DNA of 64,000 nt, from the NCBI GenBank assembly GCA_965261595.1, contig CBDHDG010000007.1, positions 160,001 to 224,000 on the forward strand, given 5' to 3'. The stretch is from a bacterium. Its GTDB lineage: Bacteria > UBA8248 > JACPRG01 > G963555815. This document shows positions 1 through 64,000 of this stretch, piece by piece. The notes under the pieces are model-generated. The model worked only from the letters and a program-made list of their open reading frames with translations, did not search any database and was not told the DNA's origin. The translations under genes were made by a program, and so were the position numbers. The stretch's first letter is position 1. Every line of letters begins with the position of its first letter.

Positions 1-558
1 CGAGATGGAATTCACCGTAATCCCGTCCGGGCCGAGCTCGCGGGCCATGGCGCGGGTCATGCCGATCACCGCCGACTTGGACGCCGTGTAGTGGATGAAC
101 GCCGGAATGCCCGTGTCATGGACAGCGGAGGCGATGTTGACGATCTTTCCCGACTTTTGTTCCTTCATCCGCCGGGCCGCGGCCTTGGTGACAACGACCT
201 GGCCGAGGATGTTCACCTTCAGGACCCGGTCCCAGTCCTCGAGGGAGATGTCGAACATCGAGCCCCGCTCGATGGTCGCGTACAGGGCCGCGTTGTTCAA
301 AAGGATATCCAGGCTTCCGAAGGCGTCCACCGTCTTCTTCACGGCGGCCTCCATCGCCGAGGGGTCCGTGATATCGCCTTCGATCCCGATGGCCTCCGCC
401 CCGTCTTCCTTGAGCTGGTTGGCCGGCCCCTGGCAATCCAGGACGTCGTTGATGACCAACTTCGCGCCCTCCTTGGCCAGGCCCTGGGCGTACACCCAAC
501 CGATGCCCTGGGCCCCGCCCGTAACGAAGGCGACTTTCCCTTCCACTCTTCCCGCCAT
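1..558 (-). CDS. Short-chain dehydrogenase/reductase (FabG-like), 3' end outside window
   Basis: Manual translation MAGRVEGKVAFVTGGAQGIGW (TGxxxGIG), later NNAA and YTASK (YxxxK); an alternative ATG lies at 567. Confidence 0.9.
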   Translation of the reverse strand, partial: MAGRVEGKVAFVTGGAQGIGWVYAQGLAKEGAKLVINDVLDCQGPANQLKEDGAEAIGIEGDITDPSAMEAAVKKTVDAFGSLDILLNNAALYATIERGSMFDISLEDWDRVLKVNILGQVVVTKAAARRMKEQKSGKIVNIASAVHDTGIPAFIHYTASKSAVIGMTRAMARELGPDGITVNSIS

Positions 559-661
559 TTGCGTCATCTCCTCGCGATCAAAAAGAAAAAAAACCAAGCC
601 GATCTCCCCGGCAACCCCGGCGACGTACAAACACGGGGGGGAGGGGGCGGCGAATCCCGTC

Positions 662-1654
662 TCAGCCGTACTTCTTTTTCAGGTGAGGCATGCACTCTAC
701 AGCGAACAACTCCATGGAGTCCAGGACGGCCCGTTGGGGCATGTCGTGGAAGTGCATGCGGAAGATCAGGTGATTGACGCCCAGCGCGTCGACGAACTTT
801 TCCAGGCCCTCGATGCACGTCTCGGGCGGGCCGATGATGAAGCGGTCCTTCATCAGCCCCTCGAACGTGACCTCGGCCTCGCCGGTGGGGGTCGTCGTAT
901 GTCCCCACTGGATGTAATCATCTTTGTAGTTGTGATACAGGCGCTCTCGGGCGGCCGCTTCGGCCTCCTTGTCCACGGAGCAGAAACATTCCCGGATGAT
1001 GGGAAACTCCCGCCCCCGGAGCTCCTCGTCCCCCCCTCCGAGGGCGGTCTTGTAAAACCCGTAGGCCCGCTGGACTTTTTCCAGGTCGGCCGACGGGCCG
1101 GGGAACCAGGCGTCCGCCCACCGGGCCGCTCGGGCGCAGGCGGGCTCGGTCCAGCCGCCCATCCAGATGGGGGGCCGGGGCCGCTGGATGGGCTTCGGCA
1201 GAAGCCGCGCGTCTTGGAGCGAGAAATATTTCCCGTCATACGTCACCCGGTCCTCAGCCCAAAGCGCCCGGAGGATCCGCACCGACTCCTCCGTCCGCCC
1301 GCCCCGCTCCTTGATCGGGACATTGAACAGGCGGAACTCCTCCTCCCGGTAACCCACGCCCAGACCCACGACGCACCGGCCGCCGGAAATCACGTCCAGC
1401 ATCGTCGCGTCCTCGGCGATGTGAAATGGGTGGTAGAAAGGCGCGAGCAGAACGGCCGTCCCGAGCGTGACCGAATGGGTGTGCGCGGCCAACCCGGCCA
1501 AGGCCAGCCAGGGGGAGGGGTAGTATCCCGCCTCCACGCTGTGATGCTCGGAGATCCAGAGGGAGTCGTACCCCCATTCCTCCGCCTTCACCGATTGCTC
1601 GACGGTATCGGACCACCGGGCTTTTTCCTGACAGGGGACCAGACCGAATTTCAT
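662..1654 (-). CDS. LLM-class flavin-dependent oxidoreductase (luciferase-like)
   Basis: AEEWGYDSLWISEHH, HPFHIAEDATMLDVISGGR, GLGVGYR motifs. Confidence 0.92.
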   Translation of the reverse strand: MKFGLVPCQEKARWSDTVEQSVKAEEWGYDSLWISEHHSVEAGYYPSPWLALAGLAAHTHSVTLGTAVLLAPFYHPFHIAEDATMLDVISGGRCVVGLGVGYREEEFRLFNVPIKERGGRTEESVRILRALWAEDRVTYDGKYFSLQDARLLPKPIQRPRPPIWMGGWTEPACARAARWADAWFPGPSADLEKVQRAYGFYKTALGGGDEELRGREFPIIRECFCSVDKEAEAAARERLYHNYKDDYIQWGHTTTPTGEAEVTFEGLMKDRFIIGPPETCIEGLEKFVDALGVNHLIFRMHFHDMPQRAVLDSMELFAVECMPHLKKKYG

Positions 1655-1723
1655 CGCGTTCGGATTTCCTCCGGGAGAGCGCTTGGCCTCAAATTCTCAC
1701 AAACATTCAAATTGCTGATTAGA

Positions 1724-1776
1724 CTGGGGGGACATTTTGAAAACTTCACCGCGGTGGGGTGTGTCCCCCCAGGGTT
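1724..1776. repeat. REP-like palindrome, family A (CTGGGGG..ACATTTTGAAAAC..TGTCCCCCCAGGGTT)
   Basis: Intergenic inverted repeat; related copies at 10328-10363 and 11155-11190. Confidence 0.6.
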
Positions 1777-1790
1777 CTCGCCTCCCGTCC

Positions 1791-2783
1791 TCAGCCGTAC
1801 TTCTGATTCAGTTGGGGGATGCACTCCGCGGCGAACAGCTTCATCGAGTCCAGGACAGCTTGCTGGCGGATGTTGTGAAAGTGCATCCGGAAGATCAGGT
1901 GATTGACGCCCAGGGCGTCGATGAAGGTCTCAAGCCCCTCGATGCATTTCTCGGGCGGGCCGACGATGAAGCGGTCCTTCATCAGTCCTTCGAACGTGAC
2001 GTTCTTCTCGCCGGTCGAAGTCGTCTTGTGTCCCCAGCGAACATAGTCTTCCATGTACATGTGCCGGAGATGTTCGAGGGCCTCCTCTTCGGCGGCCTTG
2101 TCCTTACAGCAGAAAAGCTCCCGCATGATGGGGAACTCTTTGGAGCGGATCTCCTCGTCGGTCTCGCCGAGGGCGTTCTTGTAAAACCCGTAGGCCGCCT
2201 TCACCTTTTCCAGATCGGCCGTGGGGCCTGGGAACCAGGCGTCCGCCAGCCGGGCCGCGCGGTCGCAGGCCGGCTCCAGCCAGCCGCCGATCCAGAGAGG
2301 GGGGCGGGGCTTCTGGATGGGTTTCGGGAGAAGCCGCGCGTCGTTCACCTGGTAATGCTTCCCCTGAAAATTCACAGTGTCCTCGGCCCAGAGCGCCCGG
2401 ATGATCCGGGTGCTTTCCTCCATCCTCGCCCCGCGCTGCTTGACCGGGACGTTGAACAGATCGAATTCGGCCGCCCGGTAACCCACGCCCAGCCCCAGGA
2501 TGCACCGGCCGTTCGATATCACGTCCAGCATGGTGGCGTCTTCGGCGATGTGGAACGGGTGATGGAACGGGGCGATGAGAACGCTGGTCCCGAGCATGAC
2601 CGTCTTCGTGTGCGGGGCGATCCCCGCGAGGGCGAGCCAGGGAGAGGGATAATATCCCTCCTCCACGCTGTGGTGCTCCTGGAGCCAGAGGGAGTCGTAC
2701 CCCCATTCCTCCGCCTTCACGCATTGCTCGACGGTGTCGTCCCAGCGAACCATCTCCTGGCACGGCGAAAGACCGAATTTCAT
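1791..2783 (-). CDS. LLM-class flavin-dependent oxidoreductase, tandem paralogue of 662-1654
   Basis: Same length (330 aa), colinear and highly similar to the neighbouring LLM protein. Confidence 0.92.
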   Translation of the reverse strand: MKFGLSPCQEMVRWDDTVEQCVKAEEWGYDSLWLQEHHSVEEGYYPSPWLALAGIAPHTKTVMLGTSVLIAPFHHPFHIAEDATMLDVISNGRCILGLGVGYRAAEFDLFNVPVKQRGARMEESTRIIRALWAEDTVNFQGKHYQVNDARLLPKPIQKPRPPLWIGGWLEPACDRAARLADAWFPGPTADLEKVKAAYGFYKNALGETDEEIRSKEFPIMRELFCCKDKAAEEEALEHLRHMYMEDYVRWGHKTTSTGEKNVTFEGLMKDRFIVGPPEKCIEGLETFIDALGVNHLIFRMHFHNIRQQAVLDSMKLFAAECIPQLNQKYG

Positions 2784-2900
2784 GTCTCCAAGACTCCCGA
2801 CAGGAGGGTGAAGGGAACCGGGCCGGTTCGGAATTCTTCCGCGTCAGGGCGAGGCCGGCCCATGAGGTGCGTCCTCGGAGATGACGGATTTCCGTCCGCC

Positions 2901-3836
2901 TCACGTCCGGGCGGGAAGAAGCTCCATCGTTTCCAGGGCTTGACGAATGGCCTCCCGCTCCGCGTCGGAGACAGCCATCAGCGGCGGGCGCACCGTGGCG
3001 CGCTCGATGATGCCCTGCATGGCCAGGACCTCTTTCAGCCGGGCCCGGTAGTTCCGCACGGGCGGCCCGAAGGTGGCGTCCACAAGCGGCTGGATCTTCC
3101 GGCCGATCTCTTTGACCGTATTGAAGTCGTTCTCCATCGCGGCGTGGAAGGCTTCGACCTGAAGAGCGGTCGCCACCGTCCCGAATCCGATGAGGGCCCC
3201 CTTGGCGCCCAGGATGAAGGACTCGCAGATGAAGTTGTCGTTCCCCGTCAGGATAACGGGCGCCCTCGGGGCCGCGCCCAGGGCCGCCACCGTCCGGACG
3301 AACTTGAGGGCGTCGAAGGAGGCCTCCTTGACCGCCACAACGTTCTCGATCTCGCAGAGGCGCAGCAGGGTCTCGTCCTCGAACTCGACGCCGCCCAGGG
3401 CGTCCTGGAGCTGAAAGAGAATCATGGGCAGGTCCACGGCATCGGCGATGGCCGCGTGGTAGGCGTAGATCTGTTCTTTGTCCTGGGGCTTCCCCCGGAA
3501 GGCGGGGATGGGGAACATGAGCAAACCGTCCGCCCCAACGGCCTCGGCCTCCCGGGCCTGCTCGATGGCCGCCTCGGTGAACATGGCCGTGAGGCCGACG
3601 ATGACGGAAACGCGGCCGTCCACAATTTCGACGACCCTTTCCAGCACCCGGCGCTTCTCTTCGGGATAGAGGTGGGGGCCTTCCCCCGTATCCGCGTTGA
3701 CGGCGACGGCGCACACCCCCTGGCCGATGAGCCAGTCGTAGTAGCTCTTCATGGAGGCGGGGTCCATCTTGCAATCATCGGTCATGGGCAGGACCGTCGC
3801 CGGGATGATGCCGCGAACGTTCACCGGTTTCACCAT
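2901..3836 (-). CDS. Dihydrodipicolinate synthase/N-acetylneuraminate lyase family protein
   Basis: GIIPATVLP, TGEG, catalytic Lys in VAVKEAS; the usual GxTGE is NADTGE, so probably not true DapA. Confidence 0.85.
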   Translation of the reverse strand: MVKPVNVRGIIPATVLPMTDDCKMDPASMKSYYDWLIGQGVCAVAVNADTGEGPHLYPEEKRRVLERVVEIVDGRVSVIVGLTAMFTEAAIEQAREAEAVGADGLLMFPIPAFRGKPQDKEQIYAYHAAIADAVDLPMILFQLQDALGGVEFEDETLLRLCEIENVVAVKEASFDALKFVRTVAALGAAPRAPVILTGNDNFICESFILGAKGALIGFGTVATALQVEAFHAAMENDFNTVKEIGRKIQPLVDATFGPPVRNYRARLKEVLAMQGIIERATVRPPLMAVSDAEREAIRQALETMELLPART

Positions 3837-4146
3837 GCCTCACCTTCCTTCTCTTCGCCGACCCGCGCCTTCTTCACGGAGCAGGCCTCCAAGCCGGCGG
3901 ATTCATCCCAATCTTTTGATCAGCGTCATTTTACGTGAACGGTTCAGGGGGAAGCAACGATGGAGGCGGCGGGCCGTTCAAAACGGGGCCATCGGCAGCC
4001 GCCCGCCGAGCCGCTTCAGGCGTTCGCGGTGCGGCGCCCCCCTCCCCCTCCCCCTCACCCCCCGGCGCGCTTCCATCCCGTCCGGAGGACATTGAGGCCT
4101 CTCCCATGAGCCGGAGGCGGACGGACGCCGAAACCGGACCGGCCGG

Positions 4147-4545
4147 CTATTCTTCCGGATCCAATTCCAGGGACGCGGAATTGATGCAATACCTGAGTCC
4201 CGTCGGCTGGGGACCGTCCGGGAAGATGTGACCCAGGTGGGCGTCGCAGTTGTCGCACATCACCTCCACCCGCCGCATGCCGTAGCTGACGTCTTCCTCC
4301 TCCTTGACGATCTCATCGTTCACGGGCTGCCAAAAGCTCGGCCAGCCGGTGCCCGAATCGAACTTGTGATCGGTGTGAAAGAGCTTCGCCCCGCAGCACA
4401 CACACCGGTACGTCCCCTTGTCCTTGGCGTCCCAATACTTGCCGGAGAAAGCCGGCTCCGTGCCCTTTTCGCGTGTGACGTGATACTGCTCGGGCGTGAG
4501 CTGCGCCTGCCACTCGGCTTCGGTCTTCCGCGTCTTCTCGGCCAT
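4147..4545 (-). CDS. msrB: Peptide-methionine (R)-S-oxide reductase
   Basis: [28 protein letters not shown]. Confidence 0.98.
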
Positions 4546-4796
4546 TTCGGAAATTCCCTTTCCATTCAGTATGGATACTCATTCACTTTAGGGCTTCAGA
4601 ATAAGACAAAAACAATTTTCAAAAAAGTGCGCCGCTGGCGGCTGGTCCACCCCAAAACGGCCTTCCATCATCGGGCCGAGGGCCGTCGGGGTTGAGATCC
4701 TCCCCCGCTCCAAGTAAAAGGGGTGGGACGTAGCCGAACGCCCGGAACCCCGCGAACCACCGGCCCCCCATCCCACCGATCCGCCGAGGAAAGACC

Positions 4797-6464
4797 GTGA
4801 CGACCGACGAGCTGACCTACCTGAGCGTAACCGAGCTGGCCTCCCGCATCCGCAAAGGGGAGCTTTCCCCCGTGGAGATCACCGAGGCCTGCCTGGCCCG
4901 GATCGAGGCCCACGATGACAAGCTGAACGCTTTCATCACCGTGACCGCGGACAAAGCCCGCGAGGCCGCGAAACGGGCGGAGAAGGAAATCCGCGAGGGC
5001 CGCGGCCGGGGGACGTTTCACGGCATCCCCATCGCCCTGAAGGACCTCATCGAAGTCGAGGGCGTCCGGATGACGGCGGGATCGAAGATCCTGGAGAACC
5101 ACGTCGCACGGCGCACGGCGACCGTGGCCCGGCGGCTCGAAGAAGCGGGGGCCGTGCTCCTCGGCAAGACCAACTTGCAGGAGTTCGCCCGGGGGCCGAC
5201 GGGCGTGGACTCGCATTTCGGCGCCTCGTCCAACCCCTGGGACGTGACGCGCATCACGGGAGGGTCGAGCAGCGGCTCGGGCGGGGCCGTCGCGGGCGGG
5301 CTGGCCCCCGCGGCGCTGGGCTCCGACACGGGGGGCTCGGTCCGCATGCCGGCGGCCCTATGCGGGATCGTCGGCATCCGCCCGACCTACGGCCGGGTCA
5401 GCCGGTGGGGCGCGGTCCCCCTGGGGACGACGTACGACACGATCGGCCCCATGACCCGGTCCGTCGAGGACGCGGCCCGGATGCTCTCGGTCATCTCCGG
5501 CCGCGACCCCCTGGACCCCTCCACGGAAAACGAGCCGGTTCCGGACTATGCGGAATCCGTCGAAACCGGCCGGAACCGGGACCTGAAGGGCCTCCGCCTC
5601 GGCGTGCCCGTGAACTATTTCTTTCCGGGATTCGACGCCGAGGTGGAAGGGCTGGTCCGGGAGGCGATCCGGGTCCTGGAAGGACTCGGGGCGGAGGTGC
5701 GCGAGGTGGAGGTCCCCTTCGCCGAATACAGCGCCTCGACCTATCTGGGCGTGAACGGACCCGACGCGGGCCTTTATCATCTGCCCACCCTGAAGTCACG
5801 CAAGAAAGACTACATGAGACTGACGGCGGAGTTCTTCGAGCTGGGCCTGTTCGTTCCCGGCTGGCGGCATCTCCAAGGACAAAAGGCGCGGACCCTGTTC
5901 ATGCGGCAGACGGCGGAGTTGTTCCAACAGGTGGACGCCGTCGTGACGCCGGCGGTCCCCGTTCCCGCCCCCCCCATCGAGGACTCGGACGACTGGCGGA
6001 CCGTCATCCACTGCACCCTGCCGAATGGCGGGGTGGGGATTCCGGCCCTGTCGACGCCTTGCGGATTCACGCGGGCCGGGCTCCCGGCGGGTTTGCAGAT
6101 CGCCGGCCGGTGGTGGGAGGAGGGGATCCTGTTCCGGATCGCCGCGGCCTATGAAGCCGCGACCGATTGGGGCGCCCGCAGACCCGACTTCGAGAGATCC
6201 CCGAAACCGAATCACTTCGTGAACCCGAAAACCCCGCAGACGGCCAAACCGACCGAACCGGCGGATGCGGCCATGGGCCGGGAATCCGTCCGGGAATGGG
6301 CGGAGTCGATGGGACTGTCGGCGCCGGAAGACGAGCTGGACGCCCTGACGGGCCGGGTCGGCCGGATGTTCCGCTCCCTCCGCCGCCTGGATGAGCTTCC
6401 GCTGGATGACGTGGAGCCCGGCGTCATCTTCCGCGCGCCCGCCCGGGGCGAAGACCCGGTTTGA
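4797..6464 (+). CDS. Amidase signature family enzyme with a C-terminal GatC/AtzG-like extension
   Basis: Ser-cisSer-Lys triad motifs IALKDL, GGSSSGS, GSDTGGSVR; about 90 extra residues after the amidase domain. Confidence 0.88.
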   Translation: MTTDELTYLSVTELASRIRKGELSPVEITEACLARIEAHDDKLNAFITVTADKAREAAKRAEKEIREGRGRGTFHGIPIALKDLIEVEGVRMTAGSKILENHVARRTATVARRLEEAGAVLLGKTNLQEFARGPTGVDSHFGASSNPWDVTRITGGSSSGSGGAVAGGLAPAALGSDTGGSVRMPAALCGIVGIRPTYGRVSRWGAVPLGTTYDTIGPMTRSVEDAARMLSVISGRDPLDPSTENEPVPDYAESVETGRNRDLKGLRLGVPVNYFFPGFDAEVEGLVREAIRVLEGLGAEVREVEVPFAEYSASTYLGVNGPDAGLYHLPTLKSRKKDYMRLTAEFFELGLFVPGWRHLQGQKARTLFMRQTAELFQQVDAVVTPAVPVPAPPIEDSDDWRTVIHCTLPNGGVGIPALSTPCGFTRAGLPAGLQIAGRWWEEGILFRIAAAYEAATDWGARRPDFERSPKPNHFVNPKTPQTAKPTEPADAAMGRESVREWAESMGLSAPEDELDALTGRVGRMFRSLRRLDELPLDDVEPGVIFRAPARGEDPV

Positions 6465-6637
6465 AGTGAACCTTGGCGGGGGCGCTTGCGCGCCGGCCAA
6501 GCTGCGGTTGGAGGGGGGTGTGCTTATGACAACCCTCCCGGCGCGCGGATCTCCGATGGGCTAACGGGTAGGGGCGCGAATACGGAAAACCGACACCGAA
6601 TGTCCGCTCCCCTTCCCCCCGCTTGAACTTTCCCTCC

Positions 6638-7228
6638 TCACCGGAAGACCCTGCCCACGAACCGCGCCAAGGCCTCGGCGGCGCGATAGGGGATCTCCTC
6701 GGCGGCGGTCGGGGAAACGACGCCGGCCCCTCCGGTGGCCACGGCAAGCACCCGGACCCCGCCCAGAACCGCCCCCGTCCGGCCTTCCTCCAGCCGCCCT
6801 TCCACTTCAAGCAGGGACCCGCTCATCCCCTCGGTGGGCGCGACACCCACGACCACGATCCGGAAAATCAGGTCACCGGGTTGAACCGTCCGGACCTCCC
6901 GGAAGATTTTTTGCGAGGCGAGGATCTCGCGCAGCCTCCTCCACGCGGCCAAAGAGAACTTCCGCTCGTCCCAAACGGGGGCCGGGTTGAGGAACTGAAA
7001 CCGGGGAGCTTGAAGCGTGAGATTGCGATTCGCGGGGATCTTCCGGCGAATGGACTCGAAGACTTCGGCCGAAGGATCTTCGACGGGCTTCAGCACGCCG
7101 AAACCGCCAAGGAGGCGGCCTTCAGACGTCTGGGCGGCCGGGGGTGGACCGAGGAACGCGGAAGCCGCCATCCATCCCGCGAGCGCCATCCACGTCGGCC
7201 GGGGTTTCATTCCGGATTCTCCAGTCAT
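6638..7228 (-). CDS. Hypothetical exported protein
   Basis: Signal-peptide-like N-terminus, plausible globular composition. Confidence 0.55.
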   Translation of the reverse strand: MTGESGMKPRPTWMALAGWMAASAFLGPPPAAQTSEGRLLGGFGVLKPVEDPSAEVFESIRRKIPANRNLTLQAPRFQFLNPAPVWDERKFSLAAWRRLREILASQKIFREVRTVQPGDLIFRIVVVGVAPTEGMSGSLLEVEGRLEEGRTGAVLGGVRVLAVATGGAGVVSPTAAEEIPYRAAEALARFVGRVFR

Positions 7229-7296
7229 GGGGAAAGCGGGAACACCCGCTCCCGAACGAGATACGTTACACTATAAAATCGGTGGCGGGAGGAGCA

Positions 7297-7980
7297 ATGC
7301 GCATGCGTTATCACATCTCCGGACGCATCCGGCCGGAGGAGGAAGAGGCGCTCCTGGAAGATGTCCGGGACGGGACCGTCGGAGCGGGAACGATCTTCCA
7401 CGGCGGGATGATGGCCGGCCTGCGGGACGCCACGGTGGAGGAAGAGGATCGGGTGCATTTCGTCGAGGTGTGCTACTGCCTCGAATCCGGCCTGGACCCC
7501 ATGGCCATGGAGCTCCCTTATCTGGAGAGATGTCTCGACGCGATTGAGGTCCGGGACGCCAGAAGACGCAAGGCCTGCACGATGGAGTGCGAGGCGTGCG
7601 ACTGCACCCGGACCCTCCGGCTCCCGGGAGCCCCGCTGGCGGACCGGCTCGGGCTGGACGGAGACGGCCCGGAGGAGGACTACATCGACCCGGGCCGCAT
7701 TCCCCTGAACCGGAAGAAACAGAAAACCGGCCTCGCCGCCCTGCGGGAAGCCCTGGATGGCGGCGCGGAGGCCTTCGACGGGGGCGCGGCGGTGAAGGGC
7801 TTCTACGTCATCTTGTCGGATGGGGACGAATATTTCCGCGTGAAGGGGATTCCCGACACGCGGGAGGCCCACGCGCTGCTCCGCGCATGCGGCCTGAATG
7901 GTCTCGGGTCCGTGGAGGGCGCGCGCCGGTCGGCCCGGGGCTCTATCGCCGCGCGCGACGACAAGTCCAACGTGGTCTAG
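7297..7980 (+). CDS. Hypothetical Cys-rich protein
   Basis: RBS GGAGGAG before ATG 7297; EVCYC and CTMECEACDC cysteine clusters. Confidence 0.7.
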   Translation: MRMRYHISGRIRPEEEEALLEDVRDGTVGAGTIFHGGMMAGLRDATVEEEDRVHFVEVCYCLESGLDPMAMELPYLERCLDAIEVRDARRRKACTMECEACDCTRTLRLPGAPLADRLGLDGDGPEEDYIDPGRIPLNRKKQKTGLAALREALDGGAEAFDGGAAVKGFYVILSDGDEYFRVKGIPDTREAHALLRACGLNGLGSVEGARRSARGSIAARDDKSNVV

Positions 7981-8071
7981 GTATGAAAGGTTCGTTCAAT
8001 CAGAATATGGAGGCGTTGGCAAAGCCCCCGACACCGTTCCTCGGCCGGTTCTCTTATTTCCGGAGATTCCC

Positions 8072-9966
8072 TTGAAAACATCGATTCATTGCGGGTCCGG
8101 CGCGCTTTTCGGGGGCCTCCTCCTGGGATTGGCCGAAGGGACCTGGTTTATCTTTCGAGCTCCGACCCGATGGCGGGGCGGGTGTTTCCCTACGCGGCGG
8201 CGCTCTACGGGCTGACGGGGCTGGTGTTCGGAGTCCTCTTGGGGATTCCGATTTCCCTGTCGCGCCGCATCTTCTTGCGCCCCACCCTCGAAGGGGCGCG
8301 GGCGTTCAGCTTTACGTTCTTTCTGTGGGCGGGGGCCTTCTACATCGGCCGGGTCCGCGTCCTCCGGGATCTCCTCGAAGAGGGGGCCCGCGACTTCGGC
8401 GGGATCACACCGTTGATCGCAACCATCATCCTGGCGGTGACGGCCGCCGTCCTGGGGCTCCTGACGTTGAGACGGCTTTTGAGCGCGCGCCACAGGGTGC
8501 TCTCCCCGATTCCGGCCGCGGGAAGCCTCATCCTCGTCGTGGCGATCGGCGGTGTCCTCACGCGAGAAGGACAGCCGGAGGTGACGCCGCCCCAGGCCAA
8601 AATCGAGCGGGAGGCCCCGGGCGACAAACCGAACGTCATCCTGATCGCCGTGGACACCCTTCGCTCGGACCACGTCTCGGCCTACGCCCGCCTCCTTGGC
8701 CGAAAACCCGCGCCCGCCGAAACCCCGGCCATGGACCGTCTCGCCGCCGACGGCACGGTGTTTCTGAACGCGATCTCCCAATCCTCCTGGACCAAGCCCT
8801 CGTTCGCGTCGCTCCTGACGGGTCTCTACCCCTCGACGCACAACGCCGTCCACAAGCTGGACCGTCTGCCGGACAAGGTGGAAACCCTGGCGGAGGTCCT
8901 CTCTTCCGGCGGATACTTGACAGCGGCCCTGGCCAACAACGCGAACATCGCCCCGACGTTCAATTTTCAGCAGGGGTTTGCGCACTACCGATACCTGGAG
9001 CCCGACGCGCTGTTATGGGCACCCGAGGCCGGGTTCCATCTCGTCTTCCACCGGACTTTTCGGGCGATTCATGGACGCCTCCTCGGCGGAGGGAAGAGGC
9101 CCCGCGACTACTACTGGCCCGCCGAAGACGTGAACCGCGAGGCCTTCGACCGGATCGAGGAAATAGCGAACCGGCGCTTTTTCCTCATGATCCATTACAT
9201 GGACCCCCACGACCCGTACTTCTCCCGGCCCCTGGACGGCCGGTTCTACGCCCGCATCCAAAATCCCCGGCCCGATCCCTCTCTGGCCAACCCATACGCC
9301 GACCTCTACGCCCGAGAGGTGCGATACCTCGACACCCAAATCGGGAAGCTCATCGAATATCTCAAGGTCCTGGGTCTCTACGACAATTCCCTCATCATTC
9401 TCACCTCGGACCACGGGGAAGAGTTCTTCGAGCACAAGGGCTGGTGGCACGGGACGAGTCTGTTCGAGGAGCAAATCCGGGTTCCGCTGATCATCAAGTT
9501 TCCCAAGGGCAAGAACGCCGGGAAGGTCCGCCGGGGAGTCGTCCGGCTCCTGGATGTCCCCCAAACGATCCTGGAGGTGACGCGCACGCCCGGGGGCGGG
9601 AAAATGCAGGGGCGGAGTCTGGTGAAGGCGGCGCTGAACGGCGCCGGGAAGGAAGGAACTTCCGCCCTCTCGGAGCTGAACCCGGAAGGCCACGTCCTGT
9701 CATCCCTGCGGACAAGCCGGTGGAAGTGGATCGAGGCCAATCCCGGAAATCCCCGAAACCTGCCGGCGAAAACCCTCTCTGACTTAAAAAATGACCCGGG
9801 CGAGTTCGAGAATCTGGTGGTGAAAAAAGAGCCGGTCAGCCAGGAGCTGGACAGGAAGCTGCGCGGTCTGATCGACATGGCCCGCAAAGGCGCGGTCCCC
9901 CGCGAGGCTGTCACTCTGGACCCGGCCGAGGAAGAACGCCTGAGGGCGCTGGGATACATCGATTAG
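8072..9966 (+). CDS. Membrane-anchored sulfatase-like hydrolase; probable frameshift near 8140-8170
   Basis: PNVILIAVDTLRSDH, SSWTKPSFASLLTG, TSDHGEEF; the first TM helix (TTG 8072, GALFGGLLLGLAEG) is in a different frame from the rest. Confidence 0.85.
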
Positions 9967-10069
9967 AAGCAAGAACCTTTGGGGGGGCGCTTCCGTGCCG
10001 GCCGAACTGCGGTTGAAGCACCTTACCCCCATCACTCCGTCTCTGGCGCACGGCCCCGCGATTGTCTAA

Positions 10070-10221
10070 CGGGCGGGCATCCAGCCCGTCTTCGGAAGGC
10101 GGCCAGGATGGCCGCCCTACCTGCACGATAGCGGGCGGCCCTTTCAGGGCCGCCCGCTATCGCTAAAAACTGGCACATTGGCCGGATGCCGCGGCTGGCG
10201 CAGCCAGACGGGTATCCGGCC
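10070..10221. repeat. REP/REPIN-like hairpin cluster
   Basis: GTAG-type REP GTAGGGCGGCCATCCTGGCCGCC on minus strand (10098-10120) with an inverted degenerate partner at 10070-10090; perfect 16-bp-stem hairpin 10126-10162; further hairpin 10180-10221. Confidence 0.6.
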
Positions 10222-10327
10222 AAAAAGAGAAGCCACCGGCAGGCCGAAGACAACCGTCCCAGCCAACCCCATACCCAACCCCAGCAGGCCGAGCAAAGCT
10301 CGGCCGTCAAAAGTTTCTAAGGGGGCT

Positions 10328-10363
10328 CTGGGGGGCGTCTTACAAGAAGCCCCCCAGGGTTTT
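10328..10363. repeat. REP-like palindrome, family A
   Basis: CTGGGGGGC...GCCCCCCAGGGTTTT immediately after the pgeF stop. Confidence 0.55.
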
Positions 10364-11137
10364 CTACAGCATCCACACAACACTCATCATCCGGCCCACG
10401 CCGGGGCCGTCGCGGCGGTAGGAGAAAAACTCCTTCGGATTGCCCTTCGTGCAGAGGTCGAGCGTGAAGACCTGATCGGACGGCACGCCCGCCCACTCGA
10501 GCGCGCTTCGGTTCATCCCCCAGAGGTCCAAGAGCGTCTTGCCTCCGCCGAGGGGCGTCGTGAAACTCCGCCAATCGGGGACATTCGAGCGGACCTCCTC
10601 CAGGGCGTCTTCCCCCACTTCGTAGGCATCCGGGCCGATGCCGGAACCGATGAACGCTTGGACGTCCGAAGGATTCGAGCCGTACCGGCCGGCCATCTTC
10701 TTCAAGACCGCCACCGCCACGCCCCCGACCGTTCCCAGCCGCCCGGCGTGCGCGACCCCGGCGCATCCCGCCCTCTGATCCCAGAGCGCGACGGGGACGC
10801 AATCGGCCGTGAGAACCCCCAGGGGCCGGCCGGTCGCGGCTGTCACCATCGCGTCCGCCTCCTGAATATCGGGCGCCTCCTCCGAGGGCACGTCGATGAC
10901 GCGCGCTCCGTGAACCTGCCGCAGGAGCTTCGGTCCTTCGAACCCCGCCGCCTCGGAGAAGATCGCGCGGTTCCGGGCGACGTTCTCTCGGTCGTCCTTC
11001 TTCGTCCAGCCCAGGTTGAGGGATTCGCAAACGCCCCGGCTGACTCCCCCGATCCGCGTGCTGAAGGCGCACCGGAAGCCGTCCATCGCCGCCTGGTAAT
11101 AGACAACGCCGTTCCGCTCGATCCGTTCGAAAACCAA
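10364..11137 (-). CDS. pgeF: Peptidoglycan editing factor / purine nucleoside phosphorylase (YfiH family)
   Basis: QVHG, TADCVPV, HAG, FFSYRR motifs. Confidence 0.93.
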   Translation of the reverse strand: MVFERIERNGVVYYQAAMDGFRCAFSTRIGGVSRGVCESLNLGWTKKDDRENVARNRAIFSEAAGFEGPKLLRQVHGARVIDVPSEEAPDIQEADAMVTAATGRPLGVLTADCVPVALWDQRAGCAGVAHAGRLGTVGGVAVAVLKKMAGRYGSNPSDVQAFIGSGIGPDAYEVGEDALEEVRSNVPDWRSFTTPLGGGKTLLDLWGMNRSALEWAGVPSDQVFTLDLCTKGNPKEFFSYRRDGPGVGRMMSVVWML

Positions 11138-11154
11138 AGGACGAAAACCCTTTT

Positions 11155-11190
11155 CTGGGGGAACATTTTGAAAACTGTTCCCCAGGGTTT
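11155..11190. repeat. REP-like palindrome, family A
   Basis: CTGGGGGAACATTTTGAAAACTGTTCCCCAGGGTTT. Confidence 0.6.
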
Positions 11191-11198
11191 TACAGCCT

Positions 11199-12953
11199 CT
11201 AAGCCGGGAGGAGTGAGATCCACTTCTTCCGAGACTTGATTGGGGACGCGCTTTCCGCCGTCTCCCAGTAGCGCCGGCTTTCGCGAACCATAAAATCCTT
11301 CGGCAGATTCTGGTTGATCACATCCCACGGGAGCGGCTCATCGTAGCCCCACTTCCGCGTCACATAGAAATCGGGGTCCACCGGAGATTCACGGAGCGCC
11401 GCCCCCCAGTCCCCGCGCAGCCGGTGGACCGTCTCGAGAAGACCGCCCACGCGCCGGTCGCCGCGCGAAAGGAGTGCCTGGATATAGGCCCATTTGGGGA
11501 CCTCGTGATTCATCCGGACATTCGGCTCGGACCGAATGAGGCCCGCGAGCAGCTTCAGCCTGCGCCTGACCTCTTTGAGCGGCGCCATCCCCTCCCACTG
11601 CATGGGCGTGTGGGGTTTGGGGATAAAGGGATTGACGCTGAGCGTCAGCGTCCCGAGGCGTTTCCGGTCGCGTCCGATCTTCAGCATGATTTGCTTGATT
11701 TTCCGGGCCATGTGGGCGATGGCGGCCACGTCCTCATCGGTTTCACCGGGGAGGCCCACGAGGAAGTACAATTTCAGGTTCACGATCCCGCTCCGGAAAA
11801 CCCGCTCGATCTGGTGGTAGATGAGGGCGTCGGAGAGCTCCTTGCGCACGGCCGCGCGCAGGCGCTCGGTCCCGGTCTCGGGGGCCAGCGTGAGGGAGCG
11901 CTCCCCGCTTCCGACCAGGACATCGAGCAGGTCATCGTCGAGGGCGTCGATCCGGAGCGAGGCGGGAGAGACGCGCCCGCCCATCTCTACGATATCCCGG
12001 CAGATGCCGGTGAGCTCGGGGTGGTTGGAAACCATCGTCCCGACCAGTCCGATCTGTTTGCGGTGCTGAAGCCCCACGCGGATGTCGGCCCGAAGAGATT
12101 CCCGGGACCGGTTCCGCAGGGGCCGAAAGGTGAAATCGGCGGCGCAGAACCGGCATCCCCAGCCGCAGCTTCGTCCGATCTCGACGAGGAACAACTTCCC
12201 GAACTCGGTGTCCTCGGTCAAGATCCACGAGAGCGCGGGGGTCTTTTCCAGGTCGCGGACCTTTCGCTTATCGACCCGATCGGGAAACCCCGGCAAAGGC
12301 CGAAGCGCGGCCAGGCTGTTGATCCCATGCCGGCTGTCCGCGGGGGGGGGGGGGGGGGAATCGATTTCGTAGCCGGATGGGACATAGACCCCCGGGACCC
12401 GGGCCAGGTCCGCCAGGACCGTTTCCCGGGCGCGCCCTTTGCCCTCGACGAGGACGGCCATGATCTCCGCCAGGACCTCCTCCGCCTCCCCCACCACGGC
12501 CGCGTCCACGAACGGCGCCAGAGGCTCCGGATTGTACGAGGGGCAAATCCCTCCCATGATGATGATCGGGTGTCGGCCCGTTCGGTCGACCGAGCGCAGG
12601 GGGATTCCGCCCTCGTCCAGCACTTCGAGAATCGCCGGGTAGTCGGTCTCGTAGGGCGAAGAGAAAGCCACCAGGTCAAAACCGCCGAGGGGCGATCCGG
12701 TCTCAAGCGTCCGGACGCCCTTGCCCCGCCCGTCCGGGGAAAACACTCGCTCGCAAACGACCCCGTCCATCTCGTTCAGCATGCGATAGACCTGCTGAAA
12801 ACCCAGATTGGACATGGCCACGTGATACGTATTGGCATAGACGAGGGCGACCCGGTAGCCCGCGCGCGATGGGTCGAAAAGCGGCCCGAAGGGATAAACT
12901 TCCCGGGCGAGGATTTCTCGGGGCGTGAGGGATTTTGATGAAGCCCTGGGCAT
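11199..12953 (-). CDS. Radical SAM protein (TIGR03960/YgiQ-like architecture)
   Basis: CGWGCRFC CxxxCxxC; YHVAMSNLGF; APETG; YFLVGLPGET; FIPKPHTP. Confidence 0.9.
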   Translation of the reverse strand: MPRASSKSLTPREILAREVYPFGPLFDPSRAGYRVALVYANTYHVAMSNLGFQQVYRMLNEMDGVVCERVFSPDGRGKGVRTLETGSPLGGFDLVAFSSPYETDYPAILEVLDEGGIPLRSVDRTGRHPIIIMGGICPSYNPEPLAPFVDAAVVGEAEEVLAEIMAVLVEGKGRARETVLADLARVPGVYVPSGYEIDSPPPPPADSRHGINSLAALRPLPGFPDRVDKRKVRDLEKTPALSWILTEDTEFGKLFLVEIGRSCGWGCRFCAADFTFRPLRNRSRESLRADIRVGLQHRKQIGLVGTMVSNHPELTGICRDIVEMGGRVSPASLRIDALDDDLLDVLVGSGERSLTLAPETGTERLRAAVRKELSDALIYHQIERVFRSGIVNLKLYFLVGLPGETDEDVAAIAHMARKIKQIMLKIGRDRKRLGTLTLSVNPFIPKPHTPMQWEGMAPLKEVRRRLKLLAGLIRSEPNVRMNHEVPKWAYIQALLSRGDRRVGGLLETVHRLRGDWGAALRESPVDPDFYVTRKWGYDEPLPWDVINQNLPKDFMVRESRRYWETAESASPIKSRKKWISLLPA

Positions 12954-13330
12954 GGAAACGTGAATCCTTCCGGCCGGAACGCTCCATCTCTCCGGGATCG
13001 GCGTCAGAAAGCCTATGATTCCTATAGATGATTATAGGTCCAGCGGGGGGGCGCGGCAACCAAGGGCCAAGTCACGATGGTGCGTGTCCGTCACTTTTTC
13101 CGGGATTTTCCGGGGACGCGGACGAAACCCACGGCCGTGCCTTTGTCGGCGAATCGGATGGTGATCCGGAAGATCCGCCCCGGCTTGAAATAACCGCCAG
13201 CGGCGGCGCAAACCTCATATTGGACGATCCCGTTCGCGGTGTCGGAAATCCCCCACCCCCCCGGCCCGAAGGATTGAGCCGCTTCCGGCCCCGGCAGACC
13301 CCAAGGATCCAGTTGCCGCCCGGGGCCGTC

Positions 13331-14506
13331 TCACAGCATCGGCGCGGTCCGCAAACGAATCACTTGGTTCTGGCCGTCCGAATGGTGGAAGGACAGGGCG
13401 TCGCGAATGTATTTTTCCACCGGGTGGTCCTTCATGTATCCGTGGCCCCCCATCACGTCCAACGCCGACAGGCAAACGCGCGTGGCCGCCTCTGAGGCGA
13501 ACACCTTGCACATGTTACTCAATTTCGGTTTGAAATCCGGATCGTGCTGGGCCGCCCAGGCCGTCCGCCAAATGAAGCTCCGGGCCGCTTCGAGGTCCTT
13601 GTACATGTCCGACGCCACGCAAGCGATATTGGGGTGCTCGATGATGGGCCTTCCGCCTTGGATCCGGGTCTTCGCCCAGTCGAGCGCGTACTCGTAGGCG
13701 GCCACCGCGCATCCCAGGACAGTGGCCGCCGCCTGGGTGTTGCTGCCCAGCAGCCAGTGTCGCCGCATGAACATGGCCCGGTTCTCTTCCCCCAGCCGAT
13801 CCTCGACCGGGACGCGGACGTTTTCCAGGACCAGCTCGGCGTTCTGGACCAGACGCTGCCCCATCTTGTCGTGAACCCTGGCCACGGAGAATCCCGGGGT
13901 GTCCGCGGGAAGAAGGAACGCCGTCAGGCCCTGGGAGACGCCGACGGTATTGTCCGTCCGCGCGTAGAGGACGTAGAAGCTCGCCAGCCCCCCGTTCGAG
14001 ATGAAGTGCTTTCGGCCGTTGATGACGTAGTGGTCCCCTTCGCGGACCGCCGAGGTCTGCGTCCCGACGCCCGGCGCGTCGTAAGGGAGGATGTTGTCCG
14101 AGCCGGAGAGCGGCTCGCTGTTGGCCGTGGCCAGCAGGGCGCGGGGATTGTTGATGAGTCCGGGCAAGTGGCGCTCGCGCTGGTCATCGGTCATGCTTCC
14201 GGTCATCAGGCTGAACATCTTCCAGGTCTGATCGAAGGCCACGGCGAGGCCCAGATCGCCCCGGGCCAGCTCTTCGCCGACGAGACATAGCGTGAGGATA
14301 TCGGCTTCGCCGCCCCCATACGCCTTGGGCAGGGAGAGGAGACGCAGGCCGAGCTTGTCCCCTTCTTCGATCACTTCCCAGGGGAAGGCCTCGGCGGGGT
14401 CCGGGATCCGGTCCCGCTCCATGGCAATCGGCGTGATGTGCTTATCCACAAAATCGCGGGCGGTCTGCCGAAGCGCTTTCTGCTCCGGGGTTAGTGAGAG
14501 ATCCAT
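13331..14506 (-). CDS. Acyl-CoA dehydrogenase family protein
   Basis: SEPLSGSD, INGRKHFISNG, RIQGGRPI, GGHGYMKDHPVEKYIRDA. Confidence 0.93.
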   Translation of the reverse strand: MDLSLTPEQKALRQTARDFVDKHITPIAMERDRIPDPAEAFPWEVIEEGDKLGLRLLSLPKAYGGGEADILTLCLVGEELARGDLGLAVAFDQTWKMFSLMTGSMTDDQRERHLPGLINNPRALLATANSEPLSGSDNILPYDAPGVGTQTSAVREGDHYVINGRKHFISNGGLASFYVLYARTDNTVGVSQGLTAFLLPADTPGFSVARVHDKMGQRLVQNAELVLENVRVPVEDRLGEENRAMFMRRHWLLGSNTQAAATVLGCAVAAYEYALDWAKTRIQGGRPIIEHPNIACVASDMYKDLEAARSFIWRTAWAAQHDPDFKPKLSNMCKVFASEAATRVCLSALDVMGGHGYMKDHPVEKYIRDALSFHHSDGQNQVIRLRTAPML

Positions 14507-14567
14507 ATCCTTTGCGAACTCCCGATGGCGGTTATCACTTACGGAAGCAACCAAAAATAGCGGGGCT

Positions 14568-15335
14568 TTAAACGACTTCCGTCAGCGTTTCCGGCTTTGA
14601 AACCAGAGGCTGAAATTGCTCCCCCGACATTGGACACCAATCCGCGGGCCAGGGCGCCTCCAAGCGGCAAAGCAAGCGCTGCTGGACCGGGCCGGGCTCC
14701 GGATTCACCCTCTCCACGGTAACCCTGACTCCGTTACGATCACGCTCAATCAACTGGTGGATATCCTCAAGGAAATACCGAGGAATCCAACCGACCAGGC
14801 ATCCGGCCTCACTCCGCAAGAGAATGGCTTTCTCGTCAGCGGAATTTTGGAGATCCGCGCAAAGCAAGAGTCGCGTCCCTTTCGTCATACCCGGCACAAA
14901 CGTCTGACTCTCGGAGGGAAGATGGCGCAGCCCGTGTGCAAAAAAATGAATCCGATAACAACTGAACTCATCGGGCTTCGGATGCGGAAAGACCTCCAGC
15001 GAGTCTGTTGTGCGGCGTCCACCGGAACGCGTGAGGATCGCCACAGGGTCGTAAGGAGATTGCGGAAGACCCAACCGCTCGACCATCTCGCCATAATCGG
15101 GTCGGGATTGGCGCGGCACTCGATTGTCGAACAAGGGAAACAGGACCTTGGATTCATAGGCATACTTCAATTCCGGGAAAGAACTCAGCCGATCAAAACC
15201 CGCCTCTTCGTTCGCCTGAAGAACTCCTCTCGTGTATTGAAAGGTGTACGTTTCATCGCTTGAATCCAAACGGCCGATCACAAACCATCCCCGGGTCTTC
15301 ACCCTATCCTGCCAAGCGAGATACAAGCGTCTCAC
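14568..15335 (-). CDS. HipA N-terminal(HipS)-like plus HIRAN-domain protein
   Basis: YTFQY..LFPLFDNRVP N-terminal region; FFAHGLRH..NSADEKAI..VGWIPRY HIRAN-like C-terminal region; ATGA overlap with the upstream kinase gene. Confidence 0.8.
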   Translation of the reverse strand: MRRLYLAWQDRVKTRGWFVIGRLDSSDETYTFQYTRGVLQANEEAGFDRLSSFPELKYAYESKVLFPLFDNRVPRQSRPDYGEMVERLGLPQSPYDPVAILTRSGGRRTTDSLEVFPHPKPDEFSCYRIHFFAHGLRHLPSESQTFVPGMTKGTRLLLCADLQNSADEKAILLRSEAGCLVGWIPRYFLEDIHQLIERDRNGVRVTVERVNPEPGPVQQRLLCRLEAPWPADWCPMSGEQFQPLVSKPETLTEVV

Positions 15336-16264
15336 GGAAGCGCCTCCCGAATTTCTTTCAGTTTCTTCCGTGTATTACGAAGAAGTTCCATGGCAAACTT
15401 CACAGAGACTTCGGAAATCCATCCCGTCGGCATTCTTCCAAAAATTCCTTCGAAGGCGGAGTCAGGCAACCTGATGGCGTTTTCCAGCCAGGGTTGAAAC
15501 GCACCGGGTTGAATTCTGGCGGCCCTTCGCACGAGCTCAATTGGGGAAAGACCATGTTTGTCATTGGAATCCCAGTAAATCGGTGAACGGGGTCTTTCCA
15601 CGTAATTCGGGAGATTGTCTTCTCGCAACATCTCCATTCTCTTCTCGTCTCTGAGTTCTCGGCCCAGCGACGAAGCGTGGTCATACGTGGGGGATAGAGT
15701 GAGCTGACGACCTGATGCTGATGCTTCAACCCTTCTGAGTAGGATACCCCAATTCTCATGGTGCCGGTCGGTGTTCCCAATCAACGCATCAAGTGTTAAA
15801 TAACCGGCAAAAACATCAGTCGCGCTCATTTCAATTGTAGGATGAGACCAATCTATCGGGACAGAGGTCTCTTTCAAGGTTTCCATAATTCTGTCATACG
15901 TATGATCCGACTGATGATATTTCTTCTCTTTCTCATAATCGGTCACAATGATAGGAAGGCGTTCATTTCCATGAACAAGCTCCAACCCGTTTTCCGGATC
16001 CGCAAATGAGAGAGACACCGTTCCAAATTCACCTTCGTAAGTTGCCAATTCGATACGTGCACAAGGAAGGCCCATCAATTCCCCGACTTCGGCCGCAATT
16101 TTCTCCGCCCACGCTTCCCCAGTATCCGGTCTCGGTTTCTTAAAAAGCCACAACTTATCTTCTCGATCGATCCACCAAAATTTCTCTTTTGATCCAAGCG
16201 CCTCGTCGTCATACGACGAGGTAATTTCGATTACGTCAAAAGTCGCTGGTTCTTGGCTTGCCAA
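15332..16264 (-). CDS. HipA-like Ser/Thr kinase
   Basis: LGSKEKFW, LFKK, EKIAAE, GNTDRHHENWG catalytic loop, LSPTYDH; visibly lower GC than flanks. Confidence 0.88.
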   Translation of the reverse strand: MASQEPATFDVIEITSSYDDEALGSKEKFWWIDREDKLWLFKKPRPDTGEAWAEKIAAEVGELMGLPCARIELATYEGEFGTVSLSFADPENGLELVHGNERLPIIVTDYEKEKKYHQSDHTYDRIMETLKETSVPIDWSHPTIEMSATDVFAGYLTLDALIGNTDRHHENWGILLRRVEASASGRQLTLSPTYDHASSLGRELRDEKRMEMLREDNLPNYVERPRSPIYWDSNDKHGLSPIELVRRAARIQPGAFQPWLENAIRLPDSAFEGIFGRMPTGWISEVSVKFAMELLRNTRKKLKEIREALP

Positions 16265-16294
16265 TGAATCGGATATCCAATGTGAAGAGGGTGC

Positions 16295-17509
16295 TCATTG
16301 ACTCTGGAGCGACTGGATAATCTCCCGGAACTCCTCGTCGTCGATGAGGGCCTTGCGCTCGATCGAGCGGCGCTTGATCTCGGCCAGGGCCGCCTGCACC
16401 TTTTCCTCGTCCTCCAGCTTCAGTCCGCTCTCCTCGAGCTTGACCCGAATCGAGGTCGCCCCGCTCTTTTTGCCCAGGACCACGCGGGGCCGGTTGCCCA
16501 CAAACTTAGGCGCGATCGAGAACATGGCCAGGGGGCGCTCGTAAAGCATGTCGATGCCGATGCCCGATTCGCGCGTGAAGGTGTTCAGGCCGGTCAGCGC
16601 CTTGCCGGGCGCCAATGGATAGCCCGAAAGACGCTGCACGAGGCCGCTCACCTTCTCCAGCTTGTCGAAATGGACGTTCGTCGAGATCCCGTACAGCGTC
16701 CGCAGGCTCACCACCACCTCGTCCAGGGAAGCGTTGCCGCTTCGCTCGCCCAGGGCGTTGACGCTCACATGCGTCACCTTCGCCCCGGCCCCAACAGCCG
16801 AGAGCGTCGTCGCGATGCCCATCCCCAGATCGTTGTGGGTGTGAACCTCGACCGGGATTCCGGTCAGGCCGCGGACCCGGCGAACCAGGACCTCCATGGC
16901 CCGGGGCAGGAGGCACCCGGTGGTGTCGACCACGCCCACCGAATCGGGATTCCCCCGGTCCATCACCTCACCCAGAAGTCGATCCAGGAACCCGAGGTCC
17001 GCCCGGGTCGTGTCATACGGGAAATAAACCGTGTGCAGACCGGCGGCCTTGGCGTGCGCGATGGTCTCCACACTTCGCTCGATGACGTCCTCCTCGCTCC
17101 ACTTCGGGAACTGATACTTGAGCTTCGGAATGCTGCACGGGATTTCGATGACCACGCCGTCCGCGCCGCACTTGAGGGACAGATCGACGTCCGCCGGCGT
17201 CGCGCGGCAGAAGGTCATCAGTTTCGCGCGCATCCCGAGCTGCGCCATCTCTTCGATGGCCTTTGCGTCATCGGCCGAGACGGCGGGCATGCCGCCCTCG
17301 ATCCGGTCCACACCGAGGTCGTCGAGGGCCCGGGCGATCTCGATCTTTTCCTCGATGCGGAAGACCACGCCGGGCGTCTGCTCCCCGTCCCGGAGGGTGA
17401 CGTCGTGAATTTCCACCCTCTCGGGGAGGTCGAGGGAATCCCTCACTTCATCGGAGTAGTTCAGCGGACCGACCCAGAAGTCATCACAGGCCCAGGGGGT
17501 GTCGCTCAT
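16295..17509 (-). CDS. DRE-TIM metallolyase (homocitrate/isopropylmalate synthase family) without regulatory domain
   Basis: DVTLRDGEQ, HTHNDLG, GERSGNA. Confidence 0.88.
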   Translation of the reverse strand: MSDTPWACDDFWVGPLNYSDEVRDSLDLPERVEIHDVTLRDGEQTPGVVFRIEEKIEIARALDDLGVDRIEGGMPAVSADDAKAIEEMAQLGMRAKLMTFCRATPADVDLSLKCGADGVVIEIPCSIPKLKYQFPKWSEEDVIERSVETIAHAKAAGLHTVYFPYDTTRADLGFLDRLLGEVMDRGNPDSVGVVDTTGCLLPRAMEVLVRRVRGLTGIPVEVHTHNDLGMGIATTLSAVGAGAKVTHVSVNALGERSGNASLDEVVVSLRTLYGISTNVHFDKLEKVSGLVQRLSGYPLAPGKALTGLNTFTRESGIGIDMLYERPLAMFSIAPKFVGNRPRVVLGKKSGATSIRVKLEESGLKLEDEEKVQAALAEIKRRSIERKALIDDEEFREIIQSLQSQ

Positions 17510-17597
17510 GGCTTCATCCTCGCGTTTTTGTCAGGCGCACCGGCCCGCCGGAGAGAGCAGGCGCCTACAAATCCATTTGTCGGAGAGACCCGGGGCG

Positions 17598-18641
17598 CTA
17601 GTCTCCGGCCGGCTTACGCCCCACTTTTTTGCGTTCGCGAATCTGTTTGTTCAGATCGGCCAGTGCTTTGATGTACAAGTCTTTGGCCGCAAGCCGAAGG
17701 GCCCGCCGGTAGGCCGTTCACGCCCGCTCAAGCTGTCCCAACGCCTCATAGGCGACGCCGAGGTTGTAAAGGGCTTCATTGCTTTTGGGGCGTGTCCGGA
17801 CATGCTCGGTCCAGATGCGGATGGCCTCTTTCAGGCTCCCGGCCTTTGCGAATTTGACGCCCGTATCCACCGCGCCCTCCGCGGATTCGAGGGTCCGTTT
17901 GATGGTCACGTACCGGGGAGAGACGTACTCGAAATATCGGGTGGACACCGCCTCCACAAGGTCCCGGCGCGTGGCCTCCGAAGGCGGAATCTCCCGCTTC
18001 ACCTTGGAAAAGAGCGCGGACAGCGCGTCCAATCCCGTGTCGTACTTCAGGGCGTGATCCACCGTGCGGCTCGCGAGGATGCGGCCCGTGGCCACTTCCA
18101 CCACCCGCAGAGAGACGGAGAGGACCCCTTCACGCCGCGTGTGCTTCTCGGTGACCAGGACCTCTTTCATGATCTCTTCCTTCCGGGCCCTTCGGCCGGA
18201 GCCGATCGTCCGGAACCGGCCGGTCCCGACCCGTTTCCTGACTTGCTTGGTGTACGGCGTGTCCACGATTCGATAGGCCACGACCTGTCCGACCACGACA
18301 GCCTTGACACCCAACAACCTTCCGGCCTCCGCCGCGGTCTTGGGATCGACGAGGTCGCTCAGACCGCGCCGGATCTCCCCCACCACCTGATCCAGCCGGG
18401 ATCGCTTGACGACCTTGAAGAACTCACTCTCCCCGAGCTTCGTCGTCAGGGACTCGGTGACGTGACCCGCCACCTCCGGATCGCCGCCTAACTTCATGAC
18501 CCCGAGGGAATCGATGTCGCGGGAGAGCAAATCGACTTCCGCGGGGACCAGCGCGCGGACCTGAATCGTCGGTCCCTCGCATCCCAGAAGGAAGATCAGC
18601 GCCCCGGAAACCGCCCCCGCGCCGGCAAGTCGAGCTTTCAC
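17598..18641 (-). pseudogene. CsgG/HfaB-like lipoprotein with C-terminal TPR, interrupted by in-frame TGA at 17718-17720
   Basis: Lipobox LLGC; TPR reads LYNLGVAYEALGQLERA*TAYRRALRL and stays in frame to TAG at 17598. Confidence 0.7.
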
Positions 18642-18818
18642 TCATCGGCCCTCCACGGCCAACTTGTAAGCATCTCTTCCCACGAGAACCGTTATTTTCC
18701 ATGACGGGACTCGAGGTCTTTTCAATCACTCATGGAGTGGAAACTTCAGTGTAGCACGGTTCCCGATTCGAGGCGCCGCCCACCGGGGGGGGGGGAGGGA
18801 TGAACGCGGCCGTCCCCT

Positions 18819-20204
18819 TCAGGGCAGAAACCCGATAAACCTCCAGTAGAGGATGGTCAGCGGGATCACCAGAATCACGCTCAGGACGGCGAAGGGGATC
18901 AACACGCGCAGAACCTGCCGCCCCGTAAAAGCCCCATATCCCTGGGCGTTGACCAGCGGCGGCGTCTGGTACGGAAAGAAGCAGATACCGATGCCGAGGA
19001 CCTGGGCCATCACGAGACGGGTGACGTCGAGGCCATGATCCATCGCATACGCGACGATGATGGGCGTCAAGACCGCGGGGACGGCCGGCTGGGTCGTCAG
19101 GATCGCCAGGGATAATGTGATCAAGGCCACCACGGCGACCTGCTCGTTGCTCCCCATCTCCGCCAAAGGGATGACCCGGATGATGTACTCTCCCACCCAC
19201 CGGCTGACGCCGGTTGCCGCAAGGACCCTCCCCAGCGCCAGAATGCTCGCGAGATAAACGAGTAGCGGGAGGTTGACGCACCGGACCACATCCTTCTTCT
19301 CCAGGACGCCGACGCCCGGCAGCAGGGTCGCCATCGCGGCCCCGAGCCCCACCCAGACGGGTTTTACGCCATGAATGAAATCCGTCATCCACAGGCCGAT
19401 GGCGATGCCGATCCAGGCAATCATCTTCCACTCGTCCCGACTCAGGGGCCCGGCGTCTCCGGCTCTCAGAGATTCTCCCTTGAGAACCGGAACCTCCTTC
19501 GGCCAGAGGAAAAGCCGGATGACCACGTAGATCATCGCCACCCGCGCCATCCCCAGCACCGGCAGGTGCAGGGCCGCCCACAGGCCATAGGAGATGGTCG
19601 GACCGCCGACCGATTCAATCACCCCCGCGTGTACGAGGTTGGGGACATTCGAGGGGAGCAAGGCGAATCCCGGGAAGAAGGCCGACATGGCAACCGCCAG
19701 GGCCAGGCCGGCTCAACCGCGAGACTTGAGAGGCAAGCCGAACGCGGCCGCAATCTCCAGGGCGATGGGGATGAGCAGGGCCACCCGCGCGTTGCCCGAA
19801 GGGACCCCGAACGACAACGGGAAGCCGAGGACGCAGAATCCCATCACGACCCGGCCGTACCGGTTTCCCAACACCCGGATGAAGGCGAACGCCATCCGGC
19901 GCGCCAATCCGGTCCGGAGCATCCCTCCGCCCAGGAGAAAAGAGGCGAACACCAGCTAGAATGCGGCAGAGGTGAACCCGGAGAACGCCACAGAGGACGG
20001 GACCACCCCCAACAAGACAAACAAGAGGAGGAGGATGAACCCTGTCCACGCAAGGGGAATCGTCTCCGTCACAAAGAACGAGATGGCGAAAACCGCCAGG
20101 GCCAGGGCCTTGAGGCCTTCGGGGCCCAACCCCTGGGGCGGGCTCATGGCGAAAAGGCCAAGCGGAAGGAGAACGCCGATGGCGGCAATCAGGCGACGGA
20201 TCAT
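18819..20204 (-). pseudogene. SLC13/DASS-family transporter with two in-frame stops (TAG 19956-19958, TGA 19713-19715)
   Basis: ORFs 19956-20204, 19713-19952 and 18819-19688 share one frame: FSGFTSAAF*LVF, PSGNAR, KSRG*AGLAL, FPYQTPP. Confidence 0.85.
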
Positions 20205-20402
20205 GGTTTTGCCATGGCTTTCCGCATCAATTCTTTCCTGAGAATAGGATTCAACATCGAGGCGAAGGGATGCGCCGGGTGAGGAGATGACATCCGGGAG
20301 ACGCTAAGGCCGGGCGCCCTCCCGCACGGCGGGGTCTAGGACCGCGAACCCAGAAACGGAGGAGAGCTCATGCGCCCTCCATTTCCATCATCGAACCCCG
20401 TG

Positions 20403-21025
20403 TCATCCATCGTCCCATCCAAATCGCCGCCAAAACGCGAGAAGGTAACACACCCACCCGGCCCAGAACGACGCCGATATTCCGGCCCCTAAAGAGATGA
20501 TCACGGCCACCACCGAAGCACAAACCGATGTGGCGCCATTGATTCCCCACAGCCACGGCGTTAAGGAGGGCGATCTCGCGGCTGCCGCCCTCATGCCCAG
20601 CGGAAAGGCCGTCCCCATAAACACCCCAATCGGGAAAAGAATCCCCGCCGCCAACGCACAAAGCAGTACGAACAGACATCCCACCGCTTGGCTCGCCCAA
20701 CGCTCATCACGGATTCTCCGACTCCAATAACTCCCAAGGCCGCCGAATAAGAGCAAATATTTGAACTTGAGCTTCAGCTTCTCCCCCACCAAGGCCGCAA
20801 CTTGATTGTTGGAACCCATGGCCATCACAATTCCGTCATTCATTTCATCCCGATATATGCTTCGGTCGTTGAACTTTTTCGGATCGCAATCGATTCCGAG
20901 CAGATCAAGGATGGTCGGCATCAGGTCTACGTGACTGGTGAGTTGATCGACGTAGGCGGTCTTCGAAACGAGCCATTTATTGTAAAATGAACAGCGGAAC
21001 CTTGATATTCACTTCATTATATTCC
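20403..21025 (-). pseudogene. Chimeric remnants: sulfatase/LTA-synthase fragment joined to a membrane spermidine-synthase-like C-terminus
   Basis: NIKVPLFI / frameshift / VDQLTSHVDLMPTILDLLG, then FMGTAFPLGM..WLWGINGATSV. Confidence 0.55.
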
Positions 21026-21418
21026 TGAACGTCTTTATCCTCCAGGAGTTTCTCCCGAATCTCCGGAAAGATCCCCCGCACACCATGATCGGAAAATATG
21101 ATGTTGAGGGTTTTTTCGACAATCTTCAGCCTTTCCACACGCCGAATGAGCTCTCGAATCAGGCGATCTTGGCAGCGGATTGCGTTCCGGCATCTCCCAT
21201 ACAGGCCCGATTCCGGAAATCTCTGTCGATCCCCGATGCGTCACCGGCGAACCGGCATCTTGAAAAGATATCCCGGACGGCCCACCTCCGGAAGAGGCGA
21301 AGCCGAACGCCACGGACTGTCACGCCCGACCCGGCTCGAAGCCGGAGGCCGCCTTCACGGAAGCCGGTTGCGGCGGGGTCAGGCCCAACCTATGATGAAA
21401 TGATAACCCTTATCACCA

Positions 21419-22201
21419 ATGGATCCCCGGACTTTGCCGATGGCCAAGCGCAGAATGGAAGCCCTTCTTCTCAGCCGGGACGCCGCGCTCGCGGACGAGC
21501 TGGATGGACTGTTGAATTCTTTGGGTTTCAGCGTTGTCCGGAACGCGCCCCCGCACCGGGCGGGAGGGAAACCGCCCCGGATGCCCAGGGCCGACGCCGG
21601 GCCCCCGCTCCTTATTGTGGACGGGCGGGATTATCTGGGCGTCTGTCTATCCGATTCATCGGTCGAGGCGCCGGCCCCTCCCCTTTCCTCCCTCCCTCCT
21701 CTCCCCCCCACGCTTCTTCTGTTGGACGCCGGGGACCTCGATATCCCGGCCGGCCCGCTCATGGCGGACGAGGTGGCGTGTCTTCCCCTCCGGGCGAAAG
21801 AGGTCCGCCTCCGCGTCCGGAATCTTTTGGGGCCCCGGGTGTACGGCCGGCCGGATTCGCCCGGACCCGCCCGTCCCGTGGCGCCGTCCCGCGGTTCGGC
21901 AAAAGCGGAGGTCGCCGCCGCTTCGGGCCTCCGGTTGGATGAAGAGCGGTACGAGATCACGTTGGGCGGCAAACCCCTCGACCTGGCTTTCCGGGAGTAC
22001 GAGCTGCTCAAACACCTGATGACGCATCCGGGCAGGACCTTCACGCGCGAGCACCTGCTTGCCCGGGTCTGGGGGGAGGATTACTTGGGGGGAACGCGCA
22101 CGATCGACGTCCACATCCGGCGTCTGCGCATCAAGTTGGAGGCGGGCGGGCGCGAGCTCATCAAGACGGTCCGCAGCGTGGGATACAAATTCACCGGTTG
22201 A
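21419..22201 (+). CDS. OmpR-family winged-helix regulator with degenerate receiver domain (GlnR-like)
   Basis: LDLAFREYELLKHL..PGRTFTREHLLARVWGEDYLGGTRTIDVHIRRLR; lies directly upstream of glnA; start uncertain. Confidence 0.85.
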   Translation: MDPRTLPMAKRRMEALLLSRDAALADELDGLLNSLGFSVVRNAPPHRAGGKPPRMPRADAGPPLLIVDGRDYLGVCLSDSSVEAPAPPLSSLPPLPPTLLLLDAGDLDIPAGPLMADEVACLPLRAKEVRLRVRNLLGPRVYGRPDSPGPARPVAPSRGSAKAEVAAASGLRLDEERYEITLGGKPLDLAFREYELLKHLMTHPGRTFTREHLLARVWGEDYLGGTRTIDVHIRRLRIKLEAGGRELIKTVRSVGYKFTG

Positions 22202-22211
22202 ATCAGTGCGG

Positions 22212-22276
22212 CTCACAACGAATTAACACGGAATTCATCCTGCCGTAACTTTCCTGAAATATTCCTCGGTTATATA
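22212..22276 (+). promoter_or_regulatory. Array of five 11-bp-phased GlnR-box-like pentamers and a -10-like element upstream of glnA
   Basis: CTCAC-n6-TTAAC-n6-TTCAT-n6-GTAAC-n6-GAAAT, then TATATA at 22271-22276. Confidence 0.7.
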
Positions 22277-22469
22277 GAACGGGTCTCTTCGAGATCTCCG
22301 GCTCGCCCGGGCATGCCTCGGATGAGGTCGGAAGACAGGGTCCGTGAAGGTTTTCCGTTCAAAAGGCCGGTCCGTCGCGGCGGGTAAGGTTTGCTTCTCC
22401 ACCCTGGCGGGGATCTTGCAGTCCCATCGGCCCGTACATCCATTGTCAGCGTTACATAAGGAGGACCGA

Positions 22470-23861
22470 ATGGCCAAGACCACGAAACGCGCGTCATCCG
22501 CCGCCAAAGGCGCCGGGAAGGCCGCCCCGGCCAAATCCAAAGACCGGGAGTACATCCTTCGTCTTGCGAAGGAGAACAACGTCAAGTTCATCCGGATGTG
22601 GTTCTCGGACGTTCTGGGCAACCTCAAGAACTTCGCCATCACGTATGAGGAGCTGGCGACCACCCTCTACGAGGGCCAGGGCTTCGACGGCTCCTCCATT
22701 CAGGGTTTCGCACGCATCGACGAAAGCGACATTGTCGCGATGCCCGACACCTCCACGTTTCAACTGCTCCCGTGGCGAAGCGGCCCGCAGGGGCGCGTCG
22801 GCCGGATGTTCTGCAACATTCTCAATCCCGACGGCACCCCTTATGAGGGCGACCCCCGGTATATCCTGACGCGGAACCTGAAAGAGGCCGCCGACTTGGG
22901 ATACACGTTCTACATCGGACCGGAGCTGGAGTTTTTCCTCTTCAAGAATTCCGGCGGAACGGAGATCCTCGATCACGGCGGGTACTTCGACATGACCTCG
23001 CTGGACGCGGCCAGCAACTTCCGGCGCGACGCCGTCCTGACCCTTCAGGCCATGGGGATCGACGTCGAGTACAGCCACCACGAGGTCGGACCCAGCCAGC
23101 ACGAGATCGACCTGCGCTACACCGACGCCCTCACCATGGCGGACAACTGCATGACCTACCGGCTGGTCGTGAAGGAAACGGCCATGGCCCATGACATGTA
23201 CGCCACCTTCATGCCGAAGCCGCTGTTCGGCGAAAACGGCAGCGGAATGCACACCCATCAGTCGCTCTTCAAAGGGACCAAAAACACCTTCTTCGACCCG
23301 AAAGACAAAAACTCCCTGTCCGACGTGGCGAAGAGATACATCGCGGGCCTGTTGCGGCACATCCCCGAGATCAACGTCGTCCTGAACCAGTGGGTCAACT
23401 CCTACAAGCGGCTGGTCCCCGGTTACGAGGCGCCCGTCTACCTCACCTGGGCCATCCGCAACCGCTCGGTCCTGGTCCGCGTGCCGGTCTACAAGCCCGG
23501 CCATGAGCAGGCCACCCGGGTGGAGCTTCGCTCTCCGGACCCGGCCTGCAACCCCTACCTCGCCTTTTCGGCCATGCTGGCCGCCGGTCTCGCCGGAATC
23601 AAAGGGAAATACAAGCTGGCCGCTCCGGTCGAGAGCAACGTTTACGAGATGGACGCGCAAGAGCGGGAGAAGCTGGGGATCCGGGAGCTGCCCTCCGACC
23701 TGAACGAGGCCATCAAGGCGGCCGAGGACAGCGAGCTCCTGCGGAAGTGTCTGGGCGACCACGTATTCACCAAGCTGCTCGAAAACAAGCGAATGGAGTG
23801 GCACGAGTACCGCGCCCACGTCTCGCAGTTCGAGCTGGAAAAGTACCTGCCGATCTTGTAG
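22470..23861 (+). CDS. glnA: Glutamine synthetase type I (GSI-alpha-like)
   Basis: FDGSSI, HHEVGPSQHE, TFMPKP..NGSGMH, NSYKRL, ELRSPD; RBS AAGGAGG before ATG 22470. Confidence 0.98.
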   Translation: MAKTTKRASSAAKGAGKAAPAKSKDREYILRLAKENNVKFIRMWFSDVLGNLKNFAITYEELATTLYEGQGFDGSSIQGFARIDESDIVAMPDTSTFQLLPWRSGPQGRVGRMFCNILNPDGTPYEGDPRYILTRNLKEAADLGYTFYIGPELEFFLFKNSGGTEILDHGGYFDMTSLDAASNFRRDAVLTLQAMGIDVEYSHHEVGPSQHEIDLRYTDALTMADNCMTYRLVVKETAMAHDMYATFMPKPLFGENGSGMHTHQSLFKGTKNTFFDPKDKNSLSDVAKRYIAGLLRHIPEINVVLNQWVNSYKRLVPGYEAPVYLTWAIRNRSVLVRVPVYKPGHEQATRVELRSPDPACNPYLAFSAMLAAGLAGIKGKYKLAAPVESNVYEMDAQEREKLGIRELPSDLNEAIKAAEDSELLRKCLGDHVFTKLLENKRMEWHEYRAHVSQFELEKYLPIL

Positions 23862-24143
23862 CCGACATGTTTCGGCCCGGATCGGCTCGGGACGCCCGCG
23901 AGTCCGGGAGGGGGGTGAAAGGTCGGTTGTCCTGATGGGCAACCGGTTCTCCTCCCCTCCCCCTCCTCCCGTGTCTATTGTGATCCCTCAAGCTTGCCCG
24001 CACGACCCAAATAACGTAATTAAAGGTTCTTCAGCGGAAGGGCATGCGGAGCTCGGGTGCTTCAAGACCCCTGATCCGTGAAAGGACGTGCTGGAATTCC
24101 TCCATGCCCAAATCATCACGGGGGGGGGGAGGGGGGCGGGCTC

Positions 24144-24545
24144 ATGTACAGGGTGACCAAGAAGATCCATTTCTGCTACGGCCATCGTCTCCTCGATTAC
24201 GGCGGCAAGTCCAAAGCCGTTCACGGCCACAACGGAAGGCTGGAGGTCACCCTGGAGAGCGAAACCCTGGACGGGATCGGGTTCGTCGTGGAGTTCGGCG
24301 ACGTGAAGCGGATCATCCAGGGGTGGGTGGACGAGCGTTTCGATCACACGATGATCCTCCGCAAAGACGACCCCTTGCTTCCCTTTCTCAAAGAGCACGG
24401 CGATCCATACTTCGAGATGGACGGGAACCCAACATCGGAGAACATCGCCAAATTGATTTTCGACTACGGGGTCTCCCAAGGGCTTCCCGTCATAGAGGTC
24501 AAATTGTGGGAAACCCCGACTTCCTGCGCCACTTACCGGAAATAG
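24144..24545 (+). CDS. queD: 6-carboxytetrahydropterin synthase / PTPS family protein (non-canonical active-site motif)
   Basis: FCYGHRL, HGHN, FDH, NPTSENIA, VKLWETP. Confidence 0.85.
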   Translation: MYRVTKKIHFCYGHRLLDYGGKSKAVHGHNGRLEVTLESETLDGIGFVVEFGDVKRIIQGWVDERFDHTMILRKDDPLLPFLKEHGDPYFEMDGNPTSENIAKLIFDYGVSQGLPVIEVKLWETPTSCATYRK

Positions 24546-24558
24546 CCAGAGGCCCCCT

Positions 24559-25293
24559 TTGGATCTGAAGGGAAAGCGCGCCCTCGTCACCGGGTCCGCC
24601 GTCCGGGTGGGCCGCGTCATCGCGCTCAAAATCGCGGAGCGCGGGGCGGACGTCGCCGTCCACTACAACCGGTCCGCGGAACAGGCCGAGTCGGCCGCGG
24701 AGGAGATCCGCGCCTTCGGCGTGAAGGCCGTCACCGTTCAGGGCGACATCACCCGGGCCGGAGAGGTGGACCGCATCGTGGACGAGATCGAGGCCGGTCT
24801 CGGTCCCCTGGACGTCCTGGTCAACAGCGCCTCCATCTATTACCCGAAACCCTTCGAGGAGCTGACCGAGGAGGATTGGGACCGGAACCTGGCCGTCAAC
24901 GCGAAGGCCCCCTTCCTCCTCACCCGGCGAATCGCCCCCGGCATGAAGTCGCGGGGGCGGGGAAAGATCGTCAACATCGTGGACTGGGCGGCGGACCGGC
25001 CGTACAAGGGATACATGCCCTATTGCGCCGCCAAGGCGGCGCTTGTGAACCTGACCAAGTCGCTGGCCCTGGCGCTTTCTCCGGAGGTCCAGGTCAACGG
25101 CGTGGCGCCGGGTCCGGTTCTGCTGCCCGAGGACTTCACGGCCGAAGAGGTCGAGGCCGTCAAGCGCGCTGTCCCGCTCAAGCGGGTGGGCTCGCCCGAA
25201 GACATCGCCGCGACCGTCCTGTTCCTCATCGAGGGGACGGACTTCATGACGGGATCGATCGTCACGGTGGACGGGGGCAGGATGATCGCGTAA
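24559..25293 (+). CDS. Pteridine-reductase-like SDR (FolM/PTR1-like)
   Basis: TGSAVRVG, VHYNRS, NSAS, YCAAK; follows the PTPS gene. Confidence 0.85.
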   Translation: MDLKGKRALVTGSAVRVGRVIALKIAERGADVAVHYNRSAEQAESAAEEIRAFGVKAVTVQGDITRAGEVDRIVDEIEAGLGPLDVLVNSASIYYPKPFEELTEEDWDRNLAVNAKAPFLLTRRIAPGMKSRGRGKIVNIVDWAADRPYKGYMPYCAAKAALVNLTKSLALALSPEVQVNGVAPGPVLLPEDFTAEEVEAVKRAVPLKRVGSPEDIAATVLFLIEGTDFMTGSIVTVDGGRMIA

Positions 25294-25398
25294 CGGGGCG
25301 TCCGCCGACCCGCGCCCGCGCGGCTGTCGTCCAACCGGAGAGCGAAAGGCGGAATCGCCAAGGGGTTTTTTGGGGAGAAGGGGGGGGGAACCGTATCC

Positions 25399-26148
25399 GT
25401 GTCCGACTGGACAAAGAAATTCTTCGGCGAGGATTACGCCCGGGCTTACCCCCGCGACGACCTGACCGAATCCCAGGTAAAAGGGGCGATGGAGCTTCTG
25501 GGGATCGCGCCCCCCCCCCCCCTGCGCGTTTTAGACTTGGCCTGCGGGTACGGCCGCCACACGCTCTCCCTCCACAAGCAGGGTTTTCACGCCTTCGGCC
25601 TGGACAACGCCTGGAACCTTCTGGAGCGCGCGGGCCGGGACACCCAATCGGCCGGCCTGGGGATCGCCCCCCCGTTCACGTGCGCGGACATGCGGGTCCT
25701 GCCCTACGCCTCGGAAGCCTTCGACGCGGTGGTCTCGCTCTTCACGTCTTTCGGCTACTTCGACGACGAGGCGGACGACCAGGCGGTCTTGAAGGAAATC
25801 GCGCGCGTCCTGAAGCCGGGCGGACGGTTCTTCCTCGACGTCCTCAACAAAGAGTGGCTGATGGCCCACTTCGACGAGCGGTTCTGGGAGGAGGGCGAGG
25901 GGGCGAAGCTCCTGAACGAGATGGTGTTCGATTACGAGCGGGGACGCCTCAACACAAAGCGCACAATCATCCCCGACGAGGGCGAGCGGTCCGAGCTATA
26001 CAGCAGCATCCGCCTCTACACCCTGGCCGAGATGACCCGGATGCTCCGCACGGCGGGCCTCACGCACCGGAAGACCTACGGCGACTATGCCGGGAAACGG
26101 TACGACATGGAGGGGTTTCGGATGATTGTGGTGGCGGAGAAGGGGTAA
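25399..26148 (+). CDS. Class I SAM-dependent methyltransferase
   Basis: VLDLACGYGRH, ADMR, FTSFGYF, LKPGG. Confidence 0.92.
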   Translation: MSDWTKKFFGEDYARAYPRDDLTESQVKGAMELLGIAPPPPLRVLDLACGYGRHTLSLHKQGFHAFGLDNAWNLLERAGRDTQSAGLGIAPPFTCADMRVLPYASEAFDAVVSLFTSFGYFDDEADDQAVLKEIARVLKPGGRFFLDVLNKEWLMAHFDERFWEEGEGAKLLNEMVFDYERGRLNTKRTIIPDEGERSELYSSIRLYTLAEMTRMLRTAGLTHRKTYGDYAGKRYDMEGFRMIVVAEKG

Positions 26149-26200
26149 GGTCCTGGCAGGGCGCTGAAAAAAAATTCCAGGCTTTCAGAGCAGCAGTTGA

Positions 26201-26312
26201 TGTCATTCCGAGCGTAGCGAGGAATCTCGCCTCGATTCAATCGTTTCTCTGAACTCACCCGATAAAAGGGGTTTCAAGCTTGAGCAGATTTCTCACTCGT
26301 TTCAGAATGACA
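26201..26312. repeat. Small MITE/REP-like element with imperfect inverted ends
   Basis: TGTCATTCCGAGCGTAGCGAGGAATCT ... AGATTTCTCACTCGTTTCAGAATGACA. Confidence 0.6.
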
Positions 26313-26338
26313 GGTTGGGGACGATTTACAGCATCCAG

Positions 26339-26557
26339 CTAGGCAAGCCGGGCCTGCAGATCCTTCAAATCGATAACCGGGGCCTCGGGCTTTTCGAACA
26401 GCCTGCTTGCACCCAAGACCTCGATGCCCACGAGCTTCTCCCCGACCGTGAAATCAAGGGCGATGTCGTCCGTCAGGCGCACGACGCGGCACTGATGGTC
26501 TCCCTCCAGCAAGCGGATATAGAGGGCATCGGCGTCCTTGTCGTAAGTGATCTTCAT
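26339..26557 (-). CDS. DUF2283-like protein (putative antitoxin)
   Basis: MKITYDKDADALYIRL..LVGIEVLGAS. Confidence 0.88.
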   Translation of the reverse strand: MKITYDKDADALYIRLLEGDHQCRVVRLTDDIALDFTVGEKLVGIEVLGASRLFEKPEAPVIDLKDLQARLA

Positions 26558-26847
26558 CGTTTCGCCGCTTCCTGAAAGTAAAAGGTGTATACGGTCACAA
26601 CGACCAGCCGATCCTCCTCCTCCGCAACGATCGGGACTACCTGCTGGACATTATAGAAGCGGTTGTCCCATTCTCGTTTGAATTCCAAGTTGAGTCGGTA
26701 GAGGAATAACCCGCGCTGGGCCGGCTCCCGCTCTCCGATCCGTATGGCCTCCCTCACGTCTTCCTCGCGGGCGCCCCGTTCCCCCATCCTCTGCAAGGCA
26801 TGGGCAGTGAAGACAATCGGCTTGGAAGGCCGCTCCTCCCGCCTCAT
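26554..26847 (-). CDS. DUF4258-like protein (putative RelE/BrnT-like toxin)
   Basis: FTAHALQRMGERG..VVVTVY; ATGA overlap with the DUF2283 gene. Confidence 0.85.
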   Translation of the reverse strand: MRREERPSKPIVFTAHALQRMGERGAREEDVREAIRIGEREPAQRGLFLYRLNLEFKREWDNRFYNVQQVVPIVAEEEDRLVVVTVYTFYFQEAAKR

Positions 26848-27350
26848 TTGGACGTCGTCTGCACGATTGTCTCACGGCAGCATTTTTCCTCACCGCCTCG
26901 AGGGTAGCGCGCCAAGAGGCCGTTGCCAGGGGTGGTGGGGTCAGGTTTTGAATCGTGAATTCGCAGTATCCCGTCACGAAGCAAGTCAGGACGAATGTGG
27001 TCCTTCTCTTCCGAGTCACGTCCCCTTTCTCGACCTTCCCATCCCGCCCATGTCGACTTAGAACGCTCATCGGGGATTGTCCAGGAAATTCAGTCCTATA
27101 ACGGCAATTTCTCACAAATTGGAAGTCCGGGCATCCCTTCGTCTTCGCTCAGGCGAGCTCTTTCGAGCTCCTGGATTGGCTCCTATGGGCCTGCGACGGA
27201 CCCGCACGTCGGCGGGCGGCGACTCTCCCCTACATCGAAAAAAACCCGGTCATAAGCGACTGTGTTTTTATTGGGCTTTCGTGTTATTTACATCTATATT
27301 GGTAGAACAATTTTCGATTCAATCCAGCGAGGGGGCGGGGGAGAAGGGTC

Positions 27351-27887
27351 ATGGAAGTCACAGCGAGCAAGCTCAGGGCCAACCGGCAAAACGCGCTGAA
27401 ATCCACCGGGCCAAGGACGGCGGACGGGAAGGCGGTGGTCCGCTACAACGGCCTCAAGCACGGAATCCTGGCCCGCGAGGTGGTCATCCCGGCCGGGAAG
27501 GGAGAGGAATCCCAAGGGGATTTCGACGACCTTCTTGCGAACCTCCGGGGATGCTATGAGCCGGAGGGCTTCGTGGAAGAGGTGCTGGTCGAGAAAATCG
27601 GCGTCTGCCACTGGAGGCTAGCCCGCGTTCTGCGTTTCGAGACGGGCGCGATCCGCTCGCGGATGGATCGGATCGGCTCTTTCATGGACCCCGATGAGGA
27701 CGAAATTCCGGGGATCGAGGCGGAGATCGCCGCGCAATCCCTCCCCGACCGCGACAAAAGCGAGATCCTTGTCCGCTACGAACGGATGATCGAGCGCGAG
27801 CTCTACCGGGCGATGCGGCAGCTCGAAAGGCTGCAAAGACAAAGGCGCGGCGAGGCCGTTCCGCCGCCGATCATCGTCGGCGCATGA
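27351..27887 (+). CDS. Conserved hypothetical protein
   Basis: ANRQNALKSTGPRTADGKA..NGLKHG N-terminal motif and RYE..IERELYRAM..LERLQ C-terminal motif of a common uncharacterised family. Confidence 0.75.
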   Translation: MEVTASKLRANRQNALKSTGPRTADGKAVVRYNGLKHGILAREVVIPAGKGEESQGDFDDLLANLRGCYEPEGFVEEVLVEKIGVCHWRLARVLRFETGAIRSRMDRIGSFMDPDEDEIPGIEAEIAAQSLPDRDKSEILVRYERMIERELYRAMRQLERLQRQRRGEAVPPPIIVGA

Positions 27888-28185
27888 AAAAGTATGATTC
27901 AAACCCAAAGGAGGAAAGGAATAAGAATCAATGGGTTTTGGATTTCGTGGGAGCAAAAACAGGAAAGATCACTTAGACGGGCCGGAACCGGGGAAAAGCG
28001 CTTCTTCCCGGTCCCTGGATTGAATGACAAGTCGAGATTCCTCTGTCGGGGCTTAACTCAGATTTCTCACCCATCCCCCCCTGAGCCAATTCCACCTTGC
28101 ATGAGCCCGCGCTCTCTGGCACCTTGGTGTGAAGACCCGCCGCGAAAGGCGTGGCGACGGCCGCCCCGGAAAAGGAGAATCCTTC

Positions 28186-29556
28186 ATGCCGTTCGATGAC
28201 CCCCGGGATTTCCTGGAATATCTCGAAGAACGGAACGACCTCCTCCGCATCTCCGAAGAGGTGGATCCGAAGTTCGGAATCTCCGCCTACATCCGAAAGA
28301 CCTCGGACCAGCAGGGGCCCGCCCTCCTCTTCGAGAATGTCAAAGGACACGACACGGCGGTCGTCGGGGGAATCTTCGCCTCCCGGCGCCGGGTCCTCAT
28401 GGCCCTGGAAGCCAATCCCGAGAACATTTACGAACGGTTCGACCACGGGGTGTGCAACCCCATCCCCACACGCCTCGTCGAGACGGGTCCCTGCAAGGAA
28501 GTGATCTGGAAGGGGGACGAGGTGGACCTCACCCGCCTGCCCATCCCCACCTACGCCGAAAAGGACGGGGGTGCCTTCATCACGCACGGAATCCAGATCA
28601 GCAAGGACCCGGAGGACGGCTCCAAGAACGCCTCGATCTACCGGATGCAGCTCCACGGAAAACGCGAGCTGGGCGTCTACCCCTCGGGATACCAGGACCT
28701 TTCCCGCCAATACGTCAAGGCGGAGGCCATGGACAAGCCCCTGGAAATCGCCGTGGCTTTGGGATGCGACCCGGCGGTGATGCTTGCCACGCAGGTGGCG
28801 GCCGCTTACGGGGAGGATGAATTGGCGATCGCCGGCGGGCTGAAGGGCAAGCCCGTGGACGTGGTGAAGTGCGAGACCGTGGACCTGGAGGCGCCCGCGA
28901 CGACGGAGATCGTCATCGAGGGCGTGATCCCGCCCCATCGCAGGGAGCACGAAGGCCCCTTCGCCGAATACTCCGGCTATTACGGCCCGGCGTCGATGCA
29001 GCCGGTGGTCGAGGTGACGGCCGTCACCCACCGGCGGAACCCGATCTTCCACGCCGGCCTGACCGGACGCCCCATGACCGAGAACCACTTCCTTCAGCAG
29101 ATCCCCGGCGAGACCACGATGCACCGGCAATTGAAATCGAATTTCCCGGGCCTGAAGGACGTTCACGTCACCGGTGCCGGATGCGCTACATTCATGGTCT
29201 TCATCAGCGTGGAGCAGACCTTTGCGGGAGAGGGCCGAAAGCTCCTGATGGCCGCCATCGCGGGCAAGAGACCCCTGAAGTGCGTCGTCGTGTGCGATGA
29301 AGACATCGATGTCTTCGACGATTCCCAGGTCCTGTGGGCCATCGCCACCCGGGCCCGGCCGGCGGAGGACATCGTCATCCTTCCCAAATTTCCCACGGCC
29401 AACCTGGACCCGTCCGTGCCAGAGGGAGAGCTGGGATCGGCGCTTGGGATCGACGCCACCCAGCCCTTCGGGGAGCCGTTCCCGGAGGTCCCCTTCCACC
29501 CGGGCCTGGACCGCGTTCCCGATCTTCTCGAGATGATGCGGCGGGTAGCGGGCTGA
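28186..29556 (+). CDS. UbiD-family prFMN-dependent (de)carboxylase
   Basis: NASIYRMQ, EIVIEG, EGPFAEYSGYY, WAIATR, LDPS; RBS AAGGAG. Confidence 0.93.
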   Translation: MPFDDPRDFLEYLEERNDLLRISEEVDPKFGISAYIRKTSDQQGPALLFENVKGHDTAVVGGIFASRRRVLMALEANPENIYERFDHGVCNPIPTRLVETGPCKEVIWKGDEVDLTRLPIPTYAEKDGGAFITHGIQISKDPEDGSKNASIYRMQLHGKRELGVYPSGYQDLSRQYVKAEAMDKPLEIAVALGCDPAVMLATQVAAAYGEDELAIAGGLKGKPVDVVKCETVDLEAPATTEIVIEGVIPPHRREHEGPFAEYSGYYGPASMQPVVEVTAVTHRRNPIFHAGLTGRPMTENHFLQQIPGETTMHRQLKSNFPGLKDVHVTGAGCATFMVFISVEQTFAGEGRKLLMAAIAGKRPLKCVVVCDEDIDVFDDSQVLWAIATRARPAEDIVILPKFPTANLDPSVPEGELGSALGIDATQPFGEPFPEVPFHPGLDRVPDLLEMMRRVAG

Positions 29557-29623
29557 CCCGGGAAGCGTTTCCGCCCGCTCCGGCCCGCCTCCCGGCCCCT
29601 CGCCGAGCCTTTAAGCGCCTGTC

Positions 29624-31681
29624 ATGAACCCAAAAGACCTCGAACGCATCCGGAACATCGGGATCATTTCCCACATCGACGCGGGAAAGACGACCGTCAC
29701 CGAGCGGATTCTGTTTTACACCGGCGCCATTCACCGGATGGGAGAGGTCCACGACGGGCTGGCCACGACCGACTGGATGCCCCAGGAGCGGGAGCGCGGG
29801 ATCACCATCACCGCCGCTTCCATCTCCACCCGCTGGCGGGAGCACACCATCAACATCATCGACACCCCGGGTCACGTCGATTTCACCATCGAGGTGGAGC
29901 GCAGCCTGCGCGTCCTGGACGGGGCCGTGGCGATCTTCAGCGCCGTGGACGGCGTGGAGCCGCAATCCGAGGTGGTCTGGCGGCAGGCGGATCGGCACGG
30001 CGTCCCCCGCATCGCCTTCGTCAACAAGATGGACCGCATCGGGGCCGACTTTGAAAACGTCTTGAAGGAAATCCGCGAAAAGCTGGGCGCGAAAGAGCTG
30101 GTTCTTCAACTTCCCTGGGGCGAGGAGGAGAATTTTCACGGCGTGATTGACCTGGTGGAGGAGCGCGCCCTCTCATGGGCCGCGGATGACCAGGGCGTCC
30201 ATTACGAAACGGTTGAAATTCCCGAAGAGCTCCGAAGCGCCGCGGCCTCTTCGCGCGAGGTCCTGCTCGAGGCGGTGGCCGAGGCGGACGAAGTCTTTTT
30301 GGAGAAATACCTGGCGGAAGGCGAGGGAGAGATCGAGCCGGAGGAGATCCGGCAGGCCATCAGGCGGATCACGATATCGGGCCGGGCGGTTCCCGTCCTG
30401 TGCGGCTCGGGCTTTCGAAACGTGGGTGTCCAGCCCCTGCTCGACGCGGTGGTGGACGCCCTGCCCTCCCCCGGCGACCTTCCGCCCGTTTCGGGCGTCA
30501 CTCCGGAGAGCGGATCCCCGGACTCCCGGGACAACACCCCCAACGCCCCTTTCTCCGCGTTGGCCTTCAAGATCATGACCGTCGAGGGCCGGCGCCTGAC
30601 GTATCTGCGGATCTACTCGGGCCGGTTGGCCGTCGGGGAGAAGGTCTACAACCCCGGCCGGGAGAAGGAGGAGCGCGCCGCGCGGATTTTTCAGATGTTT
30701 GCGGACAAGCGCTCCAGACTGGACGCCGCGGGCGCGGGAAGTATCGTCGCCGTCGCCGGGCTCAAGGAAACATTCACGGAGGACACCCTGTGCGACCCGA
30801 AGGACCCCATCCGGTACGGGTCGCTCGAATTTCCGGAGCCGGTGATCTACCTGGCGGTGGAGCTGCGCTCGGCGGCCGACGAAAAGAAACTCAACGAGTC
30901 TCTTCAGAAGCTCCGGGCGGAGGACCCGACGTTTCATGTCCGGGAAGACCCGGAAACCGGCCAAACCGTCTTGTCGGGAATGGGCGAGCTGCACCTGGAC
31001 GTGATCCTGCGGCGATTGAAAGAAGAGTTCAGCGTGGACTTGAGGGCGGGAACGCCCCGGGTGGTGTATCGAGAAACCCTGACGGTCCCGGCGGCCGGCG
31101 AGGGCGTGTTCGACCGGGAAGTGGGCGGCAAGTCCCTCTTCGCCCGGGTGGTGGTGCGCCTCGAGCCCAGGGAGCGGGGGGATGGGCTCGAGGTGGACGC
31201 CGCGCATCCGAACCTTCCGGCGGAAATCCGGCCGGCGGTCGAGCGGACGCTCTCGCAGGCGGCGGGGAGTGGTCCCATCGGGGGATACAAGCTGGTGGAT
31301 ATCGCCGCCCGGGTCGTTGACGCAACGTACGATGAAACACGGGCCTCGGAGACGGCCTTCTAAGCCGCGGCGGGGATGGGGTTCCAGTCGGCGGCGGCGG
31401 AGGCCTCCCCGGTGCTTCTGGATCCCTGGATGGGCGTCGAGATGGTCACCCCGGAAGAGTTCCTGGGCGGGATCATCAATGACATGAACGCTCGGAAGGG
31501 ACGGGTAAAAGGTGTATCCCTGCGGGGGAACGCGAAGGTCCTCCAGGCCCGCGTCCCGCTGGCGGACATGTTCGGTTACAGCACCGAGCTGCGCTCAGCC
31601 TCCGAGGGCCGGGCGACGTATTCGATGGAGTTTTCCCATTATGACGTGGTCGAACGAAGCCCGGCGTGGGAGCGGGGATAG
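29624..31681 (+). pseudogene. fusA: Stand-alone elongation factor G paralogue with in-frame TAA at 31361-31363
   Basis: [30 protein letters not shown]; domain V (VPLADMFGYSTELRS..GRATYSMEFSHY) continues in frame after the stop. Confidence 0.85.
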
Positions 31682-31882
31682 GGAGGGGATTTATTTCAGA
31701 CAAGGGAATCACAGGGGTTTGAGATGAATCGGAAAAACGGTCGGAAGCGGGGTCCGCCGGTTGCCACCGGGCAGATGAGGCTGATACAATCTCGTCGATT
31801 CACCCTGGGAGCGCATCTTCATCCGGGTCGGACCCGGAAATGAAGACTTTGACTCACCCTATCCGTGGGAGGTTCATCTCCG

Positions 31883-32803
31883 ATGGCCGCAAGCCGCTCT
31901 AAAACCCGGGCGCCCGTTGGTTCGGGCGAGACGCCGTTGCGCGATAACGGGCGCGAACCCTCTTCGGGTTTAGGGGAGACGCTTTCCCCGTCATCGATTG
32001 AGGCATTGGCGGATCGGGCCCGGGCGATCCGCAGAGAGATCCTTCAGATGATCGTGGCCGCCGGCTCAGGCCATCCGGGCGGCTCGTTTTCCATGGTCGA
32101 GCTCCTGCTCGTTCTCTACGATTCCTTTCTCCGTCATCGAACGCCCGAGGACCCGGACTGGGAGGACCGAGACCGGTTCATCCTCAGCAAGGGACACGGG
32201 GCGCCGGCCCTGTACGCGATTCTGGCCGAGTTCGGGTACGTCTCCAAGGACGAGCTTGGCGACCTTCGAAAGCTGGGAAGCCGCCTACAGGGACATCCCG
32301 ACAAAAGGTTTCTGCCCATCCTGGAGACCTCGACCGGCTCCTTGGGCCAGGGGCTTTCCTTCGGCGCCGGAACGGCGCTGGCGGCGCGAATCGACAAGAA
32401 ACCGTACCGGACCTACGTCCTGATCGGGGACGGGGAATCCGAAGAGGGGCAGATCTGGGAGGCGGCCATGTTCGCCGCCCACCACAAGCTGGAGAACCTG
32501 ACCGCGATCGTGGACGTGAACCGCATTCAGTTGGACGGATTCACCCGGGACATCGTGGACCTGGAACCCCTGACTGAAAAATGGAACTCGTTCGGATGGT
32601 TTGTCCAGGATATCAACGGGCACGACCTCCGCCAGGTTTACGACGCCTTCGCGGCCTGCGCGTCCCACCGGGGGCGACCCGGCGTGATCATCGCGCGCAC
32701 CGTGAAAGGCAAGGGGGCTTCCGAGATGGAGGATAACCCCGCCTTTCACGGCCGGGCGCCGAATCCCGAGGAAGCGGCGCGGGCCTTCGCGGACCTCGCC
32801 TAG
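31883..32803 (+). CDS. Transketolase, N-terminal (TPP-binding) subunit
   Basis: SGHPGGS, DRFILSKGH, LQGHP, TGSLGQG, GDGE. Confidence 0.95.
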   Translation: MAASRSKTRAPVGSGETPLRDNGREPSSGLGETLSPSSIEALADRARAIRREILQMIVAAGSGHPGGSFSMVELLLVLYDSFLRHRTPEDPDWEDRDRFILSKGHGAPALYAILAEFGYVSKDELGDLRKLGSRLQGHPDKRFLPILETSTGSLGQGLSFGAGTALAARIDKKPYRTYVLIGDGESEEGQIWEAAMFAAHHKLENLTAIVDVNRIQLDGFTRDIVDLEPLTEKWNSFGWFVQDINGHDLRQVYDAFAACASHRGRPGVIIARTVKGKGASEMEDNPAFHGRAPNPEEAARAFADLA

Positions 32804-32814
32804 GAGAAAGCCGG

Positions 32815-33789
32815 ATGCGACAGTTTGAGGTGGGCGGGGCGACGCGCGACGCCTACGGAAAGGCCCTGGTCGAGCTGGGCGAGGAAAACCCCGACATCGT
32901 GGTCCTGGACGCCGACCTGAGTGAATCGACCCGGACGAAGAAGTTCAGCGAAAAGTTTCCGGACCGGTTCTTCAACGTCGGCATCGCCGAGGCCAACATG
33001 GTCTCCATGGCCGCCGGATTGGCGTCCTGTGGAAAGATCCCCTTCATCAGCAGTTTCGCCGTGTTCCTGATGTGCAAGGGATTCGACCAACTTCGGATGT
33101 GCGTGTCCTATCCGGGGATGAACGTGAAGGTGATCGCTTCGCACGGAGGGATCTCCATCGGAGAGGACGGGCCTTCCCAGCAGAGCGTGGAAGATCTGGC
33201 CCTGGCCTGTTCGCTGCCCGGCTTTCGGGTGGCCGTGCCGGCCGATGCCCGGGCCGCGCGTTGTCTTGTCCGGCAGGCGGCGGAACTGTCGGGTCCCGTT
33301 TACCTTCGGATGGGAAGACCCCGCGCGCCGATCATCTACTCGGAGAAGGACAAGATCGAATTTGGCCGGGCGGCGGTCCACCATCTCGGAAAAGACGTCA
33401 ACATCCTGACGAACGGCCTGCTTGTGGCGGAAGCCCTGAAGGCCAGCGACCTCGCCGGGGAAGAGAACCTGGATGTCGGCGTTGTGGATGTGCACACCTT
33501 GAAGCCGCTGGATGTCGAGACCGTGATCCAGGCGGCGCGGATGTCCGGGGCCTTGGTGGTCGCCGAAGAACACCTTCTGGTGGGGGGACTCTCCAATCAG
33601 GTGAGCCTGGCCGTGGCGCAATCCCATCCCGTCCCCATCGAGTTCGTGGGGCTGGACACCTACGCCGAATCGGGCAAGCCGTTCGAGCTGCTTGAGAAAT
33701 ATGGATTGACCGCTCCCTTCCTCCTGCGCGCTGTCGAAAAGGTTTTGCGGAAGAAAGAAGCTGGGCGCTCCGCCGTCTCCACCGCCTGA
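32815..33789 (+). CDS. Transketolase, C-terminal subunit
   Basis: DADLSEST, NVGIAE, GEDGPSQQ, TLKPLD. Confidence 0.95.
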   Translation: MRQFEVGGATRDAYGKALVELGEENPDIVVLDADLSESTRTKKFSEKFPDRFFNVGIAEANMVSMAAGLASCGKIPFISSFAVFLMCKGFDQLRMCVSYPGMNVKVIASHGGISIGEDGPSQQSVEDLALACSLPGFRVAVPADARAARCLVRQAAELSGPVYLRMGRPRAPIIYSEKDKIEFGRAAVHHLGKDVNILTNGLLVAEALKASDLAGEENLDVGVVDVHTLKPLDVETVIQAARMSGALVVAEEHLLVGGLSNQVSLAVAQSHPVPIEFVGLDTYAESGKPFELLEKYGLTAPFLLRAVEKVLRKKEAGRSAVSTA

Positions 33790-33947
33790 GTTGCGGATCC
33801 CGGATCACCGGAGAACGCGGCTCCGCCCAACGCACACATTCCCTTCAGTGAATACCAGAGTCCCGGAATATCGCCCTCCATGCTTCTTCCTTGACAATCC
33901 GGGGAAGCCGCTCCCATACTGAGCCCTAGAGAGAATTCGACGCACCG

Positions 33948-35741
33948 GTGCGCATGCCGGAGGCGATAAAGCGTATCTTTTTCGGTCTGGATATGACGAA
34001 GCGATCCGGGAAGCGACGCACGAGGTCCGCCCCGGCGGCCACAAGCTCAAAGCGAAGACAACTCAACGAGTTTCTCGAAAAAATCCTTGATGCCCTGAAA
34101 CGGAAAAACGGCTTCCAGGAGGCTGAGGAACTTGTCGCTGAGTTGGAGATTCACACCGGGGCTTTCCTGCCGGCTTTCGTGCGCAGAATCGAGGAAGCCG
34201 GCCGAGAAGAGCGCCTGGCGCTTCTGGATTTAATCTCCCACCTGGAAAACCCCGAAGCCGTCCCCCATTTGGAGTACCTGATCTTTGAAGCCGCTGTGGA
34301 TGTCTCGGCCAAGCGGCGGTCGGCGGAAATCCTGGAGCAAATGGGCAGGCCGCTTGAAGTGGGGATGGCGGAATCGCTGAAAAACGCCGCCCAGATCATC
34401 GAAGGGGTTCCAGCGCTCAAGCCGGAGTCCATCCACGGGTCGAATCCCTTATTCGTAAAGTTTGTTCGGCTTCCCCCCACGCTCCGAAAGGCCGCGCTCA
34501 CCGAGCTGGCCTCCGTGGCGCCCGGGACGGCCCTTGAATTTATCGAGCTGCTGCGCAGCCGTGAAAACCTTCCGCCCCCTGAAACCGTGGAAGCCCTGGT
34601 CATTCTCGAAGACCCCCGGGCCGTCAAGATCCTCCGCGAGTATCTCAATGGGACAACGGACAAAGAAACGGGGCGCGTCGTACGCCGCGCTTTGTATCGA
34701 CTGAAAGCCCGCGGGCTGCCGGTTGAGGAGGGAAACGCCGGGATAAAGCCGGCCGGCCAGGGGATTTTCCGCCCTGTTGTCACGCCCTCTCAAGGGTTCA
34801 TGAGTGTTGTCGATGGATCGGGATCGAGGGTCGTCTGGCTTGCGAAACCTCTCCAAGGGGGCGGTCGTCTTCTGTTCCAGGCCGTCGTCAGTGATGACGA
34901 AGGACTGATGGACTTCAACGCCTACGAGCTGAATCTCTCCCCCTTCCGATCCTATATCAAGGAGATCACCGGCCGGGCGCTCGAATTTCCGGTGATCGAG
35001 GTTCCGCCCGGATACGCCTCTTTCCTGATCGATGAAGCCTACCGGCTGAGACTGTCTCGGAACGAGGAGATCCCTCAAGAATATCCGATCCACCAGCGTC
35101 AGATCAGGGATGGGGCCGAGGAAAACCGGCCCAGCTTGAAGGAGGCGCTGGATGAAGCGCGTATGGACCCCGTGGGAGCGGTGTCCGCCGAAGAGATGAA
35201 AACGCTCCTCGGCCAACCAATGTTTTCCAACTGGGTTTTGAGCAAGAAAGAAACCTCTCCCTATGTGGAGGAGGTGAAGGCGCTCCTGGAAAGTCAGCTC
35301 ATCGTCAGTCATGAAGCGCGTCGAGAGCAGTTGACGGTGGCCTGCCGGAAAGCCACGGCCGCCCTCTTTCCGGCGGAGCGCGTGGAGCGGTGCGCCAAGC
35401 GGCTCGAAGATACGGCCTATGTGCTCCTGAAATCGGAGCACCGGGATCTTGCCCGTTCGGTTGCGGGTGTTGCAAAAAGCCTGCGGGAGCTCGACGGAGA
35501 TCCGGCCGAGCATCCTTTCCTGTACGGCATGGTCTTCCGCTCGGTTGTGGCCCTCTTGTCAAGGGAGATCCCGGTGGAAAAGGCTGGGGGGGATCCCCAA
35601 CCCCAGGACAGTGATCGGACGCGGCGCGAGGAACCCTCTTTGATCCTCACCCCAAGCGAGCTCCGCCAAACGGCCGCGAAAAGACCGACCGAAGATCCGT
35701 CCAGGGCGGGGGGCGGTCCAGCGCTCATCATCCCGGGCTGA
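33948..35741 (+). CDS. Hypothetical HEAT-repeat-like helical protein
   Basis: Long ORF, helical repeats, RRALYRLKARG; start may be 33993; TTGACA-18-CATACT at 33891-33920. Confidence 0.7.
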   Translation: MRMPEAIKRIFFGLDMTKRSGKRRTRSAPAATSSKRRQLNEFLEKILDALKRKNGFQEAEELVAELEIHTGAFLPAFVRRIEEAGREERLALLDLISHLENPEAVPHLEYLIFEAAVDVSAKRRSAEILEQMGRPLEVGMAESLKNAAQIIEGVPALKPESIHGSNPLFVKFVRLPPTLRKAALTELASVAPGTALEFIELLRSRENLPPPETVEALVILEDPRAVKILREYLNGTTDKETGRVVRRALYRLKARGLPVEEGNAGIKPAGQGIFRPVVTPSQGFMSVVDGSGSRVVWLAKPLQGGGRLLFQAVVSDDEGLMDFNAYELNLSPFRSYIKEITGRALEFPVIEVPPGYASFLIDEAYRLRLSRNEEIPQEYPIHQRQIRDGAEENRPSLKEALDEARMDPVGAVSAEEMKTLLGQPMFSNWVLSKKETSPYVEEVKALLESQLIVSHEARREQLTVACRKATAALFPAERVERCAKRLEDTAYVLLKSEHRDLARSVAGVAKSLRELDGDPAEHPFLYGMVFRSVVALLSREIPVEKAGGDPQPQDSDRTRREEPSLILTPSELRQTAAKRPTEDPSRAGGGPALIIPG

Positions 35742-35978
35742 AAGCCGACTTTCGGCCCGGGGGATCCTTGCGGACACCTCTCGCAATAATCTCCCGGCGG
35801 TATTGATCGGCCGGCGGCTCCCGGAATTCGTGCGGGTCCTTTCACAACGGAAAAGCGTGGGAAGCTCTATGCGCCCGTTCGCGAAAGGCCTCCGATTGAG
35901 CGACTGCATGGCTTTCACAATGGCCCGTCGAGGCAAACACGAAATTCCCCCGCGGAGGCGGATGTCAAGGAATCCGAT

Positions 35979-36758
35979 TTGACCGATACGGGCGCGGGGA
36001 GGACTGGAAGAACGCCGGCGAAGAAGGCCGTCATACTCGCGGCCGGCTCGGGGACCCGGCTGCGGGTCGGCGGGCGGGCGTCACCCAAACCACTGGTCGA
36101 GGTCTTGGGCGTCAGTTTGCTGGAGAGGCAGCTTCAGTGTCTGACCCGACTCATCCATCTAGATGAAGTGATTGTCGTGCTCGGATGCGAAGCGGACGCG
36201 GTGCGCGAGCGGATCGAACACAGCGGACCCTGGCCCTTTATCGTCCGCGCCGTTGACAACGCCGACTGGGCCCGTGGAAACGGGACTTCCCTTTATTCCG
36301 CGAAGGACTGGGTCGAGGGGGAGGGAGAGGGTTTCTTTGTCTTGATGGCGGATCACATGTTCGAGCCCGAAACCCTGGAGCGTTTCGCCGCAAAGGCCGG
36401 CGGAGAACCGGCGCTCTCGGTTTCGAACGGGAGCGGTCCGACAATCGACCTGGACGACGCGACCAAAGTCAGCGTCGACGAGCAGGGGCGGATACGGAAG
36501 ATCAGCAAGACCCTTTCTGAATTCACCGCTGTGGAGATGGGCCTCTTCTATTTAGACGGCCAGATCTTCCCGGCTCTGGAGCGGGCGTTCCGTGAGGGGG
36601 AACACAGCCTGACCTCCGGCGTTCAGCGCTTGATTGCGGAGACTCCCCTGCTGGCCGTACCGTCGTCTGATGCCTGGTTTGACATCGATACGATCGACGA
36701 TTTGCGCCATGCGGAGCGCCACCTCCTCCGAAAAATACAATCCCCAAGCGACGCCTGA
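35979..36758 (+). CDS. NTP transferase (LicC/IPCT-like cytidylyltransferase)
   Basis: AVILAAGSGTRL..PKPL, GNGTSL, MADH, DDATKV, WFDIDT. Confidence 0.85.
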   Translation: MTDTGAGRTGRTPAKKAVILAAGSGTRLRVGGRASPKPLVEVLGVSLLERQLQCLTRLIHLDEVIVVLGCEADAVRERIEHSGPWPFIVRAVDNADWARGNGTSLYSAKDWVEGEGEGFFVLMADHMFEPETLERFAAKAGGEPALSVSNGSGPTIDLDDATKVSVDEQGRIRKISKTLSEFTAVEMGLFYLDGQIFPALERAFREGEHSLTSGVQRLIAETPLLAVPSSDAWFDIDTIDDLRHAERHLLRKIQSPSDA

Positions 36759-36800
36759 TCGCGAGGCCGCGCCCCGGCCGACCCTGGGCGAGAAATCGGG

Positions 36801-37646
36801 TCAATCTCCGGACTTCCAGCCGGGGACCCGGCCCGAAAAGAGTTTGGGCAGCTCTTCCGGGTCGAACCGGAGGCCGATGCAGAACGGCCCAAACTCCGCG
36901 TATAACGCACTGGCCTCGTCGAACCGCATTTCGTAGATCAGCTTCTTGTACACCAGCGGGTCCGGCGCAAACAGGTACACGCCCCATTCCCAATCATCGA
37001 AGCCGATGCTGCCGGTGATGATCTGCGAGACGCGCCCGGCGTACTTCCTTCCGATCATGCCGTGATCGCGCATCATGTGCTGGCGCTTATCCATCGGAAC
37101 TTGGTACCAGTTCACCACCTCGCCCCGCCGCTTCTCCATGGGATAGAAGCACAAATATCGGTCACGGGGCATAGGCAGATACAGGCGGGCGCGCACGCGC
37201 TCCTTTTGCGCGGCCATCTCGGATTTCCACCTTTCCTTCCATTCCTCGCTGTCCGGCTCGAGGCCGTCGGCCAGAAATTGCTCGTGGAGCTTTGCTGTCA
37301 GCTCGTACAAACCAAGCTCGACATACGAGAGGTAGGAATCCGACGCCGTCAGGTGTTCCGCCAGGGCGAGTTGCGCGAAACCCAATTCCACCTGATTCAG
37401 CTCATCGAAGGTGGGTCGGAAATGAAGCAGGAGAAGGTCGCCCTTGTGCCCCAGTAAGCTGAAGACCCCGCTTTCGCCGCGGGGCGGGCCGGAGACGCGC
37501 TCCAGAAAATTTACAGCCTCCAGGGTCGCCTGGCTCCTTTCCCGTTCCGAAAGGCGGTTCCAGGAAGCCCGGTTGATGCGGAAGACCTGGTGCAAGACGG
37601 CCCACCCCTCCAACGTTTCGGGAACAACGGCTTGATTTTCAGTCAC
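36801..37646 (-). CDS. chdC: Coproheme decarboxylase (HemQ/ChdC)
   Basis: ETLEGW, GHKGDL, CFYPM, NWY, MRDHGMIGR, GFDDWEWGV, YEMRFDEASA. Confidence 0.92.
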   Translation of the reverse strand: MTENQAVVPETLEGWAVLHQVFRINRASWNRLSERERSQATLEAVNFLERVSGPPRGESGVFSLLGHKGDLLLLHFRPTFDELNQVELGFAQLALAEHLTASDSYLSYVELGLYELTAKLHEQFLADGLEPDSEEWKERWKSEMAAQKERVRARLYLPMPRDRYLCFYPMEKRRGEVVNWYQVPMDKRQHMMRDHGMIGRKYAGRVSQIITGSIGFDDWEWGVYLFAPDPLVYKKLIYEMRFDEASALYAEFGPFCIGLRFDPEELPKLFSGRVPGWKSGD

Positions 37647-37658
37647 GAAGGGTGCTCC

Positions 37659-38735
37659 TTAAGTCATCCGGCCATGGCGGGGTCGGTCCCCCTCCCCTTC
37701 GGGCGCGCCGGGCGGGTTACCGGCCTTGGGGATCTCTCGCAAAACATAGGAGGGTTTGTTCATGGCCCTGTAATAAACACGGGCGAGAAGCTCGCCGAGG
37801 AGTCCCATCAAGAGAAGCTGGAGGCCGACGACGATCAGCAAAACGCCCAGGATCAACAGGGGGCGGCCGCCGATGTCCGCGCCCGTGCTCAGCTTGAGGA
37901 TTGTCAGGTAGAGGGAGATCCCCATGCCCGCCGCCCCGGAAATCATCCCTATGCCTCCAAAAAATCGAATGGGACTGGTTGAATAGCTCAGAAAGAACTT
38001 GACGACCAGGAGGTCCATCAGGACCCGAAAGATTCGGGTGGATGAATATTTCGATGCCCCGCGGACACGGGGACGGTGATTCACTTCAATCTCGGATACC
38101 CGGATGCCCATCCAGGAAGCCACGGCGGGAGTAAACCGATGGTGGTCGCCCCACAATTCCAGGTTCTCCACCACTTCTCTGCGATACGCCTTGAGCGTGC
38201 ATCCATAATCCCGGAGGTGGACCCCCGTGATCCACGAGATCAGCCGGTTGGCTATCCGTGAAGGAAGTCGGCGGGTCCAGAAGGCGTCCTTGCGGTCTTT
38301 CCGCCAGCCGCTGACAATGTCATGGTCTTTGAGCGACTCCAACAGCCTGGGAATATCGGCCGGGTCGTTTTGAAGGTCCGCGTCCATGGTGACAACGACT
38401 TCGCCCCCGGCCCGATCGAAGCCGGCCGACATCGCCGCCGTCTGGCCGAAGTTCCGTCTCAGATGGAGAACGGCCGTGACCGGGCTCCCTGCTTGAATAT
38501 CTTGCAGAATCTCCTCACTGCCGTCCGTGCTGCCGTCGTTCACGTAGATAATTTCGTACGGGACGCCGATAGTCTCCAGAGCGGAGATCAACTGGTCATG
38601 CAGGGGGAGGAGGTTGTCTTTTTCGTTGTAAACAGGGATGACGACGGACACGCCAAGAGAGGTTTCTTTCATTTCTATGTCAATGTCCTGGGCCGGTTCG
38701 GTCAGCTTGGCCAAGCCCATTGTGACCTCTTCCAA
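37659..38735 (-). CDS. GT2 polyprenyl-phosphate glycosyltransferase (ArnC/GtrB-like)
   Basis: VIPVYNE, DGSTD, RNFGQ, MDADLQNDP, two C-terminal TM helices. Confidence 0.92.
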   Translation of the reverse strand: MEEVTMGLAKLTEPAQDIDIEMKETSLGVSVVIPVYNEKDNLLPLHDQLISALETIGVPYEIIYVNDGSTDGSEEILQDIQAGSPVTAVLHLRRNFGQTAAMSAGFDRAGGEVVVTMDADLQNDPADIPRLLESLKDHDIVSGWRKDRKDAFWTRRLPSRIANRLISWITGVHLRDYGCTLKAYRREVVENLELWGDHHRFTPAVASWMGIRVSEIEVNHRPRVRGASKYSSTRIFRVLMDLLVVKFFLSYSTSPIRFFGGIGMISGAAGMGISLYLTILKLSTGADIGGRPLLILGVLLIVVGLQLLLMGLLGELLARVYYRAMNKPSYVLREIPKAGNPPGAPEGEGDRPRHGRMT

Positions 38736-38745
38736 TTCCCCGCCG

Positions 38746-40815
38746 CTATTTCGGGGAACCCGTGTACCCCAGAAGCCGAAAGAGGGTGACCGACCGGATG
38801 ACTTCGGATTTCCCCCGTTTCACATGAAAGAAGGCTTCGCGACTCCAGGTGTTGAACGCACGCCGGACAGATGAGGGCGGCTCAACCCACTCCCCCACCA
38901 TGACCAGCAGCGCCCTCCAGCCCTCCGGGCCATTGGGATAGCCCAGGGTCCGGACCCGGCGAACGCCCGGCTTCTGAAGGGGAACTCCATCGGGCCTCGT
39001 GTAGAAGGAAATCGCCGCCGCCGTTCCGGAATCGGCCGCCAGGAGCACCGTTTCCTCCCCCATTTCTTTGAGGCTTCGGCTCACCCGTTCTCCCAATTGC
39101 CTCCAACCGGTGACCTGATTTGCGAAAACGCTTTCGGGAAGCCATTGGAACTCCAACTTCCGCAGAAGTCCTCCGTTCAGCAGGATCGCAGTGTGGAACA
39201 ACCCCGTCAGTAAAACAAGGGCCAGGATTTTCAAAAGGTGCAGACTTTGATCATTTCGTCGCCGGAGGATCTCAGTGGTTGCGCCAACGGCCGTCATCCA
39301 GGCCGGGAGCCAGATGGGGGCCGCCCATTCGGCGCGCGCGCCACCCGCTTTGCTCCACACCAGGAAACATCCGATCAAGACCGGGAAGAACCACGCAAGA
39401 TGAAGGTATTCCTTGTTCCGCTCCCGCAACCCCTTACAAAAAACCCAAGCCCCCCCCCACAGAATGAAGATCACCAAAGGGGCCGATAATTGAACCAAGG
39501 GCCAAAGCAGGAACGCCCCGAATTCCTCGGGCGGCCCACCGGCCGAAGGCCGCGACCCGGTCTCCGCCCCCAGCGCCCAGGGGGTGAACGTAACGGCGAC
39601 CGCAAAGGCCAGCCCCAAGTAAGGAGCGGCCCGGGTCAGTTGTCGGCGTCCGGCCCGGGTCAGAACCACTCGAAAGACGGCCAGGGGAACGAGGAGAACG
39701 GAAAACGGGTGAGTCCGAACGGCCAGAGCGACACACAGGCCCCAGACCCACCAGCCCCACGGGGGGAGGGCCTCGTCCTCCCGGCCGATGGACCACTCGG
39801 CGGCCGCCAGCGCTCCTGCCCAGAACAGGAAGGAGAGCGTCGTCTCCGTCAGACTCGCGCCGCCGATCCCGAAAACGGGAGCTGCGAGGAGACCGAGTCC
39901 CGCTATCGGACCCGCCCACCTGGACCAGGGAAAAGCGCGCCGAGCCCACGCGTAGAGGATGATGCTCGTCAGGATGGAAGCCGCAATGGAAAAAATCCTC
40001 ACGCCCCATTCCGAATCGCCGAGCAGGCTCACACCCGCCGCGGCCAAAGCCTCGGCGGGCGAAGCGCTGAGCCAACCCCACCCACCGATGTCTCGGGCCT
40101 GATCCCACAAGGCCGCTTCACCGGGCGCCAGATCCGTCCAGCCCGCCCACCCCAGACGAACCAACGCGGCGACACCGAGACAGCACCAGAAAACGACGGA
40201 TGGATTGACGAACACCGGAATCCGGGATCTCGAGATCCGGCCTTGCGGAAAGAACCACCCAACCATGCGCCGGTCAACGGCTTCCAGCCGAAAACGGAAC
40301 ACACGGACGATCAGAAGAGCGACCCCGAGACCCAGGAGCACCCCTGCCAGGACGTCGCCGGGATAGTGTTTTCCGTGCACCACCCTGGACAGGCCGACCA
40401 ATCCCGCGACGGGCAAGGAGATGAAAAACGCCCGTCCATAGAACAAACCGAGAACGACCGCCTGGGCGGCCACGTTCGAGGCATGTCCGGACGGCATGGC
40501 GAAGCTCCGGGTGCAGCCCCCCAGCAGGCGGATCTCCTGCAAAACATGACAAGGCCTCAGCCGGGCGACCAGAGGCTTGATGACATCCGACACCAGGAAC
40601 TCCGTCAGCAGAAGGGCCAACAGCGCCGTCACAACATAAACCCGCGCGCGTGGGCCGCCCAGTATCACCAGGCTCAGGACGGCCAGCGCGATGGGGGCGA
40701 TCCAAAGATTCGCCTGCCCCAACGCCGACAGAAGGACGGAAAACCACTCCGGCCAATTCATTGTGTTGACGAAGTGAAAGAGGTTCAGGTCAAGTGTTTG
40801 TAGTCGGGAGAGCAT
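38746..40815 (-). CDS. PAP2 phosphatase fused to an ArnT/PMT-like (GT-C) glycosyltransferase
   Basis: KPLVARLRP, PSGH, SRVVHGKHYPGD; then multi-TM region with LGDSEWGVR, RAEWAAP, GWRQLG. Confidence 0.8.
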   Translation of the reverse strand: MLSRLQTLDLNLFHFVNTMNWPEWFSVLLSALGQANLWIAPIALAVLSLVILGGPRARVYVVTALLALLLTEFLVSDVIKPLVARLRPCHVLQEIRLLGGCTRSFAMPSGHASNVAAQAVVLGLFYGRAFFISLPVAGLVGLSRVVHGKHYPGDVLAGVLLGLGVALLIVRVFRFRLEAVDRRMVGWFFPQGRISRSRIPVFVNPSVVFWCCLGVAALVRLGWAGWTDLAPGEAALWDQARDIGGWGWLSASPAEALAAAGVSLLGDSEWGVRIFSIAASILTSIILYAWARRAFPWSRWAGPIAGLGLLAAPVFGIGGASLTETTLSFLFWAGALAAAEWSIGREDEALPPWGWWVWGLCVALAVRTHPFSVLLVPLAVFRVVLTRAGRRQLTRAAPYLGLAFAVAVTFTPWALGAETGSRPSAGGPPEEFGAFLLWPLVQLSAPLVIFILWGGAWVFCKGLRERNKEYLHLAWFFPVLIGCFLVWSKAGGARAEWAAPIWLPAWMTAVGATTEILRRRNDQSLHLLKILALVLLTGLFHTAILLNGGLLRKLEFQWLPESVFANQVTGWRQLGERVSRSLKEMGEETVLLAADSGTAAAISFYTRPDGVPLQKPGVRRVRTLGYPNGPEGWRALLVMVGEWVEPPSSVRRAFNTWSREAFFHVKRGKSEVIRSVTLFRLLGYTGSPK

Positions 40816-40895
40816 GTCCGGCCGAATCTAACGTCCAATGGAGAAGGATTGGACTCCGGGAGATGCGCAGGGGTCAGGGCGGCTTCTCTTCAGGC

Positions 40896-41903
40896 CTACG
40901 CAAATTCTCCGCGGAGTTCTCGATTCATCAATTCTTCCAGCGCCGTCTGGGGGCTTTGCCCTTCGAAGAGGATACGATGGGTTTGCTCAATGATCGGAAG
41001 CTCGACCCCTTCCCGCTCGCCGAGATGTTTGGCGGCCTTTGTCGTCTCGACCCCCTCGGCGACCATCTTCATTCCATCCAGGATTTCCGAAAGCTTCTCT
41101 CCACCCCCCAGGCGGAGTCCGACGGTCCGGTTGCGGCTCAACTCTCCCGTCCCGGTGAGGACCAGATCGCCAAACCCTGTGAGACCGGAGAATGTCTTCG
41201 CGTCCGCCCCCATCGCCTCCCCAAGGCGGGTGATTTCGGCCATCCCCCGGACGAGCAGGGCCGCGCGGGCGCTGTATCCGAGGCCCAGGCCGTCGGAGAC
41301 GCCCGCCGTGAGGGCGATAACGTTCTTGAGAGCGCCCCCAAGCTCCACGCCGATCACGTCGTCTCCCGTGTACACCCTGAACGCGGGGCCGGAAAACAGA
41401 TCCTGCACCCAATGGGCGGCTTCGGAATCGTTCGACGCAACCACGGCCGCCGCCGGAAGTCCGATGCTGACCTCCCCGGCGAATGTCGGACCCGACAGGG
41501 CGCACAGCCGGAGTCGGCGCCCCGGGCCGGCGGCTTCCTGAATCGTTCGGGTCATGGTTCGGAGGGATTCTGTTTCGATCCCCTTTGACACACTGATCAC
41601 AATCGCGTTTTCCGGAACCGCGGGAGCGAGCGCTTCCCAGAGCTTCCCGACAATGTGCGAAGGCGCGGCGGATACGATGGCGGCCGCGCCCGCCACCGAG
41701 GCTCTCAGATCATTGGTCGGTGTGATGCGGCGGCTCAAGCGGACGCCGGGAAGAAACACCGGATTCTCGCGTCGCCGCTCGATGGCCTCCCGGACATCGG
41801 GTTCATAGACCCAGAGGCTGACGTCGTTTCCCTGTTGAGCCAGGTGGTGGGCCAGGGTGGTCCCCCAACTCCCGGCGCCGACCACCGCAATTCGTTCGGT
41901 CAT
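40896..41903 (-). CDS. gpsA: Glycerol-3-phosphate dehydrogenase [NAD(P)+]
   Basis: GAGSWG, SKGIE, SGPTFA, GALKNV, GDLVLT, SRN. Confidence 0.97.
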   Translation of the reverse strand: MTERIAVVGAGSWGTTLAHHLAQQGNDVSLWVYEPDVREAIERRRENPVFLPGVRLSRRITPTNDLRASVAGAAAIVSAAPSHIVGKLWEALAPAVPENAIVISVSKGIETESLRTMTRTIQEAAGPGRRLRLCALSGPTFAGEVSIGLPAAAVVASNDSEAAHWVQDLFSGPAFRVYTGDDVIGVELGGALKNVIALTAGVSDGLGLGYSARAALLVRGMAEITRLGEAMGADAKTFSGLTGFGDLVLTGTGELSRNRTVGLRLGGGEKLSEILDGMKMVAEGVETTKAAKHLGEREGVELPIIEQTHRILFEGQSPQTALEELMNRELRGEFA

Positions 41904-41964
41904 GAGATTTCCTAAGAAACCGCTCAGTTCGTCGAGTTTCCGATCCACTCGCCGGGTCGGCTCG

Positions 41965-43452
41965 TTAACCTTTGATGCATCCGATGGGCTTCAGCCGGGC
42001 GACCTTTTTGGCGATGCCCGCCGCATGGACCACGTCCACCACGTCCACCACGTCTTTGTAGGCTTCCGGCATCTCCTCGGCCATCGTAGCCCGGCCGGCC
42101 GTCATGACGAAGACGCCGCGGTCTTCCATCTCGCGGTGAAGCGCCCGTCCTCTCGCGGATTTTTTCGCCGCGTGCCGGCTCAACCGGCGGCCCGCTCCGT
42201 GACAGGTGCTGCCGAAGCACTCGCCCATGGCGCCGACCGTTCCCGCCAGGACGAAAGAGTGGCGTCCCATGTCGCCGGGAATCAGGACCGGCTGGCCGAC
42301 CTTCCGGTAATCAGCGGGAACCTCTTCATGGCCGGGCGGAAACGCCCGGGTGGCGCCCTTGCGATGGACGGCCACCTTTTGTTTTTTCCCGTTCACCGCA
42401 TGATCTTCCAGTTTTACGATGTTGTGGGCGAAGTCGTACAAGGTCGTCATCCCCAGTTCCCGGGGCGAGATGCCGAGGACGCGGAGAAAGGCCTCCTCGA
42501 CTTTGCCGTGGATGCATTGGCGGTTCGCCCACGCGAAGTTGGCGGCGGCCCGCATGGCGCCCAGATAGGCCCTCCCCTCGGGAGAATCCAGCGGGGCGCA
42601 GGCCAACTGGCGGTCCGGAAGCCGGATGCCGTAGCGGACCATCGCCTTTTCCATCACCCCCAGAAAGTCCGTGCACACTTGGTGACCCAGGCCGCGGGAG
42701 CCGGTGTGAATCATCACGGTGATCTCCCCGGGGAACAAGCCGAAGGCGTCGGCGATTCGGGAATCGAAGATTTCCCGCACGACCTGGATCTCGACGAAGT
42801 GGTTGCCGGAACCGAGGGTGCCGAGCTGCCGGCGGCCGCGCTCGAAGGCCTTATCGCTCACCTCGTCCGGAACCGCGCCGGCCAGCGCCCCGCCGGACTC
42901 CACGTGCGGGAGGTCGGATGACGAGCCGAATCCCCGTCCGACGGCCCATCGGGCGCCCTGCGTGAGCAGGGGGGCTTTGTCTCCGTCGGCGAGGCGAAGG
43001 TCGCCGCGGGAGCCGACACCGGAGGGAATCCCCTGAAAAAGGGCCGTGACCAGCGGCCGGATCTTGTCTTCGACATCTTCGATGCGGAGATGGGTCCGCA
43101 GAAGACGGACACCGCAATTGATGTCGAACCCCACGCCGCCGGGACTGACCACTCCATCCCGTTGGGGATCGGTGGCGACAACGCCTCCGATGGGCAATCC
43201 GTAGCCGAAGTGGATGTCCGGCATGGCGATGGAGGCCTTGACGATTCCGGGCAACGTGGCGCCGTTGGCGACTTGATCGAGGCAATCATCCTTGAGAATT
43301 TCCTGAAGCAAACGTCCACTCGCGTAAACGAGTCCCGGCGCCCTCATGCCGGGCTTGTATTCTTTGGGAATCTCGTAGCGGTGCTCGTCAATCTTGACGA
43401 GGGACACGGCCATGGGCTTCTGAACCTCCTCTTGAGACCCGAGGCTAGACAT
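41965..43452 (-). CDS. rtcB: RNA 3'-phosphate/5'-OH ligase RtcB (archaeal-type length)
   Basis: MPDIHFGYGLPIGG, GFDINCG, GSGNHF, HTGSRG, HRKGAT, HGAGR. Confidence 0.97.
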   Translation of the reverse strand: MSSLGSQEEVQKPMAVSLVKIDEHRYEIPKEYKPGMRAPGLVYASGRLLQEILKDDCLDQVANGATLPGIVKASIAMPDIHFGYGLPIGGVVATDPQRDGVVSPGGVGFDINCGVRLLRTHLRIEDVEDKIRPLVTALFQGIPSGVGSRGDLRLADGDKAPLLTQGARWAVGRGFGSSSDLPHVESGGALAGAVPDEVSDKAFERGRRQLGTLGSGNHFVEIQVVREIFDSRIADAFGLFPGEITVMIHTGSRGLGHQVCTDFLGVMEKAMVRYGIRLPDRQLACAPLDSPEGRAYLGAMRAAANFAWANRQCIHGKVEEAFLRVLGISPRELGMTTLYDFAHNIVKLEDHAVNGKKQKVAVHRKGATRAFPPGHEEVPADYRKVGQPVLIPGDMGRHSFVLAGTVGAMGECFGSTCHGAGRRLSRHAAKKSARGRALHREMEDRGVFVMTAGRATMAEEMPEAYKDVVDVVDVVHAAGIAKKVARLKPIGCIKG

Positions 43453-43873
43453 CCACTATGACATACGCCCGCCACCCGCCCGGCTCGTGGACCACCTTCA
43501 GCCGGTGCAGGGTCACGGCCTTGACCTCCAGGCCGAGGGCGTGGCGCTCGGGGTCCACCGCCTCCCCAATCAACAGCCCCTCCACCTGGGTGTTCGTCCA
43601 TCGGGAGATCCGGACATCGCAAGCGAGAAATCCGTGAATCTCATGAAGGTAAATGGCCTCGTTCAACCAGCGGAAAAAGAGGTCTTCAACGTTTTCCCCG
43701 CTGACCCGGCAGGGGATCGGTCGCCGGGGCTCGACGGTCCCCGGGTCGCACATCACGCTGAACAGTCCCCGGATCGCTTCCCGGAAGATGTCCTCCGCTT
43801 CGGGACCCCAGGTCTCGATGGCCACATCCGCCGTCGTCGGACTCAGTCGAAACCCCGCGCTTGCTTCATCCAT
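43445..43873 (-). CDS. Archease
   Basis: TADV..EVKAVTLH..IVDV; overlaps the rtcB start. Confidence 0.92.
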   Translation of the reverse strand: MDEASAGFRLSPTTADVAIETWGPEAEDIFREAIRGLFSVMCDPGTVEPRRPIPCRVSGENVEDLFFRWLNEAIYLHEIHGFLACDVRISRWTNTQVEGLLIGEAVDPERHALGLEVKAVTLHRLKVVHEPGGWRAYVIVDV

Positions 43874-43888
43874 GAAGAATCGATGGTC

Positions 43889-45328
43889 TCAAGGTTCATA
43901 CAGGATCTCGCTTTTGATGGCGAGCCGGTTCAGCTTGATGGTGGGTGGAAATTTCGGAAACGGAGCGGACTTCCGGATGGCCATCATGGCCTCTTCGTCA
44001 AAGAGCGGAAAACCGGAGCTGCGGAGGAGCTTAAGCGTCGCCAGCCGGCCGTCGCGGGTCACTTCGAACCGGACGACGACCTTCCCGCGGACTTTCCCCG
44101 TGGCGGCGGCCTCCGGGAAGTAGAGGCGCTCATCGATTTTCTTCCAAATCGCGTATCGATACCCCCTGTATCGAACGTCCTGAGTCAGAAGAGGCGCAAG
44201 CCGGGCTTTTTTCCTGGAACGGGGATGTTTCTTTCTCGGGGAGGCGGCGGCGTCGAAAGGACGCGAGCGGACCGAGCTCAGGAGCCCCCTAAGGGTCTTC
44301 GGCTTCGACCTCCGAATCTTGGGCTTGGGGGAAAGACGAACGAAGTTATCGACCTTGACAGAGGCCACAATCTCTCGGGGGGGAGGGTCCGGTCTTTTGA
44401 TCGGGCGCCGGAGTCTCGTAGGCGCGACAGCGGATCGAGCCTGGATTTTGGCGGGAGCCCGCCTCGATCGCGCCTGCTTCGGCCGGATCCGGACCGCTTT
44501 CTTGCGTCGGGGGGTTGCAGCTTTATTGGGTGCAAGCCGCCGGCCGCTCCTTGCGTGACCGCCCCTTTTTCGAACGGCCGCCACGCGCTTTCGTGGGACC
44601 GCCCGTCCGGACCGCTTGGATTTGGAAGTGGCAAGGGCCGGGGATTTCCGCGGGGGGGGAGGCGCTTTGACCGGACTTTCCACCTTGGGAATTCCGGACC
44701 CCGCGATCCGGTCTAATTTTTCTGAATTCTTCCCGACGATCGGCCGGACCGGCGGGTCCGCCTTTTCCAAAAGCGGAGGCGGAGGCGTCCGCAAAGCCGG
44801 CCGCGTGATTTTTTCGGGCCTCGTTCCCGGGAGAGGATTTGGGGCCGACGGAAGGCTTGCAAGGTCCGGCCGGGCGGCCGGTCCGGCCGGAGGGAGCCCC
44901 GGGTTCGTTTCACCGGGGTGCGCGCCGCCGACGGAAGGCGGCGTTTCAATCGAAATTTTCTTCTCAAAGACCCGTCGGGTTTCGGCCCTGGCGCTCAGTT
45001 TCACGGGGGGGGGGGGGGGCCGGACAATCGAAATGGTTTCGACGGATGGTGATTTTTTTTCCGTGGCAGGGACGCCGGCGGACCGGGAGACGGACGGTTG
45101 AAGCGGAGGAGATTTCTGATCCTCCGATTCCTTGACGGCCGCCGATTTGACGGCGGAGGGCGGGGCGGGGACGGAGGTTTGAATGCGCACGCGCACCGGT
45201 TTTCGTTTGTTCAGGCCGCTTCCGGCCGGCAAAGACGAAGGGGCGGGCAGCAGGACGGCGGCAAGCGCCCCCACCACATGGATGAAGGTGGACAGCAGAA
45301 TAAACGGGAAGAAACCGGTTCTGGACAT
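43889..45328 (-). CDS. TonB-family energy transducer with long Pro/Lys/Arg-rich linker
   Basis: N-terminal TM with S..H (STFIH); C-terminal GKVVVRFEV..SSGFPLFDEEA..APFP. Confidence 0.85.
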   Translation of the reverse strand: MSRTGFFPFILLSTFIHVVGALAAVLLPAPSSLPAGSGLNKRKPVRVRIQTSVPAPPSAVKSAAVKESEDQKSPPLQPSVSRSAGVPATEKKSPSVETISIVRPPPPPVKLSARAETRRVFEKKISIETPPSVGGAHPGETNPGLPPAGPAARPDLASLPSAPNPLPGTRPEKITRPALRTPPPPLLEKADPPVRPIVGKNSEKLDRIAGSGIPKVESPVKAPPPPRKSPALATSKSKRSGRAVPRKRVAAVRKRGGHARSGRRLAPNKAATPRRKKAVRIRPKQARSRRAPAKIQARSAVAPTRLRRPIKRPDPPPREIVASVKVDNFVRLSPKPKIRRSKPKTLRGLLSSVRSRPFDAAASPRKKHPRSRKKARLAPLLTQDVRYRGYRYAIWKKIDERLYFPEAAATGKVRGKVVVRFEVTRDGRLATLKLLRSSGFPLFDEEAMMAIRKSAPFPKFPPTIKLNRLAIKSEILYEP

Positions 45329-45492
45329 CGCTTGGACAAACTTTCCGGGCCTGACCGGCCGCCATCAAGGTTACACCAAAAGCCGGAACCCCTTGTATTT
45401 ATGAAATATAGCGCGGATCGGGCTCGGGGTCCAACGCTTGAGCCGATCGGATAAGGGGAACGTCGAATCGCGCGAGGCGAATCGCGCGGGCC

Positions 45493-45529
45493 AAAAAAAA
45501 AGCCCGCGCCCCCGAAAGGGCGCGGGCTC
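45493..45529 (-). terminator. Rho-independent terminator of groESL
   Basis: AGCCCGCGCCC-loop-GGGCGCGGGCT followed by a T-tract on the minus strand. Confidence 0.9.
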
Positions 45530-45555
45530 TGTGCAACTGAGCCTTTACGGCCGGT

Positions 45556-47184
<1,629 letters not shown>

Positions 47185-47247
47185 CTAGGTTTCCTCCTGT
47201 ATCCTGAAACCTTCCGTGTTCTTTTCGGGTTCCTCAGCGGCTCGCTG

Positions 47248-47535
47248 CTATACGATGACCGCGAGGACATCATCCTCTCGCATGATGAGCAACTCTTCGC
47301 CGTCCATCTTCACTTCCGTCCCGGCGTATTTGGCGAAGAGCACACGATCTCCCTTTTTGACCTCAAGGGCCTGCTTGCCGCCATCCTTGAGTATCCGGCC
47401 CGAGCCGACCGCTACAATCTCCCCCTCCTGGGGCTTTTCCTTGGCGGTGTCAGGGATGATGATCCCCCCCTGTTTTTTTTCTTCCTCTTCCAGGGGCCGC
47501 ACCAGGATGCGATCTTGGAGTGGCCTAACCTTCAT
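47248..47535 (-). CDS. groES: Co-chaperonin GroES
   Basis: [25 protein letters not shown]. Confidence 0.99.
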
Positions 47536-47694
47536 GGGTTCTCTCTCCTTCGCGGTGATGGTTCAGAACGCCACAATCGAAAACACGAAACCTCGCGTTC
47601 CGAGGGCGCGCCATTGAGGACAGTTCCCGGTATTTCAATTTACACGGGACCCAGCTTCACGAAAATGATGAAAACTCAAGCACCCTTGCAAAAT

Positions 47695-47751
47695 TTAGCA
47701 CTCTATCTGCCCGAGTGCTAGTAATATACTCAAGTTGTGTTGAGGTGGCAA
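47695..47751 (-). promoter_or_regulatory. CIRCE operator with sigma70-type groESL promoter
   Basis: TTAGCACTC-N9-GAGTGCTAG at 47695-47721; TTGCCA and TATATT just upstream on the minus strand. Confidence 0.95.
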
Positions 47752-47927
47752 GAAAAAAATCGAATTTCTCCGTGAATTTTTCGCTTTCATTCAATTCGAC
47801 GCGGTGTTTTGGCGGCGGCAGGTCAACCAACCCGCGCTTTACGGCTTTCGCGAATGGGTGAACCCGAGATTGGATTTCGCCCCCGCACTCTTCGTTTCAA
47901 CAGGCGGGAGAGAAATCCAGGCTGAAA

Positions 47928-48791
47928 TCAGGGCCGAGTTTTCCCAATCTGATACATGATGTTTTCGTCTTGCCACTCGATATATCGGGGGTCGTTGAAA
48001 TCACGCGAGATGTTTTCGCGGAAGGTCTCGATGGCCGCTTCCAACGCCTTTTCGCCATAAAGCGAGAAGGTTGAGTAATGCTTGTTGCGCACCTGTCCCA
48101 ACAGGCGGTTCAAATCGGAGGTCCGGGAATAAAAAAATCTTTCGGCGGCCATCAGATGAAGGCCGTCCGCTTCTTCGATGCGTCTTTCCATGTTGGTGGA
48201 TTCGAGCAGCCGTGTCTCTATTTTCAGGAAATCCGGGAAATGCCGCCCCCAGATCGACCGCGCGTTCTGAGCGGGGGTCCGGGTGTAGATGAAGATCCGG
48301 CCGTTCTCCTTGATGGCGCGGCCGACCTTGGCAATAAACCTCGCGACGTCGAAATGATGCACCGCGTTGAAGGAAAATACACCGTCCAGGGATTCATCCT
48401 CGAGCCTCAGATCCTCGGCCCGACTTAAGAGGGTTTCGTAATTGGAGATTCCATGATCCTTCAGGTTTTGAGAGAGCTCGGCAAGCATCCCCGAATTTAC
48501 ATCGACGCACGTGAGCGTCAGATTGGGGATGTTTTGAAACAGTAAAAAGGTGTATCGGCCGGTGCCGCAGCCGATTTCCATCCCCTTCGTGGCGTCGCGA
48601 TCCCCCAGTCCGTTCCGGATGCGGCGGATGGGCTCCTCGTCCGTTGTCCGCACATCACGATACACTTTGGCGATCTTCGTGAAATGGTCGTTCATTTCCC
48701 TTTGCGTTTTCAAAGAAGCGTCGATTTTCAATGATCTCCCAACATGCCCCCCCGTCAAACGAACCCCTTCTACCGCTGGGGATCCGACCAA
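47928..48791 (-). CDS. Class I SAM-dependent methyltransferase
   Basis: EIGCGTGRY, NAVHHF; lower GC; start may be 48695. Confidence 0.88.
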   Translation of the reverse strand: MVGSPAVEGVRLTGGHVGRSLKIDASLKTQREMNDHFTKIAKVYRDVRTTDEEPIRRIRNGLGDRDATKGMEIGCGTGRYTFLLFQNIPNLTLTCVDVNSGMLAELSQNLKDHGISNYETLLSRAEDLRLEDESLDGVFSFNAVHHFDVARFIAKVGRAIKENGRIFIYTRTPAQNARSIWGRHFPDFLKIETRLLESTNMERRIEEADGLHLMAAERFFYSRTSDLNRLLGQVRNKHYSTFSLYGEKALEAAIETFRENISRDFNDPRYIEWQDENIMYQIGKTRP

Positions 48792-48880
48792 GCGAGCGTC
48801 CGTTAGAAAAGTAGAATGGTCGCATTCTCGGGAGTCCGACCAAGCGAGCGCCCGTTAGAAAAGTAGAATGGTCGCATTCT
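48783..48880. repeat. 46-bp direct tandem repeat (52-bp period) containing palindrome AGAATG-N4-CATTCT
   Basis: Copies at 48783-48828 and 48835-48880 differ at one position. Confidence 0.9.
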
Positions 48881-49060
48881 ATGGAATTTCAGGAGAATGT
48901 CAATCCGGGTTTCACCGGATTGGAGTTGACCACATTTCAAGGACACCTGATACTCTGGGAGACGAAAGCGGGGGGCCGCCACGTCCAAGCCGCATCCACG
49001 GCATCCGACAGAGCCGAACCCCAATCGTTTGGCACGGATTTTTCCCCATCCTCGACAACC

Positions 49061-49867
49061 GTGAAACCGCACTTGATAGAACCTCCCCGGGTTCACATTT
49101 TGGGCGCCTCATCCGCCCGGCCGTCGCCGAACCGGGACCATTCGTCCATGGTTGTGGATTTCGGGGGAGACCTGACACTCGTCGACTGCTCGGCCAATCC
49201 GATCGGAAAGATTCTACGCCTGGGCCTCGACCCCTTCGAGGTGGGGCGGGTGCTGGTCACACACGCCCATCCGGACCACACCTATGGGTTTCCATCCGTC
49301 ATTTATTCTCTAAAGACGCACCCCCCGATTCGTACAAAACCCCTCGCTGTCCATGCACCAAAGCGTTCCCTGGACCTGCTTTCGGATTTATGGCGCGCCT
49401 ACGGATTCGGTGACCCCGATAAGCCTCTCCCCTTCGATGTGGCGTTTCACGAGATCCCGCTACGGGAATGCCATCTCATTGTAGAGGGCGGGAATTACGG
49501 GATCCGCTCGACCCCGGTCGTTCACAAGGATCAGGAGGTTGTCGCCTTCCAGTTCGACGATGAGCAAACGGGAAAATCCCTGACGGTTTCCGCCGACACC
49601 GAACCTTGTCCGGCGCTGGATCGTCTGGCCGCCGAGACGGACCTGTTGATCATGGAGGCCGGACGCCAGGGCGGAGAAGATCTACCCGGCCATTCAACCG
49701 GCGAAGAAGCCGGAGAGACGGCCGCCCGAGCCGGTGCGGGGCGGCTCCTTCTGATTCACGTCGTGGCGACGAATCCCGCCATGGAGGCGGAGCTGACTTC
49801 AGCGGCGGCCAAAGCCTTCGGCGGCCGGGTCGAGATCGCCGAAGACATGAAAACCGATGCTTTCTAG
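49061..49867 (+). CDS. MBL-fold metallo-hydrolase (RNase Z/AtsA-like)
   Basis: HILGAS, LVDC, THAHPDH, SADT, GHST, LIH; ORF is open back to 48881. Confidence 0.88.
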   Translation: MKPHLIEPPRVHILGASSARPSPNRDHSSMVVDFGGDLTLVDCSANPIGKILRLGLDPFEVGRVLVTHAHPDHTYGFPSVIYSLKTHPPIRTKPLAVHAPKRSLDLLSDLWRAYGFGDPDKPLPFDVAFHEIPLRECHLIVEGGNYGIRSTPVVHKDQEVVAFQFDDEQTGKSLTVSADTEPCPALDRLAAETDLLIMEAGRQGGEDLPGHSTGEEAGETAARAGAGRLLLIHVVATNPAMEAELTSAAAKAFGGRVEIAEDMKTDAF

Positions 49868-49938
49868 CGAGCCGGCGCGGCGTTGACTCGAAAGAGCAAT
49901 CCTCGGCCCGGGACAAACCTTGAAAACCGCCCACCGAA

Positions 49939-51216
49939 TTACGCGATGAGCGCTTTCCGGCCGATGTCCCGACGATAGTAGGCGCCTTCCCAGCGGACCT
50001 TCGCAACCGCCTCGTAGGCGCGGTCGATGGCCGCCGGGAGGTCTTTCCCCGTGGCGGTGACTCCCAAGACCCTGCCGCCCGCGGTGGTCACGCGCCCGCC
50101 CACCGATGCGGTCCCGGCGTGAAAGACCTGGATTCCATCCATCTCCGATGCGGCTTCCAGCCCGGTGATCTCTTTTCCCTTGTCGTACCTTCCCGGATAC
50201 CCCGAGGAAGCCATCACAACGCACACGGCGGCCTCAGGACGAAGGCGAACCGTCTTTCCATCCTCCAGGCGGCCTTCAGCCACGTCCATGAGCCAGGGGA
50301 CAATGTCTTCGTCCATTCTCGCCATGAGCGGCTGGGTTTCCGGGTCTCCGAACCGGGCGTTGAATTCCAGGATTCGAGGTCCGGAATCCGTGATCATCAG
50401 GCCCCCGTACAGCATCCCTTGGAAAGGAACCCCGGCGGCATCGAGCGCGGCCGCGGCAGGGCGGTGGCATCGGTCGAGGACGTCCCGGATCAACTCATCG
50501 CCGCACAAGGGAACGGGCGAGTAGGCCCCCATCCCGCCGGTATTGGGTCCGGTGTCTCCCTCGCCGATGGGCTTGTGGTCCTGGGCGGAGGCAAGATAGG
50601 CGATGTTCGGACCTTCGCAAAACGCAAAGATGGACAACTCGGGGCCGATCAGCTTTTCCTCGATAACCACTGTCCTGCCCGCGTCCCCCAACGAACCCTC
50701 GTTCATGAACCGCTGAACGGCACGTTCCGCTTCACGCTTGGAACCGCAGACGATGACGCCTTTGCCGGCCGCCAGACCGTCGGCCTTCACAACAACCGGG
50801 CCCTCGGAGAGGGCGCCCACGTGTTCCAAGGCTTCGGCTGAATCCGAAAAGGAGCGGTGGGCCGCGGACGGAATTCCGGCCTCGTCGAACAGGGCCTTCG
50901 AGAATGCCTTCGAGCCTTCGATGCGCGCCGCCGCACGGCGCGGGCCGAAGATCCGCCTGCCGGATAATTCAAACCGATCGGCCACGCCCCCCGTCAAGGG
51001 CCCCTCCGGACCGGCGACCGTCAGATCGATGTCCTCCCGCTCGGCAAAGCGGAGAAGAGATTCGATGTCCTCGGCGGAGATGTCGACGTTCCGTCCTTCC
51101 AGCGCCGTGCCCGCGTTTCCCGGAGCGATGAACAGCCCGTCCACCCGCGGGCTTCGGCGGATCTTCCAAGCCAGGGCGTGCTCCCGGCCTCCGCTTCCGA
51201 TAAGCAGAACTTTCAT
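49939..51216 (-). CDS. purD: Phosphoribosylamine--glycine ligase
   Basis: GSGGREHALA, KADGLAAGKGV, GPNTGGMG, RFGDPE; ATGA overlap with rsmE. Confidence 0.98.
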   Translation of the reverse strand: MKVLLIGSGGREHALAWKIRRSPRVDGLFIAPGNAGTALEGRNVDISAEDIESLLRFAEREDIDLTVAGPEGPLTGGVADRFELSGRRIFGPRRAAARIEGSKAFSKALFDEAGIPSAAHRSFSDSAEALEHVGALSEGPVVVKADGLAAGKGVIVCGSKREAERAVQRFMNEGSLGDAGRTVVIEEKLIGPELSIFAFCEGPNIAYLASAQDHKPIGEGDTGPNTGGMGAYSPVPLCGDELIRDVLDRCHRPAAAALDAAGVPFQGMLYGGLMITDSGPRILEFNARFGDPETQPLMARMDEDIVPWLMDVAEGRLEDGKTVRLRPEAAVCVVMASSGYPGRYDKGKEITGLEAASEMDGIQVFHAGTASVGGRVTTAGGRVLGVTATGKDLPAAIDRAYEAVAKVRWEGAYYRRDIGRKALIA

Positions 51217-52004
51217 AACCCGGCCGGGCCTTCCCTTCCCGGACCTCCGGCCGATTCGATCCCCGGCTCGCCCAGGTCCCCCAAGACATATCCCAGGATT
51301 GCGATGGCGGCGATGGGGGCCGTCTCGGTCCGCAGAATCCTTGTTCCCATTCCGCAAGGGATGAATCCCTCGGTCCGCGCGGTCTGAACCTCGGTCTCCG
51401 AGAATCCACCCTCAGGACCCACCAGCAAGGCGACCGAACGAATGTCGCGGGCGTCGGAGAGAATCTTTCTCAGCCCGACGGTTGACCGTTCGTGCAGAAC
51501 CACCTTGAGATCCGCGTCTTCCGATTCATCCAGAAATGACAAGAGAGAGCCGGGGGCCGCGACCTCCATCGGCCTCACGCGCCCGCACTGCTTCCTTGCG
51601 GCTTCGGCCACCCGCATCCATCGCTTCAACCGGTCCGCCGCCCGCCTCTCGTCCAACCGGGGCACGCTCCGTTCCGCGAGGATCGGGTGGATAAAATGAA
51701 CACCCAATTCGACGGCCTTTTGTACGACCCCGTCCAGTTTTTCACCCTTGGGGACAGCCTGTCCCAGGCGGATGACCACACGGTCCTCCGGGGTCTCCTT
51801 CCGGCCGCGGATCCTGCCGGCCGCGCCTCGATGAGTGAGCTCCGTCAATTCGACCTCGTACTCGGTGAACTCGCCGTCGGAGACGCGGATGACATCACCC
51901 CTTTGGCGCCGCATGGCCCGGATGTGTCCGGCTTCCTCGGCTGTGAAGCGAATTTGTCCGGCCCGGACGTTTCCGGGGTCGACCCGAAAGACAGGCATGG
52001 TCAC
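51213..52004 (-). CDS. rsmE: 16S rRNA m3U1498 methyltransferase
   Basis: KAVELGV, KQCGR, VGPEGGFS, ILRTETA. Confidence 0.96.
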   Translation of the reverse strand: MTMPVFRVDPGNVRAGQIRFTAEEAGHIRAMRRQRGDVIRVSDGEFTEYEVELTELTHRGAAGRIRGRKETPEDRVVIRLGQAVPKGEKLDGVVQKAVELGVHFIHPILAERSVPRLDERRAADRLKRWMRVAEAARKQCGRVRPMEVAAPGSLLSFLDESEDADLKVVLHERSTVGLRKILSDARDIRSVALLVGPEGGFSETEVQTARTEGFIPCGMGTRILRTETAPIAAIAILGYVLGDLGEPGIESAGGPGREGPAGL

Positions 52005-53095
52005 CGTTTCAATGGTTGTTTCCCAACCGCAATGGACGCGATCCGCGCCGGGTCCAGAGCGGTTTCGGGTTTTGGAGGAGGTGTTCGGCCGTTTCTTCCG
52101 GCCGTCAGACAGATCCAGCCCGCCTCGCTCAATGTCCTGACGACGCCGAGGCCGACATCGCCGAGGGCCTTTGTCAGCGCGTCCGCCTGCGAAACCAAAA
52201 TCCCGGACAAAACGGCCCGCCCCTCTTTTTCCAACCGGCGCGCCATCATGCCGGCCAGATCGCGCAGGGGCTCGAGGTAAAGATTGGCCAGGATCAGGCC
52301 GAACTTCCCGCGCGTCCGTTCCAAAGACCCTTCACGAACGGTCATCCGGGCGGCGACCCGGTTCTTCCGGGCATTGTCGCGCGTCGCGTGATAGGCGCCC
52401 GGGTCGATATCAATCGACGTAACGCGGCGCCGCGGAAACCACTTGGCGGCCGCGATGCCCAAGATGCCCGAGCCGCAGCCGATGTCGAGCACCCTGCCGG
52501 GGAGGAGCCCGCCGCCGAATTCCCCCAGCGTCCTCAGGCAAAGGCGGGTCGTCGGATGCTCCCCGGTCCCGAAGGCCATGGCGGGCGTGAGAATGATTTC
52601 AGCGGCCCTCCCGCCGCGGTTCCGAGCGGCGGAGCGGCTCCCCGGACCCGTCGCATGAAAATCCGGAACGATTCGGAAGGGACCCACCTCACGCGGAACG
52701 CACCGCTCCTGGAAATCGCGGACCCAATCGATGGGGGGAACCGGCCGGGTGGACACATCGGCGGGGACACCCAAACGCCGTAGGGAATCCACGAAACGCC
52801 GGATATCGGCCAGGGCGTTTCCCAGCGTTTCGTCATCCGGCAGACAGCCCCGAACGGTTTCCTCCCGCTCACCGGTGAATACGACACCCGGAGAACCCAA
52901 TTCGATCAACCGGGAAGAGAGGGCGTCCATGCTCCGCAAATCCGCCGTCAGGTTGATTTCCACCCACCGCTGAGAAGCCGGAGGTTGATATGGAGGGCCT
53001 GCGCTCAATTGTTCTTCCGCCCGGATTTCCAGCGGGTGGGAGACCGGCCCGCATTTCTCATCAGGCATTGCCCATCTCGACCCGCCGGGCCCCAA
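52001..53095 (-). CDS. prmA: Ribosomal protein L11 methyltransferase
   Basis: AFGTGEHPTT, LDIGCGSGIL, LANL, LSGIL; start uncertain. Confidence 0.95.
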   Translation of the reverse strand: MGPGGSRWAMPDEKCGPVSHPLEIRAEEQLSAGPPYQPPASQRWVEINLTADLRSMDALSSRLIELGSPGVVFTGEREETVRGCLPDDETLGNALADIRRFVDSLRRLGVPADVSTRPVPPIDWVRDFQERCVPREVGPFRIVPDFHATGPGSRSAARNRGGRAAEIILTPAMAFGTGEHPTTRLCLRTLGEFGGGLLPGRVLDIGCGSGILGIAAAKWFPRRRVTSIDIDPGAYHATRDNARKNRVAARMTVREGSLERTRGKFGLILANLYLEPLRDLAGMMARRLEKEGRAVLSGILVSQADALTKALGDVGLGVVRTLSEAGWICLTAGRNGRTPPPKPETALDPARIASIAVGKQPLKR

Positions 53096-53144
53096 GCGTC
53101 AACCCGGCTGCCAGGCGAAAAGACGCGGTCATTTTCTCCAATCT

Positions 53145-54239
53145 TCAATGGGGCTTCGATCGGGGATTCCCACCCATCAGGTTGAACTGCTCCAACAGCC
53201 GACGCTGCTTTCGGGTCAACCGGGTGGGTGTTTCCACATGAACCCGGATGATCTGATCCCCCCTGGCGCCGGGGCTCGTTCCGGGCAGACCCTTGCCTTG
53301 AAGGCGGAACGTGCTTCCGGACTGGGTCCCCGCCGGAATTTTCAGGGGGATCGAACCGGCAAGCGTGGGGACGTCGATCTCCGCGCCCAGGGCCGCGTCT
53401 GAGATGCTCACGGTCACCGAGGAATGGATGTCCGAACCCTCGCGCCGGAATGTCTCATGGGGAATCACCCCGATGGTCAAAAGGAGGTCCTCCGGCCTTC
53501 CGCCCCGAATCCCCGCATGCCCTTCCCGATTCACCTTGAGCTTCATCCCGTCCTCGGCGCCGGCGGGGATCCGGATGTTCAGCACCCTTTCCTTTTGAAT
53601 CCTTCCGGTTCCGCCGCACCCCCCACAGGCATCCACGATGATTTCGCCCGTCCCGCCGCAAGGACGACACGGGGTCTTTATGACGAGCAAACCGTGTTGC
53701 CACTGAGCATATCCCGATCCGCCGCAGACCACGCAGGCCTGCGGCCGGCTCCGGGCGCCGGTCCCTTTTCCCCGGCATGGATCGCAAGCCTCCAGCCGGC
53801 CGACCTGGATCGGGAGCGTGGTCCCCACAGCCACTTCTTCGAGCGTAATGGTCAGGTGATACTTCAGATCCCTCCCGATTTCGGCATGCGGATCGGATTC
53901 CGGCGGCTTCCCTTGCATGAGGTCGGAGAAAAGGTCCTTGAAAACGCCTGACAGCTCGCCGCCGGGTCCGAACGGCGAGGGGCCGGCGGTATGCGTCGGA
54001 GACGGCCGGAAACCCCGGCGGTCGAAGTCATCCCGTTTCCTCGGGTTCCGGAGAATCTCGTAGGCGCCGCTGATCATTTTAAACTTTTCCGCCGAGTGCC
54101 GGTCTCCGGGATTGCGATCCGGATGACACTCCATGGCCAGGCGGCGGTAGGCCCGCTTGATTTCTTCCTCGTCCGCGGTGGGAAGGATTCCCAGGACCTG
54201 ATAAGGGTTGTCGGAAGCCATGTGAGGGGGTGACCGCAA
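53145..54239 (-). CDS. dnaJ: Chaperone DnaJ
   Basis: J-domain HPD, four CxxCxGxG repeats. Confidence 0.95.
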
Positions 54240-54251
54240 CCACCGGTCTTT

Positions 54252-54866
54252 TTAATCTTCTTCCTCGGGGAGGGCCTTCGCCACGACCACCCGGCTCGGC
54301 CGGATCACCCGGTCTCCGATGGCGTAACCCTTTTGAATTTCCTCGATCACCGTGTCCGGAGGATGGTCTTCCGTCTCGACCGTCATGACGGCCTCATGAA
54401 GCTTGGGATCGAACGGCTGAGCCAGGGCTTCGAGCCGCTGAAGATCATGGCGGCCGAGACTCTCCACCAGGGACTTCAGGACCAGATCGATGCCTTCCTT
54501 CAGAGCGGGACCGTTTTCATTTTCCATCGCGATGGATTCTCCGGCACGCTCCAGACCATCAATCACCGGCAACAGGTCCTTGATCACATGCTCGTTTGCG
54601 CGTTCCCGGATTTGCCGCTGCTCACGAGCGGTCCGCTTTCGGAAATTGTCGAATTCAGCGCGAAGTCGCAAGTGCTGATCCCGGGCTTCCTGGAGATCCC
54701 GCTTCAGCTCCTCGATGGGCGTCGTCTCCCGCGGCGGGGGAGCCTCGGCATCGGGTTCAAGCGCCGGTGCTTCTTCGTCGCCCGGAGTCGCGGGCGAATC
54801 TCCATCATCTGATTTTTCAATGGAGACGGGGACTTCCCGTCCATCATCCTCGTGATCCTGGCTCAC
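54252..54866 (-). CDS. grpE: Nucleotide exchange factor GrpE
   Basis: AEFDNFRKR, FDPKLHEAV, QKGY..RVIRPSRV. Confidence 0.97.
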   Translation of the reverse strand: MSQDHEDDGREVPVSIEKSDDGDSPATPGDEEAPALEPDAEAPPPRETTPIEELKRDLQEARDQHLRLRAEFDNFRKRTAREQRQIRERANEHVIKDLLPVIDGLERAGESIAMENENGPALKEGIDLVLKSLVESLGRHDLQRLEALAQPFDPKLHEAVMTVETEDHPPDTVIEEIQKGYAIGDRVIRPSRVVVAKALPEEED

Positions 54867-55048
54867 GGCCTTCCTTTCGAATTCTTGGTCATCCCGGGCT
54901 TTTTCAATTCACAAACCCGCCCGCCATTCGGCGCGATTTCGAGGCCGTCAAGCCGGAGCCGATTCGCATTCGGTTCATTGCAACCCAAGCCCTTTGGCTT
55001 GATCAGCCGCCGGGGATCGACGACCGACTGAAACAGGAAGGGATGTTG

Positions 55049-56158
55049 CTATGAACTGGATTCCGCCGCGATAAACCGACTGAGCGTAGAAGCCGTCATG
55101 TCCACCAGGGCCATGATGCGCGGGTATCGCATCCGTTTCGGGCCGATGATCGCCAGGGTCCCCAAATTTCTTGAGCCGTCGCTGTAGGTCTTCATGACGA
55201 ACGCGCAATCGTTCATGGCCTCGACTTCGGTCTCCGGCCCGATGCTGACGGAAATCCCCTCCGCCTCCACGAACCGGTCCAGGATCTCAACGAGCTTTTC
55301 CTTCTCCTGGAAGGCTTCGAACAGCATGCGCATTTTCTCGACGTCCGTCTGGAACTCCGGCTGATCGAAGATGTGGTGGGTTCCCCAAATGTAGAATTCG
55401 TCGGTTTCTTCAGGTGATTCCAGAAACGCCTTTTTGCTCAATTTCAGCGATTCACGGTACAGGATATCGAACTCTTTTTTGTGTTCGAGCATCTGAAGAG
55501 AGATCCGCCGGCGAACCTCCTGGAGTGTCAGGTCTTTATACTCTTCGTTCAAATACCGGCTCATCCTATCGAGGAACTCCTGGGAGAGGTCTTCCTCCAT
55601 CTCGATGGACCGGTTTTGGGTCCTCCCATTCTTGGTCACCACGATCACGTGCGCGAGATTCGGCCGGAGCCGGACAAGGCGGATCTGGCTCAAGACCGTC
55701 CTGGAGAGATTTGGAATCAGGACCAGGCTGGCTTGTTGCGTCAACGAAGAGAGCAGCTTGGAGGTCTGCTCCAGTAAACCCTCCAACCCCGAAGACCGCG
55801 TTTCGCCATAACCGATTCGGATCCTTTCCACCTCCATCTCGGAGAGGGCGGGCAATTTTTTGACCTGATTCACATAGAACCGGTATGCCTTGTCGGTGGG
55901 GACGCGTCCGGCGGAGGTGTGGGGTTGACACAGAAATCCCAATTCCGTGAGTTCGGCGAGCTCGTTCCGGATGGTCGCCGAGCTCAGGTTTCTGACATAC
56001 TTTTTAGCGAGCGTCTTGGAGCCGATCGGCTCATTCGTCTCGACGAAGCTGGAGAGCACCCCTTGCAGGATGTCCTGCTGACGAACCGTCAGGTTTGTCG
56101 CGCCGGATAACATTGCGGACCTTGCTCCCGAGAATACTCTCGCCTGGGGAGCGACCAC
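55049..56158 (-). CDS. hrcA: Heat-inducible transcription repressor
   Basis: EPIGSK, SSATIRNE, QPHTSAGRVPT, IIGPKRMRY; start may be 56113. Confidence 0.97.
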   Translation of the reverse strand: MVAPQARVFSGARSAMLSGATNLTVRQQDILQGVLSSFVETNEPIGSKTLAKKYVRNLSSATIRNELAELTELGFLCQPHTSAGRVPTDKAYRFYVNQVKKLPALSEMEVERIRIGYGETRSSGLEGLLEQTSKLLSSLTQQASLVLIPNLSRTVLSQIRLVRLRPNLAHVIVVTKNGRTQNRSIEMEEDLSQEFLDRMSRYLNEEYKDLTLQEVRRRISLQMLEHKKEFDILYRESLKLSKKAFLESPEETDEFYIWGTHHIFDQPEFQTDVEKMRMLFEAFQEKEKLVEILDRFVEAEGISVSIGPETEVEAMNDCAFVMKTYSDGSRNLGTLAIIGPKRMRYPRIMALVDMTASTLSRFIAAESSS

Positions 56159-56400
56159 GCTAAAATTGAGCCGCTATCCCAAAAACTAGCAACCCCGCCC
56201 AAACTTGTCAATCGGAAACCCGCACCGCTTGACAGCCCTTGACCGACCTGAGAGACTTCCGGTGGCAGTTTTACACCTTACATTTCCGATGGTTCTGAAG
56301 GATTAATCCGTGATTATGCCTTTGACGCAGTAAGACACAAGATATAGGTGCGATTTTGAGACACTACATGTTGTGGTTATCCAACAGGAGGGGGTCACTT

Positions 56401-56616
56401 TTAGGGACCCGTGGAACCACATATCCTCCCATTGATGATGGCTGGTGGCCCGACGTAAGAGCCCCGAATTTCGAGTGGGATGCGTTTCTTCGGCGGTTTC
56501 TTATTCCTTATCCCCATCAAGTAGAAACCCGCATAGAAGAGAAGATCAATAACCCTAGAGGCTGCTTCGGAGATGAACCATCCAAAAACGTCAAATCCTT
56601 CATATCTAAATTCCAT
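56401..56616 (-). CDS. Small hypothetical cargo protein
   Basis: ATG GAA start inside hairpin unit 1 with upstream GGAG; no recognised family. Confidence 0.4.
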   Translation of the reverse strand: MEFRYEGFDVFGWFISEAASRVIDLLFYAGFYLMGIRNKKPPKKRIPLEIRGSYVGPPAIINGRICGSTGP

Positions 56617-56685
56617 TGCCTGGGCTCTCCAAGCTGCGGGTTAATGGAACGCCACGGCTGGGGCCGTATACCCCAGCCGTGGCAC

Positions 56686-56973
56686 TTATTCACACGCGAT
56701 GTCCTGTTGCGCCGATGCAATCCTCACTTCAAATTCACCGGCAAACCTGAATATCACCTTCTCAAGTTTGGGACTATTGAGATACCTATGTTGGGGCGGG
56801 TGTTTCCTGACAAAAAATACACGCCTCCGCTTTTTGTTGAATCTTCCTCCAAGTCTCTCTACGGCCAAGTAGTCTCTGTCCTGAAGAACCTGCACCAGCA
56901 GTTTAAGTTTTCTCGGGGAGACATAGGCGGGTCGGCTAAAAGCCTTTTCCTTAAGAAAGCATTTTGCTTCCAT
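56686..56973 (-). CDS. Small hypothetical cargo protein, paralogue of 57067-57417
   Basis: RBS AAGGAGG; shares CF..PAYV..L.DRD..LG..HP..YL.S..FRF.GEF.V..I.C with its neighbour. Confidence 0.75.
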   Translation of the reverse strand: MEAKCFLKEKAFSRPAYVSPRKLKLLVQVLQDRDYLAVERLGGRFNKKRRRVFFVRKHPPQHRYLNSPKLEKVIFRFAGEFEVRIASAQQDIACE

Positions 56974-57066
56974 TGCCCCAGTCCTCCTTCAAGGTTGGGT
57001 GGTGATGGAACCGCAGCGCCAGGGGCGGGATCCCCTGGCGCTGCACTTGTAAATCTTATTTTCCAC

Positions 57067-57417
57067 CTATTTGCACGAGATGAACTCGCACAACGTCTCA
57101 AAAACCTTGAATTCCCCTTCAAAACGGAAAGTCGTAGAGCCAGGGATGCTCTTCAGGTATTGGAATCCTTTTGGATGCTCACTCACCATGAAAATACGCC
57201 ATTTCTCCTTTGCGTTTCGGTATCCAAGTTTATACAAAGCTACCAAATCGCGATCGTCCAACATGCGAAGTATGAGTTTTCTTCGTTCCAAATCCACATA
57301 AGCGGGGCTGTACACCGCACCTTTTCCGATAAAACAGGCCTTGTTGGATTCTCCAGCCATGACGGCGGAAGATGCGATGAGGGCAGTTGTAAGTATGCAA
57401 CCGCCGATAGTACGCAT
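57067..57417 (-). CDS. Small exported hypothetical cargo protein
   Basis: Signal peptide MRTIGGCILTTALIASSAVMA; paralogous to 56686-56973. Confidence 0.75.
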   Translation of the reverse strand: MRTIGGCILTTALIASSAVMAGESNKACFIGKGAVYSPAYVDLERRKLILRMLDDRDLVALYKLGYRNAKEKWRIFMVSEHPKGFQYLKSIPGSTTFRFEGEFKVFETLCEFISCK

Positions 57418-57657
57418 GGGCAGACCCCCAGAAAATCGAGGTTGACACGGGCTTGGGGATTTGCTACAAGGAGGGTCTGTGAGGTCCTCTCTTGTAGCAA
57501 CGCCCCGGGGTTCCCTCGGGGCTTCCACCCTTTGAAGTTCCATATACCACATGTAGTGGGTCGGATTCAATTTTCGAGGGACCACCATATCTTGTGTCTT
57601 ACTGCGTCAAGGGCATAATCACGGATTAATCTGCAAGATTCAAGCCTATTTCACCCC

Positions 57658-58431
57658 ATGCGCGCAAATATCCGACGGAACCGAAAAATGACGCGGAATT
57701 TGTTGTTGGATATCTATGAGCGCCTGCTTCACCACTTCGGGCCGCGCGGATGGTGGCCGGGAGAGACTCCCTTTGAGGTCTGCATCGGGGCCGTTCTGGT
57801 CCAGAACACCTCGTGGACGAACGCCTCCCGGGCCATCGCCAACCTCAAGGCGCGAAAGCTACTCTCCCCGGAGGGATTGCGGCGAATCCCGAAATCCCGG
57901 CTGGCGCACCTCATTCGCCCCGCCAGGTTTTTTAACCTCAAGGCAGACCGCCTCAAGGCGTTCGTCCGATTCCTCTGGGTCGAACACCAAGGAAATTTGA
58001 ATCTGTTGTTCGACATCCCGGCGGAGAAACTCCGGAAAAACCTGCTGGAGCTGAAGGGGATCGGCCCCGAGACGGCCGATTCCATCCTGCTTTATGCGGC
58101 GGAATTTCCGGTCTTTGTCGTTGATGCCTACACCCACCGAATCTTTTCACGCCTCGGCCTCTACCAAGGCCCATCATCGGGCCGAAAGGGGTATGAAGCG
58201 CTTCAAGAGGGGTTTCACCGATTCCTCTCGCGCGACGCTCCTCTCTACAACGAGTACCACGCCCTTCTGGTCGAGCTTGGAAAAGAATATTGCCGTCCAA
58301 GACCCAAATGCGAATCCTGTCCGCTGTCCTCTATCTGCGCCTACCCGAGCGCCGCTCCGGAAGCATCGGTTCCAGCGGGTGTCAAAGGGAGCATCACAGC
58401 CAAATGCGAGGCAAAGGCAGAGAAGATTTGA
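57658..58431 (+). CDS. Endonuclease III-related HhH-GPD protein with 4Fe-4S cluster
   Basis: WWPGETPFEV..QNT, GIGPETAD, VVDAY, CRPRPKCESCPLSSIC. Confidence 0.92.
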   Translation: MRANIRRNRKMTRNLLLDIYERLLHHFGPRGWWPGETPFEVCIGAVLVQNTSWTNASRAIANLKARKLLSPEGLRRIPKSRLAHLIRPARFFNLKADRLKAFVRFLWVEHQGNLNLLFDIPAEKLRKNLLELKGIGPETADSILLYAAEFPVFVVDAYTHRIFSRLGLYQGPSSGRKGYEALQEGFHRFLSRDAPLYNEYHALLVELGKEYCRPRPKCESCPLSSICAYPSAAPEASVPAGVKGSITAKCEAKAEKI

Positions 58432-58448
58432 GATTTCCCGCGGGCGAG

Positions 58449-58955
58449 ATGCGCTTTGTGGCGGACATCACCGTAGGAAAGACCGCCAAGTGGCTCCGGA
58501 TCTTGGGATTCGACGCACTCTTCATGCGCAGTCTGGATATGGAATTTCTGGCCGCCCGCCTCGCGGAGGGACGCATCCTCGTCACGCGGGACAGCCGCCT
58601 CGCCAACAGGCCCGGCATGTCGAATACGATCCTCCTGGAGGCGAACGACCCCGCCGGACAGGTTGCGGATATCTTTGTCCGCCTGGGGCTGGCGAAGACG
58701 GTCATGGAAGCGGTTGGGCGGATGGAGTCCAAAGAGGAGGTGACCCGGTGGCCGAAACCCCTGTCCCGATGTATTCGATGCAACGCGCCCCTGAAGGAGG
58801 TTCCCCGGTCGGATGTCGTACTGGAAGTGCCTGATTTCACATGGGCGACCCAACCACGATTTCACCGGTGCCCCCTCTGCCGCCGCGTCTATTGGCCGGG
58901 AACACACCGCGAGAGGATCCTTTCAGCAATCGATGCCCTGAATCTGGGAAACTAA
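58449..58955 (+). CDS. Mut7-C RNase (PIN-fold, DUF82) domain protein
   Basis: RFVAD..GKTAKWLRILGFD, ILVTRD, RCIRCN, CPLCRRVYWPGTH. Confidence 0.92.
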   Translation: MRFVADITVGKTAKWLRILGFDALFMRSLDMEFLAARLAEGRILVTRDSRLANRPGMSNTILLEANDPAGQVADIFVRLGLAKTVMEAVGRMESKEEVTRWPKPLSRCIRCNAPLKEVPRSDVVLEVPDFTWATQPRFHRCPLCRRVYWPGTHRERILSAIDALNLGN

Positions 58956-59329
58956 GCAGACTTTCCGCACTGGCCCCCGGTTTCCGAATGCGGATATGCG
59001 GGCCGTTTGACGCTTATCCTCCGCCGTTTTCCCAAAATCGGACTCGCCTCCCCCCTCCGGCCCCCCATTTACAACGAATGACAGGTGAAAATACGGGTTG
59101 GATTTGAACCCCGACCTCCCAGTCATTCGAACCTTGCCCGCTCTTGGGGCAAACCTGCTCTCAGTCTTGGAGCTTTTGGGACAAATATGAGACGATTTTC
59201 GTCGAAATTGTAAAGAACGTTATCTGAGCTGAATTGGCCTCCATTGACGAATTCTATTGATCCGCTAATAATCGGTTTAAATTCAAATGGTTGTGGAAAT
59301 CTGAAAAATAATAAATTTTTTGAACCTTT

Positions 59330-59345
59330 TGGTACAATATTTGCT
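59330..59345 (+). promoter_or_regulatory. Sigma54-type -24/-12 promoter
   Basis: TGGTAC-N5-TTGCT (GG-N10-GC) in an AT-rich region upstream of ORF 59404. Confidence 0.7.
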
Positions 59346-59403
59346 CTAATCCTATAACAACGCGAAATTCAAATCTCCCAAATTTCTTCTGGAGGGAAGA
59401 TTC

Positions 59404-59637
59404 ATGTTGGCTACGGAGCAGAAAACGGAGCAGAAAACGGAAATCACCGCTGTCACGCTGGCGGACGCGGGAAAGGCATTCAGAGAAGAGGCGGAAGAGA
59501 TCGCCGAATCGCCCCAGGAAGCTGAAATCCTGGCAACCGCCGCGCTCCTGAACTATCTGGCCACCGAAAGACCCAAACTGCTTGAGCGGCCGCTGGAAAA
59601 TATCCGAAAGGGCGCCATCGTTTCAAGCCTTTCTTAA
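59404..59637 (+). CDS. Small hypothetical protein (77 aa)
   Basis: RBS GGAGG; helical composition; 12-bp tandem repeat encoding TEQK-TEQK. Confidence 0.7.
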   Translation: MLATEQKTEQKTEITAVTLADAGKAFREEAEEIAESPQEAEILATAALLNYLATERPKLLERPLENIRKGAIVSSLS

Positions 59638-59748
59638 GATTTCTCAGATCGGAATCCAAGACCACCGGCGTCTCCACCCGGGCGAATTTCCCTCCCTCCC
59701 TCTCGCCCGCTGGAGACGCCGGAAATAATTATCCCTTTCCATTTCAAT

Positions 59749-60656
59749 CGTATTTATATACTTGACACAGACGACCACAACATGTAGGTCGCGCCCGCGT
59801 CTCGGCTGACCACAAGATGTAGGGGCATGCTTCCATCGATCCGTTTCCAGAAGATGCGCTCTATCAGATCGTTCGGTTTCATTGATCGATAAAATCCACG
59901 CGCTGAATATCGCCCTTTTCATTGAAGTGTAAAAACAACTTTTTGTTTATATGCAATGTGTTGTTGGTTTTTCCTTTTCTTCCGTACTTAAACTCAAATT
60001 CAAGACCGCCCTCAAAAACGCCGCTTCTCTTCTGCTCTATAGGATATGTAGTGATCGTCAAACCACCCCATCCCTCCTGCAGGGATGGTATAGCTATTCT
60101 TGGCATATGGCTCTTTTGTCGGGTACAACTTATCAAATGTTGAGACGACATTTACAACCTCAAATGTCACCGGGAAAAGAGCTTTGTTGTTAAACGTAGC
60201 ACCAATCCGCAGTGATTTTACTACACCAGCTTTGTCGATTATTCTGTCAGTTCTCACACTATGAAAGTTAAGCATATCCGCAACTCTATTACGATACCGC
60301 CATTCGCTGAATCGCAACAATCCCATAGAGGAAACTGAAAACAGAATGACCGCTCCAACATATAGGTTGAACAACTGGATATGTTGCGCAAAACCGATCA
60401 TGACGCCAGCCGCCGTGACCGCAATGGGCCATATCCAGCTCCGCAGTAATTCACCCGCCAAAAAGAGGGCGACTTTGCGAAGCCAATTGAGCATGATTCA
60501 GTCATTGTATGATCCCTCTTCGGTTGAGTCAAGCGCATAATTGCGAATCCAACTCCACCATGACTTGAGTTGAAGCATGCCCCTACATCTTGTGGTCAGC
60601 CGAGACGCGGGGACGATCTACATGTTGTGGTCGTCTGCGTCAAGTACATAATTCCG
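59749..60656. mobile_element. Non-autonomous cassette 2 (IS1595-family-like mobile insertion cassette), 908 bp
   Basis: 85-bp terminal IRs (78/85 identical; 59749-59833 and 60572-60656); 8-bp direct repeat ATTTCAAT at 59741-59748 and 60657-60664; AT-rich cargo; no transposase. Confidence 0.88.
59879..60494 (-). pseudogene. Membrane-anchored hypothetical cargo protein with probable frameshift near 60045
   Basis: Two N-terminal TM segments; GWFDDHYI appears to continue in another frame as PIEQKRSGVFEGGLEFEFKYG to the stop at 59879. Confidence 0.6.
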
Positions 60657-60816
60657 ATTTCAATCCCAATCTCCCTCAACCCCCGGTATTTATCTCTGGA
60701 ATGCCCCGCACGCCTCTGCTACACTCTTTTTCTTGTTGGTCAGTGATCGACGGGCGCCGGGGTTTGCTCATGCCCCAATCTCCAGGCTCTGAAAACCCTC
60801 GGGGCGGCTTCAGCCA

Positions 60817-61494
60817 ATGGCCGGCATTTTGATCACCTTTGAGGGCATTGAAGGCTCGGGGAAAACAACCCAGGCGTCGCTGCTCGCCGATCGATTGCGG
60901 GAACAGGGACTTTCGGTTTTCCGCACCCGCGAGCCCGGGGGGACGCATTTGGGAGAGGGAATCCGGCGGCTCGTTCTCGATCCCGGACAGGAAGAGATTG
61001 ATCCCGTCGCCGAGTTGTTCCTCATGGAAGCCGCCCGCGCCCAACATGTGGCCGCGAAAATTCGCCCGGCGCTGGAAGCCGGAAAGGTGGTTCTGTGTGA
61101 CCGGTTCACCGATTCCACGCTGGTGTACCAGGGCCTCGCCCGAGGCCTGGAATGGAAGACGATCGAGGACGTGAACCTCCTGGCGGCGAAAGGCATTCGG
61201 CCACACACAACCATTGTCCTGGATCTGGACATCTCCGCCGGCCTGGCGCGGACGCGGACGCGGGCGGACGGTGCGGTTCAAGCCGATGGCTCTATTGATA
61301 CCGGCGAAACAAACCGATTCGATCTGGAAGACCGGAAATTTCACGAGATCATCCGGTCGGGGTTCCTGCGGTTGGCCAAAGAAGATCCCGGCCGGGTGAA
61401 AGTGGTCCGCGCCGCCGGTTCCGCGGAGGAAGTCCATGAAGAAGTCTGGAGGGCATTGGAGAAGACCCTCGAATCGGCGGCGCCATGCGGTTAG
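60817..61494 (+). CDS. tmk: Thymidylate kinase
   Basis: FEGIEGSGKTT, TREPGG, CDRFTDST..YQG. Confidence 0.98.
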   Translation: MAGILITFEGIEGSGKTTQASLLADRLREQGLSVFRTREPGGTHLGEGIRRLVLDPGQEEIDPVAELFLMEAARAQHVAAKIRPALEAGKVVLCDRFTDSTLVYQGLARGLEWKTIEDVNLLAAKGIRPHTTIVLDLDISAGLARTRTRADGAVQADGSIDTGETNRFDLEDRKFHEIIRSGFLRLAKEDPGRVKVVRAAGSAEEVHEEVWRALEKTLESAAPCG

Positions 61495-62531
61495 CCGAGA
61501 TCAAGGGGCAGGACCGGGCGGTGTCCGCCTTGCGGCGGGATTTCTCAACCGGCCGGATGGCGCCCTCTTACCTGTTTGTCGGACCTGAGGGCGTAGGCAA
61601 AACCACCACGGCCATCGCCTTCGCGGGTCTCCTCCTTTGCAAGGAGGGCGCTCGGGGCGGTGAATCCGAAGACGCCTGCGGCGTATGCGACGCATGCCGG
61701 AAGGTGCGGGCCGAGAGCCATCCCGACCTGATGGTCGTCCGAAGAGACGGCCGATTCATCAAGGTCGGAGAGTATGAGAAGGATCGGAAGCGGGGCGAGC
61801 CGCCTCAGATTCGGCAACTCATCGCCGCGGCGCAGCGCAAACCCTACGAGGGGCCGGTGAAGGTCCTCGTGGTGGATGAGGCCCACCGGATGAACGCCTC
61901 GGCGGCCAACGCGCTGCTGAAAACGCTGGAGGAGCCGCCGCCCGGCACGGTCATCATTCTGACCGCCGCAATGCTTGGGGCGCTGCCGCAAACGGTGGTT
62001 TCCCGATGCCGGGTGATCCGCTTCCGGAAGCTGGAGCGCTCCTGGCTGGCATCGGAGGTCGAGCGGCTTCGAGGCCGATCGGCCGAAGAGGCCCGTTTGG
62101 TGGCAAGTTTCGCCGATGGCCGCATGGACCACGCGCTTGAAGCCGACCCGGAAGAGGTCTTCGCGAGAAGAACCAAGGCCCTTGACCTCCTGGACGCGGC
62201 GCTGGAGGGCCGGACGGCCGCGGCGCTGAAAAACGTTTCCGGCGTAGGCCGGCCCGCCGAAGAGGCGGAAGCGCTCCTCGACGTGTTCATGTCCATCGTT
62301 CGCGACGTTCGCGCGGTCCGGGGAGGAGCGGAACCCGAATTTCTGGTGCACGAGGACTTGGCCAATAAGCTTGCCCGTTGCGGGTCAGCGTACACAAATA
62401 AAGCCCTGGAGGATTTGTTCGACCGCGCACGGTCGTTGCGCGCGGACATTCGCTTAAAAAACGCCAACCCGCAGCTTGGGTGGGAGTCCCTTCTGCTTAC
62501 TCCCAAGAAGCCAGCGGCGGTCGGAGGATAG
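61485..62531 (+). CDS. holB: DNA polymerase III delta-prime subunit
   Basis: GPEGVGK, CGVCDAC, HPD, ANALLKTLEEPP, SRC; follows tmk. Confidence 0.95.
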   Translation: MRLAEIKGQDRAVSALRRDFSTGRMAPSYLFVGPEGVGKTTTAIAFAGLLLCKEGARGGESEDACGVCDACRKVRAESHPDLMVVRRDGRFIKVGEYEKDRKRGEPPQIRQLIAAAQRKPYEGPVKVLVVDEAHRMNASAANALLKTLEEPPPGTVIILTAAMLGALPQTVVSRCRVIRFRKLERSWLASEVERLRGRSAEEARLVASFADGRMDHALEADPEEVFARRTKALDLLDAALEGRTAAALKNVSGVGRPAEEAEALLDVFMSIVRDVRAVRGGAEPEFLVHEDLANKLARCGSAYTNKALEDLFDRARSLRADIRLKNANPQLGWESLLLTPKKPAAVGG

Positions 62532-62535
62532 GTTC

Positions 62536-63354
62536 ATGAAGGTCCGGGTTGTGGGGCTCAATTTTCGAAGACAGAAGCGGGGCGCCCGCTATGATGCCGG
62601 GGACTTGTCCCTGCGTCTGGGAGATTACTGTGTTGTGAACACCGACCACGGCACGGAAGTCGCCCGCGTGGCCGTCAATCCCATGATCCTCCCGCGAGAG
62701 CGGATCAAAGGGAATCTTCCAAAGATCCTGAGACAGGCGACGGAGGAGGACATCGGACGATTCCGGGAGTTGGAAGCCGAGGAGGTGCGGGCGCGGCGAA
62801 CCGCCCTGAAGTGGATTCGCGGCATGAGGCTGCCGATGAAGATCTTCCAGGTGGCATACCACTTCGAAGAGGATTTCGCCACCTTCTATTTCACGGCCAA
62901 GGAGCGGGTGGATTTCCGCCAGTTGGTGCGGGAGCTCTCGGGTGAGCTGGGCATGCGGGTGGAGATGAGACAAATCGGGGCGCGGGACGAAGCCCGATTG
63001 ATGAACGGATGCGGCTCCTGCGGGCGGGATCTGTGCATCTCGAGTTGGCTGCCTGAATTCCGCCTGATCTCCATCCGGATGGCCAAGCTTCAAGACCTTG
63101 CCCTAAACCCTTCCAAGCTGTCGGGGATGTGCGGAAAACTGAAGTGCTGCCTTTCGTACGAGTTCAGGGAGTATGAAGGCGTTGCCAAAAAGATGCCCAA
63201 GATCGGAAAGCGCGTCAGCGGCTGCGCCGGATGCAGCGGGTGCGTGGTGAAACGAAACATCCTGGAGGAAACCTTCGTTATCCGCACCGAGGAAGGGGAT
63301 AGGGTGACCGCGACGCTCGATGACTACCAGGAGAGCAGGCGGCAGGCGAAATGA
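62536..63354 (+). CDS. PSP1-domain protein (RicT/YaaT-like)
   Basis: RVDFRQLV, RQIGARDEA, GSCGRDLC, SGMCGKLKCCL. Confidence 0.93.
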   Translation: MKVRVVGLNFRRQKRGARYDAGDLSLRLGDYCVVNTDHGTEVARVAVNPMILPRERIKGNLPKILRQATEEDIGRFRELEAEEVRARRTALKWIRGMRLPMKIFQVAYHFEEDFATFYFTAKERVDFRQLVRELSGELGMRVEMRQIGARDEARLMNGCGSCGRDLCISSWLPEFRLISIRMAKLQDLALNPSKLSGMCGKLKCCLSYEFREYEGVAKKMPKIGKRVSGCAGCSGCVVKRNILEETFVIRTEEGDRVTATLDDYQESRRQAK

Positions 63355-63386
63355 TGCCGGCCGCGTGAAACCGTTCACCCCCCTGA

Positions 63387-64000
<614 letters not shown>

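Follow-up and report, generated by a model that had tools for sequence, protein, structure and literature searches.

The locus analyzed here raises the question of what two short segments, elements A and B, are that resemble each other at their ends and stand in intergenic gaps of a bacterial genome, and how they came to be there. All coordinates refer to the window, the whole 64,000-nt stretch of DNA that was analyzed. A and B are very probably non-autonomous derivatives of the IS1595 family, i.e., passenger-carrying mobile insertion cassettes from which the transposase has been lost. Their boundaries and terminal features are:

56309-57623: element A, a transposase-less cassette, very probably of IS1595 type, 1315 bp, 3 identical copies in the genome
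56301-56308: left 8-bp target duplication of A, GATTAATC
57624-57631: right 8-bp target duplication of A, GATTAATC
56309-56350, plus strand: left terminal inverted repeat of A, CGTGATTATGCCT TTGACGCAG TAAGA CACAAGATATAGG
56364-56377: additional inverted CACAA..TGTAG motif, left side of A
about 57547-57559: subterminal motif copy, right side of A
57582-57623, minus strand: right terminal inverted repeat of A
59749-60656: element B, a transposase-less cassette, very probably of IS1595 type, 908 bp, 11 copies in the genome
59741-59748: left 8-bp target duplication of B, ATTTCAAT
60657-60664: right 8-bp target duplication of B, ATTTCAAT
59749-59833, plus strand: left terminal inverted repeat of B, containing CCACAA(C/G)ATGTAGG twice in direct orientation
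60572-60656, minus strand: right terminal inverted repeat of B, likewise containing the CCACAA(C/G)ATGTAGG motif twice

The original prediction had assigned to the two elements these coordinates, terminal inverted repeats and exact 8-bp duplications, a single consensus shared by all four ends, and cargo that is unrelated between the elements and low in GC; each of these properties was recovered exactly as described. The arms of A span 45 nt, including the palindromic duplication, and are 98% complementary, while those of B span 93 nt and are 90% complementary. Because GATTAATC is its own reverse complement, the duplication in A alone is indistinguishable from an extended repeat; the matter is settled by contigs with an empty A site, which skip 1323 nt, equal to 1315 + 8. 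A lies between hrcA and an HhH-GPD glycosylase gene, and B between a small ORF, which has a hairpin downstream, and tmk. The interior GC content is about 0.47-0.51 in A and 0.42-0.45 in B, compared to 0.63 for the genome. A tblastn search with two transposases resident in the genome (E ≤ 1e-3) detected no transposase similarity inside A or B, no ORF of either element has a Pfam match, no tRNA genes were found, and no Rfam family matched positions 55900-61000 at E ≤ 1. Since neither element holds a transposase gene, they are to be regarded as derivatives and not as insertion sequences proper.

All four ends match CGnnWTTATRnnnTTGACRCAGn5CACAASATRTRG with identical spacing, and each carries one or two subterminal copies of the motif CACAA(G/C)AT(A/G)T(A/G)G. 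The core TTGACRCAG-N5-CACAASATRTRG occurs four times in the window at 0 mismatches, versus none in 100 shuffles, and a genome-wide search for the end motif, as the original prediction had proposed, returned 61 matches at ≤3 mismatches versus 0 for a reversed control. The interiors of A and B are unrelated, with blastn matches confined to the ends. The genome contains 21 full cassettes with A or B end types: 11 of type B, 3 of type A, and 7 shorter A variants (6 A2 and 1 A2v).

The same type of end also encloses transposase genes. Tips of the form CGTGATTAT...TTGAC... bracket IS1595-family transposases, together with 8-bp duplications, at G000:C6:703409-705509 and C7:637984-639734, and a 4.1-kb element at C6:352755-356887 carries a third IS1595 transposase. 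Its ends are 96% identical to those of B over 72 nt and differ from them in the first five bases. The original prediction implied that ends of this kind should elsewhere flank an IS1595 transposase, and the three resident elements, whose tips follow the same CGnnnTTAT...TTGAC pattern as A and B, do contain one. The proteins are 295 aa and 339 aa long, with exact 8-bp duplications beside both 295-aa elements, and match PF12762 (E 1e-35 to 1e-39), PF12760 and NF033547 (200-208 bits, cutoff 75). They are less than 40% identical to any match in a plasmid collection, where the matching entries bear no annotation beyond “IS1595 family transposase.” No transposase-bearing element was found with ends identical to those of A or B. 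The C7:637984-639734 element shares with A about 19 of the first 20 end bases, and its target GATTAATC as well. The tips CGnnWTTAT resemble the end consensus of ISNwi1 and ISNha5, and A and B may belong to one of these subgroups. A cassette at C7:1038945-1040149 matches the 4.1-kb element at 99.9% over 1065 nt and 100% over 150 nt and is thus a plain internal-deletion derivative of it, indicating that such cassettes arise in this genome by loss of the transposase gene. Within the 4.1-kb element, 106-aa and 213-aa ORFs beside a GmrSD-like gene had been read by eye as HicA/HicB; this reading was dropped, as neither has a Pfam or PADLOC match. An element examined in another genome, G006, is interrupted by another insertion sequence.

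What the cassettes carry differs between B and A. The cargo region of B comprises:

59879-60494, minus strand: B cargo gene, broken; the intact form has 204 aa
60504-60532, minus strand: promoter-like site just upstream of the B cargo start (TTGACT, 17 nt, TACAAT)

Owing to a frameshift caused by an extra A at 60044, the ORF stops after 160 aa at 60012. The frameshift is present in 10 of the 11 B copies; full-length relatives extend to residue 204, and runs X5 and X8 have a version of the gene that lacks the extra base. In its intact form, the protein is predicted to contain two transmembrane helices and a beta-sandwich (AlphaFold2 model, pLDDT 95.6) and belongs to a family of uncharacterized membrane proteins of about 205 aa. 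A Foldseek search of the model against the PDB yielded only generic beta-sandwich matches with query TM-scores <0.4, and Pfam searches over 67 family members gave one marginal DUF3311 match (E 0.0098) and nothing else. The promoter-like site agrees with the consensus at 10 of 12 positions, which is a consensus match only. It could be argued that the full-length protein is still made, through programmed frameshifting or phase variation, and that the cassettes deliver a working gene: a single shared +1 insertion occurs in all but one copy, the downstream frame is open to its normal stop, and the promoter-like site has been kept. The extra base, however, lies outside any homopolymer or known slippery site (TAGGATATG versus TAGGTATG), relatives in other genomes (e.g., P0004 and P0006) are truncated or frame-changed at different positions, which looks like decay, and a single mutant founder accounts for the shared insertion without selection. 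We therefore regard continued full-length synthesis as very unlikely. The original prediction that the elements deliver uncharacterized genes into housekeeping intergenic regions is correct in its location, both being intergenic with hrcA and tmk as neighbors, but not for the cargo of B, which is frameshifted in this copy and hence delivered as no intact gene.

The cargo region of A, read from its right end, comprises:

57418-57581, minus strand: conserved leader module, from the right end to the first cargo gene
57067-57417, minus strand: putative cargo gene U2, 116 aa, whose hydrophobic N-terminus looks by eye like a signal peptide
57016-57041, minus strand: GC-rich hairpin between U2 and U1', GCGCCAGGGG / CCCCTGGCGC, read from the sequence
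56686-56973, minus strand: putative cargo gene U1', a 95-aa U2 paralogue (36-41% identity)
56401-56616, minus strand: 71-aa ORF in the left module of A, common to all A-type cassettes, coding uncertain

The right 221 bp of A (57403-57623), which include the leader, are 100% identical in a cassette with different cargo that ends at position 850966 of G000:C7. A stable fold is predicted for the leader (minimum free energy −72.2 kcal/mol, z = −3.86), which has no Rfam match. U2 occurs in nine identical copies in this genome. U1' lacks a hydrophobic N-terminus, and the full-length form in the 958-bp variant at G000:C6:773267 has one. The A cargo has no Pfam, PADLOC or NCBIfam match, the 71-aa ORF has no family match, and no match was seen in 50 other genomes of the class; a search of 5.8 billion proteins produced eight candidates that were scored, none of which passed. 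Atlas leads, such as a lysozyme-inhibitor-like cluster, were below threshold (0.85, recognition 1761) and were not used, and an AlphaFold2 model based on two aligned sequences was too poor to use (pLDDT 43).

A 420-aa ORF on the plus strand (56356-57618) runs nearly from end to end, and would make A autonomous if it encoded a novel transposase. It stays open for 420 codons at about 49% GC and also in the 958-bp variants, the latter because these differ from A by 357 bp, a multiple of three. Against this, comparison of two paralogous cargo units shows conservation of the minus frame (38% identity, 66.6 bits, E 1e-19) and not of the plus frame (24%, 25.8 bits). The ORF lacks any Pfam match and continues through the inverted repeat until the final bases of A, and B, with similar ends, has no comparable ORF, whereas the minus strand offers GAAGGAGG 8 nt upstream of the U1' ATG and the signal-like N-terminus of U2. 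An autonomous A is thus extremely improbable. Judged by its reading frames, the 420-aa ORF is an antisense shadow and the putative minus-strand genes are the real cargo, which probably comprises two small, putatively secreted paralogues encoded inward from the right end.

The copies of both cassette types are nearly uniform. The 11 B copies differ at just 3 alignment columns, and all 11 are colinear from end to end, with the two ends distinguishable. Exact AT-rich 8-bp duplications flank 15 of the 21 cassettes and differ between sites; A+T makes up 77% of the 18 scored 8-mer duplications, compared to 37% of the genome, and the targets ATTTCAAT and GATTAATC were each used twice. The near-identity of the cassettes and these duplications indicate a recent burst of both types confined to this strain. 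Six copies (five B and one A2) lack a matching duplication. In four of these five B copies, one flank turns up again next to another B copy, sometimes reverse-complemented, a pattern consistent with later recombination among copies; the remaining flanks yielded no partner. The A2 copy has an extra solo end 86 bp upstream. One might therefore ask whether the cassettes spread by homologous recombination or segmental duplication and not by transposition, particularly since some flanks have been exchanged (those at C6:1667271 and C7:905605 are reciprocal). Such an origin is most improbable, because the majority of copies have an exact duplication of their own, homology between copies reaches no further than the element tips and, at most, the target 8-mer, and the empty sites are exact.

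These empty sites are found in other strains, as is expected of an insertion and as the original prediction anticipated. Single contigs of 24.4, 19.0 and 27.1 kb (runs X5, X8 and X10, from three studies) span both sites in strains near-identical to the source strain; they skip 1323 nt at A and 916 (908 + 8) nt at B, leaving one copy of the duplicated 8-mer. Run X1 is probably the source sample of the genome and is not independent. In the same-genus genome G001, the A site is empty with a single GATCAATC, whereas the B site lacks the element but has a 12-nt indel and is not perfectly clean; no end-motif match was found in G001, a draft of 190 contigs that may have left repeats unassembled. The contigs of X5, X8 and X10 do not cover the interior of A, nor those of X10 the interior of B, so these interiors are “not seen” only. 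X10 also shows one letters-between record, from 60599 to 57594. The notion that A and B are invertons, flipped in place by a site-specific recombinase, draws on the inverted repeats of 45 and 93 nt around short segments with promoter-like sites, but merits almost no credence given the direct 8-bp repeats outside the inverted repeats, the precise empty sites (including that in G001 for A), the 21 copies at different sites, the colinearity of every B copy, neighbors (hrcA, the glycosylase gene, a Mut7-C gene and tmk) that include no recombinase, and the lack of strand-changing joints within A or B in the contigs, which can miss minor forms.

Hence, we return to A and B as non-autonomous IS1595 derivatives. 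Each cassette recently entered an AT-rich 8-mer in an intergenic gap, duplicating 8 bp. The subterminal motif is presumably the binding site of the transposase. We infer that movement relies in trans on the IS1595 transposase of one of the many resident autonomous relatives, based on the many near-identical copies with different duplications, the exact empty sites and the resident transposases. The best candidate for B would be the 339-aa protein of the 4.1-kb element (G000:C6:352755-356887), owing to its 96% identical ends, and the best candidate for A the 295-aa protein of C7:637984-639734, owing to the shared end bases and target. On this reading, B now spreads as selfish DNA.

A broader reading joins a modular cassette platform, a defense-linked role for the A and B cargo and a limit on copy number set by the intact B protein; taken together, we consider this unlikely. 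The IS1595 ends in this genome may serve as a platform in which identical end modules, one with a structured leader, are recombined with interchangeable small cargo and moved in trans. Genes recognizable as defense-type occur in other members with IS1595 ends, namely those for a PADLOC candidate PDC-S42 protein, a GmrSD_N + HNH protein and a methyltransferase-Mrr_cat fusion, and by association the cargo products, putatively secreted in A and a membrane protein in B, could be uncharacterized effectors of defense or counter-defense. There is roughly one intact B copy in sister strains, versus 11 copies here with 10 frameshifted; the intact membrane protein could limit copy number, and its inactivation could have released the burst.

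A and B clearly exemplify a kind of element that is already known, and not a new one. The IS1595 family is described in PMC8101967 as generating 8-bp target duplications, and it includes passenger-carrying “transporter IS” (Siguier, Gagnevin and Chandler 2009, as cited in PMC3129680); A and B share with it the duplication length and the terminal inverted repeats. The single transposase that same-tip relatives in this genome encode combines an N-terminal zinc ribbon (PF12760) with a DDE_Tnp_IS1595 domain (PF12762), and these relatives carry passengers as well, whereas A and B, unlike IS1595 proper, have no transposase at all. Mobile insertion cassettes, such as the IS231-derived MIC231 of Bacillus cereus (PMC3129680 and PMC3281130; De Palmenaer et al. 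2004, as cited there), form another parallel. A and B resemble MIC231 in lacking a transposase, in having the ends of a cognate IS, passenger ORF(s) and a target duplication of family length, and in their modular build of shared end modules around different cargo, with the cognate transposase presumed to act in trans. They differ in that the parent is IS1595 and not IS4/IS231, that their mobilization in trans is deduced, and that one cargo is a pseudogene. Like MITEs, they are non-autonomous, multi-copy and near-identical, with the target duplication of the parent family, and B with its broken cargo behaves as one; unlike typical non-coding MITEs, they are larger (908-1315 bp) and contain ORFs. 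A literature search, thin on subscription journals, turned up neither a report of IS1595-derived cassettes from this lineage nor one of defense genes being carried by IS1595 cassettes.

The understanding of how the IS1595 family works is unchanged by A and B. What they provide is a well-documented natural case of transposase-less, passenger-carrying IS1595 derivatives soon after a burst: near-identical strains show both occupied and exactly empty sites, and one genome contains a parent together with its deletion derivative. They may serve as a reference for annotation, as gene callers are likely to overlook such cassettes or to predict the antisense ORF of A, and they offer a tractable system for the study of mobilization in trans and of target choice among AT-rich 8-mers.

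The two cassettes in the window, together with their terminal inverted repeats and 8-bp duplications, were confirmed in the sequence at the coordinates of the original prediction:

56309-57623, element A: 1315 bp, terminal inverted repeats of ~42 nt, GATTAATC on each side
59749-60656, element B: 908 bp, inverted repeats of ~85 nt, ATTTCAAT on each side

All four ends (4/4) fit the predicted consensus with identical spacing, and its core, TTGACRCAG-N5-CACAASATRTRG, has four matches in the window at 0 mismatches versus none in 100 shuffles. The cargoes proved mutually unrelated and lower in GC than the host, as proposed: sequence comparison found no relation between the interiors of A and B, and the GC content of both is ~0.42-0.51 versus 0.63 for the genome. 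Because GATTAATC is a palindrome, from A alone it could belong to the inverted repeat; empty sites identify it as a genuine 8-bp duplication.

We placed contigs of four public sequencing runs on window positions 56000-60900. Runs X5, X8 and X10, from three studies, each gave one long contig (24.4, 19.0 and 27.1 kb, respectively), with ~8 letters differing over the 2.1 kb between A and B. In all three, 56299/56309 is joined to 57623/57633 at site A, a skip of 1323 (1315 + 8), and 59740 is joined to 60657 at site B, a skip of 916 (908 + 8). Each skip equals the element plus 8, so these are exact empty sites with one copy of the 8-mer. In the fourth run, X1, the sites are filled; because this run is probably the source sample, it was left out as independent evidence. 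A and B are insertions, and recent ones, and the empty sites expected in relatives are borne out exactly in X5, X8 and X10. The same-genus genome G001 aligns at 92-96% over the region with both elements absent. Its site A is a clean empty site (...GAAG GATCAATC CGCAAG...), whereas its site B (locus L042 on G001:C16, matching window 59741-59748) is likewise without the element, yet ATTTCAA is followed there by 12 additional bases, so that the expectation of empty sites in this genome held cleanly for A only. These 12 bases form part of a small GC-rich palindrome, lie exactly at the insertion point of B, and are absent from X5, X8 and X10.

The ends recur across the genome under study (G000; C3, C5, C6 and C7 are its contigs, and the window corresponds to G000:C7:160001-224000), as anticipated: the end motif has 61 matches at ≤3 mismatches versus 0 for a reversed control, and 68 at ≤4. 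Among 51 genomes of the class, matches at ≤2 mismatches number 57 in G000, 4 in G006, 1 in G029 and 0 in G001, the last being weak evidence from a 190-contig draft. Three elements have such ends around an IS1595 transposase, again as predicted:

G000:C6:703409-705509: 2101 bp, tips as in the cassettes, duplication AAAGGAAT
G000:C7:637984-639734: 1751 bp, tips as in the cassettes, duplication GATTAATC
G000:C6:352755-356887: 4133 bp, right end 96% identical to the ends of B over 72 nt

The 2101-bp and 1751-bp elements each encode a 295-aa protein with DDE_Tnp_IS1595 (PF12762, E 1e-34 to 1e-36) and Zn_ribbon_IS1595 (PF12760) domains, along with a passenger gene, and the 339-aa protein of the 4133-bp element has the same two domains. 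The transposase genes of the 1751-bp element (C7:638636-639523) and the 4133-bp element (G000:C6:355742-356761) are both on the minus strand. All three transposases belong to NCBIfam NF033547 (“IS1595 family transposase”; 200-208 bits versus a cutoff of 75). Searching by tblastn with two of the three returned dozens of IS1595-type loci in G000 and no match inside cassette A or B of the window. The nearest plasmid-borne transposases are <40% identical and annotated at family level only. ISNwi1/ISNha5, as proposed from the end consensus, is a candidate subgroup for these ends.

In G000, a deletion derivative and a transposase remnant show directly that the transposase is lost through internal deletion. 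The ~1.2-kb sequence at C7:1038945-1040149 aligns with the 4.1-kb transposase-bearing element at 99.9% over its first 1065 nt and at 100% over its last 150 nt, and the missing interval comprises a GmrSD-like gene and the transposase; at C7:850966, 28 residues of a transposase C-terminus survive ~240 bp inside a solo A-type end. The A-type elements are also modular in sequence. A contains two cargo units in tandem, its 958-bp form (A2) consists of positions 1-312 and 651-1315 of A, and a single variant of that form (A2v) of positions 1-663 and 1120-1315. The right-hand 221 bp of A recur with 100% identity in a cassette with different cargo (192 aa).

Pairing of the motif matches yielded 21 full cassettes with A or B end types, of which 11 are B (908 bp each except one of 907 bp), 3 are A at 1315 bp and 7 are the 958-bp form. 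An alignment of the B copies has just 3 variable columns, and the 3 A copies show no differences. Exact 8-bp duplications flank 15 of the 21, with a duplicated sequence that varies by site; the A+T content of 18 scored 8-mers is 77%, compared with 45% in the adjoining 20-nt flanks and 37% in the genome. ATTTCAAT was the target of two independent B insertions 15 kb apart (G000:C7:219749 and C7:234873), and GATTAATC was that of A (window 56301-56308) and, independently, of a transposase-bearing relative (G000:C7:637976-637983). The repeated use of one 8-mer, in two cases, suggests that target choice is sequence-specific and goes beyond AT-richness.

The six copies without a matching duplication are five of B and one of A2. 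Exactly reciprocal flanks were found for the B copies at C6:1667271-1668178 and C7:905605-906512, while the copy at C7:8746-9653 shares one flank, as reverse complement, with C7:29393-30300 and the other with C3:129361-130268; the other flanks lack a counterpart. The mismatched B flanks fit later homologous recombination between copies. Such exchange would lead to inversions or other rearrangements, likely including a ~20 kb inversion near the start of contig C7. The A2 copy (G000:C6:1438540) has an extra solo A-type left end 86 bp upstream (G000:C6:1438467-1438492), which may reflect a nested or aborted insertion.

Both sites lie in housekeeping intergenic regions, as originally described:

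Site of A: between hrcA (start 150 bp away) and an HhH-GPD glycosylase gene (start 35 bp away)
Site of B: 111 bp after a 77-aa ORF with a downstream hairpin, 161 bp before tmk and holB

Downstream of hrcA are grpE and an ORF that is dnaJ-like by eye only. In a 63% GC genome, an AT-rich target preference alone would steer insertions to intergenic DNA. Upstream of the 77-aa ORF (59404-59637), the window has a native AT-rich stretch (59100-59400, GC 0.40) with a promoter-like site at 59244-59272 (TTGACG, 17 nt, AATAAT); because it is conserved in G001, this stretch does not belong to a mobile element.

A 420-aa plus-strand ORF (56356-57618) spans the whole of A and remains open in the 958-bp variants. 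As a gene of A it was rejected by a frame test between two diverged cargo units, in which the minus-strand frame gave 38% identity (66.6 bits, E 1e-19) versus 24% (25.8 bits) for the open plus-strand frame; the ORF is an antisense shadow of two minus-strand genes:

57067-57417, minus strand: U2, 116 aa
56686-56973, minus strand: U1', 95 aa, a shortened paralogue of U2

Full-length U1 is 36% identical to U2, and both have hydrophobic N-termini, read by eye as putative signal peptides; this N-terminus is gone from the window's U1', with GAAGGAGG 8 nt before its new ATG. The family has no match in Pfam, PADLOC, NCBIfam or a large protein search and, among the 51 genomes, occurs only in G000 (9 identical U2, 4 U1); it is an orphan. 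The U2 protein itself was not found in a large protein collection, and automatic annotation may therefore have placed the gene of A on the wrong strand. Between the right end and U2 lies a 183-nt leader (57418-57600, minus strand) that is identical among copies and forms part of the 221-bp right-hand module. Its predicted fold is more stable than those of 199 of 200 shuffled sequences (z = -3.86), and Rfam contains no match to it.

The window copy of B encodes a 160-aa product, while the sole 907-bp copy (C7:234873) gives a 204-aa product that shares 82% identity with a protein of equal length in another genome. An extra A at 60044 (TAGGATATG versus TAGGTATG) is common to 10 of the 11 copies; in X5 and X8, the interior of B lies on a 797-nt contig that has no extra base. 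A representative library contains 299 relatives at E ≤ 1e-3, mostly of ~200-215 aa, and their alignment through residue 204 marks the 204-aa form as intact. The gene is therefore broken in the window, and the broken version of B made the burst. The original proposal that the cassettes deliver uncharacterised genes needs qualifying for B, whose window copy brings no intact gene. Among 67 members of the B cargo family, Pfam gave one marginal DUF3311 match (E 0.0098) and no other model. An AlphaFold2 model (pLDDT 95.6) combines a pair of helices at the N-terminus, presumably a transmembrane hairpin, with a beta-sandwich, for which Foldseek returned generic sandwiches only.

Defence-type passengers in other cassettes of this end family are a PADLOC candidate for PDC-S42 (E 1e-40), a protein combining GmrSD_N and HNH, a fusion of an N6_N4 methyltransferase with Mrr_cat that an IS3-type element has split, and a 295-aa protein whose C-terminus resembles PDC-S42 (E 3e-8):

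G000:C6:703409-705509, element with defence-type passenger
C6:352755-356887, element with defence-type passenger
C5:447433-450663, element with defence-type passenger
C7:1227710-1229444, element with defence-type passenger

This association, guilt by association, is the only hint to a possible role of the orphan cargo. The IS3-type element, a putative label from reading its two overlapping ORFs (137 and 305 aa), has inserted repeatedly into cassettes as near-identical copies (G000:C5:446900-451200, L031; C6:1190400-1194500, L036; C7:846900-851500, L039; C6:1032100-1036200, L040), and a DDE_Tnp_1_4 element splits cassette L032.

Mobile insertion cassettes are an already described kind of element, defined in passages of PMC3129680 and PMC3281130. 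Ends that bracket IS1595 transposases elsewhere, the lack of a transposase in A and B, and the exact empty sites support the predicted reading of A and B as such cassettes, descended from transporter insertion sequences of the IS1595 family. What is new here is that the kind has gained members from a sparsely sampled lineage, for which natural filled and empty alleles provide unusually good documentation.

Follow-up and report, generated by a model that had tools for sequence, protein, structure and literature searches.

Bacterial operons can express their genes at different levels by means of stem-loops between the cistrons of the mRNA, such as the REP sequence of malE-malF and the puf hairpins. 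Type I antitoxins and other cis-antisense RNAs provide a model for silencing by complementary transcripts, and a type I toxin-antitoxin locus combines a small toxic membrane peptide with an overlapping antisense RNA. Polymorphic toxin loci (CDI cdiA-CT/cdiI and Rhs) carry displaced "orphan" modules. The attC recombination site folds into one imperfect hairpin that has extrahelical bases, a central spacer left unpaired, and a variable terminal structure. Its terminal cores are 5'-RYYYAAC ... GTTRRRY-3', with a conserved AAC at the crossover (PMC5027507). Mobile insertion cassettes (MICs) are described as passenger genes between IS-type inverted repeats, with the transposase absent (PMC4337579). 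The NrdR operator is described as two 16-bp boxes with conserved C4, A6, A8, T9, T11, and G13 (PMC13584703, PMC12051234), separated by spacers of 14 to 17 or 24 to 27 bp and lying upstream of ribonucleotide reductase genes (PMC12051234).

Here we compare with these systems a small low-GC island, cassette 1, found in a 64-kb stretch of bacterial DNA (the window). It carries small minus-strand genes and, behind two of them, copies of a double hairpin that may act in RNA as a cis element (Table 1).

Results

Table 1. Features of cassette 1 and its surroundings (window coordinates)
Feature	Position	Strand	Description
hrcA	55049-56158	minus	left neighbor of cassette 1; Pfam match
Cassette 1 island	56301..57631		1331 nt (1.33 kb); delimited by inverted-repeat pair and GC profile
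Left inverted-repeat arm	56301..56345	plus	45 nt, 98% complementary to right arm
Left-arm box 1	56335..56350		16 nt, partly palindromic, ACACAAGATATAGGTG; fits C4 A6 A8 T9 T11 G13
Antisense shadow ORF	56356..57618	plus	420 aa, spans cassette 1, noncoding frame
Left-arm box 2	56361..56376		16 nt; spacer to box 1, 10 nt
g1	56401..56616	minus	71 aa, one hydrophobic segment (residues 22-36), basic tail
Module M2	56602..56964	minus	5'-truncated: g2 (leader and signal peptide missing), hairpin B1, hairpin A1, ATG and 4 codons of g1
Unit 1 hairpin A	56611..56649		imperfect; contains g1 SD (GGAGAG) and ATG
Unit 1 hairpin B	56651..56683		perfect 13-bp GC-rich stem; starts 2 nt after g2 stop codon
g2	56686..56973	minus	95 aa, g3 paralogue without N-terminal hydrophobic segment
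Module M3	56959..57438	minus	~480 nt: leader, g3, hairpin B2, hairpin A2, ATG and 4 codons
Unit 2 hairpin A	56968..57010		contains g2 SD (AAGGAGG) and ATG
Unit 2 hairpin B	57013..57044		perfect 13-bp stem; starts 22 nt after g3 stop codon
g3	57067..57417	minus	116 aa, small, basic, hydrophobic N terminus (probable signal peptide)
Unit 3	57461..57522		leader between right arm and g3; hairpin A3 57461-57500, hairpin B3 57502-57522
Right-arm box 2	57544..57559		16 nt; spacer to box 1, 22 nt
Right-arm box 1	57582..57597		16 nt
Right inverted-repeat arm	57587..57631	minus	45 nt
Endonuclease III-family gene	57658-58431	plus	right neighbor of cassette 1; Pfam match
Cassette 2 island	59741..60664		second low-GC island (0.92 kb), bounded by 93-nt inverted repeats, 90% complementary
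Cassette 2 cargo	60494 to 59879	minus	frameshifted copy of a 204-aa membrane-protein gene

Two low-GC islands with related ends

Cassette 1 has a GC content of about 49%, against 57 to 65% in its flanks. The similarity between its two arms extends, more weakly, ~80 nt further inward. Cassette 2 lies 2 kb away. The two islands have related ends, with arms that can be aligned, but different cargo, and no transposase was found in either among the ORFs scanned. Of the 142 ORFs of at least 140 aa in the window, that scan covered all but 54, each of which overlaps an assigned gene. No tRNA or tmRNA integration site lies within the 64-kb window, and no target-site duplication was found at the cassette ends, where direct repeats reach at most 3 to 4 nt and only with shifted boundaries. 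A DNA similarity search with the island gave no matches in plasmids and none in phages, P0001 had no match in plasmids, and PADLOC and PHROGs returned no matches for the cargo ORFs.

All eight 16-nt boxes in the four arms of the two islands match the six positions conserved in NrdR boxes, with A or T at 5 to 7 of the 8 positions between C4 and G13. NrdR-like sites number 14 in the 64-kb window, compared with 7.6 +/- 2.9 in shuffles. The arms differ from NrdR operators in their box spacers, which at 10, 22, 19, and 19 nt fall outside both described ranges, and in that no ribonucleotide reductase (nrd) gene was found near the islands among the ORFs scanned. Scanning the genome_contigs collection with the arm motif returned a single locus, L001, where the match overlaps an NrdR-type box 5 nt before a true nrdR gene; the locus is without an island or a matching inverted repeat. 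A tandem NrdR pair at this locus was rejected, the second box fitting 5 of 6 positions at a distance of 42 nt. A TTGACR motif in the arms was considered as a -35 element and is unsupported, with no promoter-like sites in the scan.

The coding strand of cassette 1

A 420-aa ORF in cassette 1 runs on the plus strand, opposite g1, g2, and g3. Over 78 aligned codons, g2 and g3 share 33 identical residues in the minus frame and 14 in the antisense frame, and their differences at minus-strand codon positions 1, 2, and 3 number 41, 26, and 55. Read in the minus frame, the two proteins are 42% identical (E = 9e-20) and very basic (pI 10.3 for g2 and 9.3 for g3). The 420-aa ORF was rejected as a real gene: its two paralogous segments cannot be aligned, and its codon-position pattern is that of the minus frame. 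The coding strand of cassette 1 is thus the minus strand. We also rejected g1 as a third, decayed member of the g2/g3 family, as BLASTP produced no alignment and hhalign gave a probability of 1% over 15 columns.

Pfam assigned no family to the cargo ORFs or the shadow ORF. A word-index protein search with g3 found no homologues outside the cassette, and a profile of g2 and g3 matched none of 1.84 billion cluster representatives. An AlphaFold2 model of g3, built from a 2-row alignment, was too poor to use (mean pLDDT 42.9), and the best ESM Atlas scores, 0.85 for g3 and 0.84 for g1, are below a meaningful level.

Two copies of one double hairpin

An earlier, sequence-only reading of this DNA had proposed three covarying double hairpins, one ahead of each gene. 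The three structures are present: plus-strand folds give z-scores of -7.2, -5.5, and -4.8 for units 1, 2, and 3 and minus-strand folds -6.3, -5.3, and -4.4, with none of 200 dinucleotide shuffles folding as well for any unit or strand. Searching the window with a model of unit 1 alone recovers unit 2 (43 bits, E = 4e-12) and, apart from that, only hairpin B1 read on its reverse strand. The two units descend from one ~80-nt intergenic element and have diverged; in each, hairpin B is preceded by ATGGAAC and followed by ACTTRT, as had been reported. Only 4 distinct perfect hairpins with a stem of at least 10 bp occur in the 64 kb, and B1 and B2 are two of them. Unit 3, scored against a covariance model of units 1 and 2 with filters off, reaches 11 bits (E ~0.19); it has their architecture but is not a demonstrable homologue, so the covarying set comes down to two. 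The proposed covariation of TTCCATT with TTGCTAC in hairpin A had been read from a comparison with unit 3 and is not confirmed, as these sequences may be unrelated. The layout is better described as one unit behind each of two paralogous genes, with unit 3 standing apart in the operon leader.

Of the 29 pairs compared between units 1 and 2, 6 carry a change on each side; pairing holds in 57 of 58 cells and fails in 1. Hairpin B accounts for 9 invariant and 4 double-changed pairs with none broken, bearing out the claim of a perfect 13-bp stem with four compensatory changes. Hairpin A contributes 8 invariant, 5 one-sided, and 2 double-changed pairs and the 1 unpaired cell, and a single base bulges out at one or two places in its 3' arm (plus strand). 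All five one-sided changes make a G-U pair on the plus strand and an A-C mismatch on the minus strand, in line with the earlier remark that non-Watson-Crick pairs read as G-U on the strand antisense to the genes. These counts come from a model-guided alignment fitted to the plus-strand structure, which was used instead of MAFFT unit alignments with a misplaced hairpin B gap. When the 3' partners were slid by 1 to 3 columns, 30 to 48% of cells were paired and 0 to 1 pairs were double-changed. A shuffle control, weak at two-sequence depth, reached the observed values in 10 of 500 shuffles; all covariation statistics rest on these two homologous sequences. Despite an identity of only 42% between the neighboring genes, 57 of 58 cells remain paired through 6 double changes: what units 1 and 2 conserve is pairing rather than sequence, in agreement with the sequence-only reading. 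The pairing of the two units has been kept through matched mutations.

A search of Rfam 15 over positions 55500-61500, both strands, with E up to 1, found no family for the units. It returned one lncRNA match, at 55876-55959, which scored 16.8 bits where the gathering score is 40 and is attributed to chance. The units are not intrinsic (Rho-independent) terminators: they have the stem, but no U run follows the hairpins on either strand. By comparison, groEL in the same genome has a terminator with a T9 tail. Because positions 56100-57750 contain no sigma-70-type promoter or terminator-like site on either strand, transcription is unproven for both. Exceptional occlusion of start sites on the minus strand was rejected. 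The mean unpaired probability from -15 to +3 is 0.34 for g1, a value matched or undercut by 5 of 39 host starts, and 0.44 for g2, matched or undercut by 11 of 39; the host starts are longest-ORF guesses. In a 60-nt span around g2, the minimum-energy minus-strand fold does not use hairpin A.

Gene-plus-hairpin modules in near-identical relatives

Units 1 and 2 lie behind the paralogous small genes g2 and g3, respectively, and carry for the ORF that comes next its ribosome-binding site, ATG, and first codons; as had been observed, hairpin A contains these start signals for both g1 and g2. Gene and unit make up a module of ~480 nt with the unit at its 3' end. In minus-strand order the module consists of a leader, the small gene with its signal peptide, hairpin B, and hairpin A with the SD, ATG, and first five codons of the following ORF. 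Module boundaries were obtained by comparing the plus-frame translation of the window with two near-identical relatives, P0010 and P0011, known only from antisense "protein" translations. The window carries two modules head to tail, and each relative carries one. P0010 corresponds to the window minus exactly 357 nt (g2 and unit 1). P0011 retains g1, unit 1, and g2 at 100% identity, has 39 other residues in place of unit 2 and g3, and rejoins at unit 3. Both relatives are 297 aa, indicating that the two whole modules are equal in length. Decoded in antisense, the P0011-specific stretch permits an M/V start followed by L-L-[IV]-x-[IV]-L-[FL]-[IV]-[FL]-[MV], and this permitted start lies 27 residues before a conserved Cys-Phe, the same distance as in g3. 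The downstream module of the window, that of g2, has lost its leader and signal peptide.

The left end of M3 (56959) is unchanged whether it adjoins g1, as in P0010, or g2, as in the window. This end and the M2 boundary (56602) each lie 9 nt from the base of hairpin A; at the right-hand module boundary the distance, here to hairpin A3, is 22 nt. The only readable junction, the one between the modules of the window, has 6 nt (GCATTT) common to both partners, a microhomology that fits homology-facilitated illegitimate recombination.

Discussion

Our best reading, to which we assign a probability of roughly 0.4, is that the hairpins are cis-acting structures in the transcript of a minus-strand operon. 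We infer operon transcription of the minus strand and every functional role of the hairpins. They would act in RNA, as cis elements of a polycistronic message. Hairpin B, right after the upstream stop codon, would form a tail-less barrier to decay or read-through, and hairpin A would set the translation level of the next ORF. Jointly, the two hairpins would fix the expression ratio of the secreted protein to g1. Speaking for this reading are the coding strand, the homology of units 1 and 2, their kept pairing, the placement of hairpins B and A at stop and start codons, the rarity of perfect hairpins in the 64 kb, and the modules. Counting against it are start-site occlusion that is not unusual among host starts, the plus-strand lean of hairpin A, the absence of promoter-like sites from 56100-57750, and the small number of homologous units behind the covariation.

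The main rival reverses the strand, and the wobble pairs that favor the plus strand give it this standing. Plus-strand RNAs transcribed from the left arm, with A and B hairpins complementary to the g1 and g2 starts, would silence or destabilize the mRNA; we consider this rather unlikely. Hairpin A of units 1 and 2 has 7 G-U cells on the plus strand, where alone all five one-sided changes pair, and it is 4.2 to 4.3 kcal/mol more stable there (-16.6 versus -12.4 and -18.6 versus -14.3 kcal/mol in units 1 and 2). The pair counts, however, derive from the plus-strand-fitted alignment, hairpin B is as stable on the minus strand as on the plus strand or slightly more so, and units 1 and 2 as wholes differ between strands by only 0.5 to 1.0 kcal/mol. 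Unit 3 as a whole folds at -44.1 on the plus and -38.0 on the minus strand, and the plus-strand z-score is slightly better for 3 of 3 units. That g1 is small and has a hydrophobic segment also suits silencing by antisense RNA, but a promoter-like site is found on neither strand, and the plus strand after hairpin B (ACUUAUUC, ACUUGUAA) has no U run to compare with that of groEL.

The hairpins could also be functionless relics, a gene and its downstream stem-loop having been duplicated or stacked and the palindromes persisting by chance or through a DNA-level bias that restores perfect palindromes. Repetition of the module does fully explain repetition of the unit, which goes halfway toward the refutation that the sequence-only reading had named for itself, units explained solely by tandem duplication of a gene plus terminator. 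The cargo genes have no homologues in the word index or the cluster representatives, and the broken gene of cassette 2 suggests that the islands may be decaying. We nonetheless judge this reading very unlikely, because hairpin B keeps 13 of 13 pairs through four double changes while its neighbors have diverged to 42% protein identity, a sign that pairing is actively kept, and because a stem without a U-tail is no simple copy of a terminator. Hairpin B could instead be an operator, a palindrome bound by a dimeric DNA-binding protein; B1 and B2 would then have changed symmetrically because binding specificity shifted, not to preserve nucleic-acid pairing. The arms of the hairpin are perfect 13-nt palindromes with 4 of 4 differences symmetric, and both g2 and g3 are strongly basic proteins. 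Against this, 13-bp GC-rich arms around a 6- to 7-nt spacer are unusually long, the family searches found no DNA-binding domain in the cargo ORFs, the signal peptide-like N terminus makes DNA binding by g3 unlikely, and pairing is likewise kept in hairpin A, whose palindrome is imperfect. An operator is therefore extremely improbable.

The sequence-only reading had also suggested single-strand recombination sites of attC-like logic; in such a scheme, each module would enter or leave at a fixed point beside hairpin A. Part of this cassette logic stands: a gene-plus-unit module is present or absent among near-identical relatives, which carry one where the window carries two. The left end of M3 is constant in two contexts and as far from hairpin A as the M2 boundary, the units lie at the 3' end of each ORF in a single orientation, and hairpin A has single-base bulges on one arm. 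The excess of G:T on one strand is likewise an attC property (PMC5027507). Site-specific recombination of the attC type is unsupported, however. Plus-strand hairpin A begins TTCCATT and ends AATGGAAC, and the minus-strand hairpin begins GTTCCAT (CCA, not RRR); RYYYAAC...GTTRRRY cores are absent, and the sole AAC, in ATGGAAC, is at the 3' end of the plus-strand hairpin, the wrong polarity. No integrase, transposase, or HUH nuclease family was found among the scanned ORFs, nor was an integron integrase or attI in the 64-kb window. Further, the window junction is a microhomology, the right-hand boundary breaks the 9-nt rule, folding with DNA parameters shows no strand preference, and only two homologous sites exist. 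The units are not integron-type recombination sites, and a looser attC-like role is, in our estimate, very improbable. It is unlikely, too, that the islands represent a type of non-autonomous, inverted-repeat-bounded cassette that has yet to be described. In it, modules would be exchanged and stacked at the double hairpin, which would be both a portable translation-start region for any downstream ORF and a structure-defined junction distinct from attC, and the arm boxes would bind a recombinase or a host regulator.

As cis-regulatory elements, the hairpins would add one more lineage-specific operon device, with no wider consequence. Should boundaries beside hairpin A prove fixed in many genomes, this would point to a mechanism that swaps and stacks small secreted-protein genes without an integron or a visible transposase, with every incoming module providing start signals to the displaced gene. 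For this island, public protein sets list the shadow ORF (as P0010 and P0011) and not the real small genes, so such islands are invisible to protein-based searches.

Among known systems, cassettes 1 and 2 resemble MICs as two low-GC islands (1.33 and 0.92 kb) with 45- to 93-nt inverted repeats, related ends, differing cargo, and passenger genes between terminal repeats with no transposase inside. They differ in lacking a target-site duplication and a known cognate IS with the same inverted repeats (in genome_contigs the arm motif occurs at 1 unrelated locus), and in arms with a pair of 16-nt palindromic boxes whose spacing is unequal; their mobility is putative. With attC, the units have in common a structured, sequence-variable site in one orientation at the 3' end of small promoterless ORFs, compensatory changes that keep the pairing, G:T pairs commoner on one strand, and an adjacent gene variably present in relatives. 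Unlike attC, they are double rather than single hairpins, there are no cores and no AAC in the right place, no intI or attI was found in the window, the junction shows microhomology, and there are only two homologous sites. In hairpin form the comparison is mixed, since a bulged hairpin A stands beside a perfect hairpin B in both units. REP/BIME elements would be expected in many dispersed copies, whereas in the 64-kb window the model matches only units 1 and 2. Closer to the reading that we prefer, the malE-malF REP and puf hairpins likewise place a stable, GC-rich, tail-less hairpin right after a stop codon in a string of same-strand genes, with a second hairpin over the next start site; the units differ in being two copies in 64 kb, both in cassette 1, and in wobble pairs that favor the opposite strand, and their role here would be by analogy. 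Finally, as in the orphan modules of CDI and Rhs loci, a newer module stands upstream of an older, diverged, 5'-truncated one, and near-identical flanks enclose a highly diverged center (42% identity). Cassette 1 differs in having no large carrier gene and no evidence that g2 and g3 are toxins, and in that its upstream module gives the truncated ORF its start codon and first five codons.

Cassettes 1 and 2 share inverted-repeat arms

Cassette 1 is an island of 1331 nt flanked by hrcA and an endonuclease III-family gene, with about 49% GC compared to 57 to 65% GC in the surrounding region. It ends in 45-nt inverted repeats (arms) that are 98% complementary. All four arms of cassette 1 and a second island, cassette 2, align, and a 26-nt motif common to them has four matches (0.00 expected) and none elsewhere in the window. 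The cargo of cassette 2 differs, being a copy of a membrane-protein gene (204 aa when intact) that is disrupted by a frameshift. This single gene (60494 to 59879, minus strand) is split by the frameshift into 160-aa and 90-aa ORFs; its nine relatives share 56 to 97% identity, with P0001 (97%) and P0002 (82%) intact at 204 aa.

No target-site duplication, tRNA gene, or promoter- or terminator-like site was found around the islands, and no curated RNA or protein family covers any part of cassette 1. A scan for recombinase and transposase families matched none; it omitted 54 of the 142 ORFs of at least 140 aa, all of which overlap assigned genes. The literature consulted concerned NrdR boxes, attC sites, and MICs only, and yielded no description of such islands.

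Features of the two islands, in window coordinates
Feature	Position	Strand	Description
Cassette 1	56301-57631		island
Cassette 2	59741-60664		low-GC island; 93-nt inverted repeats; 2 kb from cassette 1
Arm boxes	56335-56376, 57544-57597, 59775-59825, 60580-60630		two 16-nt boxes per arm
Shadow ORF	56356-57618	plus	420 aa; exact antisense frame; full island length
g1	56401-56616	minus	71 aa
g2	56686-56973	minus	95 aa
g3	57067-57417	minus	116 aa
Unit 1	56611-56689		double hairpin (A1, B1)
Hairpin B1	56651-56683		perfect 13-bp stem
Unit 2	56968-57050		double hairpin (A2, B2)
Hairpin B2	57013-57044		perfect 13-bp stem
Unit 3	57461-57522		double hairpin (A3, B3)

Each arm carries two copies of a partly palindromic box, eight in total. 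The six positions that define the NrdR box (PMC13584703: C4, A6, A8, T9, T11, and G13) are present in 8/8 boxes, and the arms hold 8 of the 14 NrdR-type sites in the window (7.6 ± 2.9 in shuffles). In 596 Gb of genomes the arm motif has a single match, at 4001-4029 of a locus (L001) from the Ca. Poribacteria MAG OZ242351.1. This match overlaps a box with 6/6 positions that precedes a true nrdR gene (4035-4511; TIGR00244, 193 bits) by 5 nt, and the locus shows no island or inverted repeat. The arm-box spacers of 10, 22, 19, and 19 nt differ from the 14-17 or 24-27 that NrdR requires (PMC12051234), and, unlike NrdR operators, the arm boxes have no reductase gene nearby. For these two reasons NrdR is a lead only, and the boxes may be sites for some other protein.

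The minus strand of cassette 1 encodes the cargo

Cassette 1 contains three cargo ORFs (g1, g2, and g3) in one common minus-strand frame, opposite a long plus-strand ORF. Minus-frame translations of g2 and g3 share 42% identity (E = 9e-20), whereas plus-frame translations of the same segments give no alignment whatever. Numbered on the minus strand, the first, second, and third positions of 78 aligned codons show 41, 26, and 55 differences, and 33 residues are identical in the minus frame versus 14 in the antisense frame. The frame-specific similarity, codon-position pattern, and residue identities together indicate that the coding strand is the minus strand and the plus ORF a shadow; the first two rule out the 420-aa ORF as a real gene. 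Even as a shadow the ORF is striking: from composition alone, the P of a 420-codon open frame is about 5e-9, and TTA, CTA, and TCA, which make stops on the opposite strand, account for 0/282 codons in the cargo genes.

The g3 protein has a hydrophobic N terminus (residues 7 to 21) that is absent from g2, and g1 has one hydrophobic segment plus a basic tail. Pfam, PADLOC, and PHROGs hold no family for any of the three, and zero relatives were returned by a word-index search with g3 or by a g2+g3 profile searched against 1.84 billion cluster representatives.

Units 1 and 2 are homologous double hairpins

On the minus strand, the right arm is followed by unit 3 (B3, A3), a 43-nt leader, g3, B2, A2, g2, B1, A1, g1, and the left arm, with gaps of 22 nt between g3 and B2 and 2 nt between g2 and B1. 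A2 contains AAGGAGG and the g2 ATG, and A1 contains GGAGAG and the g1 ATG, which agrees with the sequence-only reading that hairpin A of units 1 and 2 spans the RBS and ATG of the next gene. RNA folding bears out the double hairpins that it described, with plus-strand z-scores of -7.2 (unit 1), -5.5 (unit 2), and -4.8 (unit 3) and minus-strand values of -6.3, -5.3, and -4.4 in the same order; 0/200 dinucleotide shuffles matched native folding for any unit on either strand.

A whole-window scan found four distinct perfect hairpins with a stem of at least 10 bp: B1, B2, the groEL terminator at 45501, and one at 10126. The last (10126-10162) is the window's longest, with a 17-bp stem and a 3-nt loop, and is followed by CTAAAAAC, not a T-run.

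With unit 1 as its only input, a covariance model retrieved unit 2 (43 bits, E = 4e-12) from the 64 kb searched, the sole further match being the reverse strand of B1 itself. In the model-guided alignment, which holds two sequences, is fitted to the structure, and has a weak shuffle control (10/500 shuffles reach the observed values), 57/58 cells are paired. Hairpin B has nine invariant pairs, four double-sided changes, and no broken pair, confirming the perfect 13-bp stem with four compensatory changes claimed for it; hairpin A has eight invariant pairs, five one-sided changes, two double changes, and one unpaired cell. When the 3' partners were shifted by 1 to 3 columns, pairing fell to 30 to 48%, with 0 to 1 double changes.

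Against a model of units 1 and 2 (filters off, 54000-62000), unit 3 was the best remaining match, at 11 bits and an E of about 0.19. Homology therefore holds for units 1 and 2, whereas unit 3 has the architecture that the sequence-only reading described for all three and is a putative homologue at most. A 12-bp stem (CCGGCGTCTCCA / TGGAGACGCCGG) whose loop spans about 33 nt, at 59666-59722, just left of cassette 2 and after a 77-aa ORF (59404-59637), matches the unit model weakly (9 bits, E = 0.56). Rfam, searched over 55500-61500 at E up to 1, gave only a chance lncRNA match outside the island.

Relatives reveal a repeated gene-plus-unit module

Gene callers in other assemblies called the antisense shadow ORF, which is why a protein search returned P0010 and P0011 (297 aa each); the relatives' islands are known here only as these translations. 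Public protein sets contain the shadow ORF, not the island's true small genes. P0010 differs from the window by one substitution and an exact 357-nt loss (56602-56958, g2 plus unit 1), giving the order g3 - unit 2 - g1. P0011 matches the window at 100% identity over the left arm, g1, unit 1, and g2; next come 39 residues absent from the window, after which the two sequences meet again at 57439, immediately ahead of unit 3, for the order g2 - unit 1 - g1. Antisense decoding of these 39 codons permits M/V and then L-L-[IV]-x-[IV]-L-[FL]-[IV]-[FL]-[MV], 27 residues ahead of the conserved Cys-Phe, with spacing equal to that in g3. We infer that g2 in the P0011 island would be full-length with its own signal peptide.

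These comparisons indicate a module, about 480 nt long, that comprises a leader, a small protein with its signal peptide, hairpins B and A, and ATG plus four codons; it exists as two diverged versions inside near-identical flanks. The window has the two versions in a stack, with the downstream copy missing its 5' end. The g3 module has the same left boundary (56959) next to g1 (P0010) as next to g2 (window), and the window junction has 6 nt, GCATTT, common to both partners. The arrangement resembles the product of a single crossover within the identical right flank and one join at the microhomology, a pattern that we take to be homology-facilitated illegitimate recombination. One genome may hold both the P0010 and P0011 forms, each of which lists a longest contig of 1,817,418 nt.

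Elsewhere in the window, two minus-strand genes for luciferase-like monooxygenases (662-1654 and 1791-2783) are carried by a tandem duplication at 661-2715 (period 1129 nt, 78 to 81% identity), and a methyltransferase gene and an RNase Z-like gene flank two tandem copies (92% identical) of a 52-nt repeat at 48778-48881. A 17-G run (12342-12364) lies between a radical SAM gene and the adjoining gene and may mark a site of slippage or assembly error. At 14568-16264 (minus strand), a HIRAN-domain ORF adjoins a HipA-like C-terminal kinase-domain ORF, and the two may form a toxin-antitoxin-like pair.

Possible functions of the hairpin units

On the most economical reading, the units would act in cis as RNA structures within the transcript of a minus-strand operon, where hairpin B, following the stop codon, would be a barrier to decay or read-through and hairpin A would control the start of the following ORF. 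No U-run follows hairpin B on either strand, unlike the groEL terminator of the same genome (T9), which rules out plain terminators. An explanation of the units solely by tandem duplication of a gene plus terminator holds in part: they repeat because the module repeats, but the U-run is lacking and unit pairing has outlasted divergence of the neighbouring proteins to 42% identity.

Other observations count against the cis-RNA reading. Neither g1 nor g2 has an unusually closed start on the minus strand: the mean unpaired probability of the start region is 0.34 for g1 and 0.44 for g2, versus 0.51 (SD 0.13) for 39 host gene starts, of which 5 are as closed as g1 or more and 11 as closed as g2 or more. 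Hairpin A is more stable on the plus strand by about 4 kcal/mol, and its one-sided changes all (5/5) yield G-U on that strand, as the sequence-only reading had observed of its non-Watson-Crick pairs. These features make an antisense plus-strand RNA, as the functional molecule, the main rival. We assign only a small probability to the units being DNA-level cassette sites: the fixed module end at 56959 would fit such sites, but sequence tests for attC failed and no recombinase was present among the ORFs scanned, so that neither the attC-like sites proposed earlier nor an accompanying integrase was upheld.

Among known systems, the islands most closely resemble mobile insertion cassettes, and the nearest known kind to the hairpin units is the intercistronic operon hairpin.
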